Positions 1 through 32,000 of a stretch of DNA of 32,000 nucleotides are shown here, piece after piece. The notes under the pieces are model-generated. The model did not search any database. It worked only from the letters and a program-made list of their open reading frames with translations, and was not told the origin of the DNA. A program made the translations under genes and the position numbers. How positions within the stretch are numbered: position 1 is the first letter of the stretch; every line of letters starts with the position of its first letter. This DNA comes from Bellilinea caldifistulae (GTDB taxonomy: Bacteria > Chloroflexota > Anaerolineae > Anaerolineales > Anaerolineaceae): assembly GCF_001306055.1 (NCBI RefSeq), contig NZ_LGHJ01000001.1:20104-52103 (forward strand). Reading direction: 5' to 3'.

Positions 1-217
1 CGGCTGATGCTTTTGACCGGCTGATGGCAGATTTTTTGTGTGAACCGGGCGGGTTCAGGGGTTGCAATGCTGCGCTGCCAGTGAAGTTCGGCTTTCTCAA
101 TCACGCGCCCGACCAGCGGGGGACTTCCCCGCCCGCCGTTTTGCAGGGCGCGTACAATCGTTTCGACCTCAGGCAGCTCCGGCATGGTTCATCGAACAGA
201 TCGGGCGGGGAAGCGGG

Positions 218-1213
218 TTACTCGTTGAACATCTCACCCACGCTGCGCCCTTCATTGGCGCGGTGGATGACTTCCCCCAAGAGGGGGGCAATCGAAAGAA
301 CTTTCAGCCGCTCGCCGAACAGAGCGGCTTTTTCGTGCGGGATGGGGATGGTGTTGGTGGTGACAAATTGGGTAACCGGCAAAGCCGCAAGCCGCTGGGC
401 GGCATCCCGCGAAAAGACGGCGTGGACAAAGGAAATGTAGATGTTGCGCGCGCCGTTTTCCTTGACCAGATTGACTGCCTGGGCGATTGAGCCACCAGTA
501 TCAATTTCATCGTCCACCAGGATCACATCCCGGTCGTACACATCCCCAATCAGCGTCAGGGCTTCGGCTTTGGCGTTGTTAGCCAGCCGCCGTTTTTCGA
601 TGAACGCCAGCGGCAGTTGCAGTTTGGCGGCGTAGTTGCGCGCTTTTTTGGCAAATCCCAAATCGGCTGTGACCACCACCGGCGAGTGCAGGCGGTTGAG
701 GATGGTTTTGAAGTAGTCGGTGAGCATGTGGAAGGCGGTCAGCACATCGCCGGGGATGGAAAAGAAGCCCTGAATCTGGCCGGCGTGTAAATCCATGGTG
801 ATGTAGCGGTCGGCGCCGGCAATTTCGATCATATCGGCAACCAGGCGGGCGGTAATCGGTACCCGCGGCTGGTCTTTCTTGTCCGAGCGGGCGTAGCACA
901 GGTAGGGCACCACGGCGGTGATGCGCGCCGCCGAATCCAGCCGCAGGGTTTGCAGCAGAATGAGCAATTCCATCAGGTTGCGGTGGACAGGTGCCGAGGT
1001 AGTTTGAATGACATAACAATCCTGCCCACGCACGCTGCCGTGCAGTTTGACGAACAGGTTCTCATTGGGAAATTCGATCACATCCCGACCGCACAGGGGC
1101 AGATTGAGGTAGCTGGCAATGTCCTGAGCCAGTTCCGGGCAGGCTGTGCCTGCATACAGGCGTATGTCACCATACATCATCCGTTCGTGGCGGGAATGAT
1201 TATGTGTAGGCAT
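218..1213 (-). CDS. prs: ribose-phosphate pyrophosphokinase (PRPP synthetase)
   Basis: 331-aa ORF. Family hallmarks are visible in the translation: 'ITMDLHAGQIQGFF' and the PRPP-binding loop 'VILVDDEIDTGGS'. The true start may be the internal MMYGD Met. Confidence 0.92.
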   Translation of the reverse strand: MPTHNHSRHERMMYGDIRLYAGTACPELAQDIASYLNLPLCGRDVIEFPNENLFVKLHGSVRGQDCYVIQTTSAPVHRNLMELLILLQTLRLDSAARITAVVPYLCYARSDKKDQPRVPITARLVADMIEIAGADRYITMDLHAGQIQGFFSIPGDVLTAFHMLTDYFKTILNRLHSPVVVTADLGFAKKARNYAAKLQLPLAFIEKRRLANNAKAEALTLIGDVYDRDVILVDDEIDTGGSIAQAVNLVKENGARNIYISFVHAVFSRDAAQRLAALPVTQFVTTNTIPIPHEKAALFGERLKVLSIAPLLGEVIHRANEGRSVGEMFNE

Positions 1214-1239
1214 ATTCTCTTCTCTATCCTAAGTATACC

Positions 1240-1782
1240 TTAGTCGGCGCGTGAATACCACTCCGAACGAAGGACACTCATCACAATGACATCAATGAAA
1301 CGGCCGTGTTTGTACACATCCTGCCGCAGGCGGCCTTCTTCCACGAAACCGACTTTCTGGTAAGCCCGAATGCCGCGCGGGTTGGTCTCATAGACATGCA
1401 GGTAGACCTTATTCAGGTTGAGGTAGTCAAAAGCATAGCCCACCATCGTGCGCAGGGCTTCGCTGCCGTAACCGCGATTCCAGTACTGCTTTTCGCCGAT
1501 GAACAGGCCAACTTCGGCATGGCGCGCGTGCCATTCAATTTTCATCAGACCGATGTTGCCGATGGGCAGCCACTCCCCGCCGATTTCGATTTCAATCACC
1601 AGCGGACGTTCTTCCTTGGGGCGTTTCAACAAGCTGCTGTACCATTCTTCCTCTTCATCCAGCGACATCGGCGCGAACATCAGCAGATTTTCGCGTACTT
1701 CGGGGTCGTTCAGCCAGCGTACAAAACGGGGCAGGTCGTCTTTTTCGACAGCGCGCAGCCGCAATCCATTGCCGTAAATCAT
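1240..1782 (-). CDS. GNAT family N-acetyltransferase (RimJ/RimL-like size)
   Basis: 180-aa ORF with a GNAT acetyl-CoA-binding core ('WNRGYGSEALRTMVGYAF...VYLHVYETNPRGIRAYQKVGF'). It lies 8 nt downstream of aspS and 26 nt upstream of prs on the same strand. Confidence 0.8.
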   Translation of the reverse strand: MIYGNGLRLRAVEKDDLPRFVRWLNDPEVRENLLMFAPMSLDEEEEWYSSLLKRPKEERPLVIEIEIGGEWLPIGNIGLMKIEWHARHAEVGLFIGEKQYWNRGYGSEALRTMVGYAFDYLNLNKVYLHVYETNPRGIRAYQKVGFVEEGRLRQDVYKHGRFIDVIVMSVLRSEWYSRAD

Positions 1783-1790
1783 CGCCCCTC

Positions 1791-3110
1791 CTAGGGGTGC
1801 AGGCGGTTTGGCCCGCGGAAGAGGAAGACCGCCTCGCGGATGTTGGGCAGGTTGAGCATGACCATCAGCAAGCGCGAAAGCCCCAGCCCAAAACCGCCGT
1901 GCGGTGGACAGCCGTAGCGGAAGAAATCCAGATAAAACTGGATGGACTGGATGGAAAGGCCTTTTTCAATCGCCTGCTGGCGCAGGATCTCGTAGCGATG
2001 TTCGCGCTGGGCGCCGGTGACGATTTCGGTGCCGTTGGCGATCAGGTCAAACGACTTGGTCAGGTGCGGCTGATCGGCGTGGCGCATGTGGTAGAACGGG
2101 CGCACACTGATCGGCCAGTCAATCAGGTAGAAGAAGTCGTGATCATAAGTGCGCTTGATGTAGTCGGCCAGGGCGCGTTCCCCACCGGGATCAATATCGC
2201 CTTTCTTTTCGGGCGGGATTTGATAACCGACCTCTTTGAGAATCTCCAGGGCCTGCGCCATGGTGATGCGCGGGAAGGGGACACTGGGGACGCGCAGATC
2301 CACCCCAAAGTGCTGCTTAATTTCTTCATCGTGGGCGTCTTTGACCCGCTGATAAACATATTGCAGCATGTTTTCCAGAAAACGCATCACATCCTCATGC
2401 GATTCGATGTAAGAGATTTCCATGTCAATGCCGGTGAACTCGGTCATGTGGCGCGAGGTGAAGGACGGGTCGGCGCGGAAAACCGGCCCAATTTCAAAGA
2501 CGCGCTCAAAACCGGCTGCCATGGCCATCTGCTTGTAGAACTGGGGCGACTGAGCCAGATAGGCCTTGGTCTCAAAATACTGCACCTCGAATAATTCGGC
2601 GCCGGACTCGCTGGGTGAACCCATCAGTTTCGGCGAGTGGATTTCAATGAAATCGTGCTTCAGCCAGTATTCGCGGAAGGCCGCTTCAGCCGTGGTTTGT
2701 ACCTTGAAAAGCAGGGTGACCGGCGGGCGGCGCATGTCCAGAAAGCGCCAATCGAGCCGGTAATCAATTGAGGGCAGGGCTTCGGCGGTCGGGTCGAGCG
2801 GAATGGGCGCTTCGGCCGGGCCGATCACCTCGTAAGTTTCCAGTTGAATTTCCAGCCCGCCGAGTTTGACGATGGGGTTATCCACCACCGTGCCGGTGAC
2901 CGAAACGACGCTTTCGGTGGGGGTGGCGGAAATTTTCTCCGCCAGGGCCGGGTCGTTGGCCTTCCAGAAGGCCACCTGCACCAGGCCGCTCAGGTCGCGC
3001 AGGATCAGGAATTGCATTTTCTTTTGATCGCGCAGGGTTTGCAAAAAACCCTGCACTTTGACTTTTTCGCCAATGTGCTGGCGCAGGTCGGCAATTTTGG
3101 TTCTTTCCAT
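1791..3110 (-). CDS. aspS: aspartate--tRNA ligase, short archaeal/eukaryal-type (no GAD insertion domain)
   Basis: 439-aa ORF. It has an N-terminal OB-fold-like segment and class II aaRS motifs ('FRAD', 'GGFGLGLSRLLM' motif 3). GAGGAG lies about 11 nt upstream of the ATG. Confidence 0.9.
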   Translation of the reverse strand: MERTKIADLRQHIGEKVKVQGFLQTLRDQKKMQFLILRDLSGLVQVAFWKANDPALAEKISATPTESVVSVTGTVVDNPIVKLGGLEIQLETYEVIGPAEAPIPLDPTAEALPSIDYRLDWRFLDMRRPPVTLLFKVQTTAEAAFREYWLKHDFIEIHSPKLMGSPSESGAELFEVQYFETKAYLAQSPQFYKQMAMAAGFERVFEIGPVFRADPSFTSRHMTEFTGIDMEISYIESHEDVMRFLENMLQYVYQRVKDAHDEEIKQHFGVDLRVPSVPFPRITMAQALEILKEVGYQIPPEKKGDIDPGGERALADYIKRTYDHDFFYLIDWPISVRPFYHMRHADQPHLTKSFDLIANGTEIVTGAQREHRYEILRQQAIEKGLSIQSIQFYLDFFRYGCPPHGGFGLGLSRLLMVMLNLPNIREAVFLFRGPNRLHP

Positions 3111-3148
3111 GGTGATTTCTTCTCCTCACTTTGGGTTGGGATTTCAAT

Positions 3149-4174
3149 TCAAGCGTTGAACAGCGCAGTAGACCCGCGCTGAATGGATTGCGGCAGAGGG
3201 GGTTCGCCCAGCAGACTGTGGAGCGCCTGATAGGGCGAAATGCGGCGTGCCTGCAGGTCGGTCAGAATTTGCTGATACTGCCCCTCTGGCAGGCTGCTGC
3301 GCCAGCGTTTGAGCAGAGCGGTTTGCAGCAATTCTTCCAGTTGAGTTTGCAGGCGGCTGCGGTCGCGCACCTGCCAGCCGCCGGACTGGCGGAGGTAGGC
3401 AGCGTGTGCCTGAATGTGCCCGAGCAACTCGGCGATGCCTTCGTTCTGGGTGGCGATGGTAGGCACCAGCGGAGGACGCCAGACGACCGGCAAACTTTCC
3501 GCCGTTTCTTCGTGGGGCGGGCGGCCCAGTTCCAGCATGGCGCGCAGCGTGCGCAGGGCATTTTCGGCGCCCGGCAGGTCGGCCTTGTTCAGCACCAGGA
3601 TATCGGCAATTTCCAGAATGCCGGCTTTGATCGCCTGAATATCGTCACCCATGCCGGGGGCTTCGACCACCAGGACGGTGTGCGCCAGCCGTGCAATTTC
3701 CACTTCGGATTGACCGGCACCGACCGTTTCGATGAGGATGATGTCGAAACCGGCGCTGTCCAACGCCTGAACGACGGCGGGGGTGGTGCGGGCCAGCCCG
3801 CCCAGCGCGCCGCGTGAGGCCATCGAGCGGATGAACACGCCGGGGTCACCACTCAGGTCGCGCATGCGCACACGGTCACCCAGCAGGGCGCCGCCGGTGA
3901 AGGGCGAGGAAGGGTCCACGGCGACAATCGCCACCGTGCGCGGCGGACTGCCGTCTGCCGGCCGGCGGAAGGCTTGTGCCAGTCGGTTGACGAGAGAGGA
4001 CTTGCCGGCGCCCGGTGAACCGGTCACACCGATCCAGTGGGCGCGTCCGCTGTGGGGAAAAAGGCGGTCGAGGGCGGCCTCGCCTTGGGGGTCCTCGTTT
4101 TCGATCAAGGTCAGCAAACGCGCCAGTGCAAGGCGGCTGCCAGCCAGCACTTCCTCAGCCAGAGTGGTCATCAA
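3149..4174 (-). CDS. meaB: methylmalonyl-CoA mutase-associated G3E GTPase MeaB/ArgK
   Basis: 341-aa ORF with P-loop 'GVTGSPGAGKSSL', 'ETVGAGQSE' and NKxD 'VLNKADL'. It sits 8 nt downstream of the B12-binding mutase subunit gene. Confidence 0.9.
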   Translation of the reverse strand: MMTTLAEEVLAGSRLALARLLTLIENEDPQGEAALDRLFPHSGRAHWIGVTGSPGAGKSSLVNRLAQAFRRPADGSPPRTVAIVAVDPSSPFTGGALLGDRVRMRDLSGDPGVFIRSMASRGALGGLARTTPAVVQALDSAGFDIILIETVGAGQSEVEIARLAHTVLVVEAPGMGDDIQAIKAGILEIADILVLNKADLPGAENALRTLRAMLELGRPPHEETAESLPVVWRPPLVPTIATQNEGIAELLGHIQAHAAYLRQSGGWQVRDRSRLQTQLEELLQTALLKRWRSSLPEGQYQQILTDLQARRISPYQALHSLLGEPPLPQSIQRGSTALFNA

Positions 4175-4182
4175 GGACGGCC

Positions 4183-4593
4183 TCAGGCGTGGTTTTCCTG
4201 TAAGATGGCAGCCCGCAGGTCTTCAACCACTTTTTGGGTGGAAGTGCCGGGGCCGTAGACAGCGCGCACGCCCATTGCCAGCAGGGCGGGGATGTCGCTT
4301 TCGGGGATGATGCCGCCGACAAAGACATGCACATGGCCCTGTCCGTTGGCGCGCAACAGTTCCAGCACGCGCGGCACCAGCGCCATGTGAGCGCCGGAGA
4401 GGATGGAAAGCCCCACCGCGTCCACATCCTCTTGTAAGGCGGCCTCGGCAATCATCTCCGGCGTTTGGCGCAGGCCGGTGTAGATGACTTCCATGCCGGC
4501 GTCCCGCAGAGCGCGGGCGACCACCTTGGCGCCGCGGTCGTGGCCATCCAAACCGGGTTTGGTAATCAGCACACGGATTTTACGTTCGGTCAT
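4183..4593 (-). CDS. methylmalonyl-CoA mutase, cobalamin-binding (C-terminal domain) subunit
   Basis: 136-aa ORF with the B12-binding DxHxxG signature ('[10 protein letters not shown]') and a Rossmann-like '[13 protein letters not shown]' segment. Confidence 0.88.
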
Positions 4594-4697
4594 TCGGTTT
4601 TGCCTCAGGGTGAAGTTGTTTCAATTATACCGCGTCCTGTCGTCAGACAATATCCCCTTATAAGGAAAGGAATAGTGTCATATCCGGCAGGTGACGG

Positions 4698-5387
4698 TTA
4701 ACCCTGAGGGGGCGGTTCTTCCAGCAGGTCATCCGTGACCTCGGCGCCGGGCAGAAGGAATAAGTCGGGATTTTTCCACATATAGACCACCGCCCCGGCG
4801 CGGCTCTTGACCCCGATTTTTTGGTAAGCCATGGTTACATAGTTCTTAATTGTGCCGGGTTGGAGGGCAAGTTGTTCAGAAATTCGAGCGTTTTCATATC
4901 CCAGGGCAATCAACGTCAGCACCTGCCGTTCGCGATTGCTCAAAGGCGATCGCAGCGGTCGTTCCCGGAGAAAAGTGTCCAGCATCTCCGGCAGGGAAGT
5001 GAAATCAGTGCGGCCATCCAGTAAAAACTGGATAACCTTAGCCAATTTTTCCAACTCAATTTCCAGCGGCAGCCAGGCATGAATGGTGATACGCTGCACG
5101 GCGCGCAGGATGACCGGCAGGCTGCTGTGGGGGGCGATCAGCAACGTCTTTGTGGCGGTAGGCAGGGGGGGAGCGGAAGCGTTCTGAGTCAGAGCAGCAA
5201 GGCGTGGTGCATCGAGGATCAGCACATCCGGTTCTGGCCGTTGGGAATCGGCAGCGAGGAACGAATCATCATCGAGAATGTGGTATTTGAAGGAAGGGAA
5301 TTCTTCCTTCAGGAAAGCGATCAATCCTTTTTTCAGAAGCGGGACGGAAACGGCGATGCAGACCAGAGGGGGAAAGTTGTTCGCCAT
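4698..5387 (-). CDS. LuxR-family transcriptional regulator with a degenerate receiver-like N-terminal domain
   Basis: The C-terminal LuxR/GerE HTH is 'SNRERQVLTLIALGYENARISEQLALQPGTIKNYVTMAYQKIGVKSRAGAV'. The start is placed at Met27 of the 4698..5465 ORF because AAAGGA lies 5-6 nt upstream of that ATG. The longer form is possible. Confidence 0.8.
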   Translation of the reverse strand: MANNFPPLVCIAVSVPLLKKGLIAFLKEEFPSFKYHILDDDSFLAADSQRPEPDVLILDAPRLAALTQNASAPPLPTATKTLLIAPHSSLPVILRAVQRITIHAWLPLEIELEKLAKVIQFLLDGRTDFTSLPEMLDTFLRERPLRSPLSNRERQVLTLIALGYENARISEQLALQPGTIKNYVTMAYQKIGVKSRAGAVVYMWKNPDLFLLPGAEVTDDLLEEPPPQG

Positions 5388-5465
5388 TCGATCCTTTAGA
5401 AAATGGTTCGTGGGAAAAAAGAACGCCGGTAAGTTTATGGTAAGGGAATCAATCCAATTTGTCAA
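5322..5465. repeat. left copy of a ~144-bp direct repeat (LuxR promoter, RBS and first ~20 codons)
   Basis: Near-identical to 10795..10939 in the same orientation, with a few substitutions and one 1-nt indel by manual alignment. Confidence 0.9.
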
Positions 5466-5476
5466 TAGGGGTCAAA

Positions 5477-5534
5477 GTCATGTCAGGGGGCATGACCGGC
5501 GGTACTTCCCCTTTGTTCTTCAATTTGCTATGAT
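5477..5534 (+). promoter_or_regulatory. candidate operator dyad GTCATG-N8-CATGAC plus weak sigma70-like promoter (TTCCCC-17-TATGAT)
   Basis: Dyad at 5477..5496. TTCCCC at 5506..5511 and TATGAT at 5529..5534. GAGAGGA RBS before ATG 5572. The whole block repeats upstream of cassette 2. Confidence 0.4.
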
Positions 5535-5571
5535 GGCTTTGGTGAAAAAACGCAGAAGCAGAGAGGACGAT

Positions 5572-6426
5572 ATGTTCAGAAAACCCTATATTGTTTTGAT
5601 TGCGCTGCTGGTGCTGGCAGCGGGTTTCATCTTGTTGATGGCACAAAAACCGGGTGAGGCAAAAAGTGAAGCGGCAGCGCAGACGGCTTTACCAACGGCT
5701 GTGGGAGAAGTGATCCAAGCCGCGCAAAGCGTTACACCGGTCATGGCCGCAGAAGTCGAAATGAGCGCGGCACAGGTGCGCGAGGCTTTGGTCGAACGGG
5801 CAAAGCAACATCTCTTCAAACCCGGCTGGGTACTGGTGCGCGAAACTTTCACCGATTTCACCAAGGCCGAAGACTACGTTGTGGTTCCGATGAACGGACA
5901 AATCATCCCCAAGAACTGGGTGCGCGAAACATGGTTGTTGGTGGATGAAGGTTTACAGGTTAAGGCAATGTTTTCCGAGAAAAAAATGCTGGATGACACA
6001 ATCGTATCTTTGACGCGTGCCAGTGATGGATCTTTTGGAAAGGCGTTTAATGCCGAAATTCTTCCAAATGTTCAGATTGACTACTGGACGAAAACCGAAA
6101 CCTTGGACCGACTTATTGAGCAGGGTGAGACTCAAAGGGTTGTTTTTCAATTTCTTTCGCTGGATGGAAAGCGGGTTTTGTATGCAGTTTATTCAGACGT
6201 TTTTCCCTCCCCTATTCGTATGGAGGGGCTGAAACAACCCCTTATTTCGTTTAGCACTGAGGATCATTATGATTGGGAAATCGGTCAGTTTCTGTTCAGT
6301 GAGGGGTGGGCAACGCTGACAGATGGCAACCGCCAACTTGTTGGTCGGCTAGAAATGAGCATTGATTGCAATTCCACCCCACCGGATGCGGTTTTGGAGG
6401 GGTTTTCAATCACGCCGGAGGAATAA
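5572..6426 (+). CDS. signal-anchored extracytoplasmic protein of unknown function (cassette 1, large gene)
   Basis: 284 aa. An N-terminal hydrophobic helix 'IVLIALLVLAAGFILLM' is followed by an Ala/Glu-rich linker. It is a paralog of 7006..7860 and has the same length. Start 5572 is chosen because copy 2 has an in-frame stop 18 nt upstream of the equivalent ATG, and the upstream region differs by a 1-nt indel between copies. Confidence 0.8.
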   Translation: MFRKPYIVLIALLVLAAGFILLMAQKPGEAKSEAAAQTALPTAVGEVIQAAQSVTPVMAAEVEMSAAQVREALVERAKQHLFKPGWVLVRETFTDFTKAEDYVVVPMNGQIIPKNWVRETWLLVDEGLQVKAMFSEKKMLDDTIVSLTRASDGSFGKAFNAEILPNVQIDYWTKTETLDRLIEQGETQRVVFQFLSLDGKRVLYAVYSDVFPSPIRMEGLKQPLISFSTEDHYDWEIGQFLFSEGWATLTDGNRQLVGRLEMSIDCNSTPPDAVLEGFSITPEE

Positions 6427-6878
6427 TGAAATCAAAATCAATCTCATTTAGGGTTTTCACGATTGTCTTTCTATTTCTGGTAATCCTGTCAGGTGAGGTT
6501 ATTGCAGCCGGCGGCAGCAAAACCGTTTCCGGCTCGATATCGGGTATCACCTATTTTGCAGAAAAAAGTGTGTACACCTATACTACCTCATGGACTGCGT
6601 CTGCCAAAAGTAGCGCAATTTCAAACATCTCTATCATTGGCTATACCTGGTGGACGGTTTATCGAATCTGTACCGATGATGTCTATGCTTATTACTCTCG
6701 TTCTGAGAATCAAAGTAACCGCAACAGTAACTACTTTGAAGACATAAAATGGATTGACCACTATCAATATTCCTGCAATCCCGGATATTTTGTTAAGAAG
6801 TCAGCCAGTCTCGGTAATCACCAGTTTACGTTGAATTCTACCCATCAGTACCCTTATGTGGAATATGTCTATCCTTAG
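6426..6878 (+). CDS. small secreted Tyr/Trp/Ser/Thr-rich protein with two Cys (cassette 1, small gene)
   Basis: 150 aa. Its ATG overlaps the upstream stop (TAATG) and GGAGG lies 5-6 nt upstream. The signal peptide is 'FRVFTIVFLFLVILSGEVIAA'. Paralog of 7857..8312. Confidence 0.8.
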   Translation: MKSKSISFRVFTIVFLFLVILSGEVIAAGGSKTVSGSISGITYFAEKSVYTYTTSWTASAKSSAISNISIIGYTWWTVYRICTDDVYAYYSRSENQSNRNSNYFEDIKWIDHYQYSCNPGYFVKKSASLGNHQFTLNSTHQYPYVEYVYP

Positions 6879-6911
6879 AAGAGAATAGGACCCTTTTTCG
6901 CTATGTTCAAA

Positions 6912-6969
6912 GTCATGGTGGGGGGCGTGACCGGCGGTACTTCCCCTTTGTTCTTCAATTTGCTATGAT
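6912..6969 (+). promoter_or_regulatory. second copy of dyad (GTCATG-N8-CGTGAC) plus TTCCCC-17-TATGAT promoter block
   Basis: Dyad at 6912..6931 with one arm mismatch. TTCCCC at 6941..6946 and TATGAT at 6964..6969. Confidence 0.4.
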
Positions 6970-7005
6970 GGCTTTGGTGAAAAACGCTGAAGCAGAGAGG
7001 ACGAT

Positions 7006-7860
7006 ATGTACAGAAAACCCTATATTGTTTTGATTGCGCTGCTGGTGCTGGCAGCGGGTTTCATCTTGTTGATGGCACAAAAACCGGGTGAGGCAAAAAG
7101 TGAAGCGGCAGCGCAGACGGCTTTACCAACGGCTGTGGGAGAAGTGATCCAAGCCGCGCAAAGCGTTACACCGGTCATGGCCGCAGAAGTCGAAATGAGC
7201 GCGGCACAGGTGCGCGAGGCTTTGGTCGAACGGGCAAAGCAACATCTCTTCAAACCCGGCTGGGTGATGGTGCGCGAGACGCTGACGAACTTCACCAACC
7301 GCGAGGAATATGTTGTGGTTCCAATGAACGGACAAATCATCCCCAAGAACTGGGTGCGCGAAACATGGTTGTTGGTGAATGAGGACTTAAAAGTAGTGGC
7401 GGGTTATTCTGTTGTAAAAAGTTTTAAAGGAGAACCTCTACTTGAGACAATCGTCAGTGATGGTTCTTTTGGAAAGATGATCCAACCAGAAAATTTACCC
7501 GGCTGGCAAGAGGAACACTGGCTATATCTTGACCTGTTCGAAAGAATGATCGAGTACGATGGCGGTAAAAGCGCAACTTTCTCCCTTATCGAACAGGGTG
7601 CCAAGCGTTTGCTGCGGGTCTTTTCCCAAGATTTCTATCCCTCTGCCGGTTATACCGAAGGGGTGGAAGGAGCCATTGTTTCATCCTTTTCAACCTCCTA
7701 TTATGACTGGGAAACTGGTCAATTTTTGCTCAGCGAGGACTGGGCAGTTTTGACCGATGGCAGTCATAAACAAATCAATCGCCTCGAGGTGGAAGTTGAA
7801 TATTCACCTGCCCCGCCTGCCGAGGTAGTTGCCCGATTCACCGGCGAGATAAAGCAATGA
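7006..7860 (+). CDS. signal-anchored extracytoplasmic protein of unknown function (cassette 2, large gene)
   Basis: 284 aa. The first ~125 residues are almost identical to 5572..6426. The C-terminal ~160 residues are strongly diverged but still alignable ('SDGSFGK', 'YDWExGQFL.SE.WA.LTDG'). Confidence 0.85.
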   Translation: MYRKPYIVLIALLVLAAGFILLMAQKPGEAKSEAAAQTALPTAVGEVIQAAQSVTPVMAAEVEMSAAQVREALVERAKQHLFKPGWVMVRETLTNFTNREEYVVVPMNGQIIPKNWVRETWLLVNEDLKVVAGYSVVKSFKGEPLLETIVSDGSFGKMIQPENLPGWQEEHWLYLDLFERMIEYDGGKSATFSLIEQGAKRLLRVFSQDFYPSAGYTEGVEGAIVSSFSTSYYDWETGQFLLSEDWAVLTDGSHKQINRLEVEVEYSPAPPAEVVARFTGEIKQ

Positions 7861-8312
7861 TCACAAACAGGCATCAAAAGCGGCTTATTCTATGGCTGGC
7901 TTTTATTTTGCTGGTCACCCAATTTGGTGAGAGTTCGGCTGGTGGCGGCAGCAAAACCGTTTCCGGCTCCATTTCGGGTATCACCTATTTTGCAGAAAAA
8001 AGTGTGTACACCTACACCAATACATGGACTGCGTCTGTCAAAAGTAGCACCGTCACAAATATCTCAATTATTGGCTACACCTGGTGGACGGTTTATCAGA
8101 TTTGCACAAACGATGTTTATTCTTACTATATTCGGTCAGAGAATAAAAATAACCGAAATAGCAGTTATTACGAGGACTCAAAATATGTTTATTACAAAGA
8201 TTACCCATGTCCAGGTGGTTCGTATATCAAAAAAACAGCCAGTCTCGGTAATCACCAGTTTACGTTGAATTCTACCCATCAGTACCCTTATGTGGAATAT
8301 GTCTATCCTTAG
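7857..8312 (+). CDS. small secreted Tyr/Trp/Ser/Thr-rich protein with two Cys (cassette 2, small gene)
   Basis: 151 aa with an ATGA start/stop overlap. Its signal peptide is unrelated to that of copy 1. The mature part is highly similar ('GGSKTVSGSISGITYFAEKSVYTYT...ASLGNHQFTLNSTHQYPYVEYVYP'). Confidence 0.85.
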   Translation: MITNRHQKRLILWLAFILLVTQFGESSAGGGSKTVSGSISGITYFAEKSVYTYTNTWTASVKSSTVTNISIIGYTWWTVYQICTNDVYSYYIRSENKNNRNSSYYEDSKYVYYKDYPCPGGSYIKKTASLGNHQFTLNSTHQYPYVEYVYP

Positions 8313-8340
8313 AAGAGAATAGGACCCTTTTTCGCTATGT

Positions 8341-8378
8341 TCAAAGTCATGGTGGGGAGCATGACCGGCGGCACTTCC
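8341..8378 (+). repeat. partial third copy of the unit start, including dyad GTCATG-N8-CATGAC at 8346..8365
   Basis: The sequence after the stop at 8312 repeats the inter-unit tail and the dyad. Homology ends after 'acttcc'. Confidence 0.8.
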
Positions 8379-8537
8379 TATAGCCGACCTTTTTTGCTAT
8401 AAAAAAATTAGTCTTTTTTATATCTCACCGTGGGTGGAAAATCGCCCCCTTGAGCAAGAGGATTTTTCCTTCATTTTTTGAATTTTTATTCACCCCCCGT
8501 TTGCGCTAAAAGACAAAATTGGAACTAAAGTTGGCGA

Positions 8538-8750
8538 ATGGATATAAAACTGAGATTGACCCAACGGGAGAAGCAAATACTGGAATTGTTGTGCGAGGGA
8601 AAGACCAATTCTCAAATTGCGAGAAACTTGCAAATTTCCCCAAAAACGGTCGAATCTAATCTGACCAGAGTATATCGAAAATTGGGCGTGAACAATCGCA
8701 CTGCAGCCGTTGCAGCATATTTTGTTGAATTAAATCGAGAGAAAAATTAA
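8538..8750 (+). CDS. stand-alone LuxR/GerE-type HTH transcriptional regulator
   Basis: 70-aa ORF consisting of the HTH only: 'LTQREKQILELLCEGKTNSQIARNLQISPKTVESNLTRVYRKLGV'. Confidence 0.8.
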   Translation: MDIKLRLTQREKQILELLCEGKTNSQIARNLQISPKTVESNLTRVYRKLGVNNRTAAVAAYFVELNREKN

Positions 8751-8836
8751 GGGAAATCCTTATATTGAAGTTTGTCTTGAGAGAGGGTATATTTAAATCG
8801 GCCGAATGGGTGCAAGAGAGAAAAGGGGAGGGAAGT

Positions 8837-8944
8837 AATGAATAAGAGAAACCTTTTTAATCTTGGAATGATTGGTTTGGTCTTTATGGTGGGCTTTTCC
8901 GTGGTGGGGGGAGCGCCGTTACCCGATGGGGGAATTCGTGATGA
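8837..8944 (+). other. 35-codon mini-ORF encoding a signal-peptide-like sequence, probably the detached 5' end of the CHAP gene
   Basis: A strong GGGGAGGG RBS lies 6-8 nt upstream of ATG 8837. Translation is 'MNKRNLFNLGMIGLVFMVGFSVVGGAPLPDGGIRE*'. It is out of frame with the downstream CHAP ORF. A third frame is open over 8871..9014. Confidence 0.4.
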
Positions 8945-9081
8945 AACCTGCCGGGAAGGGTTATCTGAATTTGTGACCGAAGCGAAGGATTGCTCAAATC
9001 GGCATTACGATTGATCAGCCGCAGCCGTTTGTTGACCCGCAGGCGATTATCCGGCGTTATACGGCTTGGTGTTCGCAAGGA

Positions 9082-9786
9082 TTGCTGGATTTGGATATCT
9101 GGCAAACGATGGGAATGACAATGGATGAGTGGATGAAATGGTATGAAGATACCCGTCAGCCGTTGGGAACGGTTGCGTCTCGCATCACTATCGGTGAAAT
9201 TGAAGCGGTTCGTTATGAAGAATCCACTCTTTGGACGACCCTGTGGAGCGGAGAAAAATATATCTATCGCTTGTGGTACACCCATAGGGGAGATCAATCG
9301 GGTGAGGAATTTTATAAAAGGGTCTTGAACTCCGTTGGTTTTTTGAATGAGGAGCCGATCAAGGGGGAAGATGCATCCCAATCGTTTCAAGGTTTATCGC
9401 TGGAAGGCTTTGCCACAGTCAATCCTCTTGTCACAACCTGTTGTGGATATACATCGCCGGGTAATCCCTTTGAGTGCTGTAACAACAAGGGAAATTGTGT
9501 CTGGTGGGTGTATTACAAATATGGTTATGTGCCGTTCCGAGGAGATGCAGGTAAGTGGTATGGACAAGTGCCCGATTACCCGGATTGGCGCAGGGGAAGA
9601 TATCCGAATAGAGGGATGAATATCGCGTGGTGGTCAGGATCTCCTGGTCACGTTGCCTTTATAGCGAACTATCCTGGAGGAGGGACAGTAACCATAACCG
9701 AGATGTTGATTTGTACATCCTGCGGAAGGACGCGTAATTTGAGTGTAACCGCTCCCGAAGGATACATGTGGACAATTTACAACTGA
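9082..9786 (+). CDS. CHAP-domain (NlpC/P60 superfamily) cysteine peptidase/amidase, 5' end apparently disrupted
   Basis: The C-terminal half shows a CHAP-like Cys...His pattern ('GNCVWWVYYKYGY ... SPGHVAFIA'). The reading frame is open from 8977, but the first start candidate is TTG 9082 with poor RBS context. There is no signal peptide in this frame. Confidence 0.65.
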   Translation: MLDLDIWQTMGMTMDEWMKWYEDTRQPLGTVASRITIGEIEAVRYEESTLWTTLWSGEKYIYRLWYTHRGDQSGEEFYKRVLNSVGFLNEEPIKGEDASQSFQGLSLEGFATVNPLVTTCCGYTSPGNPFECCNNKGNCVWWVYYKYGYVPFRGDAGKWYGQVPDYPDWRRGRYPNRGMNIAWWSGSPGHVAFIANYPGGGTVTITEMLICTSCGRTRNLSVTAPEGYMWTIYN

Positions 9787-9829
9787 GCAATTCGGTTTTA
9801 ATGATTTTCTCTTTTGGAGGTCAGGGCAG

Positions 9830-10573
9830 ATGATAAAAAGCATTGTTCGTCAGCTTCTTCTGATTGCAGGGTTGGTTTTTATAAGCAATTGCAGGGGAGA
9901 AATTGACAACTTCCCTTCTACTCCAATTGAGACTCGAAATTTGCCAACAATTACCCCCTCATCAGAGATAAAATCGACACCTCCCCAAATGGTTGATGAA
10001 ATTGAAACGGTCATTCCACTCAAACCCACCCGAATTCCAACCCCTACGGAAGAGGATGAAATATTTTTCCAAGAATATTGTGGCAAGGAATTTGTCTCTG
10101 CTGTGAAGCTCCTTCCTGAAAGGGAAATAAATTGGTTTCGATATAACCACTACCTTTACCCTTTCTCAATAGCATTCCCCTCGGATTGGAATCTCATAGA
10201 ATGTGATAATTCTATATACCTGTTTCCGGATAGTGAGCCTTCGATTCGTCTGGCAGTCCGTTTCAAATACTCGAATGAAAAGAAACATATCTTAAGAACC
10301 GGCGTGCCGGCGGGTGACGCGGTTCATGTTGGCACGGTGCAGTTCGTCGGTCAAACCATTCGCAAGACAATCATCCGCTACGAGGGCAAGGATAAAGTTG
10401 TCCTCTACGGCTACAAAGAGGATTTGCCCTATCAAATCCCGGTCGGTAATCTGATCTTTACCATCAGTCTGGATGATGTTGGTTCTCGTTATTATGAGGA
10501 TGTCGAGCTTTCGCCCGAAATTCAACAGCTGGCCGATGCCATTGTCGAAAGCATTCGGCTGACTTCGCCATAG
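9830..10573 (+). CDS. putative lipoprotein of unknown function
   Basis: 247-aa ORF with GGAGG about 9 nt upstream. Signal peptide with lipobox-like 'LVFISNC', followed by a Pro/Thr-rich linker. Confidence 0.7.
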   Translation: MIKSIVRQLLLIAGLVFISNCRGEIDNFPSTPIETRNLPTITPSSEIKSTPPQMVDEIETVIPLKPTRIPTPTEEDEIFFQEYCGKEFVSAVKLLPEREINWFRYNHYLYPFSIAFPSDWNLIECDNSIYLFPDSEPSIRLAVRFKYSNEKKHILRTGVPAGDAVHVGTVQFVGQTIRKTIIRYEGKDKVVLYGYKEDLPYQIPVGNLIFTISLDDVGSRYYEDVELSPEIQQLADAIVESIRLTSP

Positions 10574-10684
10574 GCATGAGCGATTCGATAAACTTCGTGC
10601 GCCGAATTGGCCATGAAGTGCTTTGGCTGTTTTGCCGCCCTCGTGTGTGGAAAAACATGTCGAACGTCGCTGGCACGCCCCGTT

Positions 10685-10861
10685 TTACTGTTTCATGACC
10701 AGTCCCGTTGCACTGGCAAATATCAACGCTCCCATCGCTACTGGCGGGGCGAGCATGCCAGGGCTGCAGTGTGTGCCTCCACGAAAAAGGTGAACAATCC
10801 TGTTTTTCAGAAGTGGGACGGAAACGGCGATGCAGACCAGAGGGGGAAAGTTGCTCGCCAT
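10685..10861 (-). pseudogene. truncated/chimeric remnant of the LuxR regulator 5' end
   Basis: 'MASNFPPLVCIAVSVPLLK' matches the start of the 4698..5387 product ('MANNFPPLVCIAVSVPLLKK'). It then diverges and stops after 58 codons. It carries the same upstream RBS and promoter sequence. Confidence 0.7.
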
Positions 10862-10939
10862 TCGATCCTTTAGAAAATGGTTCGTGGGAAAAAAGAACGC
10901 CGGTAAGTTTATGGTAAGGGAATCAATCCAATCTGTCAA
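10795..10939. repeat. right copy of the ~144-bp direct repeat
   Basis: Near-identical to 5322..5465. Confidence 0.9.
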
Positions 10940-11087
10940 AGCACCCTTGAACCTGCTTTGAAATGCGCTATTTCGCAAAACGGCGAAGATCAGCCGAGGC
11001 GACGGACTTCCCCGCTGTCGAAAAGAGAAACAAATCCCCTCGCCAAACCTTGACGTGGTTTACCGTCAACTCCCAAAGGGCAATTTC

Positions 11088-11140
11088 TTGACAAAAATTC
11101 CAAATTGTTATAAACTAGTTTGTAATACAAACCAGTTTAT
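11088..11140 (+). promoter_or_regulatory. sigma70-type promoter (TTGACA-17-TAAACT) overlapped by a 13-bp-arm inverted repeat operator
   Basis: TTGACA at 11088..11093 and TAAACT at 11111..11116. The palindrome is ATAAACTAGTTTG (11110..11122), spacer TAATA, CAAACCAGTTTAT (11128..11140), with 12 of 13 positions complementary. AGGAG RBS lies before ATG 11157. Confidence 0.6.
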
Positions 11141-11156
11141 AAAATCAGGAGACCGC

Positions 11157-11798
11157 ATGAAATCCCCGCTTGAAACCGCTCAAAAGCGCACCCGCCGTTA
11201 TTGGTACGAGGACGGGCTCTCTGAAATGGCGGCCGGCGCTGTCATTCTCTTGATGGCGCTGATCAATCTGGCGATTGCCCTGCTCGCACCAGCGGGCTGG
11301 AAAGGCTGGCTTTCGGCGGTGGGCCTGCCAGTGATGGTGATCGGCGGAGGCGTTCTTGCCCGCCTGCTGGTAGCAAGGCTGAAAGAACGGCTGACTTACC
11401 CGCGCACCGGTTACATCCGATACCCACGCCCCAAGCCGACCCGCCGTTTTCTGAGCGCCGGCATCGCCATCGGCGTGGCCTTGATCGTGACGATCATGAG
11501 TGCCTGGTTCTCCGCCGCCCAAACCGAGCGACTCATCCCCGCCCTGACCGGTTTGCTGACGGCCATTTTGATCCTCTCGATTGGGGCGAGCATTGGACTG
11601 GTGCGTTTCTACCTTTTAGCCGTTTGGCAGTTTGGTTTTGGCTTACTCGGCAGCCGCTTGAATTTACCCGCCCCTTACGATCTGGTCTTGTTCTTCGGCG
11701 CGCTGGGTATCGGCCTGTTCATCAGCGGGGGAATCACCCTGCTTGGCTACCTGCGCAACAACCCGCTGCCGCCAGCCAACGATGAGGAACAGTCATGA
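11157..11798 (+). CDS. integral membrane protein of unknown function
   Basis: 213 aa from the ATG preceded by AGGAG. It has several long hydrophobic segments. Its stop overlaps the next start (ATGA). Confidence 0.7.
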   Translation: MKSPLETAQKRTRRYWYEDGLSEMAAGAVILLMALINLAIALLAPAGWKGWLSAVGLPVMVIGGGVLARLLVARLKERLTYPRTGYIRYPRPKPTRRFLSAGIAIGVALIVTIMSAWFSAAQTERLIPALTGLLTAILILSIGASIGLVRFYLLAVWQFGFGLLGSRLNLPAPYDLVLFFGALGIGLFISGGITLLGYLRNNPLPPANDEEQS

Positions 11799-12121
11799 AG
11801 GAAGAAGCCCTGCCCAACTGGAGCGCCGTTGACCGGCTGCTGCACGAACCGGCTCGTCTTGCCATCGTCAGCATACTGGCGGTGGTCGAAAAAGCCGATT
11901 TCCTCTACCTTCAGCACGAAACCAGCCTGACCAAAGGCAACCTTTCTGCCCACCTGAGCAAACTGGAAAACGCCGGTTACATCCAGATTGAAAAAACCTT
12001 CAAGGGTAAAATGCCCCTGACGCTAGTCTCGCTTACCGAACAGGGAAGAACCGCCCTCGATCGGTATCTGAGCCAGATGAAACACTGGCTGAACCAATTG
12101 GACCAACATTCACAGGAGTAA
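11795..12121 (+). CDS. winged-helix (ArsR/HTH_34-like) transcriptional regulator
   Basis: 108 aa. 'HEPARLAIVSIL...LQHETSLTKGNLSAHLSKLENAGYIQIEK' is typical of small wHTH repressors that precede ABC-2 exporters. Confidence 0.75.
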   Translation: MKEEALPNWSAVDRLLHEPARLAIVSILAVVEKADFLYLQHETSLTKGNLSAHLSKLENAGYIQIEKTFKGKMPLTLVSLTEQGRTALDRYLSQMKHWLNQLDQHSQE

Positions 12122-12128
12122 ACAGGAA

Positions 12129-13064
12129 ATGAACTACGCCATTCAAACCCATCAACTGACCCGCGATTTTGGCAGCCTGCGGGCAGTGGACCGCCTGACG
12201 CTGGAAGTGCCTGCCGGACAGATTTTTGGTCTGCTCGGCCCGAACGGCGCCGGGAAAACCACCACCATTCGCCTGCTGCTCGGTTTGCTGCCGCCCACTT
12301 CCGGACAGGTGCGCGTTCTGGGGATGGATCCGCTGCAACAGGGGGAAGCCGTACGCTCGCGCTGTGGAGCGCTGCTTGAACATTCCGGCCTGTACGAACG
12401 GCTCAGTGCAGAGGACAATCTTGATTTATATGCCCGCATCTGGCGCATGGACGCAGCCAGCCGCAAAAAGCGCATTCGGGAATTGCTGGAGGGACTGGGA
12501 TTGTGGGAACGACGCAAAGAAACCGTGGCTGAATGGAGCCGCGGCATGAAACAAAAGCTGGCGATCGCCCGCGTCCTGCTCCACCGTCCGCCATTGATCT
12601 TTCTGGACGAGCCAACTGCCGGGCTGGATGTACCCACCGCGGCAGCCCTGCGCGAGGATTTACTGCGCATGACTGCTCAGGAAGGCACCACCATTTTTTT
12701 GACCACCCACAACCTGAGCGAAGCCGAAAAATTGTGCGCCCAGGTAGCCGTAATTCGGGATGGTCAACTGCTGGCGGTGGGCAGTCCGGTGGAATTGCGC
12801 ACGCGCGCCGGGCAGCCGCGTCTGCAAGTTTTTGGCCGCGGGCTGAACGAGCGGGCGCTGACGGTCTTGCAGAGCCAGCCCGGCGTCGGTGGGGTTAAGT
12901 TTCTCAACGATCATCTGGAAATTGCCCTGAAAGAGCCTGCCGAAACGGCAGCGCTGGTCAAACTGCTTGTCGAGCAGGGAGCAGAAATCGAGGAAGTGCG
13001 TAAAAGCACGGCTTCACTGGAAGAAGCCTTCTTAAGTTTGCTGGAGGAAAATCATGTTCACTGA
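12129..13064 (+). CDS. ABC transporter ATP-binding protein (ABC-2 subfamily)
   Basis: Walker A 'GPNGAGKTT', signature-like 'WSRGMKQKLAIA' and Walker B 'LIFLDEPTAGLD'. Confidence 0.92.
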   Translation: MNYAIQTHQLTRDFGSLRAVDRLTLEVPAGQIFGLLGPNGAGKTTTIRLLLGLLPPTSGQVRVLGMDPLQQGEAVRSRCGALLEHSGLYERLSAEDNLDLYARIWRMDAASRKKRIRELLEGLGLWERRKETVAEWSRGMKQKLAIARVLLHRPPLIFLDEPTAGLDVPTAAALREDLLRMTAQEGTTIFLTTHNLSEAEKLCAQVAVIRDGQLLAVGSPVELRTRAGQPRLQVFGRGLNERALTVLQSQPGVGGVKFLNDHLEIALKEPAETAALVKLLVEQGAEIEEVRKSTASLEEAFLSLLEENHVH

Positions 13065-13788
13065 CATCCTCACCATCATTTACAAAGAATGGAAGGAGAT
13101 GTTTTTTGCCCGCAGCACGGCGCGATCCGGTCTGCTTGGCGTGGCGGTGATTGTGGCTTTGCTGGGTATTTTCATGCCGTTTCAAAACGGGCGCGACTGG
13201 CTGACCACCCCTCTGCTCATTTTGATCTGGTCGTGGTTGCCGGTTTTTCTCACCCTCGGCATGGTCACCGACTCCATCGCCGGGGAACGCGAACGCCACA
13301 CCCTGGAAACCCTGCTGGCCAGCCGCCTGCCGGAACAGGCAATTCTGTTCGGCAAGATTGGGGCGGCAGTGTTCTACGCCTGGGGCATTATGCTGGTCAG
13401 CCTTTTGCTGGGAGCCGTAACCGTCAACCTCGCCTTTCCCGGTTCGCCGGCTTTTTACGACCCGCTGGTGTTTGCAGCCGTTCTGGTTTTCTCTTTGCTG
13501 GCTTCTGTGCTGATTGCCAGTATCGGCGTTCTGGTTTCGCTCCATTCGAAAACAGCACGCCAGGCGTATCAAAAGATGAGCGTGGTGTTTCTGGTCGTGT
13601 GGTTCATACCCATGCTGGTTGCCCAATTCCTGCCGGAGGAAATCAAAGCCGGGTTGAGCGCCCGCTTGATGACGTTGGACCTGAATGCCGTTTTGACGCT
13701 GGGTATGCTGATTCTGCTGGCGGCAGATACCGTCCTTGTGCTGGTGTGTCTGAAACGCTTTCAGCGCCCAAACCTGATACTTCTATAA
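13054..13788 (+). CDS. ABC-2 type transporter permease
   Basis: 244-aa polytopic hydrophobic ORF. Its start overlaps the ATPase gene by 11 nt. Confidence 0.8.
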   Translation: MFTDILTIIYKEWKEMFFARSTARSGLLGVAVIVALLGIFMPFQNGRDWLTTPLLILIWSWLPVFLTLGMVTDSIAGERERHTLETLLASRLPEQAILFGKIGAAVFYAWGIMLVSLLLGAVTVNLAFPGSPAFYDPLVFAAVLVFSLLASVLIASIGVLVSLHSKTARQAYQKMSVVFLVVWFIPMLVAQFLPEEIKAGLSARLMTLDLNAVLTLGMLILLAADTVLVLVCLKRFQRPNLILL

Positions 13789-13874
13789 TGCAGTCCACTT
13801 CCCTCTCTCAGCGGTGCCGGGGTAGCATTCCTTCAACCCGGCGCCGGGAGTTTGGGAATGTCAAACCCGTTTCA

Positions 13875-13904
13875 TTGCATTTCGCGGCAGGCTTGTTGTA
13901 AAAT
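13875..13904 (+). promoter_or_regulatory. candidate promoter TTGCAT-18-TAAAAT for the antiporter gene
   Basis: Hexamers at 13875..13880 and 13899..13904, 30 nt upstream of ATG 13935. Confidence 0.3.
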
Positions 13905-13934
13905 ACGCCATAATCTATCGAAAAGGACAAAAAT

Positions 13935-15047
13935 ATGTCGGTATTGATGGTGGCAGGAGGATTAATCCTGCTAATCGCCGGCGGCGAGGGGCTGGTGCGC
14001 GGCGCTTCGCGGCTGGCCGCTGCGCTGGGCATCTCTCCCCTGATTATCGGGTTGACCGTGGTTGCCTTCGGCACCAGTTCGCCGGAATTTGCCGTCAGCC
14101 TGATCGCTTCGCTGAGCGGGCAGGCGGGCTTGACGGTCGGCAACGTCATCGGCAGCAACATCTTCAATGTGCTGTTCATTTTGGGGCTTTCCGCCATGAT
14201 TACCCCGCTGACCATCTCCCAACAGCTGGTGCGGTTGGACGTGCCCTTGATGGTATTGGTTTCCCTGTTGACCCTGCTGCTGACGCTGGACGGGCGTTTC
14301 AGCCAGATGGAAGGGATCATTTTCTTTGCCGGTTTAATCGGCTATCTGTACCTGCTGTTTCGCATCAGCCAGCGGGAAAGCGCCGAGGTCAAAGAGGAAT
14401 ACGAGCACGAATTCGGCAGCCCGCCGCAATCCGCGCCGCGCCGGCTGGGGTTGAATACGCTGCTGGCGGTTGCCGGTTTGGTAATGCTGGGACTCGGCTC
14501 GCGCTGGCTGGTACAGGGGTCGGTTGAGATTGCCCGTGCCCTGGGCATCAGCGAACTGGTCATCGGCCTGACCATCATCGCCGCCGGTACCTCCATGCCG
14601 GAAGTGATCACCTCAGTGATTGCCAGCCTGCGCGGCGAACGGGATATTGCCGTAGGCAACGTGGTGGGCAGCAACCTGTTCAACCTGCTGGGCGTGCTGG
14701 GACTGACCGCCCTGATCACCCCCGGCGGCGTGGCGATTCCGGAAAGTGCGCGGACCTTCGACCTGCCGGTGATGACCGCCGTGGCGCTGGCCTGCATCCC
14801 CATCTTCTTCTCCGGCACAAAAATTTTACGCCGCGAGGGGGCGTTGTTCTTCTTTTACTACATTGCCTATACCGCTTACCTGATTTTGGATGCCGTCCGT
14901 CACCCCATTCTGCCGCTGTTCAGCCAGATCATGCTCGGTTTTGCCCTGCCGATCACCGCCCTTACCCTTGCAATTGTGATGATCCGGGTGATCCGTCAGC
15001 GCCGCCAGTTGAGCAGCCCGCTCACCCCGCCCGGCAGGATGGATTAG
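13935..15047 (+). CDS. CaCA-family cation/Ca2+ antiporter (YrbG-like Na+/Ca2+ exchanger)
   Basis: 370 aa with the two alpha-repeats 'GNVIGSNIFNVLFILG' and 'GNVVGSNLFNLLGVLG'. Confidence 0.9.
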   Translation: MSVLMVAGGLILLIAGGEGLVRGASRLAAALGISPLIIGLTVVAFGTSSPEFAVSLIASLSGQAGLTVGNVIGSNIFNVLFILGLSAMITPLTISQQLVRLDVPLMVLVSLLTLLLTLDGRFSQMEGIIFFAGLIGYLYLLFRISQRESAEVKEEYEHEFGSPPQSAPRRLGLNTLLAVAGLVMLGLGSRWLVQGSVEIARALGISELVIGLTIIAAGTSMPEVITSVIASLRGERDIAVGNVVGSNLFNLLGVLGLTALITPGGVAIPESARTFDLPVMTAVALACIPIFFSGTKILRREGALFFFYYIAYTAYLILDAVRHPILPLFSQIMLGFALPITALTLAIVMIRVIRQRRQLSSPLTPPGRMD

Positions 15048-15056
15048 ACGCGCCGT

Positions 15057-15084
15057 TTGATCCCCGCCCGGCGGAGAGGATCAA
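15057..15084. terminator. hairpin between convergent genes (TTGATCC ... GGATCAA)
   Basis: 7-bp arms at 15057..15063 and 15078..15084 with a GC-rich interior. It overlaps the radA stop codon and has no clear U-tract. Confidence 0.3.
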
Positions 15085-16490
15085 CCTTCCTCAAACAAGG
15101 CCAGTTGCAGAGCCTCGCGCAGTGAGCGTGCCTGTTGAATCTCGATGCCCTCCGGCAACGGCTCATTGCTGCGGGCACGGCGCGGGATAACCGCCCGGCG
15201 GAAGCCCAATTTGGCCGCCTCGCGCAGACGGGCATTCATCTGTCCAACCCAACGCAGTTCACCGGAAAGTCCCACCTCACCGATCAAGACCGCATCGGCA
15301 CGTACCGGCACATCCCGCATTGAGGAAGCAATCGCCGCAGCCAGCGCCAGATCGGCTGCCGGTTCGTTGATTCGTAATCCTCCCACCACATTGACAAACA
15401 CATCCTGATCGGCCAGCCGCAGCCCAAGCCGGCGGGTCAACACCGCGGTGATCAGCAGCAGGCGGTTGAGGTCAACCCCGTTGGGCGTACGGCGCGGGTT
15501 GCCGAGGTTGGAATAACTGGTCAACCCCTGAATTTCTACCAGCAGCGGGCGGGTACCTTCCATCGTGACCGCAATTGCCGAGCCGGGCGCGTTGACCATC
15601 CGCTCGGCTAAAAACAATTCGGAGGGATTGGGCACCTCCACCATGCCGCGCTCGCGCATCTCAAACACCCCCACCTCCGAAGTGGCCCCAAAGCGGTTCT
15701 TGACCGAGCGCAGCAGCCGGAAGGATTGATAACGGTCGCCTTCCAGATAGAGAACCGTGTCCACAATATGTTCCAGCACGCGCGGCCCGGCAATGATGCC
15801 CTCTTTGGTCACATGCCCGATGACGAACACCGCCATCCCGCTGGATTTGGCCAGTTCGCGCAGGCGTGAGGCGCATTCGCGCACCTGCCCCACCGAACCG
15901 GCGCTGCTGCCCAGTTCTGGCAGATAAACCGTTTGAATCGAGTCAATCACCAGCAACAGCGGCGCGACCGTCCGGATATGCTCAAAAATGATCTCCAGAT
16001 TGGTCTCGGTGACCAGAAAGAGGTTGTCCGGCAAGGGCTGATCGGCGTGGTTGTTTTGTAGCAGGCGCACGGCGCGCATTTTGATCTGCCGCTCGGATTC
16101 TTCGCCGGAAACATACAGCACCGCCGCGCCCTGCGGGGCAAAGCGGGCCGCCAGTTCCAGCGTCATTTGCAGGGTGAGGGTGGACTTACCAATACCCGGG
16201 TCACCGCCGACCAGCACAATCGAGCCGGGCACGATGCCGCCGCCCAGCACGCGGGCAAACTCGGCCATGCCGAGCGGCAGGCGTTCCTCGGCATCGCCGG
16301 AAATTTCCGCCAAACGGCGCGGGTGCGACTGACTGCTCAGCCCGCGGGCCGGCTTGGATTTGGCGGCTGGTGGGGCAATCACCTCCTCCACCATCGTCCC
16401 GTAACTGCCACACGAGGGGCAGCGTCCCAGCTGGCGCGGTGAGGTGCGCCCGCAGTTCTGGCAAACGTACTGAATTAGCGTTTTCGGCAC
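15081..16490 (-). CDS. radA: DNA repair protein RadA/Sms
   Basis: 469 aa with a GTG start. It has an N-terminal zinc finger 'CQNCG...CPSCGS', Walker A 'GDPGIGKST', the 'KNRFG' motif and a Lon-protease-like C-terminal domain. Confidence 0.95.
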   Translation of the reverse strand: MPKTLIQYVCQNCGRTSPRQLGRCPSCGSYGTMVEEVIAPPAAKSKPARGLSSQSHPRRLAEISGDAEERLPLGMAEFARVLGGGIVPGSIVLVGGDPGIGKSTLTLQMTLELAARFAPQGAAVLYVSGEESERQIKMRAVRLLQNNHADQPLPDNLFLVTETNLEIIFEHIRTVAPLLLVIDSIQTVYLPELGSSAGSVGQVRECASRLRELAKSSGMAVFVIGHVTKEGIIAGPRVLEHIVDTVLYLEGDRYQSFRLLRSVKNRFGATSEVGVFEMRERGMVEVPNPSELFLAERMVNAPGSAIAVTMEGTRPLLVEIQGLTSYSNLGNPRRTPNGVDLNRLLLITAVLTRRLGLRLADQDVFVNVVGGLRINEPAADLALAAAIASSMRDVPVRADAVLIGEVGLSGELRWVGQMNARLREAAKLGFRRAVIPRRARSNEPLPEGIEIQQARSLREALQLALFEEG

Positions 16491-16511
16491 GATTCGATTA
16501 TACTAGAAAAG

Positions 16512-17342
16512 ATGAACGATATTCCCCCCCTCCAATCCCGTCTGAATCAAATCATCCAGGCGGACTGCCTGAAAGAACTGGCCGATTTTCCGCCAGAATC
16601 GGTGGATTTGAGTGTATTTTCCCCGCCTTATGATGATATTCGGGATTATAAGAAAAACTGGCGCTTTGATTTTGAAACATTGGGAAAAGAACTGCTACGG
16701 GTGACTAAAGAGGGCGGTGTAGCGGTAGTCGTGATTGGAGATGCAACTCGCAACTTTGCCAAAACGCTCACTTCGTTTCGACTGGCGGTTAATTGGGTGG
16801 ATCAAATTGGATGGAAGCTGTTTGAAACCGTGATCTACAAACGCGACGGCAACCCCGGCGCCTGGTGGAACACCCGTTTTCGGGTGGATCACGAATACGT
16901 CTTCATGTTTTTCAAGGGACAAAAGCCGAAAACTTTCCACAAAGAACATCTGATGGTGCCCAGCAAACACGCCGGCAAAATCTATACCGGCACCGACCGA
17001 CTGACCAATGGCGGTTTCAAGGTCATTCAACCCAAAGCCGTCAATCCAATGAAATGCCGCGGCACAGTCTGGCAATACGCCACCAGTAATACCGAAGGCA
17101 ACCGCCTGAAACTCCAGCACCCGGCCACTTTTCCCGATAGGCTGGCCGAGGATTTGATTCTGTGTTTTTCTGAGCCCGGTGATGTAGTGCTTGACCCGAT
17201 GTGTGGCAGCGGTACGACGTGCGTCATGGCAAGAAAAAATTATCGCAATTTCATCGGCATTGAAATCAGTGAAGAATACTGTCAGATTGCCCGGAAAAGA
17301 CTGGAAGTGGAAGTTTATCCCCAACAGGAGCGATTGTTTTAG
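16512..17342 (+). CDS. beta-class DNA methyltransferase (N4-cytosine or N6-adenine; SPPY motif IV)
   Basis: 276 aa. Motif IV 'VFSPPYDD' precedes motif I 'VLDPMCGSGTT'. The C-terminal 'FIGIEISEEYCQIARKRL' is typical of the N4/N6 MTase family. Confidence 0.88.
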   Translation: MNDIPPLQSRLNQIIQADCLKELADFPPESVDLSVFSPPYDDIRDYKKNWRFDFETLGKELLRVTKEGGVAVVVIGDATRNFAKTLTSFRLAVNWVDQIGWKLFETVIYKRDGNPGAWWNTRFRVDHEYVFMFFKGQKPKTFHKEHLMVPSKHAGKIYTGTDRLTNGGFKVIQPKAVNPMKCRGTVWQYATSNTEGNRLKLQHPATFPDRLAEDLILCFSEPGDVVLDPMCGSGTTCVMARKNYRNFIGIEISEEYCQIARKRLEVEVYPQQERLF

Positions 17343-17344
17343 AA

Positions 17345-18022
17345 ATGCTGCTACAACAAGACGTCCTTGAAGATATTGAGATTGCCTTACAACGGTTAAG
17401 TAATCTTGCTACTTTCTGGGATGGGAAAAAAAGTATCTTGGAACTCAAAACAGCCAACTATAACTGGCGGCAAATGGAATGGTGGTCGTTTTATTTTGAG
17501 TATTTGTGTTTTCAAAAATTACGAGAGCATTTTCAAATACCCGGCGATCGTTTTGGAAGGGTAAAAACGGCTTCTTTTGACCTCAAAAGAAACATTAATT
17601 GGGATCTTAAAGCCAAAGCAATAAAATCCGATGACCATCGCTCAATTCTCAATGATATGTCAGCCATACAGCGATCAATTGAACAATACGGTGCTCATGG
17701 ATTAATCATTGGATTATGCGATGTGGAATATAACGATAATAATCGCACCTTCCAAACGTGGCATGAGCAGCTTAAGGGTGGTAAATCGAAATACGAGATA
17801 GAACGCTTACAACGCACCAGCATTTCGCGGTACCGCAAAACTCGGGCTGACTTATTGGAAATTCTTTTCCTCGTCATAAACCGAGAAAACGAGCAGTTTT
17901 TGGAAATTTATCATCAGGGCAGAAACAGCAACGGTCAGCCGCGTCCGCCAAAATACATGCTTAATTACGACGAAATAGACCGATTTTTAGTCAAAGAATT
18001 ACGATATTCCGATTCTGAATGA
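17345..18022 (+). CDS. putative type II restriction endonuclease partnered with the 16512..17342 methyltransferase
   Basis: 225-aa A+T-rich ORF starting 2 nt after the MTase stop. A possible nuclease signature 'FDL...WDLKAK' is present. The assignment rests mainly on context. Confidence 0.55.
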   Translation: MLLQQDVLEDIEIALQRLSNLATFWDGKKSILELKTANYNWRQMEWWSFYFEYLCFQKLREHFQIPGDRFGRVKTASFDLKRNINWDLKAKAIKSDDHRSILNDMSAIQRSIEQYGAHGLIIGLCDVEYNDNNRTFQTWHEQLKGGKSKYEIERLQRTSISRYRKTRADLLEILFLVINRENEQFLEIYHQGRNSNGQPRPPKYMLNYDEIDRFLVKELRYSDSE

Positions 18023-18855
18023 GCAGACGAGAAAACTTCCTCCGTCACTTGCTTTTCGATGTGCGTAACCGGCTGGATTATCCCCTGCGTCAGTTGTTCC
18101 GCTGGCGACGGGCGGGTTTCCGCATCTCCCCCCGGCCGGAGGTTGACCCGTTTGCGCCCCTGCCGGCCGAGGAACGCCCGCGTGCCGTGGCGCTGGCCGG
18201 GCGGCTGGTGCGGGATTATCACCTGGAGGAATTCGCCGCCCAAACCACGCCGGTCAACTACCGCGAAAACCTGTTTTACCTGCACCTGCTGGAAAGCGCT
18301 CTGGAAGCCAGCCAGATCAGCCTGCCGGAGGAAATCCGCGCCGCCGACATCGGCCCATCCCACTGGTTTTATGTGCAGGCGCTGGCGGCTCTGCTGCGCT
18401 GGTGGCGGACGCCCCACCCCCGCCAGATTGACCTGCAAGGCTACGAAATTGACGCCTACCGCGTCTACGCCGACCTGCACTCGCGTTACGATCACGCCAT
18501 CGGCCATATCCGCGACCTGCCGGGCGTGACTTACATCCCGCGCGGATTCAGCGCCCAGCCGCTCGCTTTTCACCTGATTTTCATGCTGTTTCCCTTCGTG
18601 TTCAGTCAGGACCACCTTGAATGGGGACTGCCCGGCAGTCTGTTCCAGCCGCGCGCCCTGCTGCAAGCCGCCTGGCAAAGTCTGCAGCCCGGCGGCCTGC
18701 TGATCATTGTCAATCAGGGAGAAGAAGAACACGCCGCCCAGCGCGCCCTGCTTGAAGCCGAGGGCATCCCGATTCGCGCCGCATTTCGTCATGACCCGCT
18801 GCTGTTCCGCTACTCGCTCGACCGCTTTGTGCTGACTGCCTGCCGCGATGGATGA
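18019..18855 (+). CDS. hypothetical protein, possibly a class I SAM-dependent methyltransferase fold
   Basis: 278 aa. It has a weak motif I-like 'RAADIGPSHW' and 'LQPGGLLIIVNQGEE'. It overlaps the next gene by 8 nt. Coding is preferred over the antisense ORF 17965..18792. Confidence 0.5.
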   Translation: MSRRENFLRHLLFDVRNRLDYPLRQLFRWRRAGFRISPRPEVDPFAPLPAEERPRAVALAGRLVRDYHLEEFAAQTTPVNYRENLFYLHLLESALEASQISLPEEIRAADIGPSHWFYVQALAALLRWWRTPHPRQIDLQGYEIDAYRVYADLHSRYDHAIGHIRDLPGVTYIPRGFSAQPLAFHLIFMLFPFVFSQDHLEWGLPGSLFQPRALLQAAWQSLQPGGLLIIVNQGEEEHAAQRALLEAEGIPIRAAFRHDPLLFRYSLDRFVLTACRDG

Positions 18856-20017
18856 GAACCCTGGCCTGCCGGATGCTTTGCGCGCCAGCGCCGCTTACCT
18901 GACCGAAACCATCGGCGCACGGCCGGCCGGCAGCCCGGCTGAACGACAGGCTCAGGACTGGCTGGCCGAACGGATGGGCGGGTTGGGCTACCGCCCCGAA
19001 TGGCAGGAATTTGCCTTTGCACCGCTGCCGGCTTTTTTCCCCTACTACACCCTGGCAGCCCTCTGGCTGATTGCGGCGGCCTGGTTGCTGCCGACTTTCG
19101 GATGGCTGGCGGTTCTGTCTCCGGTGTGGGTCAGTTTGCTGCCATCCCTGCGTTTGTGGCTGCAATACCGCCTGCCGCGCACGGCTCACAGTCAAAACCT
19201 GCTGTGCCTGCCGGAAGGCAGCCGGCCGGAGGATCTTGACCTGTTGCTGGTTGCCCACGTGGATACGGCACGCGCTTTACCCTATGTTGAGGGCTTTGCG
19301 TACACCCTGCGGGTTACCTGGCACGCCCTTCTCACACGGGCCGGCTGGATTGCGGCGTTTCTCGGCGGGCTGGCCATTTTGCAGATGCCAATTCCCCCGC
19401 TTCTGCTCGGTCTGGTGCGCGCCCTGCTCGGAGTAGTCGGTCTGATCTACATCGGGCTGGATTTTTACGATCAGCGTGGCAGTAACGGGGCATTTACGCG
19501 GGGCGCCAATGACAATGCCTCCGGCGTTGCCGTGCTGCTGGAACTGGGCGGCTGGCTGGCAAAGCAGCCGCACCTGCACCGGCGGGTGGGACTGCTCTTC
19601 ACCGGCGCCGAAGAAAGCGGGCTGTTTGGTGCCTACCAGGCCGCTAACCGCCTGAAACCGCTCGCCGGGCGGCTTGAAGTGGTGAGCGTGGACATGGTAG
19701 GCAGCGGGGACGGTCTGCGCGTCTTCAGCGGGGTGAGCGGCTGGCGGGGCTTTACCACCGACCCGCATTTGACGGCTCAACTGCTAAACGCTGACCCTTC
19801 TGCGCGTCCCTACCTGGCCATGCGGCGGAGCGGTGATTTTGAGGCTTTCGTGCGGGCCGGCTTTCGTGCCACCGGCATCGAAACCAGCGGCACTCCGGCC
19901 TTCTGGCGTGCCTATCACACCCGGCGCGATGACCTGCGCCTGCTGGATGCCGGACGTATGGCGCAAACCTGTTTGACGCTGCAGCGTTGGATTGAGCAAA
20001 GCCGCCGGAACGGGTAA
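18848..20017 (+). CDS. M28-family zinc metallopeptidase with hydrophobic insertions
   Basis: Metal-ligand motifs 'LLLVAHVDTA', 'GANDNASGVAVLLELG' and 'LLFTGAEESGLFGA'. Long hydrophobic stretches interrupt the N-terminal half. Confidence 0.8.
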   Translation: MDENPGLPDALRASAAYLTETIGARPAGSPAERQAQDWLAERMGGLGYRPEWQEFAFAPLPAFFPYYTLAALWLIAAAWLLPTFGWLAVLSPVWVSLLPSLRLWLQYRLPRTAHSQNLLCLPEGSRPEDLDLLLVAHVDTARALPYVEGFAYTLRVTWHALLTRAGWIAAFLGGLAILQMPIPPLLLGLVRALLGVVGLIYIGLDFYDQRGSNGAFTRGANDNASGVAVLLELGGWLAKQPHLHRRVGLLFTGAEESGLFGAYQAANRLKPLAGRLEVVSVDMVGSGDGLRVFSGVSGWRGFTTDPHLTAQLLNADPSARPYLAMRRSGDFEAFVRAGFRATGIETSGTPAFWRAYHTRRDDLRLLDAGRMAQTCLTLQRWIEQSRRNG

Positions 20018-20022
20018 CACCC

Positions 20023-20040
20023 TTCCCCCAAGAAGGGGAG
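20023..20040. terminator. small hairpin between convergent genes (TTCCCC caagaa GGGGAG)
   Basis: 6-bp stem including one G-U pair. It lies between the stop at 20017 and the stop at 20050. Confidence 0.25.
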
Positions 20041-20049
20041 AGCGATTCT

Positions 20050-20877
20050 TCAACGCCCGGCCTGACCAACCGCCGCGCGGCTGAATTGTTTTGTCCCAAA
20101 CCCCAGAATAATCCCAACCGCAAAAACGGTAGTAATCCCCACCACAAAGGGATACGAAGAAACGAAAACGCCCAGTTCCAGCAGCACAAACGCGGCGGTG
20201 TTGGACATGGCGTGAAAAACGGTGACAAAGAATAAACTGGCCCCGGTCTGGCGGTAAAGCCAGATGTAAATGACCGTCAACGAAAGGCTGAAAAGGACTT
20301 CCCCGTACCACGGCAGGGAAGCCATCGGCGATTGGGGGTTGAGCATGAGCGGGAGATGCCACACGCTCCACAACAGGCCCATGACCAGCGCGGTTTGCAA
20401 GTCAGAGAATTTCTCTTGAAGTCGCGGCAGGGCAAATCCACGCCAGCCGATTTCTTCCCAAACGTTGGAGATTACCATGGTCACAAAAACCGGAATCAGG
20501 CTCAACCACCCAAGCGAACTCAAAGCGGGCAGGGGTAGGCCGGCAATTCCCATCCCCGCCAGCGCCAGAGCAACCGCAACAAACCAGAAACCTGCCACAA
20601 AGAAATACCACCCCGCTGAAGCCCGCACCCTGAATAAAGCCGAAAACAAAGCCGGAATTTGATGCTTCTGTCGGAAAAATAAGAGTGTAACCACGGCTGC
20701 CAGGGTTGGGCCGCATCCGCCCAACAGACTGAACAAGGGGCTGTCAAAGGGAAAGAGCCCGCGTGCGTGCAAAGCCTGCGGTAACCACCCCAGCCACGAA
20801 AACACAAAAGCCAGCAGGTAAAACACCACAACAGAGTGGGTTCTCCGGCTATCTTCGGTTTCTGCCTGTGCTTCCAT
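20050..20877 (-). CDS. CPBP-family intramembrane glutamic endopeptidase (CAAX protease / Abi-like)
   Basis: Motifs 'WEEIGWRGFALPRL', 'WSVWHLP' and 'FHAMSN' in a polytopic protein. The start is set at the Met preceded by GGTGGA. The ORF is open to 20955. Confidence 0.85.
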   Translation of the reverse strand: MEAQAETEDSRRTHSVVVFYLLAFVFSWLGWLPQALHARGLFPFDSPLFSLLGGCGPTLAAVVTLLFFRQKHQIPALFSALFRVRASAGWYFFVAGFWFVAVALALAGMGIAGLPLPALSSLGWLSLIPVFVTMVISNVWEEIGWRGFALPRLQEKFSDLQTALVMGLLWSVWHLPLMLNPQSPMASLPWYGEVLFSLSLTVIYIWLYRQTGASLFFVTVFHAMSNTAAFVLLELGVFVSSYPFVVGITTVFAVGIILGFGTKQFSRAAVGQAGR

Positions 20878-21096
20878 CTTCCACCCCGCCGCCAGCCACA
20901 CCCGCATGTGGCGCTCGCTGTTGGTTATGAAAATTATACACGAAGGCGTGTCCATGGAATTTAGAAAACACGGCGTTCAAGAGAATCTATGGGTTGCAAA
21001 AAACTGGCTCAATGCCGCTGCGCCGCAAAGAAGATTGTTTTTCTCCTCCCGCCCTTCCTCCGCGACGGCCTTGCGGGAGACCGCCACGCCGCCTGC

Positions 21097-22815
21097 TTAC
21101 CCAAACAGCTCGCGGATGGCGTCATCGGCGCTGCGACCGGGTGGCGACGCGCCGCGCAGCTCCTCGAAAAAGCGCTGGTCGTAGCGGCGTGAACGTACCA
21201 CAATCGGCAGGCTGACCCCCCAGCCGAGCAGCAGGGCTTCCTCCTTGGGCTGCAGGCGTGCCAGCATCCCGCGCAGGGCGTCCCGCCCGGCCAGACCGGA
21301 AAGCACCGCGGCAATATCGGCTTCATCGCCCAGCCAGGCGCTCACCCGCGTGCCCAGCTGCGACATGACCTCATCGTAAATCTGCGAGGGGCGCTGATCC
21401 ACAATCAGCAGGGTGACGTAGTACTTGCGCATCTCGCGCGCGATGGTGGCAAAGGCCGTCTGGGCGGCCATCTCGCGGTTGAGCAGTTTGTGGGCTTCTT
21501 CGATCACCACCACCAGCGGGCGCGGTTCGGGGTTTTTCTGCGGGTGGGAGCGGTAGGCGTTGGTGCGCTTTTCCCACTCATCGCGGATGCGGCGGGTGAT
21601 CAGGTTGGTCACCAGCAGGTAATCCAGGTCGGTTTCGTGGTCGCCAAACGAGAGGATGACATGCTTGCCGCTGGCCAGCAGGTTGATGATCTCTGCCAGA
21701 CTGTCCTGCGGCGGGTTGGGGACGATGTAGGGTTTGTTGAACAGGCGTCCCAGTTTCTGGTGCAGGCCTTCGGCGGCCATCACATTCACACCCGCCTGAT
21801 TTGCCCAAAAGGCGACGCTGTCGGTTGCCGGCACTTTTTTGCCGGTTATCGGGTCTTCCTCCATTGCGCCATTGCGCATCTTCTTGAATTCGCTGAACCA
21901 GGTCCGCCCAAAATCGTGCCACAACGCCTCCAGCGTGGCGGGGGTGGTCTCGCGCAGGTTGAGCTCGCGGGTCAGCATCTCGATGTCTTCCGGCAGGATG
22001 TCGCTTTCCGCCAGGGTCAGGTTAAAATCGGGCGACTGGCCGCGGATGGAAGCGCCCGCCCCCAGCCCGACCACCCGCACGCGCGGGTTAAATTTGCTTT
22101 TCAGGCCGGGGATGACCTCTTTGGTGTCCGAGGCGATGTCGTCGTAGGCGTATTCGTTGTGCATGTCAAAAACCAGCGTGGCGGCTTTGTTGTACTCAAT
22201 CAGCCCGGCCAGCAGCAGGCGGGTGAGGAATGACTTGCCGGTGCCGGTTGCTCCAAAAATGCCCGATGAGCGCTGCACAAACTTTTCCAGATCGAGCGGG
22301 ATGGGCAGGTTCTGCTCGCGGGTGTAGCCGATCACAAAATTGCGCTGACTGGGTTCGCCGAAGATATTGGCCACATCTTCGGCGCGTGCGCTGCGCACCA
22401 GCGCATGATGAGCCGGCACGGTCTTGACCGGCTGGGGCTGCAGTCCGCTGTCATCGGGGTGCTGGCTGCGCCACTGCTCATATTCTGGCGAAGCCGGGTC
22501 GGGACCGACTTCCTGCATCAACGCCGGCAGCACCTGCAGATTGGTGAACAGGGTCTGACCGTGGAGCAGGCACGCCACCTCCGGCGGCAAGCGGTTTTCG
22601 CTTTGTTCGTCGGCAAAACGCGGATTGGTGCTGCCCAGCTGCAGGTCGGTTACCGTGCCGTAAAAACGCCAGTCGCCGCTTTCGATCACCACAAACGAGC
22701 CCTCTTTGACCTCCTGCGGCGGGACGGTCAGGCGCACACTGAGCGAATCTTTCAGGCTGCCGCCGACCACATAGCCCAGCGATTTTTCGGACGTGTTTTC
22801 GGGGTTGTTGGTCAT
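21097..22815 (-). CDS. herA: HerA-like (DUF87) FtsK/HerA-superfamily ATPase/translocase
   Basis: 572 aa. It has an N-terminal barrel-like segment, Walker A 'GIFGATGTGKSF' and Walker B 'LVVVIEEAHKLL'. It is the last gene of a three-gene operon with a NurA-like nuclease. Confidence 0.85.
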   Translation of the reverse strand: MTNNPENTSEKSLGYVVGGSLKDSLSVRLTVPPQEVKEGSFVVIESGDWRFYGTVTDLQLGSTNPRFADEQSENRLPPEVACLLHGQTLFTNLQVLPALMQEVGPDPASPEYEQWRSQHPDDSGLQPQPVKTVPAHHALVRSARAEDVANIFGEPSQRNFVIGYTREQNLPIPLDLEKFVQRSSGIFGATGTGKSFLTRLLLAGLIEYNKAATLVFDMHNEYAYDDIASDTKEVIPGLKSKFNPRVRVVGLGAGASIRGQSPDFNLTLAESDILPEDIEMLTRELNLRETTPATLEALWHDFGRTWFSEFKKMRNGAMEEDPITGKKVPATDSVAFWANQAGVNVMAAEGLHQKLGRLFNKPYIVPNPPQDSLAEIINLLASGKHVILSFGDHETDLDYLLVTNLITRRIRDEWEKRTNAYRSHPQKNPEPRPLVVVIEEAHKLLNREMAAQTAFATIAREMRKYYVTLLIVDQRPSQIYDEVMSQLGTRVSAWLGDEADIAAVLSGLAGRDALRGMLARLQPKEEALLLGWGVSLPIVVRSRRYDQRFFEELRGASPPGRSADDAIRELFG

Positions 22816-22836
22816 TGCATTTCCTCCCGTTCCAAA

Positions 22837-23448
22837 TCAAGACAGGTTGATATCGCCAATTGCGCTCAAAACGCTCATCAGGCGGTCGTAATCATCCCGC
22901 AGCAGGGTGACCAGCTCGCGGGTAACCGCCTCCACCCAATCCGGCCTGCCGTGAGTCAGATGAATCTGCCCGGCCTGCTGGATGTGAGCCGCCAGCAGTT
23001 CGGCCTGCGGCAAATCATCCCGGCGCAGGATGTGGCGCAGGTAGCCAAACCGCCCGTTGCCGGTGAAGGCCACCACCTCCTGGGGCGTGCAGGTGAAAAT
23101 TTCATCCAGACTGAGCGGCGGGCGCGGCGGCAGCAGGTGGCTGATGACACCATCCTGTTGGTAACCGATGAAAATCACGCCAATCTCTACCGGTACATTG
23201 CGGTTATTGCGGTTATCCAGCAGCACATCCGGCGGAACGTTGTCGCTGGTGATCAACTGGCGGATCAAGCCGTCGTCCTCGATTTGAATGTTGTGAATCA
23301 GGCCAAAAATCTGCGTCCCCTCGGCCAGCGGGATGCGCACCATGCCGCCAAAAGCCGGCAGGTTTAACTCGCTGGCGCGGCAGCCGATCACACAATCGCT
23401 GGTGGTTGAACGCAGCAGCCGCCCGATGTGAAGTGAAGAATTGGTCAT
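22837..23448 (-). CDS. hypothetical 203-aa protein whose N-terminal half resembles a HAS-barrel without an ATPase domain
   Basis: It sits 15 nt after the NurA stop and 21 nt before the HerA start. 'IGRLLRSTTSDCVIGCRAS...FGGMVRIPLAEGTQIFGLIHNIQIED' follows the same pattern as the HerA N-terminus 'LGYVVGGSLKDSLSVRLTV...EGSFVVIESGDWRFYGTVTDLQL'. The C-terminal half looks helical. Confidence 0.6.
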   Translation of the reverse strand: MTNSSLHIGRLLRSTTSDCVIGCRASELNLPAFGGMVRIPLAEGTQIFGLIHNIQIEDDGLIRQLITSDNVPPDVLLDNRNNRNVPVEIGVIFIGYQQDGVISHLLPPRPPLSLDEIFTCTPQEVVAFTGNGRFGYLRHILRRDDLPQAELLAAHIQQAGQIHLTHGRPDWVEAVTRELVTLLRDDYDRLMSVLSAIGDINLS

Positions 23449-23463
23449 TTTTCCACCTCCCGC

Positions 23464-24633
23464 CTAAAAATTGTCTTTATGATACTGCTTGGGACTTTTC
23501 TCCCCCACCGCTAAACCCATGGCGCGCATGGCGCGGGCGATCATGGTTTCGATCTGTTCTTTCTCCAACCGCGTGATCAGGGCAATTTCATGGGCGCGGT
23601 GCAGTGCGTAGGGGTATGGTTTGCTGCCCATCTGCCGGCACTGCTGCAATAAAACGGCGTGGAGCGCATCTACCAGGTCCGTTTGTTCAGCAACACCGCG
23701 GGGAATTTCCACCCGCGCCATCCACGGCCGGGCAGGATGGTTGCCGACATTCAGATAAAAGAAACAGGGTTGCAGAGCCGGGTCATAAACCGCAAAACGC
23801 TCCGCCATGGACGATTGAATGGCAAATACCGCGCTGCGCTGACCGGGGGCCAGCAGCCCGGCAAAGATCACCCGGTCCAGCACTCCGCCCAACGGCCGGC
23901 GGCGGGCGGTTTCCTGCACTGGCTGGCGCGGTTCGGCGGTCAGCTCCAGCAGGCGCACCACCAGGTCGCTGCCCGGTTTGTCCACGTAACCGGCGCTAAC
24001 TGCTCCCTGCCGGCCGGTCTTTTGCAGGACGGTCAGGTACTCACTCAACAAATGATCAAATTGGGAATTGTTGCGCGGTTCACGGTACAGTTCCAGCGGC
24101 CCGTCGGTCAAGGTGATCACCGGCTGGGAGGGTTCGCGGGCGGCGCGTTCGGCCAGCAGGCGGCGCTCGTTCAAGTCGCGGCGCAGCGCCACCACTTCTT
24201 CGGTCAGCGGCGCATCTGGATTACGCAGGTCATCCAGCAGGTACAGTTGAGTTTCGGCATCTTCGCTGGGGGTGAGATGGGTGGCGGGCAAAATCCGAAA
24301 GATGCCGGTGTTGATGACCGCAAATTCCACCGCATCATGCCGGCTGGGGTTGACCTGCGAACCGTCCGCCGCCAGCAACGGCGGTAATTCCCGGATCACC
24401 GGCGCATCGCGGACGGTGTCCAGCCGTTCAGTCAACGGCACGGCACAGCGCAGAGAAAGGTCCGCCTGCCGGGCTTCATTCACCCGGTCGCGCAGGTCAT
24501 CCAGGTCAGCGGCGTACTGGCGGAGCAGCCTGACGGCCTGCTCCAGCCGATCCTGATAAACCTGCTGATTCTGACTGGCTTGCTGACATTTGGCTTGAAT
24601 TTGTCCTTGAATTTGTAGGTAGTTGACCGGCAT
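23464..24633 (-). CDS. nurA: NurA-domain 5'-3' nuclease
   Basis: 389 aa. The NurA-type catalytic 'AADGSQ' motif follows an N-terminal coiled-coil-like region. It is encoded directly upstream of HerA, as in archaeal and bacterial NurA-HerA pairs. Confidence 0.7.
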   Translation of the reverse strand: MPVNYLQIQGQIQAKCQQASQNQQVYQDRLEQAVRLLRQYAADLDDLRDRVNEARQADLSLRCAVPLTERLDTVRDAPVIRELPPLLAADGSQVNPSRHDAVEFAVINTGIFRILPATHLTPSEDAETQLYLLDDLRNPDAPLTEEVVALRRDLNERRLLAERAAREPSQPVITLTDGPLELYREPRNNSQFDHLLSEYLTVLQKTGRQGAVSAGYVDKPGSDLVVRLLELTAEPRQPVQETARRRPLGGVLDRVIFAGLLAPGQRSAVFAIQSSMAERFAVYDPALQPCFFYLNVGNHPARPWMARVEIPRGVAEQTDLVDALHAVLLQQCRQMGSKPYPYALHRAHEIALITRLEKEQIETMIARAMRAMGLAVGEKSPKQYHKDNF

Positions 24634-24667
24634 CTTTCCGCCCTCGAATATCGAACATTTGTCTTAT

Positions 24668-24673
24668 ATTATA
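24668..24673 (-). promoter_or_regulatory. consensus TATAAT -10 element upstream of the NurA operon
   Basis: The minus strand reads TATAAT. Its 3' end is 34 nt upstream of ATG 24633. No convincing -35 was found. Confidence 0.35.
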
Positions 24674-24906
24674 CCTGAAGGGGGGCGGAAAAAACACCTC
24701 TTAATCTTAAAAGTTCAGCATCTTCCCAAAACCACAATCCAAATAGTTGTGGATTGGCCTCATCCCCAACCCTTCTCCCACAAAGATCACCTTTCTTTCT
24801 CCGCAATGCTTCTCCTGCAGATTGAAGGGTGATTACCGCAGTTGCAAGGACGATTTTCCACCGATTGTTGGAATTGCTTATCCCCAAAACGGCGTATGGT
24901 CAGCCA

Positions 24907-25578
24907 TCAGCGGCATCGAAAATGCAGCGTCCAGACCGCTTCGCCGTGAATGGTGGGGACAGTGAAAGAATATTTCAGGGTTGCCCGGTCGCGATACTCG
25001 ATCTCGAAGAGGGCTAAATCCTCCGAAATGACCGGCGAGAGCAGCCCGCCGTAACATTCCGATCCGACTGCCGCCAGGTTGCGCGCATCGCGTTTGCCGC
25101 TCAGTGCGATGACGGGCGGCTGGCGGTCGAGCAGTAAATCACCCTTCAAATCGTATTCCAGCAATCCGGTGTAAACCCAGGTGCAATTCCCGGCATGACC
25201 GCCGCCGCCCACCTCGGCCTGGCCGTTTCCTTCCACACGCGGCGGCGTGTAATCGGCTTTCACGGTGAGGGGAATGCGCCCCCTGGCGGTCAATTCCGCA
25301 TAAAGACCCTCGACTTGCTGCACCTGCTGGTAATCAATCTCCAATTCCAGATCCGTACACAAGGGTGTGGGAGAAATTTGCGGAGTCGGAGTGGCAGCCG
25401 AAGCGGCCAGCAGGGTCGGCGTGGGGGTCGGTATGGAGGTCGGCGAAGGGGTCAGAGTGGCAGTTGCCGTCCCGCCGGTGGGGGTGGGCGGAACTCCACC
25501 GCCACCGCAGCCTACCGCGCTCAGCAGTCCAATCAGGACAATCCATAACGGAATGAAAAGGCATCTCCTCTCGTTCAT
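24907..25578 (-). CDS. putative lipoprotein with Pro/Thr-rich linker
   Basis: 223 aa. The lipobox is 'LLSAVGC', followed by 'GGGGVPPTPTGGTATATLTPSPTSIPTPTPT'. Confidence 0.7.
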   Translation of the reverse strand: MNERRCLFIPLWIVLIGLLSAVGCGGGGVPPTPTGGTATATLTPSPTSIPTPTPTLLAASAATPTPQISPTPLCTDLELEIDYQQVQQVEGLYAELTARGRIPLTVKADYTPPRVEGNGQAEVGGGGHAGNCTWVYTGLLEYDLKGDLLLDRQPPVIALSGKRDARNLAAVGSECYGGLLSPVISEDLALFEIEYRDRATLKYSFTVPTIHGEAVWTLHFRCR

Positions 25579-25598
25579 CGCCTTCCTCCCCAGATGGA

Positions 25599-26120
25599 TT
25601 AAGCCGCCACAGACAATCGGCCTGCTTCGTTTTCTTCTTGGATGGGTAATTGCATGATATAAAATCCCACCTCGGGCAAATAACGCACCGTGACGAACCC
25701 CAGACGTTCGTAAAGGGCTTTGGCGCGCTGGTTGGATTGATGGACACCCAATTCAATGGCGTCCATGTGCCCGCGGTATTCCTCAGCCAGGCGGCGGATG
25801 ATGCGCGAGCCGATGCCCCGCCCCTGAAAGGCGCGCGCCACCACAATCCCGTGCAGGTGCAAAGTCCGCTCGCGCTCCTCAATCCAGTAACAGCCGACTT
25901 TGTGTTCGCCCTGATAGACACAAAAGACCCGCCCCACCCCGCGCACGCGCTGGGCGAATTCCGCCCACGACCAGCCCATCACTTCCATGGTGGGAATGAG
26001 GTAATTTTCGGCATCCAAACGCAGCAATTCCAGAAACTCGTCAATCTGCTCGTCTCTGGCCGGTACACAAGTCAGTTCAGCGTCCATCGCCCTCCCCTCC
26101 TTTCCGAAAACGATGGACAA
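25599..26120 (-). CDS. GNAT family N-acetyltransferase
   Basis: 173 aa with the GNAT core 'LHGIVVARAFQGRGIGSRIIRRL'. The start may be the internal 'MDAELT' Met. Confidence 0.8.
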   Translation of the reverse strand: MSIVFGKEGRAMDAELTCVPARDEQIDEFLELLRLDAENYLIPTMEVMGWSWAEFAQRVRGVGRVFCVYQGEHKVGCYWIEERERTLHLHGIVVARAFQGRGIGSRIIRRLAEEYRGHMDAIELGVHQSNQRAKALYERLGFVTVRYLPEVGFYIMQLPIQEENEAGRLSVAA

Positions 26121-26221
26121 CCCCGCCGCTACCCCCGCCGGCAGGGAGGTGATTCAGACAACCACCCCATGCTTATTATATAATTCTGGCAGATGCTTTT
26201 CAATTCGGAATTTTTAGCCCT

Positions 26222-26662
26222 GTGTACCGCTTACGCCGTGCCGAAGCCGATGATGCTGCCGCCATCCGCCGCCTGATTTATGCCGAGCGGCTCAACCCGC
26301 TGGGACTGGACTGGCGGCGTTTCTGGCTGGCAGTGGATGAGGACGGGCGCATGATCGGCTGCGGGCAGGTCAAACCCCACCGCGACGGCTCGCGCGAGCT
26401 GGCCTCGATTGCTGTGGTGGGCGAGTGGCGGCGGCGCGGCGTGGCCAGCGCCATCATCCGTCAACTGCTGGCGGAAAATCCGCCCCCGCTGTACCTGACC
26501 TGCCGCGCCGAATTGACCGGGTTTTATGCGCGCTTTGGTTTTCAAGAGGCGGGCAACCCGGCCGAATTGCCGCCCTATTTCCGGCGGGTTGCCCGCCTCA
26601 GTCGCTGGCTGGGATGCCTGAGCCGCCAGCGAATGGATATCCGAGTACTGCATTTGACCTGA
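26222..26662 (+). CDS. GNAT family N-acetyltransferase
   Basis: 146 aa with a GTG start and the core 'LASIAVVGEWRRRGVASAIIRQLL'. Confidence 0.8.
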   Translation: MYRLRRAEADDAAAIRRLIYAERLNPLGLDWRRFWLAVDEDGRMIGCGQVKPHRDGSRELASIAVVGEWRRRGVASAIIRQLLAENPPPLYLTCRAELTGFYARFGFQEAGNPAELPPYFRRVARLSRWLGCLSRQRMDIRVLHLT

Positions 26663-26694
26663 AGAGCGAAATGGTGAAATACGACTTCGCCTTT

Positions 26695-27537
26695 TCACAC
26701 CGATGCAACTTCCGCACGTTTCCGCCAGAAGATCCAGATCAGCAGCAAGCCCATCAACGCCAAACCAATTCCAAATTCATCAATCAAATAGGGTGATAGT
26801 GAAGATTGACCCGTCAGGGGTGTGAACACCCCCTGGATAAAGATGTTATGACTGGCGTGGAGCAAAACGGCCGGCCAGAGGCTGCCCGATTTCAACCTCA
26901 ACCACGCCATCGTAAAACTGATTCCCAACACCATCAGGGTAAAGCAAACCAGTCCAAACCACACAGGTGTGCCGGGGTTGTGATAATCGGCAAAGAGAAT
27001 AAGAGGAAAATGCCACACAGCCCAAATAATTCCGCTGATGACCGATGCTGAGGTGAAAGAGCCCGCTTTAGCCAATTCAGGAACGAATAGACCACGCCAC
27101 CCAATTTCCTCCCCCAAGGCAGCAAAGGTAGAAAACAGCATTCCGAAAGTTGCCATGTTCAAAACATGACTGACCACAAAATTCAGCGGGCTGATTGTTT
27201 CTCCTGTCTGTTGAGATACCTGCAACGCCAGTTGGTCTATATTCAGAGGCGCAGATCCACTCAACCAGACCGAACCGTATACTACCAGTCCGTAGATAAC
27301 GGGTAAGAAATATGCCAGCAGCAGGTAGCGAAATGGCCTTAATTTCCATCCCAAACCGCGTAATTTCTTTTCAAAGATCAACTGGGTGAGTATGCCGGCA
27401 ATCCCGGGGCACCACATCAAACCGATTGTGTAGTTGCCAACCGAACCAGTGGACACGATTCTGGCATAAAAAAACGAGCTTAAGGCAAAGGTCAGTAACA
27501 GAAAAACGATAATCTTTGGTTTTGTTGTGGTTTTCAT
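26695..27537 (-). CDS. CPBP-family intramembrane glutamic endopeptidase (CAAX protease / Abi-like)
   Basis: Motifs 'LGEEIGWRGLFVPEL', 'WAVWHFP' and 'LHASHN'. The start is set at the Met preceded by AAAGGA. The ORF is open to 27603. It is A+T-richer than the copy at 20050. Confidence 0.85.
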   Translation of the reverse strand: MKTTTKPKIIVFLLLTFALSSFFYARIVSTGSVGNYTIGLMWCPGIAGILTQLIFEKKLRGLGWKLRPFRYLLLAYFLPVIYGLVVYGSVWLSGSAPLNIDQLALQVSQQTGETISPLNFVVSHVLNMATFGMLFSTFAALGEEIGWRGLFVPELAKAGSFTSASVISGIIWAVWHFPLILFADYHNPGTPVWFGLVCFTLMVLGISFTMAWLRLKSGSLWPAVLLHASHNIFIQGVFTPLTGQSSLSPYLIDEFGIGLALMGLLLIWIFWRKRAEVASV

Positions 27538-27828
27538 TGTGAGTATCCTTTTTTCCTGTAGTTGAATTGATGCGTCTTGCGAAGGCGCCCAAACCATATT
27601 CATCTACGTGGAAGAGAATTATCAGGTTTCGAACGGGAAGTAAAACTCTTTGTGAAACTCTCAAAATCTTTACACCGATCTACCCGTACAGCCACACCGC
27701 TGCCGCAATCATCACCCGCCCGATCAGGTGGATGTTTGGATGAGTCATCAATCAAAATGGGCGGTAAGAGGTTTTCTCTAAAAGTTTTTTGCTCTTATTG
27801 AGTATAATCAAAGGGAAGGCATTTAGAT

Positions 27829-29013
27829 ATGTCAGAATATAAATCAATCCACTTTTCATTAAACTTTTTATGTGATAACCAGATCGTGGAGCGGGTTAAT
27901 CAATATCTGGCACAGCAACCCGAACCATTGCCGTATATCGAGCCAAATGCCGATGGCTATGTCTTCTACTTCCATACGCTTGACTTGCAATTACTGAAAA
28001 GACATCTTCAAGCCTTGACGGCTCGTGATCTTTTTTCTGCCGACCCGACCCATGTTTCGGATTCAGAAAAAGTGGCAAAAGTCCTCCAAACCGTTTACGA
28101 CAACGTAAGCAAAATTGGTAGTTATGGCATCAAAGCAGGAAAGCGTCAATACGTTGGCTTTAATACTGAACGGAAGGTAAGGAATAGAAAAACAAAAGAG
28201 GAAAATAGATCTCAGTATTACTATGCCCGCAGTAACAACTTCTCAAAAGAGAATAATTCCTTACCAGAAGAGTTAACCAATACCATCCTTTGTGGTGACA
28301 GCCGGGATGTCTTAAAAACCGTCCCTGATAATTCCATAGACCTGATTTTTACATCACCCCCCTATAACTTTGGATTGGAATATGATCAACAAGACGATGC
28401 CCACAAGTGGGAACAGTATTTTGACAAGTTGTTTGCCATTTTTGACGAATGTATAAGAGTATTGAAGTATGGCGGTCGAATAGCTGTCAACATTCAGCCC
28501 TTGTTTTCTGACTATATTCCCTCTCATCACATGATTAGTAACTTCTTTCTGTCCAGAAAGATGATCTGGAAAGGTGAAATACTCTGGGAAAAAAATAACT
28601 ACAATTGCAAATACACTGCTTGGGGGTCGTGGAAAAGCCCTAGTAATCCCTACCTCAAATACACGTGGGAGTTTATCGAAATTTTTGCCAAAGGGACACT
28701 GAAAAAAGCAGGGAAACCTGAACATGTAGATATCTCTGCGGAAGAGTTCAAAGAATGGGTGGTGGCAAAATGGAACATTGCCCCCGAACGGAAAATGAAA
28801 GAATTTGGACATCCTGCCATGTTTCCAGAAAAGTTAGCAGAGCGGGTTATCAAATTATTTTCTTTTGTGGGGGATGTGGTGTTAGATCCCTTTAACGGGG
28901 TTGGTACGACAACTGCTGTAGCCAAAAAACTGGGACGGAAGTTTATCGGAATCGATATTTCCCAAGAATACTGCGAGATAGCAAAAAAGAGGATTAACCT
29001 TGATCTATTTTAG
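27829..29013 (+). CDS. beta-class DNA methyltransferase (SPPY motif IV) with a ~150-aa N-terminal extension
   Basis: 394 aa. Motif IV is 'IFTSPPYNF' and motif I is 'VLDPFNGVGTT'. 'FIGIDISQEYCEIAKKRI' is present. A TATAAT lies at 27803..27808 upstream. The gene is A+T-rich. Confidence 0.88.
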   Translation: MSEYKSIHFSLNFLCDNQIVERVNQYLAQQPEPLPYIEPNADGYVFYFHTLDLQLLKRHLQALTARDLFSADPTHVSDSEKVAKVLQTVYDNVSKIGSYGIKAGKRQYVGFNTERKVRNRKTKEENRSQYYYARSNNFSKENNSLPEELTNTILCGDSRDVLKTVPDNSIDLIFTSPPYNFGLEYDQQDDAHKWEQYFDKLFAIFDECIRVLKYGGRIAVNIQPLFSDYIPSHHMISNFFLSRKMIWKGEILWEKNNYNCKYTAWGSWKSPSNPYLKYTWEFIEIFAKGTLKKAGKPEHVDISAEEFKEWVVAKWNIAPERKMKEFGHPAMFPEKLAERVIKLFSFVGDVVLDPFNGVGTTTAVAKKLGRKFIGIDISQEYCEIAKKRINLDLF

Positions 29014-29022
29014 GAGGATGGA

Positions 29023-29733
29023 ATGCCAAAAAGTATAGCTGAAATTAGAAATGCTTATAACCTTTTAGTAGGCGGTATTGATGAGAGAGCACATACAGAA
29101 AACGATGAAGGTAACAGATCTTATGGTGGAATTATAAGATCAGCAAAAGGAATTCTTGTAGAAAGTATTGCTAAAAATTTAGTTGAAATTGCATGGGATG
29201 AATTAGAAGGAAATCCTAATAGATTAAGTTTTTTCAAAGAAACGATACGAATCCCCTTGAAAATCGAATATTTGAAGCGAGTGCGACCTGTTGAAGTGGC
29301 AGACTATATTAAGGCACATATTGAACAATATTTTTATGGTCTTAGGACAGATGTCCACGTGAATGTGGACGGTAGATTTATCATGGGTATCGAATGTAAG
29401 GCTTACACCGAAAATGCTATGCTAAAAAGAATTCTGGTGGATTTCTCTTTGCTTAAGCAAGTTGTACCAAACTTGAGATGCGTATTGTTCCAATTAGAAA
29501 GCCAGCTAACCGGTGATTACTGTGAGCCATTGAAACCCGTGATTTATGGCAGCCCTTCGACCCATACGCTTCTTTCTTATTTCGATGTGGACTTGAATAT
29601 CATCACCTTGCTGGAAGGCGAAAGAAAGGTTGACGAGCCAATTCATAAGCAGCCTTTTTTCAAAGAGATGACCGAGCCAGCATTAAGAAAAGCTGTTAAC
29701 ACGTTGAAAGACCTTCTCCGTGAGTTTGCATAA
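29023..29733 (+). CDS. putative type II restriction endonuclease (PD-ExK-like 'D...GIECK')
   Basis: 236-aa A+T-rich ORF. A perfect AGGAGG lies 5 nt upstream of the ATG and 9 nt after the MTase stop. The candidate catalytic signature is 'TDVHVNVDGRFIMGIECKAY'. Confidence 0.6.
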   Translation: MPKSIAEIRNAYNLLVGGIDERAHTENDEGNRSYGGIIRSAKGILVESIAKNLVEIAWDELEGNPNRLSFFKETIRIPLKIEYLKRVRPVEVADYIKAHIEQYFYGLRTDVHVNVDGRFIMGIECKAYTENAMLKRILVDFSLLKQVVPNLRCVLFQLESQLTGDYCEPLKPVIYGSPSTHTLLSYFDVDLNIITLLEGERKVDEPIHKQPFFKEMTEPALRKAVNTLKDLLREFA

Positions 29734-29833
29734 AATGATGAGAACAACCCATAAGATGAACATTGCGATGACAACTACCAGAAACCTACTTGTCTTGAAT
29801 GAAAATAGCGATTTCAGGTTGAACTTCTGACTA

Positions 29834-29852
29834 GCTTTGAACAAGTCAAAGC
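29834..29852 (+). terminator. hairpin GCTTTGA-acaag-TCAAAGC followed by a T-rich stretch
   Basis: Perfect 7-bp stem about 100 nt downstream of the endonuclease stop. The following sequence is 'agcatttgttt'. Confidence 0.35.
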
Positions 29853-29857
29853 AGCAT

Positions 29858-29886
29858 TTGTTTATCCTGCTTTTACAGTTTATAAT
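29858..29886 (+). promoter_or_regulatory. sigma70-type promoter TTGTTT-17-TATAAT
   Basis: Hexamers at 29858..29863 and 29881..29886, 34 nt upstream of ATG 29920. Confidence 0.5.
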
Positions 29887-29919
29887 CTCTGCTGGCTACT
29901 TGCCACGGAGAATCTCACC

Positions 29920-31872
29920 ATGCGCCTGATGAAACCCCTGCTGCTCATTCTGCTCGCCACGCTGCTGGCTGCCTGCAGCGGCGGGCCGGTGAATACACCG
30001 GCCGTCACCCCAACCGCACCCCTGCCAACCGATACGCCCCTGCCCACCCTAACGCCCGTGCCCCCGCGCGAGCTGACCATCTGCATCGGCCAGGAACCCC
30101 AATCGCTGTACCTGTACGGCGGCAGCAGCTCGCGGGCCATGTGGAATATTCTGGAAGCGATTTACGACGGGCCGTTCGATTACCGGGCTTACCAGCCCCA
30201 GCCGGTCATTCTGGAAAGCCTGCCTTCGCCGGAGAACGGCGGAGCAGTCTACGAGACCGTTTCGGTTGAACGCGGGCAGGATGTGCTGGACGCCGCTGGC
30301 GAACCGGCCGTGCTGGATACCGGCGTACGCGTGCTGCCGGCCGGCTGTCATTCGGCGGATTGCGCTGTCCGCTGGGATGGAGTTTCTCCGCTGCAAATGG
30401 AACGCCTGACCCTCACCTTCCGCCTGAAAGCCGGTCTGCTCTGGCAGGACGGCGTGCCGCTCACTGCCGCCGATTCGGTGTTTGCCTTCCAAATTGCCTC
30501 CGATCCGCAAACCCCGGCCGTGCGCTGGCTGACTCTGCGCACGGCGGCTTACCGCGCCGTGGATGAGCTGACTGTTGAGTGGCGGGGCATTCCCGGTTAT
30601 CTGCCAGCCGACTACGCCCTGCACTTCTTTCTGCCGCTGCCCCAACACGCGTGGGGCAATTTCTCCGCCGCCGAATTGCTGCAAAACGAGGAAGTCAATC
30701 GCCACCCATTGGGCTGGGGGCCTTACCAGATTGAGACCTGGACACCCGGCGAGAGCATCCGCCTGAGCCGCAACCCCCATTACTTCCGCGCTGCCGAAGG
30801 ACTGCCGCGCTTCGACCGGCTCACTTTCCGCTTCTTCGGCGAACCGGCCGATAACAACATTGCCGCCCTGACCAGCGGCGACTGTGACTTTGTGGATGAC
30901 ACCGTGGACTGGGAGGGTCAGCTGTATATCCTGAATGAGTTGCAGCAAAAGCAGGCCGCCGTCATTCAGGCTGTACCGACCACCACCTGGGAGCAACTGA
31001 CCTTTGGCATCCGCCCGGCGGCTTACGACGGCGGTTACACCCCCTTTGGCGGCTACCGGCAGGATCTCCTTGGGGATAAACGCACCCGTCAGGCAATTGC
31101 CGCCTGCATTGACCGGCAAGGGCTGGTGGATCGGCTGCTGTACGGTTACTCCGCCGTGCCGAACGGCTTTTTCCCGCCCAATCACCCCCTGGCTTTCGAT
31201 GACCTGAGCGCTCCCCCCTTCGACCCCGACCTGGGCAAACGTCTGTTGGATGAGGCCGGCTGGCGCGATCTGGACAATGACCCGGCCACCCCCCGCACCG
31301 CGGTTGGCGTGCTGAATGTCCTCAACGATACTCCCCTGACGTTCGAATACCGCACCACTCCCGACCACCTGCATCAAATGACCGCCGAGATGATCGCCGA
31401 AAATTTGCGCAATTGCGGGGTGGGTGTCAGCCTCAAACTGGTTGAACCATTTGAACTCTACGCCCCCGGCCCGGAAGGGGCATTGTTCGGGCGCAATTTC
31501 GACCTGGCTCAGTTTGCCTGGCAGTCCGGACGCACCACACCGCCCTGCAATCTGTTTACCACGGCGCAAATTCCTGCCGCCAACAACGGCTGGATTGGCA
31601 CCAACATCAGCGGTTGGAGCAGTCCGGTTTACGATGCCCAATGCGCGGCTGCCCTGCGCGCCGATCCGCGCGACCCGTCCGCCTACCAGCAGGCTCAGCG
31701 AGCCGTTCAGCAGACCTTTTTGGAGGAACTGCCGGCCGTCCCGCTCTACTTCCGCCTGCAAATTGCCCTCGCCAGCCCGCAGGTGTGCGGCATTCAGATG
31801 GACGCCGGCGCGCGCAGTCCGCTATGGAACATTGAAACCTGGGATAAAGACGAGGGCTGCCCCGCTAATTGA
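29920..31872 (+). CDS. ABC transporter substrate-binding lipoprotein, family 5 (peptide/nickel type)
   Basis: 650 aa. The lipobox is 'LLAACSGG', followed by a Pro/Thr linker. Its length and overall pattern are typical of family-5 solute-binding proteins. Confidence 0.8.
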   Translation: MRLMKPLLLILLATLLAACSGGPVNTPAVTPTAPLPTDTPLPTLTPVPPRELTICIGQEPQSLYLYGGSSSRAMWNILEAIYDGPFDYRAYQPQPVILESLPSPENGGAVYETVSVERGQDVLDAAGEPAVLDTGVRVLPAGCHSADCAVRWDGVSPLQMERLTLTFRLKAGLLWQDGVPLTAADSVFAFQIASDPQTPAVRWLTLRTAAYRAVDELTVEWRGIPGYLPADYALHFFLPLPQHAWGNFSAAELLQNEEVNRHPLGWGPYQIETWTPGESIRLSRNPHYFRAAEGLPRFDRLTFRFFGEPADNNIAALTSGDCDFVDDTVDWEGQLYILNELQQKQAAVIQAVPTTTWEQLTFGIRPAAYDGGYTPFGGYRQDLLGDKRTRQAIAACIDRQGLVDRLLYGYSAVPNGFFPPNHPLAFDDLSAPPFDPDLGKRLLDEAGWRDLDNDPATPRTAVGVLNVLNDTPLTFEYRTTPDHLHQMTAEMIAENLRNCGVGVSLKLVEPFELYAPGPEGALFGRNFDLAQFAWQSGRTTPPCNLFTTAQIPAANNGWIGTNISGWSSPVYDAQCAAALRADPRDPSAYQQAQRAVQQTFLEELPAVPLYFRLQIALASPQVCGIQMDAGARSPLWNIETWDKDEGCPAN

Positions 31873-32000
31873 CGAGAGAGTTGAAAAATCAAGCGTAATA
31901 CGCCGAGCAGGCTGTTTGAGGGGTGGAAAAGCCGCACCCGATGGGGTATCCACCCTAAAATAAAGGGGCTGTGTATCTTGATTTGACCTCTTCACCTCCA

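What the first reader, a model, noticed from the sequence alone, without database searches (positions are those of the whole stretch)
5472..8378. Tandem duplication of a complete two-gene expression unit encoding an anchored 284-aa protein and a secreted 150-aa protein
A ~1.43-kb unit occurs twice head to tail, followed by the first ~38 bp of a third copy. Each unit contains a dyad, a promoter-like block, an RBS, a 284-aa signal-anchored protein, a translationally coupled 150-aa secreted protein and a conserved tail. Neither protein shows a motif I can assign to a known family. Each unit keeps its own promoter block. Start/stop overlaps (TAATG and ATGA) imply that the two proteins are made together and probably act as an extracytoplasmic pair.
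Basis: seen in the sequence. Interest (0 to 1): 0.7.

Follow-up and report, generated by a model that had tools for sequence, protein, structure and literature searches.

The report
Duplicated two-gene envelope operon in Bellilinea
The tandem repeat is real: it is an old, still-recombining duplication of a two-gene operon found only in Anaerolineae, encoding a probably membrane-tethered LolA/LprG-like protein and its small secreted partner; this is a tidy case of concerted evolution in two unannotated families, not a new kind of system.

Summary
Two head-to-tail units (5472-6906 and 6907-8340, period 1434-1435) each carry a conserved dyad/-10 block, a 284-aa gene (A) and an overlapping 150/151-aa gene (B).

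The units are only 74% identical overall, and the identity is mosaic. Tracts of 255 nt and 122 nt are perfectly identical, while the core is about 45-50% identical with synonymous sites saturated.

Both unit types have orthologues in other Bellilinea-clade assemblies. Copy number there is 1 or 2, and both orders (1-2 and 2-1) occur. The 5' tract is identical between paralogues within a genome but differs between genomes, which indicates gene conversion. Both copies are under purifying selection.

The "start of a third copy" is a third copy of the promoter/operator element. It sits upstream of the next gene, a LuxR-type helix-turn-helix protein.

A is the tethered partner. Its AlphaFold2 model most resembles LolA/LprG/LppX-like lipid-carrier folds, although the TM-scores are low. 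B matches no known family, and its model failed.

In every locus retrieved with a B homologue, an A homologue precedes it. In all but the IS-interrupted loci the two genes overlap or lie within 3 nt of each other. One lineage encodes a natural A-B fusion.

My best reading is a LuxR-regulated extracytoplasmic A:B complex present in two specificities. Interest is moderate.

The parts
4698..5387 (-). Divergently transcribed LuxR/GerE-family regulator gene (229 aa as annotated in the source record; the open frame runs on to 5465)
   Evidence: Pfam GerE E=8e-16 at residues 174-228. Annotated as 229 aa in L001. It sits in this position next to A-B in all Bellilinea-clade loci. NarL/LuxR-type regulators also lie upstream of A-B in the remote loci L037 and L035; that call was made by eye from the N-terminal sequences, not by a family scan.
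5437..5465 (-). Sigma-70-like promoter TTGACA-17-TACCAT for the LuxR-family gene, abutting the dyad
   Evidence: Consensus scan, 10 of 12 matches. The function is inferred.
5472..5549 (+). Promoter/operator copy 1: dyad GTCATG-N8-CATGAC (5477-5496), conserved CCGGCGGTACTTCC, extended -10 TGcTATGAT (5526-5534)
   Evidence: The block is conserved across genomes whose backbone dS is 0.5-0.8.
5572..6426 (+). A1: 284-aa protein with an N-terminal hydrophobic segment, a disordered stalk and a LolA/LprG-like domain (type 1)
   Evidence: Orthologues are 83-93% identical in L004, L006 and L014. The AlphaFold2 model was built for the paralogue A2 (61.6% identical) and its Foldseek hits are LolA/LprG-like.
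6426..6878 (+). B1: 150-aa secreted partner (signal peptide plus a ~122-aa Tyr/Ser/Thr-rich, mostly beta mature part with 2 Cys), translationally coupled through TAATG
6907..6984 (+). Promoter/operator copy 2 (dyad 6912-6931; TGcTATGAT 6961-6969)
7006..7860 (+). A2: 284-aa paralogue (type 2), 61.6% aa identity to A1
   Evidence: AF2 model m06639cb40a11 has mean pLDDT 70, with the core at 80-94.
7857..8312 (+). B2: 151-aa secreted partner (type 2), coupled through ATGA, 70.9% aa identity to B1
8341..8403 (+). Promoter/operator copy 3 (dyad 8346-8365; TGcTATAAA 8395-8403), upstream of the 70-aa LuxR-type HTH gene
   Evidence: The same element follows the last unit, in front of a different downstream gene, in L004, L006 and L007.
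8538..8750 (+). 70-aa stand-alone LuxR/GerE HTH protein, the first gene after the array
   Evidence: Pfam GerE E=3.4e-21.
5577..5831 (+). Gene-conversion tract 1: 255 nt identical to 7011-7265 (A codons 3-87)
   Evidence: Paralogue pS=0 over A codons 1-60, while orthologues have pS 0.03-0.45 over the same codons.
6802..6923 (+). Gene-conversion tract 2: 122 nt identical to 8236-8357 (last 25 codons of B, the tail and the left arm of the dyad)
5945..6510 (+). Type-specific variable core (A residues ~125-284 plus the B signal peptide); its counterpart is 7379-7945
   Evidence: Identity between paralogues is 37-62%, against 78-100% between orthologues within the Bellilinea clade; the divergent single-unit L007 is 53-78%. 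Paralogue pS is 0.68-0.80.
10803..10939 (-). Orphan second copy (98%) of the LuxR-gene promoter plus its first ~19 codons, at the distal edge of the low-GC block
   Evidence: Direct repeat 5329-5465 / 10803-10939. The promoter scan finds the same hexamers.

Best explanation
What it is (shown). The window carries two paralogous copies of a two-gene operon, A-B, that is conserved and so far seen only in Anaerolineae (Chloroflexota). A is a 270-320-aa extracytoplasmic protein with an N-terminal hydrophobic anchor, which in about 13% of family members is a lipoprotein lipobox instead. The anchor is followed by a disordered stalk and a beta-rich domain. B is a ~150-aa signal-peptide protein whose gene overlaps or abuts the end of A.

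In the Bellilinea clade the operon sits next to a divergent LuxR-family regulator gene. Each unit is preceded by a ~75-bp element: a 20-bp dyad, a conserved GC-rich box and an extended -10. A further copy of this element follows the array, in front of the next gene.

How the array arose and is maintained (inferred from comparative data). Unequal homologous recombination between flanking copies of the element duplicated the unit. Even the single-unit genome L007 has the unit bracketed by two copies of the element. The two copies then diverged into two types so old that their synonymous sites are saturated. Gene conversion keeps the promoter, the first ~87 codons of A, and the 3' end of B with its tail identical within a genome. 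The same repeats allow loss of a unit and changes of order. The locus has also been exchanged between Bellilinea lineages more recently than their backbone genes diverged.

How it works (inferred). The LuxR-family protein binds the dyad and controls both units, its own divergent promoter and the downstream gene. A and B are made in fixed proportion by translational coupling and exported. A, with its LolA/LprG-like half-barrel, holds B at the outer face of the membrane as a 1:1 complex. This is analogous to the LolA-like lipoprotein GerS binding its secreted partner CwlD. The A ectodomain from about residue 125 onwards and a patch of B (residues ~104-126) are type-specific and always co-inherited, so the two units probably form two non-interchangeable A:B pairs. 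The biochemical activity of the complex remains unknown.
For: Anatomy and repeat.

Two old types with orthologues in other assemblies. A1-type orthologues are 83-93% and A2-type 80-84% aa identical in L004, L006 and L014. Both orders occur: 1-2 in the window, L004 and L005, and 2-1 in L006, L014, L015 and L028. Single units occur in L003, L007 and L013.

Concerted evolution. Paralogues within a genome are 95-100% identical over the 5' ~300 nt, while orthologues are 80-97% identical there. The core is 37-62% identical between paralogues and 78-100% between Bellilinea-clade orthologues. Genome-specific N-terminal residues are shared by the P0005/P0009, P0006/P0014 and P0003/P0012 pairs. In A codons 1-60, pS is 0 between paralogues against 0.03-0.45 between orthologues.

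Purifying selection. dN/dS between orthologues is 0.13-0.51 for the A variable part and 0.05-0.11 for mature B.

Horizontal exchange. Backbone dS between the window and L004 is 0.47-0.56. For the same genome pair the LuxR gene gives 0.10, the A1 core 0.06 and B1 0.13. The block has 41-52% GC against ~60% in the flanks.

Regulatory element. It is conserved in front of every unit and after the last unit, and it brackets the single unit in L007. The 19-mer occurs 3 times against 0 expected. A divergent sigma-70-like promoter abuts the dyad.

A-B coupling. All B homologues, including those at 27-40% identity in 16 metagenome loci, are preceded by an A homologue.

Fusion. P0180 has an A domain at residues 42-259 (E=4.5e-61), a 20-aa linker and a mature B domain at 280-395 (E=1.8e-28), without a B signal peptide. 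A partial copy, P0034, lies on a second contig.

Fold of A. Foldseek against the PDB returns LmcA (7shw), DUF1329 (4z48), LprG (3mha) and LppX (2byo), with probability 0.85-0.99 and E=2e-4 to 8e-3.

Tethering. Of 135 A-family proteins, 18 have a lipobox-like Cys and 113 have a hydrophobic N-terminus.

Precedent. A LolA-like lipoprotein that binds a secreted protein partner is described in bioRxiv 10.1101/2025.01.13.632879.
Against: - The fold assignment for A is weak. TM-scores are only 0.22-0.46. No Pfam, NCBIfam or PDB sequence-profile link was found.
- B could not be modelled (pLDDT 42) and matches nothing, so its activity is unknown.
- No direct test of A:B binding was possible.
- The simple sigma-70 scan does not flag the block as a promoter, and no terminator separates the units, so read-through from unit 1 could also express unit 2.
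- The N-terminal segment of A could be a cleaved signal peptide (LMA|QK), so tethering is not proven for the window's proteins.
- Some A homologues are followed by unrelated secreted proteins: an SNase in L018 and a Cys-rich 185-aa protein in L012. A is therefore not strictly B-specific.
- The single-unit MAG L003 could be an assembly collapse rather than a real deletion.
- Binding of the LuxR protein to the dyad is inferred from position and conservation only.
Confidence: 0.55

Rival explanations
1. Polymorphic effector-immunity (bacteriocin-like) cassettes. B is a secreted toxin or effector, and A is a membrane-tethered extracytoplasmic immunity or inhibitor protein. Two units would give two specificities, and the locus would be swapped between strains under frequency-dependent selection.
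For: - Two long-lived divergent types, with saturated synonymous sites between them, are found across lineages.
- The locus has been exchanged horizontally: dS is 0.06-0.13 against 0.5 for the backbone.
- Copy number and order vary.
- The units lie in a low-GC block next to a CHAP-domain hydrolase.
- A homologues are paired with other secreted proteins, including an SNase nuclease.
- The A ectodomain is acidic and mature B is mildly basic.
Against: - Mature B is the most conserved part of the unit (dN/dS 0.05-0.11; 71% identical between types). The putative immunity protein is the variable one.
- Distant Anaerolineae keep one A-B pair in a stable housekeeping context, between pheST and a solute-binding-protein gene.
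- A natural A-B fusion would tie a diffusible toxin to its own immunity protein.
- No toxin, defence or phage family matches.
- The barnase/RNase Sa lead for B was rejected.
Confidence: 0.12
2. A is mainly a lipid, glycolipid or lipoprotein carrier of the LprG/LppX/LolA kind that serves the Anaerolineae envelope. B is an accessory or cargo protein of that pathway, not a stably bound protein partner.
For: The best structural matches are lipid-binding LolA-like proteins: LmcA, LprG, LppX and DUF1329. Part of the family are lipoproteins. In distant lineages the pair is single-copy in a housekeeping context.
Against: TM-scores are low, and a hydrophobic cavity could not be examined. The strict gene coupling and the A-B fusion point to a protein-protein relationship. 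No transporter gene is consistently adjacent.
Confidence: 0.2
3. Surface fibre or matrix system. B is a secreted, Tyr/Ser/Thr/Asn-rich beta subunit that polymerises (adhesin, sheath or amyloid-like). A is its membrane anchor or nucleator, under a CsgD-like LuxR-family regulator. This would be analogous to TapA-TasA or CsgB-CsgA.
For: Mature B is 20% aromatic, 13-15% Tyr, and rich in Ser and Thr. Its low-confidence model contains only beta strands in the mature part. The adjacent regulators are of the LuxR family, and the stand-alone HTH scores E=1e-13 against the CsgD model, which reflects HTH homology only.
Against: B has an invariant Cys, His, Lys and Asn and a conserved second Cys within the Bellilinea clade, which is more typical of a compact globular domain. 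The 1:1 fusion protein fits a complex better than a polymer. B has no repeats. The AlphaFold2 failure may simply reflect a 7-sequence alignment.
Confidence: 0.1
4. Assembly artefact, or a very recent duplication with no biological meaning.
For: Some tracts are perfectly identical (255 and 122 nt).
Against: The units differ at 26% of positions. The same array occurs in independent assemblies and species. Both copies are under purifying selection.
Confidence: 0.01

Closest known systems
LolA-like / PLLLF superfamily (LolA, LolB, LppX, LprG, LprF, RseB, GerS, SsdC; SCOP SSF89392), plus LmcA and DUF1329, which are named here only as the top Foldseek hits
   Same: The A ectodomain is predicted as a helix followed by about 10 antiparallel strands with internal helices. 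Its best PDB matches are LmcA, DUF1329, LprG and LppX. Like LprG, LppX, LolB and GerS, it is exported and membrane-tethered, and 13% of the family carry a lipobox.
   Different: No sequence-profile link to any Pfam or NCBIfam LolA-like family was found. TM-scores are only 0.22-0.46. Most members use a hydrophobic N-terminal segment rather than a lipid anchor. The family signature (PGW ... LPNGQxIP ... ExW) is its own.
GerS-CwlD of Clostridioides difficile (a LolA-like lipoprotein that binds and allosterically activates a secreted amidase)
   Same: It offers a working model: a membrane-tethered LolA-like protein whose job is to bind a specific exported protein rather than a lipid (bioRxiv 10.1101/2025.01.13.632879). 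Here that model is supported by strict gene coupling and a natural A-B fusion.
   Different: B is not an amidase and matches no enzyme family. The organism is a non-sporulating Anaerolineae member. No binding data exist.
Tandem paralogue arrays under concerted evolution by gene conversion (for example duplicated surface-protein or tuf-type gene pairs)
   Same: Identity between paralogues within a genome exceeds identity between orthologues in defined tracts, with sharp boundaries. Copy number changes through flanking direct repeats.
   Different: Conversion is confined to the regulatory/5' end and the 3' end. A type-specific core is preserved across species, so the array holds two functional variants rather than identical copies.
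Divergent LuxR-family regulator / target operon pairs with a palindromic operator (lux-box type, or csgD-csgBA type)
   Same: A GerE/LuxR-type gene is divergent from the target operon. A 20-bp dyad lies between the two promoters, centred roughly 55 nt from either inferred start site. The -35 is poor and the -10 is extended, which suggests dependence on an activator.
   Different: The regulator has no recognisable autoinducer-binding or canonical receiver domain in Pfam. Binding is untested. The operator/promoter element is itself repeated three times and acts as the recombination substrate.

Membership tests
LolA-like / PLLLF superfamily (for protein A) | Unclosed antiparallel beta-barrel (~11 strands) with helices filling or lidding the barrel | tested here: inconclusive
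   In the AF2 model (mean pLDDT 70, core 80-94) the order of elements is helix, 4 strands, 2 helices, 5 strands, helix. Foldseek hits to LmcA, DUF1329, LprG and LppX have probability 0.85-0.99 and E=2e-4 to 8e-3, but TM-scores are only 0.22-0.46.
LolA-like / PLLLF superfamily (for protein A) | Match to a curated sequence model of the superfamily (Pfam LolA, LolB, LppX_LprAFG, MucB_RseB, DUF4367 and similar) | tested here: not met
   There were no such hits for A1 or A2, or for 62 family members scanned at E<=0.05. A profile search of PDB sequences found nothing relevant.
LolA-like / PLLLF superfamily (for protein A) | Exported, and usually tethered to a membrane by a lipid or peptide anchor | tested here: met
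   Of 135 full-length family members, 113 have a hydrophobic N-terminus and 18 have a lipobox-like Cys. AF2 places a helix at residues 6-23, followed by a disordered stalk. Cleavage versus anchoring is not resolved for the window's proteins.
LolA-like / PLLLF superfamily (for protein A) | Hydrophobic ligand-binding cavity | not testable with these tools
   Model coordinates cannot be inspected here.
GerS-CwlD-type pair (LolA-like tether plus secreted enzyme) | The partner is an N-acetylmuramoyl-L-alanine amidase (CwlD / Amidase_3) | tested here: not met
   B has no Pfam or NCBIfam match. All 17 B-family members were scanned.
GerS-CwlD-type pair (LolA-like tether plus secreted enzyme) | Direct, specific binding between the LolA-like protein and its partner | not testable with these tools
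   The support is indirect only: invariant adjacency and coupling, and the fusion protein P0180. No structure-prediction jobs remained for a complex.
Polymorphic toxin / bacteriocin-immunity cassette | A recognisable toxin or bacteriocin domain in the secreted protein | tested here: not met
   Pfam, NCBIfam, PADLOC, PHROGs and the PDB gave nothing. hhalign against barnase and RNase Sa gave probability 0.1%.
Polymorphic toxin / bacteriocin-immunity cassette | The toxin part is hypervariable, and the distribution is patchy or mobile | tested here: inconclusive
   The locus is exchanged horizontally and varies in copy number. However, mature B is strongly conserved (dN/dS 0.05-0.11), and distant lineages keep one pair in a fixed housekeeping context.
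Tandem paralogues under concerted evolution (gene conversion) | In the converted tract, paralogues within a genome are more alike than orthologues between genomes, and the reverse holds outside it | tested here: met
   The 5' tract is 95-100% identical between paralogues in the window, L004 and L006, and 80-97% between orthologues. The core is 37-62% between paralogues and 78-100% between Bellilinea-clade orthologues. pS is 0 against 0.03-0.45. Exact tracts are 255 and 122 nt long.
LuxR-family regulator with palindromic operator | A GerE/LuxR HTH gene adjacent to the target, and a conserved dyad in the target promoter | tested here: met
   GerE domain E=8e-16. The GTCA-N12-TGAC core is conserved in every copy across the Bellilinea-clade genomes but is not apparent upstream of A in the distant L009. 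Actual binding is not testable here.

The most novel reading that the evidence does not exclude
The two A:B types may be ancient, horizontally exchanged specificity alleles of a cell-surface recognition or effector-immunity system in multicellular filamentous Anaerolineae. In this reading the tethered LolA-like A discriminates cognate from non-cognate B, so copy number and type combination would define compatibility groups between filaments. A and B would then be founding members of a new surface-recognition module.
Probability: 0.1. Interest if true: 0.7.

Novelty: new variant of a known kind. Interest (0 to 1): 0.4.

Why it matters
This work defines two unannotated protein families that always travel together in Anaerolineae, a class that is abundant in digesters and sediments but poorly understood.
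- Family A has about 146 clusters at 50% identity.
- Family B has at least 15 clusters at 90% identity.

It also gives the pair a testable model: a LolA/LprG-like tether bound to an orphan secreted partner, under a LuxR-type regulator. The source appears to be a cultured type strain, so transcript mapping, pull-downs and EMSA are feasible.

The locus is a clean natural example of partial gene conversion. The regulatory and anchoring ends are homogenised, while two functional cores are preserved across species. A promoter element doubles as the recombination substrate.

This is a useful annotation and evolutionary case, not a new class of system.

Tried and rejected
Searches that found nothing.
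- Pfam, NCBIfam, PADLOC and PHROGs scans of A1, A2, B1 and B2 gave nothing above noise. Scans of 62 A-family and 17 B-family members also gave nothing.
- PDB sequence searches with single proteins and with profiles gave nothing.
- Scans of viral contigs for A and B found no relatives, so there is no phage link.
- Rfam and tRNA scans of the window found nothing.
- Cluster look-ups of distant A homologues returned no names or taxa.

Leads rejected.
- From memory, the GNHxF and YPYVEY motifs of B recalled the C-terminal GDHYxTF motif of barnase/RNase Sa. hhalign gave 0.1% probability for both, so the lead was rejected.
- B is not an internal relative of A. hhalign aligned only 5 columns, at the start Met.

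Limitations.
- The B structure prediction used only 7 sequences and failed (pLDDT 42). I did not run a fold search on it. Both prediction jobs were then spent, so neither a deeper B alignment nor an A:B complex could be modelled.
- The search for related loci rejected the broad A alignment because it was too divergent. With the close alignment it found only 3 GTDB loci, all in the Bellilinea clade.
- TRF does not report the 1434-nt repeat because its longest period is 500.

Assembly artefact: rejected, as set out in the observation check.

Full report
1. THE OBSERVATION

The repeat is real. The repeat finder reports direct-repeat families with 1434/1435-nt spacing from 5472 to 8378. Unit 1 (5472-6906) and unit 2 (6907-8340) align over 1443 columns with 74% identity.

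Each unit encodes a 284-aa protein: A1 at 5572-6426 and A2 at 7006-7860. Each also encodes an overlapping small protein: B1 at 6426-6878 (150 aa, TAATG junction) and B2 at 7857-8312 (151 aa, ATGA junction).

The dyad GTCATG-N8-CATGAC lies at 5477-5496, 6912-6931 (one mismatch) and 8346-8365. The adjoining 19-mer occurs three times, against none in 100 shuffles.

The window maps to NCBI assembly GCA_001050215.2, scaffold DF967971.1 (3.7 Mb). From memory this is Bellilinea caldifistulae GOMI-1 (genome paper PMC4574363), but I could not tie the accession to the name with a tool. The close relatives are labelled Bellilinea sp. or Chloroflexota.

The same two-unit array appears in independent metagenome contigs (L002, L027). 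The units differ at a quarter of their positions, so an assembly artefact is excluded.

2. A MOSAIC, NOT A SIMPLE COPY

Identity between the units is very uneven.
- 5577-5831 equals 7011-7265 exactly (255 nt).
- 6802-6923 equals 8236-8357 exactly (122 nt).
- 5970-6460 is only 42-64% identical in 50-nt windows, mostly 42-52%.

At the protein level A1 and A2 are 61.6% identical, and B1 and B2 are 70.9% identical.

The conserved parts are:
- the regulatory block;
- A residues 1 to ~125;
- the N-terminal half of mature B;
- the last 25 codons of B plus the tail.

The variable parts are A residues ~125-284, the B signal peptide, and a B patch at residues ~104-126.

3. COMPARATIVE EVIDENCE

A search of 5.8 billion proteins found only 15 clusters related to A2, all from Chloroflexota or Bellilinea sources.

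Layout of the locus. Loci fetched around these proteins show the same layout:
- B12-binding/MeaB genes;
- a divergent LuxR-family gene;
- one or two A-B units;
- a variable set of small secreted-protein genes (LuxR-type HTH, CHAP, PrcB_C, DUF2690, and 231-247-aa and 321-aa proteins of unknown function);
- guaA.

Both unit types have orthologues elsewhere. A1-type orthologues are 83-93% identical and A2-type 80-84%. The order is 1-2 in the window, L004 and L005. It is 2-1 in L006, L014, L015 and L028. Single units occur in L003, L007, L013 and L016. No array has three units.

Gene conversion.
- Paralogues within a genome are 95-100% identical over the first ~300 nt in the window, L004 and L006. 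Orthologues are 80-97% identical there.
- In the core the pattern reverses. Paralogues are 37-62% identical, and orthologues within the clade are 78-100% identical.
- Genome-specific N-terminal substitutions are shared by the two paralogues of a genome: P0005/P0009, P0006/P0014 and P0003/P0012.
- Synonymous divergence between paralogues is zero in A codons 1-60 in the window and L006, but saturated (pS 0.68-0.80) in the core.
- This is the signature of gene conversion acting on an old duplication.
- L014 shows the process is episodic. Its 5' tracts are only 77-78% identical, while a different tract in B is 98% identical.

Selection. Both copies are under purifying selection. dN/dS between orthologues is 0.13-0.51 for the A core and 0.05-0.11 for mature B.

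Horizontal exchange. The locus does not share the history of the backbone. Between the window and L004, flanking housekeeping genes have dS of 0.47-0.56. For the same genome pair the LuxR gene has 0.10, the A1 core 0.06, B1 0.13, B2 0.21 and the A2 core 0.37. The block is also low in GC, at 41-52% against ~60%. Recombination between Bellilinea lineages has therefore moved these units more recently than the genomes diverged.

4. THE REGULATORY ELEMENT AND HOW THE ARRAY FORMS

I aligned the 135 nt upstream of every unit and the 140 nt after every array. One element recurs:
- GTCAAAGTCATG-N8-(C/G/T)(A/G)TGAC, followed directly by CGGCGGTACTTCC;
- about 20 nt further on, TTTGCTATGAT, which is an extended -10 (TGnTATGAT).

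The element precedes each unit. In most genomes it also follows the last unit, where it precedes a different gene: the 70-85-aa LuxR-type HTH gene in the window and L004, a DUF2690 gene in L006, and a 235-aa gene in L007.

In the window it spans 8341-8403 and keeps TGcTATAAA at 8395-8403.

The single-unit genome L007 has its unit bracketed by two copies 1444 nt apart. That is the substrate needed for unequal crossing-over to produce exactly the P-AB-P-AB-P structure seen here. The same repeats would allow loss of units. L003 may be such a deletion, or a MAG assembly collapse; its sequence is otherwise identical to L004.

A sigma-70-like promoter on the minus strand (TTGACA-17-TACCAT, 5465-5437) serves the LuxR-family gene and abuts the dyad. 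The dyad centre lies roughly 55 nt from either inferred start. Control of both promoters by the LuxR-family protein is an inference from position and conservation.

Two caveats apply. The two-hexamer scan does not flag the plus-strand block, because its -35 is poor. No terminator-like hairpin separates the units.

NarL/LuxR-type regulators also sit upstream of A-B in two distant lineages. In L037 the gene is intact, and in L035 it is disrupted by an IS element. I made this call by eye from the N-terminal sequences, not by a family scan.

5. WHAT THE PROTEINS ARE

A: family size and fold.
- An exhaustive HMMER search with the A profile finds 146 representative clusters at E<=1e-3. Nearly all are 250-320 aa long and have the same layout. 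None has a Pfam family.
- The AF2 model of A2 has mean pLDDT 70, with the core at 80-94. It shows an N-terminal helix (residues 6-23), a disordered stalk (~25-58), then a helix and about ten strands with two internal helices.
- Foldseek against the PDB puts LmcA, a DUF1329 protein, LprG and LppX on top. Probability is 0.85-0.99 and E is 2e-4 to 8e-3, but TM-scores are only 0.22-0.46.
- I therefore treat "LolA/LprG-like half-barrel" as likely but not established.

A: tethering and signature.
- Of 135 full-length family members, 18 carry a lipobox-like Cys and 113 have a plain hydrophobic N-terminus. Together with the stalk, this fits a domain tethered to the outer face of the membrane.
- The window's proteins could still be cleaved after LMA|QK.
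- The family signature is PGW ... (L)PNGQxIP(K)NW ... ExW. It lies partly in a low-confidence loop.

B.
- A profile search finds 15 clusters, all of whose source labels, where present, are Chloroflexota or Anaerolineaceae.
- Mature B is ~122 aa, 20% aromatic (13-15% Tyr), rich in Ser and Thr, and mildly basic. It has two Cys.
- Family-wide invariant residues are K48, G73, W77, T78, C83, N99, G131, H133 and F135.
- The AF2 run failed (pLDDT 42 with a 7-sequence alignment).
- Nothing matches in Pfam, NCBIfam, the PDB, PADLOC or PHROGs.

6. A AND B BELONG TOGETHER

I annotated all fetched loci with HMMs for A and B. Every B homologue is directly preceded by an A homologue, including those at 27-40% identity from 16 metagenome contigs. 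The junction is a 1- or 4-nt overlap or a gap of at most 3 nt. The only exception is L009/L011, where an IS element has inserted between the two genes.

In distant Anaerolineae the pair is single-copy. It sits between pheST and a solute-binding-protein gene.

One lineage encodes a fusion protein, P0180 (401 aa). Its parts, in order, are:
- a signal/anchor;
- an A domain at residues 42-259 (E=4.5e-61);
- a 20-aa linker;
- a mature B domain at residues 280-395 (E=1.8e-28), with no B signal peptide.

A partial copy of the same fusion, P0034, lies on a second contig. This Rosetta-stone case is the strongest available evidence that A and B act together on the same side of the membrane, probably 1:1.

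Within the Bellilinea clade, A type and B type are never mixed.

A few A homologues are followed by other secreted proteins instead of B. L018 has an SNase-domain protein, and L012 has a Cys-rich 185-aa protein. Some A homologues carry other C-terminal extensions. A may therefore be a general tether with exchangeable partners.

7. MECHANISM AND COMPARISON WITH KNOWN SYSTEMS

The best-supported model has three parts:
- a LuxR-regulated operon;
- a product that is a complex of tethered A with secreted B;
- two non-interchangeable versions of that complex.

The nearest working precedent is GerS-CwlD. There a LolA-like lipoprotein binds and activates a secreted amidase rather than carrying lipid (bioRxiv 10.1101/2025.01.13.632879). 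Membership in that system is not claimed, because B is not an amidase.

The lipid-carrier reading (LprG/LppX-like; LmcA, PMC8972800) remains possible for A.

An effector-immunity reading is suggested by the long-lived types, the horizontal exchange and the variable copy number. Three observations weaken it:
- the strong conservation of mature B;
- the stable housekeeping context in distant lineages;
- the fusion protein.

A fibre/anchor reading rests only on composition.

8. VERDICT

New here:
- the ancient-paralogue and gene-conversion history;
- the recombining promoter element and its third copy;
- the link to the LuxR-family regulator;
- the horizontal exchange;
- the likely fold of A;
- the family-wide A-B coupling and the fusion protein.

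The biochemical function remains unknown.

This is a new variant of known kinds: a LolA-like tether with a protein partner, and a tandem paralogue pair under concerted evolution. Interest is moderate at 0.4.

Noticed in passing
window 5329-5465 and 10803-10939: A 137-nt direct repeat (98% identical, 5474 nt apart). The first copy holds the promoter and first ~19 codons of the LuxR-family gene. The second is an orphan copy at the far edge of the low-GC block, so the whole block (A1B1, A2B2, HTH gene, 58-aa gene, CHAP gene, 247-aa gene) is bracketed. L014 has a comparable extra copy of the LuxR-A intergenic region at 5387-5515, in front of a 231-aa gene.
   Followed up: partly
window 5000-11000: This block has 41-52% GC, against ~60% in the flanks. 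Its synonymous divergence from relatives is much lower than that of the backbone genes (0.06-0.2 against ~0.5). That suggests the block is exchanged between Bellilinea lineages. Downstream of it the synteny with relatives (321-aa gene, guaA) is lost, and the window has an HTH_34 gene plus an ABC transporter instead.
   Followed up: partly
window 8838-9014, 9082-9786, 9830-10573: Three further exported-protein genes follow the array. One is a 58-aa hydrophobic peptide with two Cys, one is a CHAP-domain protein (E=1.5e-8), and one is a 247-aa protein with no family. Relatives carry PrcB_C or DUF2690 proteins at this position, so this is a variable secretome island that may share the same regulatory element.
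   Followed up: no
window 17001-18000 and 27001-30000: Two further low-GC segments (0.43 and 0.40-0.44). The first lies just after an N6_N4 DNA methyltransferase gene (16512-17342) and holds a 225-aa ORF (17345-18022), possibly a restriction-modification pair. The second holds ORFs of 394 and 236 aa.
   Followed up: no
window 30019-30063: An 18-nt tandem repeat, 2.5 copies (CCCCTGCCCACCCAAACG), lying within the 650-aa ORF at 29920-31872 (and the opposite-strand ORF at 30049-31761).
   Followed up: no
L009 2645-3412, also L010 and L011: In the most divergent Bellilinea-like relative (A 36% identical), an IS element (DDE_Tnp_1 transposase) sits between A and B and splits the otherwise invariant pair.
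   Followed up: no
L025 6101-6999: In the HGW-Chloroflexi-3 genome the A gene is called as two overlapping ORFs (216 and 101 aa). This is a likely frameshift or pseudogene, while B remains intact.
   Followed up: no
P0119 (482 aa) and P0069, P0070, P0133: Some distant A-family proteins are longer. P0119 has two A domains in tandem. The others carry N- or C-terminal extensions; Pfam scans of P0069, P0070 and P0119 found no family, and P0133 was not scanned.
   Followed up: no

Follow-up and report, generated by a model that had tools for sequence, protein, structure and literature searches.

A tandem two-gene array in Bellilinea caldifistulae in which homogenised segments alternate with two conserved, diverged types

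Introduction

In Helicobacter pylori, the paralogs babA, babB and babC have near-identical 5' and 3' regions around a divergent middle that is conserved per type; intragenomic gene conversion between them makes chimeras, and the type found at each locus varies between strains (PMC4552749). According to a survey of duplicated prokaryotic genes, within-genome paralogs that are more alike than orthologues recur across lineages (PMC6053082). For the LolA superfamily, GerS illustrates that a member can function through binding to a partner protein (10.1101/2025.01.13.632879).

Here, we describe a duplicated two-gene operon in the window, i.e. the whole 32,000-nt stretch of the B. caldifistulae contig NZ_LGHJ01000001.1 that was analysed. 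The locus resembles the bab genes in its near-identical ends, divergent type-conserved middle, gene conversion and strain-variable placement of types. However, the Bab genes are dispersed and encode outer-membrane adhesins with phase-variable repeats, while here complete operons lie next to each other in tandem, the mosaic takes in both genes as well as the promoter, the proteins have no relation to the Bab adhesins and slipped-strand repeats are absent. As in tufA/tufB and the rRNA operons, paralogs within a genome are closer to each other than to their orthologues; in those systems, however, the whole gene is homogenised, whereas here homogenisation is segmental with hard boundaries common to all genomes, two types persist, and the gene pair is a lineage-restricted accessory rather than a component of a core pathway. 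With polymorphic toxin/CDI loci, the array shares a constant N-terminal part, an alternative C-terminal part, a linked downstream gene, tandem copies and strain-specific modules. Finally, the large protein, like LprG of Mycobacterium and GerS of Clostridioides difficile, is membrane-tethered and extracytoplasmic, and its model weakly suggests a half-barrel. The process described below is already well known and the locus is very probably a clean example of concerted evolution rather than a hypervariable or toxin-like locus.

Results

Layout of the array

The array has a period of 1434 nt and comprises two units, each with a large and a small gene (Table 1). The regulatory gene upstream likely starts at the ATG at 5387, giving a protein of 229 aa as in its orthologues, and a 229-aa GerE gene is found at the same position in all related loci. 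Palindrome copies 2 and 3 are located at 6912-6931 and 8346-8365, and these positions are conserved in related loci. An extended -10-like element, TGCTATGAT, lies at 5526-5534, about 35 nt downstream of palindrome copy 1. This arrangement of a 20-bp inverted repeat upstream of a putative promoter and next to a GerE gene is of the LuxR-box type and, judged by sequence and position, makes the palindrome a candidate operator. A search of 4500-11500 against Rfam gave no match.

Table 1 Features of the array and its neighbours (positions in the window)
Feature	Position	Strand	Remarks
LuxR/GerE-family regulator	4698..5465	-	Pfam GerE 8e-16; divergent from unit 1
Unit 1	about 5472-6906		
Palindrome GTCATG-N8-CATGAC, 20 bp, copy 1	5477..5496	.	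Candidate operator
Homogenised tract 1: promoter block and codons 1-87	5478..5831	+	Copies identical over 5577-5831
Large gene, type A, 284 aa	5572..6426	+	ORF; orthologues at 83-97% identity
Unconverted patch, codons 88-103	5832..5880	+	TFTDFTKAEDY vs TLTNFTNREEY; 69% identical in window
Homogenised tract 2, codons 104-124	5881..5943	+	Single mismatch (98% nt identity)
Unit 1 diverged centre: type-A large-protein C-terminal 160 residues and small protein a signal peptide	5944..6509	+	
Small gene a, 150 aa	6426..6878	+	Start overlaps large-gene stop (TAATG)
Homogenised tract 3, small-protein mature N-terminus	6510..6580	+	97% identical
Second, partly diverged stretch within small gene	6581..6800	+	75% (6581-6750), then 44% (6751-6800)
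Homogenised tract 4: small-gene last 26 codons, 3' spacer and palindrome copy 2	6801..6932	+	99% nt identity
Unit 2	6907-8340		
Large gene, type B, 284 aa	7006..7860	+	
Unit 2 diverged centre: type-B C-terminal domain and small protein b signal peptide	7378..7943	+	
Small gene b, 151 aa	7857..8312	+	Start overlaps large-gene stop (ATGA)
Third repeat copy, first 38 nt only	8341-8378	+	Bears palindrome copy 3; followed by TGCTATAAA and small luxR gene
HTH-only LuxR/GerE protein, 70 aa, downstream of array	8538..8750	+	Pfam GerE 3.4e-21

Identity between the two copies changes in sharp steps

Nucleotide identity between the paralogs is 95% in the promoter block (5478-5571) and then perfect over a run of 255 nt, the longest run in column shuffles being 20 nt on average and 42 nt at most. 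After the 49-nt patch and tract 2, identity drops to about 50% between the two centres (52% in the C-terminal domain and 43% in the signal peptide). At the protein level, the large proteins match at 117 of residues 1-124 and at 55 of the 160 residues 125-284, and the mature small proteins are 76% identical (80% at the nucleotide level), only the first 26 and the last 25 residues being the same. Each change in identity takes place within 10-20 nt, i.e. identity changes stepwise rather than smoothly, as the preliminary description of this DNA had it. That description placed the diverged block at 5950-6510 and 7385-7945, which is right to within about 7 nt, and regarded the promoter and the first ~125 codons as near-identical, which is the case at 95-100% for most of this stretch but misses the patch in the N-terminal part of the large gene. 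Similarly, the single contiguous block that it saw does correspond to the strong drop over 5944-6509 but is followed by the second diverged stretch, and identity "over most of" the mature small protein was an overstatement that is accurate only for its two ends.

Paralogs group together in some segments and orthologues in others

Ten related MAG loci formed the comparison set, and paralogs were compared in five genomes with both units. Over codons 1-87, the identity of paralogs in these five genomes was 1.00, 1.00, 0.98, 1.00 and 0.84, and that of orthologues 0.95-0.71; in the centre, it was about 0.50 between paralogs versus 0.83-1.00 between orthologues. In the IQ-TREE phylogeny of 5478-5831, same-genome paralogs pair (support 100/99 for the genome with locus L005 and 88/99 for that with L009), while in that of 5944-6509 the A copies and the B copies each form a clade with 100/100 support. 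Forcing A-type monophyly on the former segment was rejected (p-AU 5e-37), as was forcing within-genome pairs on the latter (p 2e-61 and 6e-6), with p-values that are somewhat optimistic because groups A and B had been defined from an initial FastTree phylogeny. Thus, paralogs are closer to each other than to orthologues in the homogenised segment and the adjacent unconverted segment has the opposite topology, that of orthology, a combination that characterises concerted evolution.

Synonymous distances follow the same pattern. Over codons 1-87, dS between paralogs is 0.016 in the window, where orthologue dS is 0.11-0.81. Over all five genomes, paralog dS is 0-0.07 in four and 0.34 in L013, and between orthologues it is 0.11-0.99; because paralog dS is low where orthologue dS is high, the identity of the two copies is not due to constraint at the protein level. 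Between the A and B centres of one genome, dS is 1.7 to infinity, i.e. saturated, with a dN of 0.6, while within each type dN/dS is 0.10-0.51. The dN/dS calculation that had been proposed for the variable block therefore gives saturation between types and purifying selection within them. In a protein tree of the C-terminal domain, A and B are united in a single clade (0.985) and B has a long stem, which indicates a duplication inside the Bellilinea-like lineage. The possibility that type B had been imported from a different lineage was also considered and was rejected on the sister-group relationship of A and B in this tree.

We also considered that the identical segments might be held by selection on the sequence itself, acting on protein, mRNA structure or regulatory DNA, rather than by recombination. 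These segments do include the promoter, the palindrome, the ribosome-binding site and the membrane anchor, all of which are plausible targets of constraint, but from genome to genome they differ by 5-29%, orthologue dS reaching 0.99 and dN/dS being 0.26-0.47, while dS between paralogs is close to 0 in all but one of the five genomes. Together with the grouping of the trees by genome and with a substitution that one strain carries at corresponding positions of its two copies (see below), this leaves such selection with almost no credence as the explanation.

A fresh conversion tract and strain-dependent tract ends

The window and L014 are 98.8-99.1% identical, and all 18 of the 18 differences between them in 5545-5877 turn the A copy of L014 into the B state. 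In L014, moreover, G>A at 5653 is mirrored by G>A at 7087 (5653+1434), i.e. one mutation is present in both copies, and A>G at 7323 renders the B copy A-like. The patch at 5832-5880 has the B-type version in the A copy of L014 and L005 and is unconverted in the window, L009 and L013; in L013, the first part of the small-gene stretch from 6581 is converted. Sharp discrete tracts, tract ends that depend on the strain and new mutations common to both copies are all typical of concerted evolution. The suggestion that gene conversion homogenises the flanks is thus strongly supported by the segment trees, the AU tests, the synonymous distances and the fresh tract between ~99%-identical strains. We conclude that this is very likely an array of old tandem paralogs that evolve in concert by segmental gene conversion and unequal crossover, two processes that these data do not distinguish.

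Order and content of the units vary between strains

The order is A-B in the window, L014, L009 and L010 and B-A in L005, L013 and L016; two loci each have only A (L006, L017) or only B (L011, L008). L006 and L012 have flanks that are 98.7-99.4% identical around different centres, with breakpoints at codon ~122 and about 30 nt past the stop of the small gene, and the partner gene in L012 is an unrelated, lipoprotein-like gene of 185 aa. L031 and L011 have A and B between the same flanks. In every case, the type of the large-protein centre co-occurs with the matching type of small protein. It is important to note that the related genomes are MAGs or metagenome contigs, in which mis-joining or collapse of repeats of 350-470 nt can occur; above all, loci seen with a single copy or with B only (L008, L011, L031) may be assembly paths.

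Could the mosaic as a whole have been made by assembly, with strain variants or a repeat collapsed or chimerically joined? The assembly consists of 31 contigs, the related records are MAGs and some loci are on contigs that look repeat-bounded, such as that of L031 with 1638 nt. Nevertheless, the same mosaic with the same boundaries is present in at least five independent assemblies (NCBI, ENA, JGI) on contigs of 7.7-499 kb, collapse would not make two complete, in-frame and differently typed units, and the N-terminal segments of L013 differ by 16%, demonstrating that assemblers do keep the copies apart. An artefact is, therefore, very improbable.

The centre occurs in two conserved types

The centre had been described as hypervariable, but across the ten related MAG loci there are only two conserved types, both under purifying selection. 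Searches of 5.8 billion proteins and 1.84 billion representatives returned no third type of C-terminal part joined to this N-terminus, and the further variants that had been expected in relatives and metagenomes did not appear: the centres found were A, B and one diverged B variant, all 14 of the 14 clusters bearing the large-protein N-terminus are type A or B, and more distant homologues of the large protein have wholly different N-termini. A peptide-pattern search of genome contigs gave only three close loci, its patterns being too specific.

These data bear on the comparison with polymorphic surface or toxin-like loci that had been drawn in the preliminary description. There, horizontal transfer and recombination would supply a constant N-terminal delivery or anchor part with C-terminal modules and their cognate partner genes from a pool, and the centre would be a diversifying specificity cassette. 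The exchanged centres of L006 and L012 with the unrelated partner gene in L012, the pair L031 and L011, the joint movement of large-centre and small-protein types and the extracytoplasmic location of both proteins all agree with this idea. However, A and B are each other's closest relatives, dN/dS is 0.1-0.5 within each, and we found no toxin, immunity or delivery domains in the two proteins (Pfam, NCBIfam, PADLOC, PHROGs; sub-threshold noise only). Whereas CDI proteins have a recognisable N-terminal delivery domain, a C-terminal toxin domain and many C-terminal domains on one N-terminus, the N-terminus here consists of a TM helix, a linker and the first strands of the fold and carries only two or three module types. 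In a medium-confidence AF2 model, residue 125 falls in the loop that connects strands 115-124 and 130-139 of a single domain, so that the breakpoint would lie inside that domain. Also at odds with CDI, the copies are all complete units, each with a promoter and a start codon. The product of the downstream gene is a secreted protein with two Cys, which is conserved throughout the family and kept beside the large gene in distant relatives. Cassette-like replacement as such has limited support from near-identical strains with alternative centres, the breakpoint at codon ~122 and the variable order and number of units, but unequal crossover and other recombination within a two-copy array can yield all of these strain patterns. 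Overall, we consider a toxin-like or surface-variation locus unlikely and favour concerted evolution of two old types.

The encoded proteins

The large protein is anchored by a TM segment at its N-terminus and further comprises an Ala-rich linker and an extracytoplasmic domain rich in beta structure (AF2 pLDDT 67). The best Foldseek matches to this model were LprG, NE2245, DUF1329 and LmcA, all of the LolA superfamily (E 5e-5 to 6e-4, probability 0.9-1.0, but TM 0.2-0.37). In sequence searches, there was no significant match to a LolA-clan family or a solved structure, even when a profile of 61 sequences was used; scanning 61 family members against Pfam gave no consistent family, and PDB sequence searches with three profiles gave nothing. 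Compared to LprG and GerS, the protein has low TM-scores (0.28-0.37) in a model of limited confidence and no sequence-level membership, and its tether is a TM helix rather than a lipobox. The model weakly suggests that the A/B boundary falls inside a single LolA/LprG-like domain.

Small protein a consists of a signal peptide and a mature part of about 123 aa with two Cys. Its family comprises 16 clusters, none of them annotated, with the motifs IGYTWWT..C and LGNHxF; because the AF2 model (pLDDT 52) was unusable, no fold search was run on it. The large and small genes form a conserved pair that is restricted to one Chloroflexota order.

Tentatively, the anchored half-barrel protein may bind the co-expressed small protein or a hydrophobic ligand, with A and B as two specificities. 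A more elaborate and less probable scenario is that each of the types A and B forms a cognate specificity pair in an extracytoplasmic system of this order, in which the variable half of the large protein would recognise the variable part of its own co-translated small protein, possibly for self/non-self recognition, bacteriocin immunity or signalling under the control of LuxR; conversion would then keep regulation, anchoring and a shared interface identical, and recombination at the same flanks would let strains shuffle specificities.

Discussion

As a working model for this concerted evolution, we suggest that an ancestral operon for a possibly LolA/LprG-like protein anchored in the membrane and for a secreted, translationally coupled protein of ~150 aa was duplicated within a Bellilinea-like lineage. 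The centre of one copy, i.e. residues 125-284 of the large protein, the signal peptide of the small protein and part of its mature region, would have diverged fast into type B, and both types would since have been kept by purifying selection. RecA-type homologous recombination between the copies, mostly as non-reciprocal conversion with occasional unequal crossover, would repeatedly overwrite the promoter/operator, codons 1-124 and two stretches of the small gene, namely its first ~24 mature codons and its last 26 codons with the spacer. Such overwriting would account for these four segments being near-identical within a genome while they drift between genomes. The conversion edges are sharp and the same in every genome, possibly because the sequence beyond them, at ~50% identity, is too diverged to pair; there may also be selection against losing one of the types. 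The homologous flanks would also permit loss and reordering of units and exchange of centres between strains.

The array is a clear example of partial concerted evolution: within an operon of 1.4 kb, homogenised segments alternate with protected ones, all genomes have the same boundaries and a fresh tract is in view. It also defines an order-restricted gene pair, an anchored, possibly LolA-like protein and a ~150-aa secreted 2-Cys protein, in which the A/B duality is maintained. For the analysis of MAGs, it is a warning: arrays of this kind break or collapse when they are assembled, and a phylogeny based on the N-terminus would mislead.

As a separate observation, GC3 is 0.61-0.68 in codons 1-124 versus 0.45-0.52 in the rest of the gene, single-copy genomes included, and simple conversion does not explain this step at codon ~125. 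GC-biased gene conversion is not supported as its general cause because other homogenised tracts are not apparently GC-rich (regional GC 0.38-0.46 over 6500-6999) and because the step is also present in single-copy genomes and absent in distant relatives.

Identity between the two copies changes in sharp steps

The window carries a tandem duplication with a period of 1434 nt, and a genome search found no copies of the unit beyond unit 1 and unit 2, which are followed by the start of a third (Table). Each unit contains, in order, a 20-bp palindrome, an extended -10-like element (TGCTATGAT), a 284-codon large gene and a 150/151-codon small gene, the start of which overlaps the stop of the large gene (TAATG in unit 1, ATGA in unit 2). 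A candidate LuxR operator, the palindrome (GTCATG-N8-CATGAC) is conserved among related loci and probably marks where the original unequal crossover took place. Separately, a 137-nt direct repeat (98% identical; 5329-5465 and 10803-10939), comprising the luxR 5' end and its upstream region, flanks a 5.47-kb stretch of lower GC that holds both units, a small luxR gene, a CHAP gene and a 247-aa ORF.

Table. Features of the tandem array and identity between the two copies (segments in unit 1 coordinates)
Feature	Position	Remark
Unit 1	about 5472-6906	
Unit 2	6907-8340	
Third-copy start	8341-8378	38 nt
20-bp palindrome, then CGGCGGTACTTCC	5477-5496, 6912-6931, 8346-8365	upstream of each unit and of the small luxR gene
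Large genes, 284 codons	5572-6426 (unit 1), 7006-7860 (unit 2)	
Small genes, 150/151 codons	6426-6878 (unit 1), 7857-8312 (unit 2)	
Promoter block	5478-5571	95% identity
Perfect run, 255 nt	5577-5831	identical
Diverged patch in N-terminal segment	5832-5880	69%
Segment	5881-5943	98%
Centre	5944-6509	~50%
Segment	6510-6580	97%
Segment	6581-6750	75%
Segment	6751-6800	44%
Segment	6801-6932	99%

The identity profile, obtained from a gapped alignment and segment counts, confirmed the mosaic with sharp steps proposed in a preliminary description, which had placed the diverged block correctly to within a few bases. Because the longest identical run in column shuffles had a mean of 20 and a maximum of 42 nt, the perfect run makes this pattern stepwise far beyond chance. 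The N-terminus, described as identical, is mostly near-identical but contains an unconverted 49-nt patch; similarly, the mature small proteins a (unit 1) and b (unit 2), thought to be identical over most of their length, have identical ends but are only 76% identical overall. Of note, GC3 is 0.61-0.68 in large-gene codons 1-124, 0.45-0.52 in the remaining codons and 0.40-0.48 in the small gene; this step coincides exactly with the conversion boundary (5572-5943 versus 5944-8312 in the window; also in the related loci L006, L011 and L012) and is present in single-copy genomes but not in distant relatives.

The flanks evolve in concert

In the five genomes carrying both units, paralog identity over codons 1-87 was 1.00, 1.00, 0.98, 1.00 and 0.84, compared with 0.95-0.71 for orthologues, while the centre showed the reverse (paralogs about 0.50, orthologues 0.83-1.00). 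Segment trees calculated with FastTree and IQ-TREE agreed: on 5478-5831, same-genome paralogs paired (100/99 in L005, 88/99 in L009) and a tree with all A copies (the unit 1 type) together was rejected (p-AU 5e-37), while on 5944-6509 the A and B clades were each supported at 100/100 and within-genome pairing was rejected (p 2e-61 and 6e-6). The tested groups were named after an initial quick tree, making these AU p-values somewhat generous; with likelihood gaps of 207-495 log units, the topologies are nevertheless beyond doubt. Protein-level constraint as the cause of the N-terminal identity is ruled out by synonymous distances, because between paralogs dS over codons 1-87 is 0-0.07 in every two-unit genome except L013 (0.34), versus 0.11-0.99 for orthologues, for which dN/dS is 0.26-0.47.

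Conversion between the copies is ongoing. Over 12 kb, the window is 98.8-99.1% identical to L014 (an ENA metagenome contig). All 18 differences within 5545-5877 turn the L014 A copy to the B state and define a tract no shorter than 333 nt. In addition, a G>A difference at 5653 is mirrored by G>A at 7087 (5653+1434), and 7323 A>G renders the L014 B copy A-like. Together, the segment trees, the synonymous distances and this recent tract strongly support homogenization of the flanks by gene conversion, as had been suggested. Tract ends vary: the patch at 5832-5880 is converted in L014 and L005 and unconverted in the window, L009 and L013, and in L013 conversion covers the stretch of the small gene from 6581 on. 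All five two-unit genomes share the outer boundaries (about 5944, 6510 and 6801); conversion may be unable to enter sequence of ~50% identity, and selection for keeping both types may contribute.

The centre exists as two conserved types

Searching 5.8 billion proteins returned 14 large-protein clusters and six small-protein clusters, all from Bellilinea-like Anaerolineae MAGs. The C-terminal 160 residues of the large proteins fall into only two types, A (like copy 1) and B (like copy 2), with 83-97% identity among orthologues of each, and the small proteins likewise sort into types a and b. Synonymous divergence between A and B centres has reached saturation (dS 1.7 to infinity), with dN at about 0.6; inside either type, dN/dS ranges from 0.10 to 0.51, which is ordinary purifying selection rather than diversification. 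The reading of the centre as a hypervariable, toxin-like cassette is thus not supported: it is two conserved types, and the resemblance to polymorphic-toxin loci breaks down on most counts, with no delivery or toxin domain and, among those 5.8 billion proteins, no further C-terminal type on this N-terminus. The C-domain protein tree joins A and B as sister groups (support 0.985) and gives B a long stem, a placement that fits duplication within this lineage followed by rapid divergence of B, not cassette import.

The pattern is that of concerted evolution through segmental conversion, itself a known process. The closest described case is babA/babB of H. pylori, which shares the identical ends and a middle conserved within each type, and also has chimeras and variable locus occupancy (PMC4552749). 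General surveys show concerted evolution of long duration to be rare in prokaryotes (PMC6053082).

Exchange, loss and reordering of the centre among strains

The flanks still let strains exchange the centre. The related loci share one chromosomal site: they lie downstream of meaB/B12-binding genes, with a divergent GerE/LuxR gene alongside. Downstream of the array, gene content varies among related genomes. The order is luxR-A-B in the window, L014, L009 and L010 and luxR-B-A in L005, L013 and L016; L006 and L017 have only A, and L011 and L008 only B. On either side of 971 and 1226 unalignable bases, L006 and L012 share 98.7% and 99.4% identity, with breakpoints at large-gene codon ~122 (left) and about 30 nt past the small-gene stop (right), and an operator/promoter element of 60-70 nt is repeated at both sides of the module (window counterpart, 5472-5509 and 8341-8378). 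In L012 a diverged B large gene is followed not by the small secreted partner but by an unrelated gene for a 185-aa lipoprotein-like product (6931-7488 of that locus), which matches no family and lacks a clear homologue in the window's genome (best E 0.32). The sister assemblies L031 and L011 have A and B, respectively, between the same flanks.

All these arrangements can be derived from a two-copy array. Unequal crossover within the N-terminal repeat would leave B, crossover within the tail repeat would leave A, and excision via one repeat with re-insertion via the other would swap the order. Some of the single-copy states may reflect the path that an assembly took through a repeat.

An uncharacterised gene pair

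The gene pair is uncharacterised, and neither protein has matches in Pfam, NCBIfam, PADLOC, PHROGs or PDB sequences. In the AF2 model of the large protein (pLDDT 67 overall, 70-90 in the core), a TM helix (6-23) is followed by a disordered linker rich in Ala, a further helix (66-80) and a single beta-rich domain that has two helices at its centre; in this model the conversion boundary (residue 125) lies in the loop joining two strands of that domain, not at a domain border. The top Foldseek matches were LprG, the LolA-superfamily protein NE2245, DUF1329 and LmcA (E 5e-5 to 6e-4, probability 0.9-1.0, TM only 0.2-0.37), making a LolA/LprG-type fold a lead rather than a membership. The small-protein model (pLDDT 52) was too poor for use; its family has in common a signal peptide, the motif IGYTWWT..C, one further Cys and the motif LGNHxF.

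At the 50% clustering level, the large family comprises about 105 representatives. In a sample of 400 Chloroflexota genomes, with the window's own added, it was found only in two families of one order, and it was present in 5 of 150 other genomes sampled from the family to which the window belongs. Because distant homologues also have a ~150-aa secreted 2-Cys gene directly after the large gene, the pair is an old functional unit; in distant members it often lies beside REC/GerE regulators. This partner is sometimes too diverged for profile detection: the ~150-aa proteins of three distant loci (L037, L040 and L036) were barely or not matched by the small-protein profile, suggesting a much higher rate of evolution for the small partner than for the anchored protein. 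GerS is a LolA-like protein that acts through partner-protein binding (10.1101/2025.01.13.632879); by analogy, our guess is that the anchored large protein might take the small protein, or a hydrophobic molecule, as its ligand, A and B being two specificities.

In the neighbouring CHAP gene, the CHAP-domain ORF (9082-9786) is split from a 58-codon signal-peptide ORF (8838-9014) in the window, while the near-identical L014 has a single 354-aa CHAP gene. The alignment of the two breaks at 8985-9006 with a length difference of 118 nt, not a multiple of 3, which points to a deletion in the window that shifted the reading frame.

Follow-up and report, generated by a model that had tools for sequence, protein, structure and literature searches.

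A conserved stand-alone HAS-barrel protein encoded between NurA and HerA in Chloroflexota: a candidate third subunit of a NurA-HerA end-resection machine

The described NurA-HerA systems are composed of two subunits, assembled as HerA6:NurA2, and perform ATP-driven 5'-3' resection. To our knowledge, work on NurA-HerA has to date dealt with a two-protein machine from archaea and Deinococcus. The HAS barrel (PF09378) is the N-terminal domain of HerA and the crown domain of F1-type ATPases. The complexes taken as references for end resection were NurA-HerA of Deinococcus radiodurans (PMC9960219) and archaeal HerA-NurA of Sulfolobus (4d2i) and Thermococcus (9x1l/9x1m). In Deinococcus and archaea, the HAS-barrel crown of HerA is the docking site for NurA, and in Deinococcus the basic face of NurA is bound by an acidic HAS patch (PMC9960219). 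SIR2-HerA (8wiv, 8wof) and DUF4297-HerA (8zir, 9c1m) served as references for anti-phage HerA systems.

The window analyzed here (32,000 nucleotides from Bellilinea caldifistulae; assembly GCF_001306055.1, contig NZ_LGHJ01000001.1, positions 20,104 to 52,103) contains three tightly packed minus-strand genes, nurA, mid, and herA, which are separated by gaps of exactly 15 and 21 nt in the ORF listing, as the first-pass annotation had reported (Table 1). The name Mid is a label coined here for the 203-aa middle protein and its family. The common strand, the short gaps, and the lack of terminator-like sites in both the nurA-mid and mid-herA gaps indicate that nurA and herA are co-encoded in one operon. 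In both spacers, a Shine-Dalgarno-like GGGAGG was found just upstream of the ATG of the next gene. Rfam and tRNA scans of the window gave no matches.

Table 1. Features of the nurA-mid-herA locus and its surroundings in the window (positions refer to the window; residues refer to the respective protein).
Feature	Residues	Position (nt)	Strand	Description	Basis
nurA		23464..24633	minus	NurA-family nuclease, 389 aa	Pfam PF09376
NurA N-terminal extension	1-85		minus	helical-looking	outside Pfam domain
NurA domain	86-351	23581-24378	minus		Pfam PF09376
NurA DGS motif	90-92	24358..24366	minus	putative metal-binding aspartate motif	located in sequence
nurA-mid spacer		23449..23463	minus	15 nt, Shine-Dalgarno-like GGGAGGTG	read from sequence
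mid		22837..23448	minus	predicted stand-alone HAS-barrel protein, 203 aa	fold search of AF2 model
Mid N-terminal beta-barrel	5-119	23092..23436	minus		DSSP on model, hhalign, weak PF09378 matches
Mid acidic helical insert, strands 4-5	57-88	23185-23280	minus	motifs DDxLVRQL, DxRxNRxxPxE	conserved
Mid C-terminal helical bundle	122-198	22855..23085	minus		AF2 helices
mid-herA spacer		22816..22836	minus	21 nt, Shine-Dalgarno-like GGGAGGA	read from sequence
herA		21097..22815	minus	HerA/DUF87 hexameric translocase-type ATPase, 572 aa	Pfam DUF87 + HAS-barrel
HerA own HAS barrel	13-71 and onward	22603-22779	minus		Pfam
HerA DUF87 core	161-410		minus		Pfam
HerA Walker A	188-195	22231-22254	minus	GATGTGKS	motif located
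HerA Walker B	435-442	21490-21513	minus	VVVIEEAH	motif located
Probable restriction-modification cassette		16512-18022		~3 kb from trio, unrelated genes between	
Clear restriction-modification cassette		27829-29733		~3 kb from trio, unrelated genes between	

NurA matched Pfam PF09376 with an E-value of 1.1e-17 and 64.8 bits (cut-off 21), and the positions D90, G91, S92, Q93, R152, D153, E156, D177, H348, and E349, which include the putative acidic catalytic residues, were conserved at ≥97% in the window sequence and 76 relatives; the earlier reading of a NurA-type nuclease with a DGS motif, now seen to be nearly invariant, was thus upheld. NurA had no match in PADLOC and none by sequence in the PDB. 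HerA matched Pfam DUF87 (E 2.8e-28, 99.9 bits, above the cut-off) and, in its N-terminal part, Pfam HAS-barrel (E 9.2e-7, 29.3 bits, cut-off 25.2). This architecture, an N-terminal HAS barrel with a DUF87/RecA-like core carrying both Walker motifs, agrees with the previous assignment of a HerA/DUF87 ATPase, and the Walker residues were invariant in 32 relatives. The locus resembles the Deinococcus and archaeal systems in co-encoding a NurA nuclease with a HAS-barrel and RecA-like HerA ATPase, the catalytic and Walker motifs of which are intact. Unlike these systems, it has a third conserved gene, for a predicted free-standing HAS barrel, between nurA and herA, and its NurA and HerA are very distant in sequence from those of the solved complexes.

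The sequence of Mid lacks a P-loop and an ATPase domain, as was noted previously, and had no match in Pfam, NCBIfam, or PADLOC and only chance-level matches in the PDB. With respect to PF09378, the window Mid fell below the Pfam threshold, with no match even at E ≤ 10; among 39 diverse members of its family, 13 matched PF09378 weakly (best E 6.9e-5), and this was the sole recurrent Pfam family. The AF2 model of Mid (pLDDT 85.1, pTM 0.80) had a beta-barrel in its N-terminal part and, in its C-terminal part, a bundle of helices at residues 122-129, 137-141, 148-165, 171-182, and 187-198 (pLDDT > 90). In a Foldseek search of the PDB with this model, all 50 matches listed were chains of HerA or TdpA, which are HerA-family ATPases (best E 2.6e-5, probability 1.00; 42 of the 50 listed at E ≤ 1e-3, ~130 aligned columns), and the HerA chains of SIR2-HerA and DUF4297-HerA were the best among those listed. 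Nothing below E 0.2 was found in the BFVD viral fold library. Profile-profile alignment of Mid with the N-terminus of the adjacent HerA using hhalign covered HerA residues 35-102 with P ~1e-4 (0.025 for the reversed control); the sequence similarity is weak, with hhalign probabilities of 10-56%. Both proteins carry a helical insert, located between strands 4 and 5. The fold search, the weak profile-profile match, and the family matches to PF09378 bear out the earlier suggestion that the N-terminal half of the middle protein mirrors the HerA barrel, and the predicted fold of Mid is that of a HAS barrel. Unlike the PF09378 barrels of HerA, however, this barrel is stand-alone, and the domain fused to it, in the place of the ATPase domain of HerA, is a helical bundle that had no sequence match to any solved structure. 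The N-terminal barrel region of HerA was alignable in all four divergent HerA groups, and HerA retains its own barrel in all groups, with the completeness of this barrel judged from Pfam and alignment. Mid is therefore an extra barrel copy rather than a split-off piece.

Clustering of the Mid family gave 4971 clusters at 90% and 574 at 50% identity, and the family was present in at least 572 species genomes; every member with a name belonged to Chloroflexota. Since Mid resembles the N-terminal domain of HerA only, it could be regarded as a functionless, decaying remnant of a duplicated herA. The data on selection and conservation all but rule this explanation out: the dN/dS of Mid was ~0.13-0.17, indicating purifying selection, a length of ~200 aa was kept by full-length members across the 574 clusters, 61 columns were invariant among 26 Anaerolineae members, and mid has its own ribosome-binding site. 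Several longer proteins with Mid segments (P0166, P0147, P0247, and others), considered as possible NurA-Mid fusions, look like frameshifted or chimeric metagenome calls and were left out of the evidence. No description of a gene between nurA and herA, or of a stand-alone HAS barrel, was found in the literature; in line with the first-pass annotation, which had placed a barrel protein in this position outside the described architectures, Mid is a conserved component with no description in the libraries and papers covered by the search.

The co-occurrence survey proposed earlier revealed that Mid travels with NurA and usually with HerA. Of 80 genome loci, 79 had nurA immediately upstream of mid. 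The 15-nt spacer of the window gave way in 65 of 86 loci to an overlap, mostly of 4 nt, between the stop codon of nurA and the start codon of mid. HerA followed within 60 nt downstream of Mid in 48 of 73 loci, and the operon arrangement as a whole was conserved in most of the 80 loci. The trio was present across Anaerolineae and other Chloroflexota, with HerA 64-71% identical across the class; L087-L089, which represent the most divergent branches, also had all three genes. The idea of a fourth gene conserved in the Mid-HerA interval was rejected, the inserts varying by locus (GxxExxY-type PD-(D/E)XK, pentapeptide repeat, Eco57I-like methylase, and GT87). About 10 of the 80 loci encoded NurA and Mid but lacked a herA gene within 6 kb, and Mid may thus be able to serve NurA without HerA. 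On this ground, NurA and Mid could form a two-protein nuclease unit working without HerA, for example on another substrate, with the proximity of HerA being a habit of gene order. We consider this improbable: HerA directly follows Mid in the majority of loci, the most divergent among them, locus L054 keeps Mid and HerA without an adjacent NurA, Mid copies a HerA domain, and HerA may be encoded elsewhere in the genomes concerned. In five loci, for example L070, a Rad50/SbcC-like protein with a zinc hook was encoded directly 3' of HerA, and in L085 and L086 a metallophosphoesterase gene immediately preceded NurA; no Rad50 or Mre11 gene adjoins the trio in the window. The linkage of Rad50-like genes to the operon in some relatives may parallel the archaeal herA-mre11-rad50-nurA operon.

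One rival reading, which takes up the earlier defense framing, is an anti-phage or anti-plasmid system of the HerA type, similar to SIR2-HerA and DUF4297-HerA, with NurA as the effector nuclease and Mid in sensing or regulation. The trio shares with these systems a HerA ATPase of the same superfamily and a partner protein expected to assemble on the HAS-barrel face. The window HerA matched PADLOC HerA models (best E 2.7e-33), and its best sequence match in the PDB was the ATPase of SIR2-HerA, with matches mainly in the C-terminal ATPase part. However, against NF042943 and NF042944, the anti-phage HerA equivalogs, it scored 73 bits, far below the cut-offs of 800 and 850; its scores against anti-phage and repair HerA models were about equal, and all were far below the family cut-offs. 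The trio also differs from SIR2-HerA and DUF4297-HerA in its partner, which is NurA with a barrel-only protein: no SIR2 or DUF4297 effector adjoins it, the only Pfam match beside HerA being NurA, and neither NurA nor Mid matched PADLOC.

The trio does lie between two restriction-modification cassettes, and two CPBP/Rce1-like genes are also present in the window, as the first-pass annotation had stated, but the cassettes are not immediate neighbors (Table 1). These flanking genes adjoin the trio only in the closest relatives, and one cassette is exchanged for other genes in a near-identical strain. Although TA, BREX-type, or transposon genes lie near a few related loci, the 131 immediate neighbors at more than 80 loci, surveyed for the defense enrichment proposed earlier, matched defense models only sporadically, in a handful of cases; they were mostly housekeeping genes, and Rad50/SbcC recurred. 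Five neighbors matched the defense model 'LmuB/mad3'; since Pfam likewise gave five Rad50-like proteins, these matches are read as the same five proteins. Genes of mobile or defense type were observed near some loci (HepT/MNT in L084, PglZ in L087, and Tn7-like genes in L088). No relatives of Mid were found on plasmids, phages, or viral contigs, including IMG/VR. Unlike the anti-phage systems, the trio is chromosomal and vertically kept rather than island-borne. Given its class-wide retention and the purifying selection on Mid, the defense reading is not supported and is rated as unlikely; the trio is an ordinary chromosomal operon and does not have the appearance of a mobile anti-phage system. 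The outcome comes close to the vertically kept repair locus that the first-pass annotation had itself set against its anti-phage framing, but the flanks of the trio are not syntenic.

[quoted passage not shown] NurA would be its nuclease, which HerA, as the ring ATPase, would supply with DNA. Mid would be a paralogue of the N-terminal HAS-barrel domain of HerA in which the ATPase domain has disappeared and a helical bundle has been acquired; it would be produced together with NurA through translational coupling, would present a HerA-like barrel surface to NurA, and could act as an adaptor or assembly factor coupling NurA to the HerA ring or extend the crown. Because the NurA dimer docks on a crown of six HAS barrels in the solved complexes, Mid most likely acts, by analogy, at the interface of NurA and the HerA crown. 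The analysis itself shows the fold, family, linkage, selection, and distribution of Mid; how the subunits touch one another, in what numbers they assemble, and their part in resection are what we infer.

The evidence tying Mid closer to NurA than to HerA, namely the near-constant adjacency, the codon overlaps, and the HerA-less pairs, also speaks for a different role, in which Mid is not a bridge but a decoy or safety lock. As a negative regulator, it would hold the NurA dimer inactive and pre-assembled, or cap the HerA channel, and NurA would be released only once HerA engages a DNA end. In its favor, the insert in the Mid barrel carries acidic charge (net -4; mean of the family -3.1), as does the corresponding segment of HerA, and NurA is bound by an acidic HAS patch in Deinococcus. 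However, an adaptor would account for these observations just as readily, and the putative equivalence of the acidic patches of Mid and HerA is one of position alone; we regard the lock as rather unlikely. A further arrangement, tentative and less likely than not, is that Mid builds its own HAS-barrel ring or cap, which either lies between the dimer of NurA and the hexamer of HerA or restrains NurA until a DNA end has been engaged by HerA. If so, this would be a three-tier resection machine in which a detachable copy of the crown of the motor controls when the nuclease reaches DNA. We know of no such arrangement described for any HerA/FtsK-type motor.

On the favored reading of a three-subunit end-resection machine, an environmentally abundant bacterial class keeps a third subunit that would be a free copy of the docking surface of the nuclease. 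A large protein family of thousands of sequences, currently without annotation, is also defined. Should Mid prove to be an adaptor or a gate, it would offer a natural handle on how NurA is coupled to the HerA motor and restrained, and it would indicate that a crown domain of a ring ATPase can give rise to a separate subunit with a regulatory role.

Bellilinea caldifistulae belongs to the class Anaerolineae of the Chloroflexota. The nurA, mid and herA genes are separated by spacers of 15 nt (nurA-mid) and 21 nt (mid-herA), in exact agreement with the packed minus-strand arrangement described in the first-pass annotation. Both spacers contain a GGGAGG-type ribosome-binding site, and no terminator-like site was found in either of them. 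The assignments of the outer genes were also upheld: the first gene encodes a NurA nuclease (PF09376, E 1.1e-17) whose DGS motif lies at residues 90-92, and the third a HerA ATPase (DUF87, E 2.8e-28) with Walker A GATGTGKS at residues 188-195, Walker B VVVIEEAH at 435-442, and a HAS-barrel match at 13-71 exceeding the Pfam cut-off. Long antisense ORFs (242-320 aa) lie over the trio on the plus strand (21490-22233, 22405-23367, and 23659-24387); such ORFs are common in high-GC DNA, and these were treated as artefacts.

Positions of the trio genes, the flanking protease genes, and the structural parts of Mid
Feature	Position	Strand	Source
nurA, 389 aa	23464-24633	minus	ORF listing
mid, 203 aa	22837-23448	minus	ORF listing
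herA, 572 aa	21097-22815	minus	ORF listing
CPBP/Rce1-like intramembrane protease, flanking the region	20050-20955
CPBP/Rce1-like intramembrane protease, flanking the region	26695-27603
Mid beta-barrel	residues 5-119		AlphaFold2 model
Mid helical insert, strands 4-5	residues about 57-88		AlphaFold2 model
Mid C-terminal helical bundle	residues 122-198		AlphaFold2 model

The middle protein, Mid, gave zero matches to Pfam, NCBIfam, and PADLOC. Its AlphaFold2 model, built from 26 homologues, was confident (pLDDT 85.1, pTM 0.80). Among the 50 Foldseek matches listed against the PDB, all were HerA-family chains, including SIR2-HerA, DUF4297-HerA, Sulfolobus HerA, Thermococcus HerA-NurA, and TdpA; E-values went down to 2.6e-5, 42 of the matches listed had E<=1e-3, and about 130 columns were aligned. 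The HAS-barrel fold proposed from the sequence was thereby recovered. In profile alignments, residues 30-115 of Mid matched residues 35-102 of the neighbouring HerA (P about 1e-4; reversed control P 0.025), with a probability of 10-56% that varied with the alignments used. When 39 diverse Mid members were scanned singly, 13 matched the Pfam HAS-barrel (best E 6.9e-5), and no other Pfam family recurred. The sequence evidence for kinship of the Mid and HerA barrels is weaker than the fold evidence and points in the same direction. Since an N-terminal barrel region is retained by HerA itself in each of the four divergent groups compared, Mid is an additional barrel and not one split off from HerA.

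At 90% identity the Mid family formed 4971 clusters, and at 50% it formed 574; a full-length member is about 200 aa long. Mid is carried by at least 572 species genomes (one genome per species scanned), the best 80 of which all belong to Anaerolineae or other Chloroflexota. With two more divergent subgroups as queries, the searches returned Chloroflexota names exclusively (Anaerolineae, Caldilineae, or 'Chloroflexi bacterium'). The dN/dS values of the window trio against three relatives were 0.13-0.17 for Mid, 0.18-0.29 for NurA, and 0.10-0.16 for HerA; by these values, Mid is a working protein conserved better than NurA.

The co-occurrence of the three genes was borne out across relatives. 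NurA lies immediately upstream of Mid in 79 of 80 genome loci, the sole exception (L054) having Mid-HerA behind prmA, and in 65 of 86 loci the NurA stop overlaps the Mid start, usually by 4 nt. HerA begins within 60 nt downstream of Mid in 48 of 73 loci; 20 loci have unrelated genes between the two (a GxxExxY-type nuclease, pentapeptide-repeat protein, methylase, or glycosyltransferase), and HerA was not found within 6 kb in about 10 of 80. Even the most divergent branches (L087, L088, and L089) have the complete trio. NurA-Mid is the tightest pair, because both its adjacency and its codon overlap exceed the linkage to HerA. Stop/start codon overlap is a usual sign of translational coupling, and the production of Mid is predicted to be coupled to that of NurA. 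The pentapeptide-repeat insert, whose fold is a known DNA mimic, is a 193-aa protein of one Chloroflexota subgroup (L085, 6597-7178; L086, 6620-7198).

The six HAS barrels of HerA form a ring that is the docking site of the NurA dimer; in Deinococcus the contact involves an acidic patch on the HAS barrels and basic motifs of NurA (PMC9960219). The strand 4-5 insert of Mid is modelled with lower confidence, yet it is strongly conserved, being the most conserved segment of the protein. It is acidic, with a net charge of -4 (family mean -3.1), as is the matching HerA segment. As a free HAS barrel, Mid could bind NurA and/or the HerA crown. The main alternative is that Mid serves as a lock or decoy, restraining NurA until HerA engages DNA. 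An adaptor or assembly factor that would couple NurA to HerA is the best inference.

The defence setting put forward in the first-pass annotation is present in the window, but it is not conserved beyond the closest relatives. A clear Type II R-M cassette (27829-29733), located where GC is low (about 41%), encodes a 394-aa N6/N4 methylase and a REase of 236 aa (PADLOC REase_II, E 4.5e-79). In a near-identical strain (L002/L003) its place is taken by a TetR regulator and two small genes, which marks the cassette as recently exchanged. On the other side, where GC drops to 43% at 17-18 kb, a 276-aa methylase is followed by two ORFs of 225 and 278 aa that matched no Pfam family, the former with a weak REase_II match (E 2e-4); the stretch 16512-18855 is probably a second R-M cassette (16512-18022) plus an extra uncharacterised gene. 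About 3 kb separates either cassette from the trio. Neither CPBP/Rce1-like protease matched a PADLOC model, and among the related loci compared the two were found beside the trio only in the three that share the Mid sequence of the window (L001-L003); no gene flanking the trio in the window adjoins it past the two closest relatives. Further away, at about 5000-11000, lies a low-GC island (41-52%) that may be left over from a mobile element or prophage; with it go a run of ORFs that matched no Pfam family, a LuxR-type regulator (4698-5465), and a protein with a CHAP domain (9082-9786).

Among 131 immediate neighbours in 80+ loci, the recurrent families were SIMPL (11), DUF212 (6), PDDEXK_3 (5), and GNAT (5), together with five Rad50/SbcC-like proteins, four of them with a zinc hook. 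PADLOC matches among these neighbours were sporadic; the five 'LmuB/mad3' matches are read as the five Rad50-like proteins from their equal number. In the Brevefilum locus L070, the genes run NurA-Mid-HerA-Rad50 and are spaced or overlap by 3-12 nt, the Rad50-like ATPase (8343-10925, about 860 aa, zinc hook) beginning 3 nt past herA. A Rad50/SbcC-like protein also follows herA in four Brevefilum-like genomes (L047, L064, L073, and L078), and this four-gene operon is reminiscent of the archaeal herA-mre11-rad50-nurA operon. Immediately before nurA and in the same orientation, L085 (3441-4796) and L086 (3408-4775) encode a calcineurin-like metallophosphoesterase (452-456 aa) that could be an Mre11/SbcD-like partner, its match being limited to the generic Metallophos family. 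In the window, RadA/Sms (zinc ribbon, RecA-like, and Lon_C domains; 15081-16490, minus strand) lies 4.6 kb from herA, a proximity that is probably coincidental, being shared with the closest relative only (L004).

No relatives of Mid or NurA were found on 72,556 plasmids, and none of Mid in 50,697 phage records or, by pattern scan, in IMG/VR; HerA had only remote matches on plasmids. HerA scored 83 bits (repair) and 73 bits (anti-phage) against the NCBIfam equivalogs, far below both cut-offs (800-970), and its distance from HerAs of solved structure is about the same for those of defence as for those of repair. The non-conserved R-M/CPBP flanks, the Rad50-type neighbours, the lack of plasmid, phage, and viral relatives, and the HerA class data favour a vertically kept repair module. 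A defence system retains a small probability, as a few loci lie near TA, BREX-type, or Tn7-like genes and the window trio lies between a clear and a probable R-M cassette.

The first-pass annotation regarded a stand-alone barrel between NurA and HerA as an undescribed architecture, and the literature search agreed: it turned up no account of a stand-alone HAS barrel or of any gene lying between nurA and herA. No curated family in Pfam, NCBIfam, or PADLOC covers Mid. The kind of system is not new; Mid is a putative third, lineage-wide subunit of the known NurA-HerA system. Specialists in DNA repair or ring ATPases would find it surprising, and the finding is easily testable and gives an annotation to a large orphan family.
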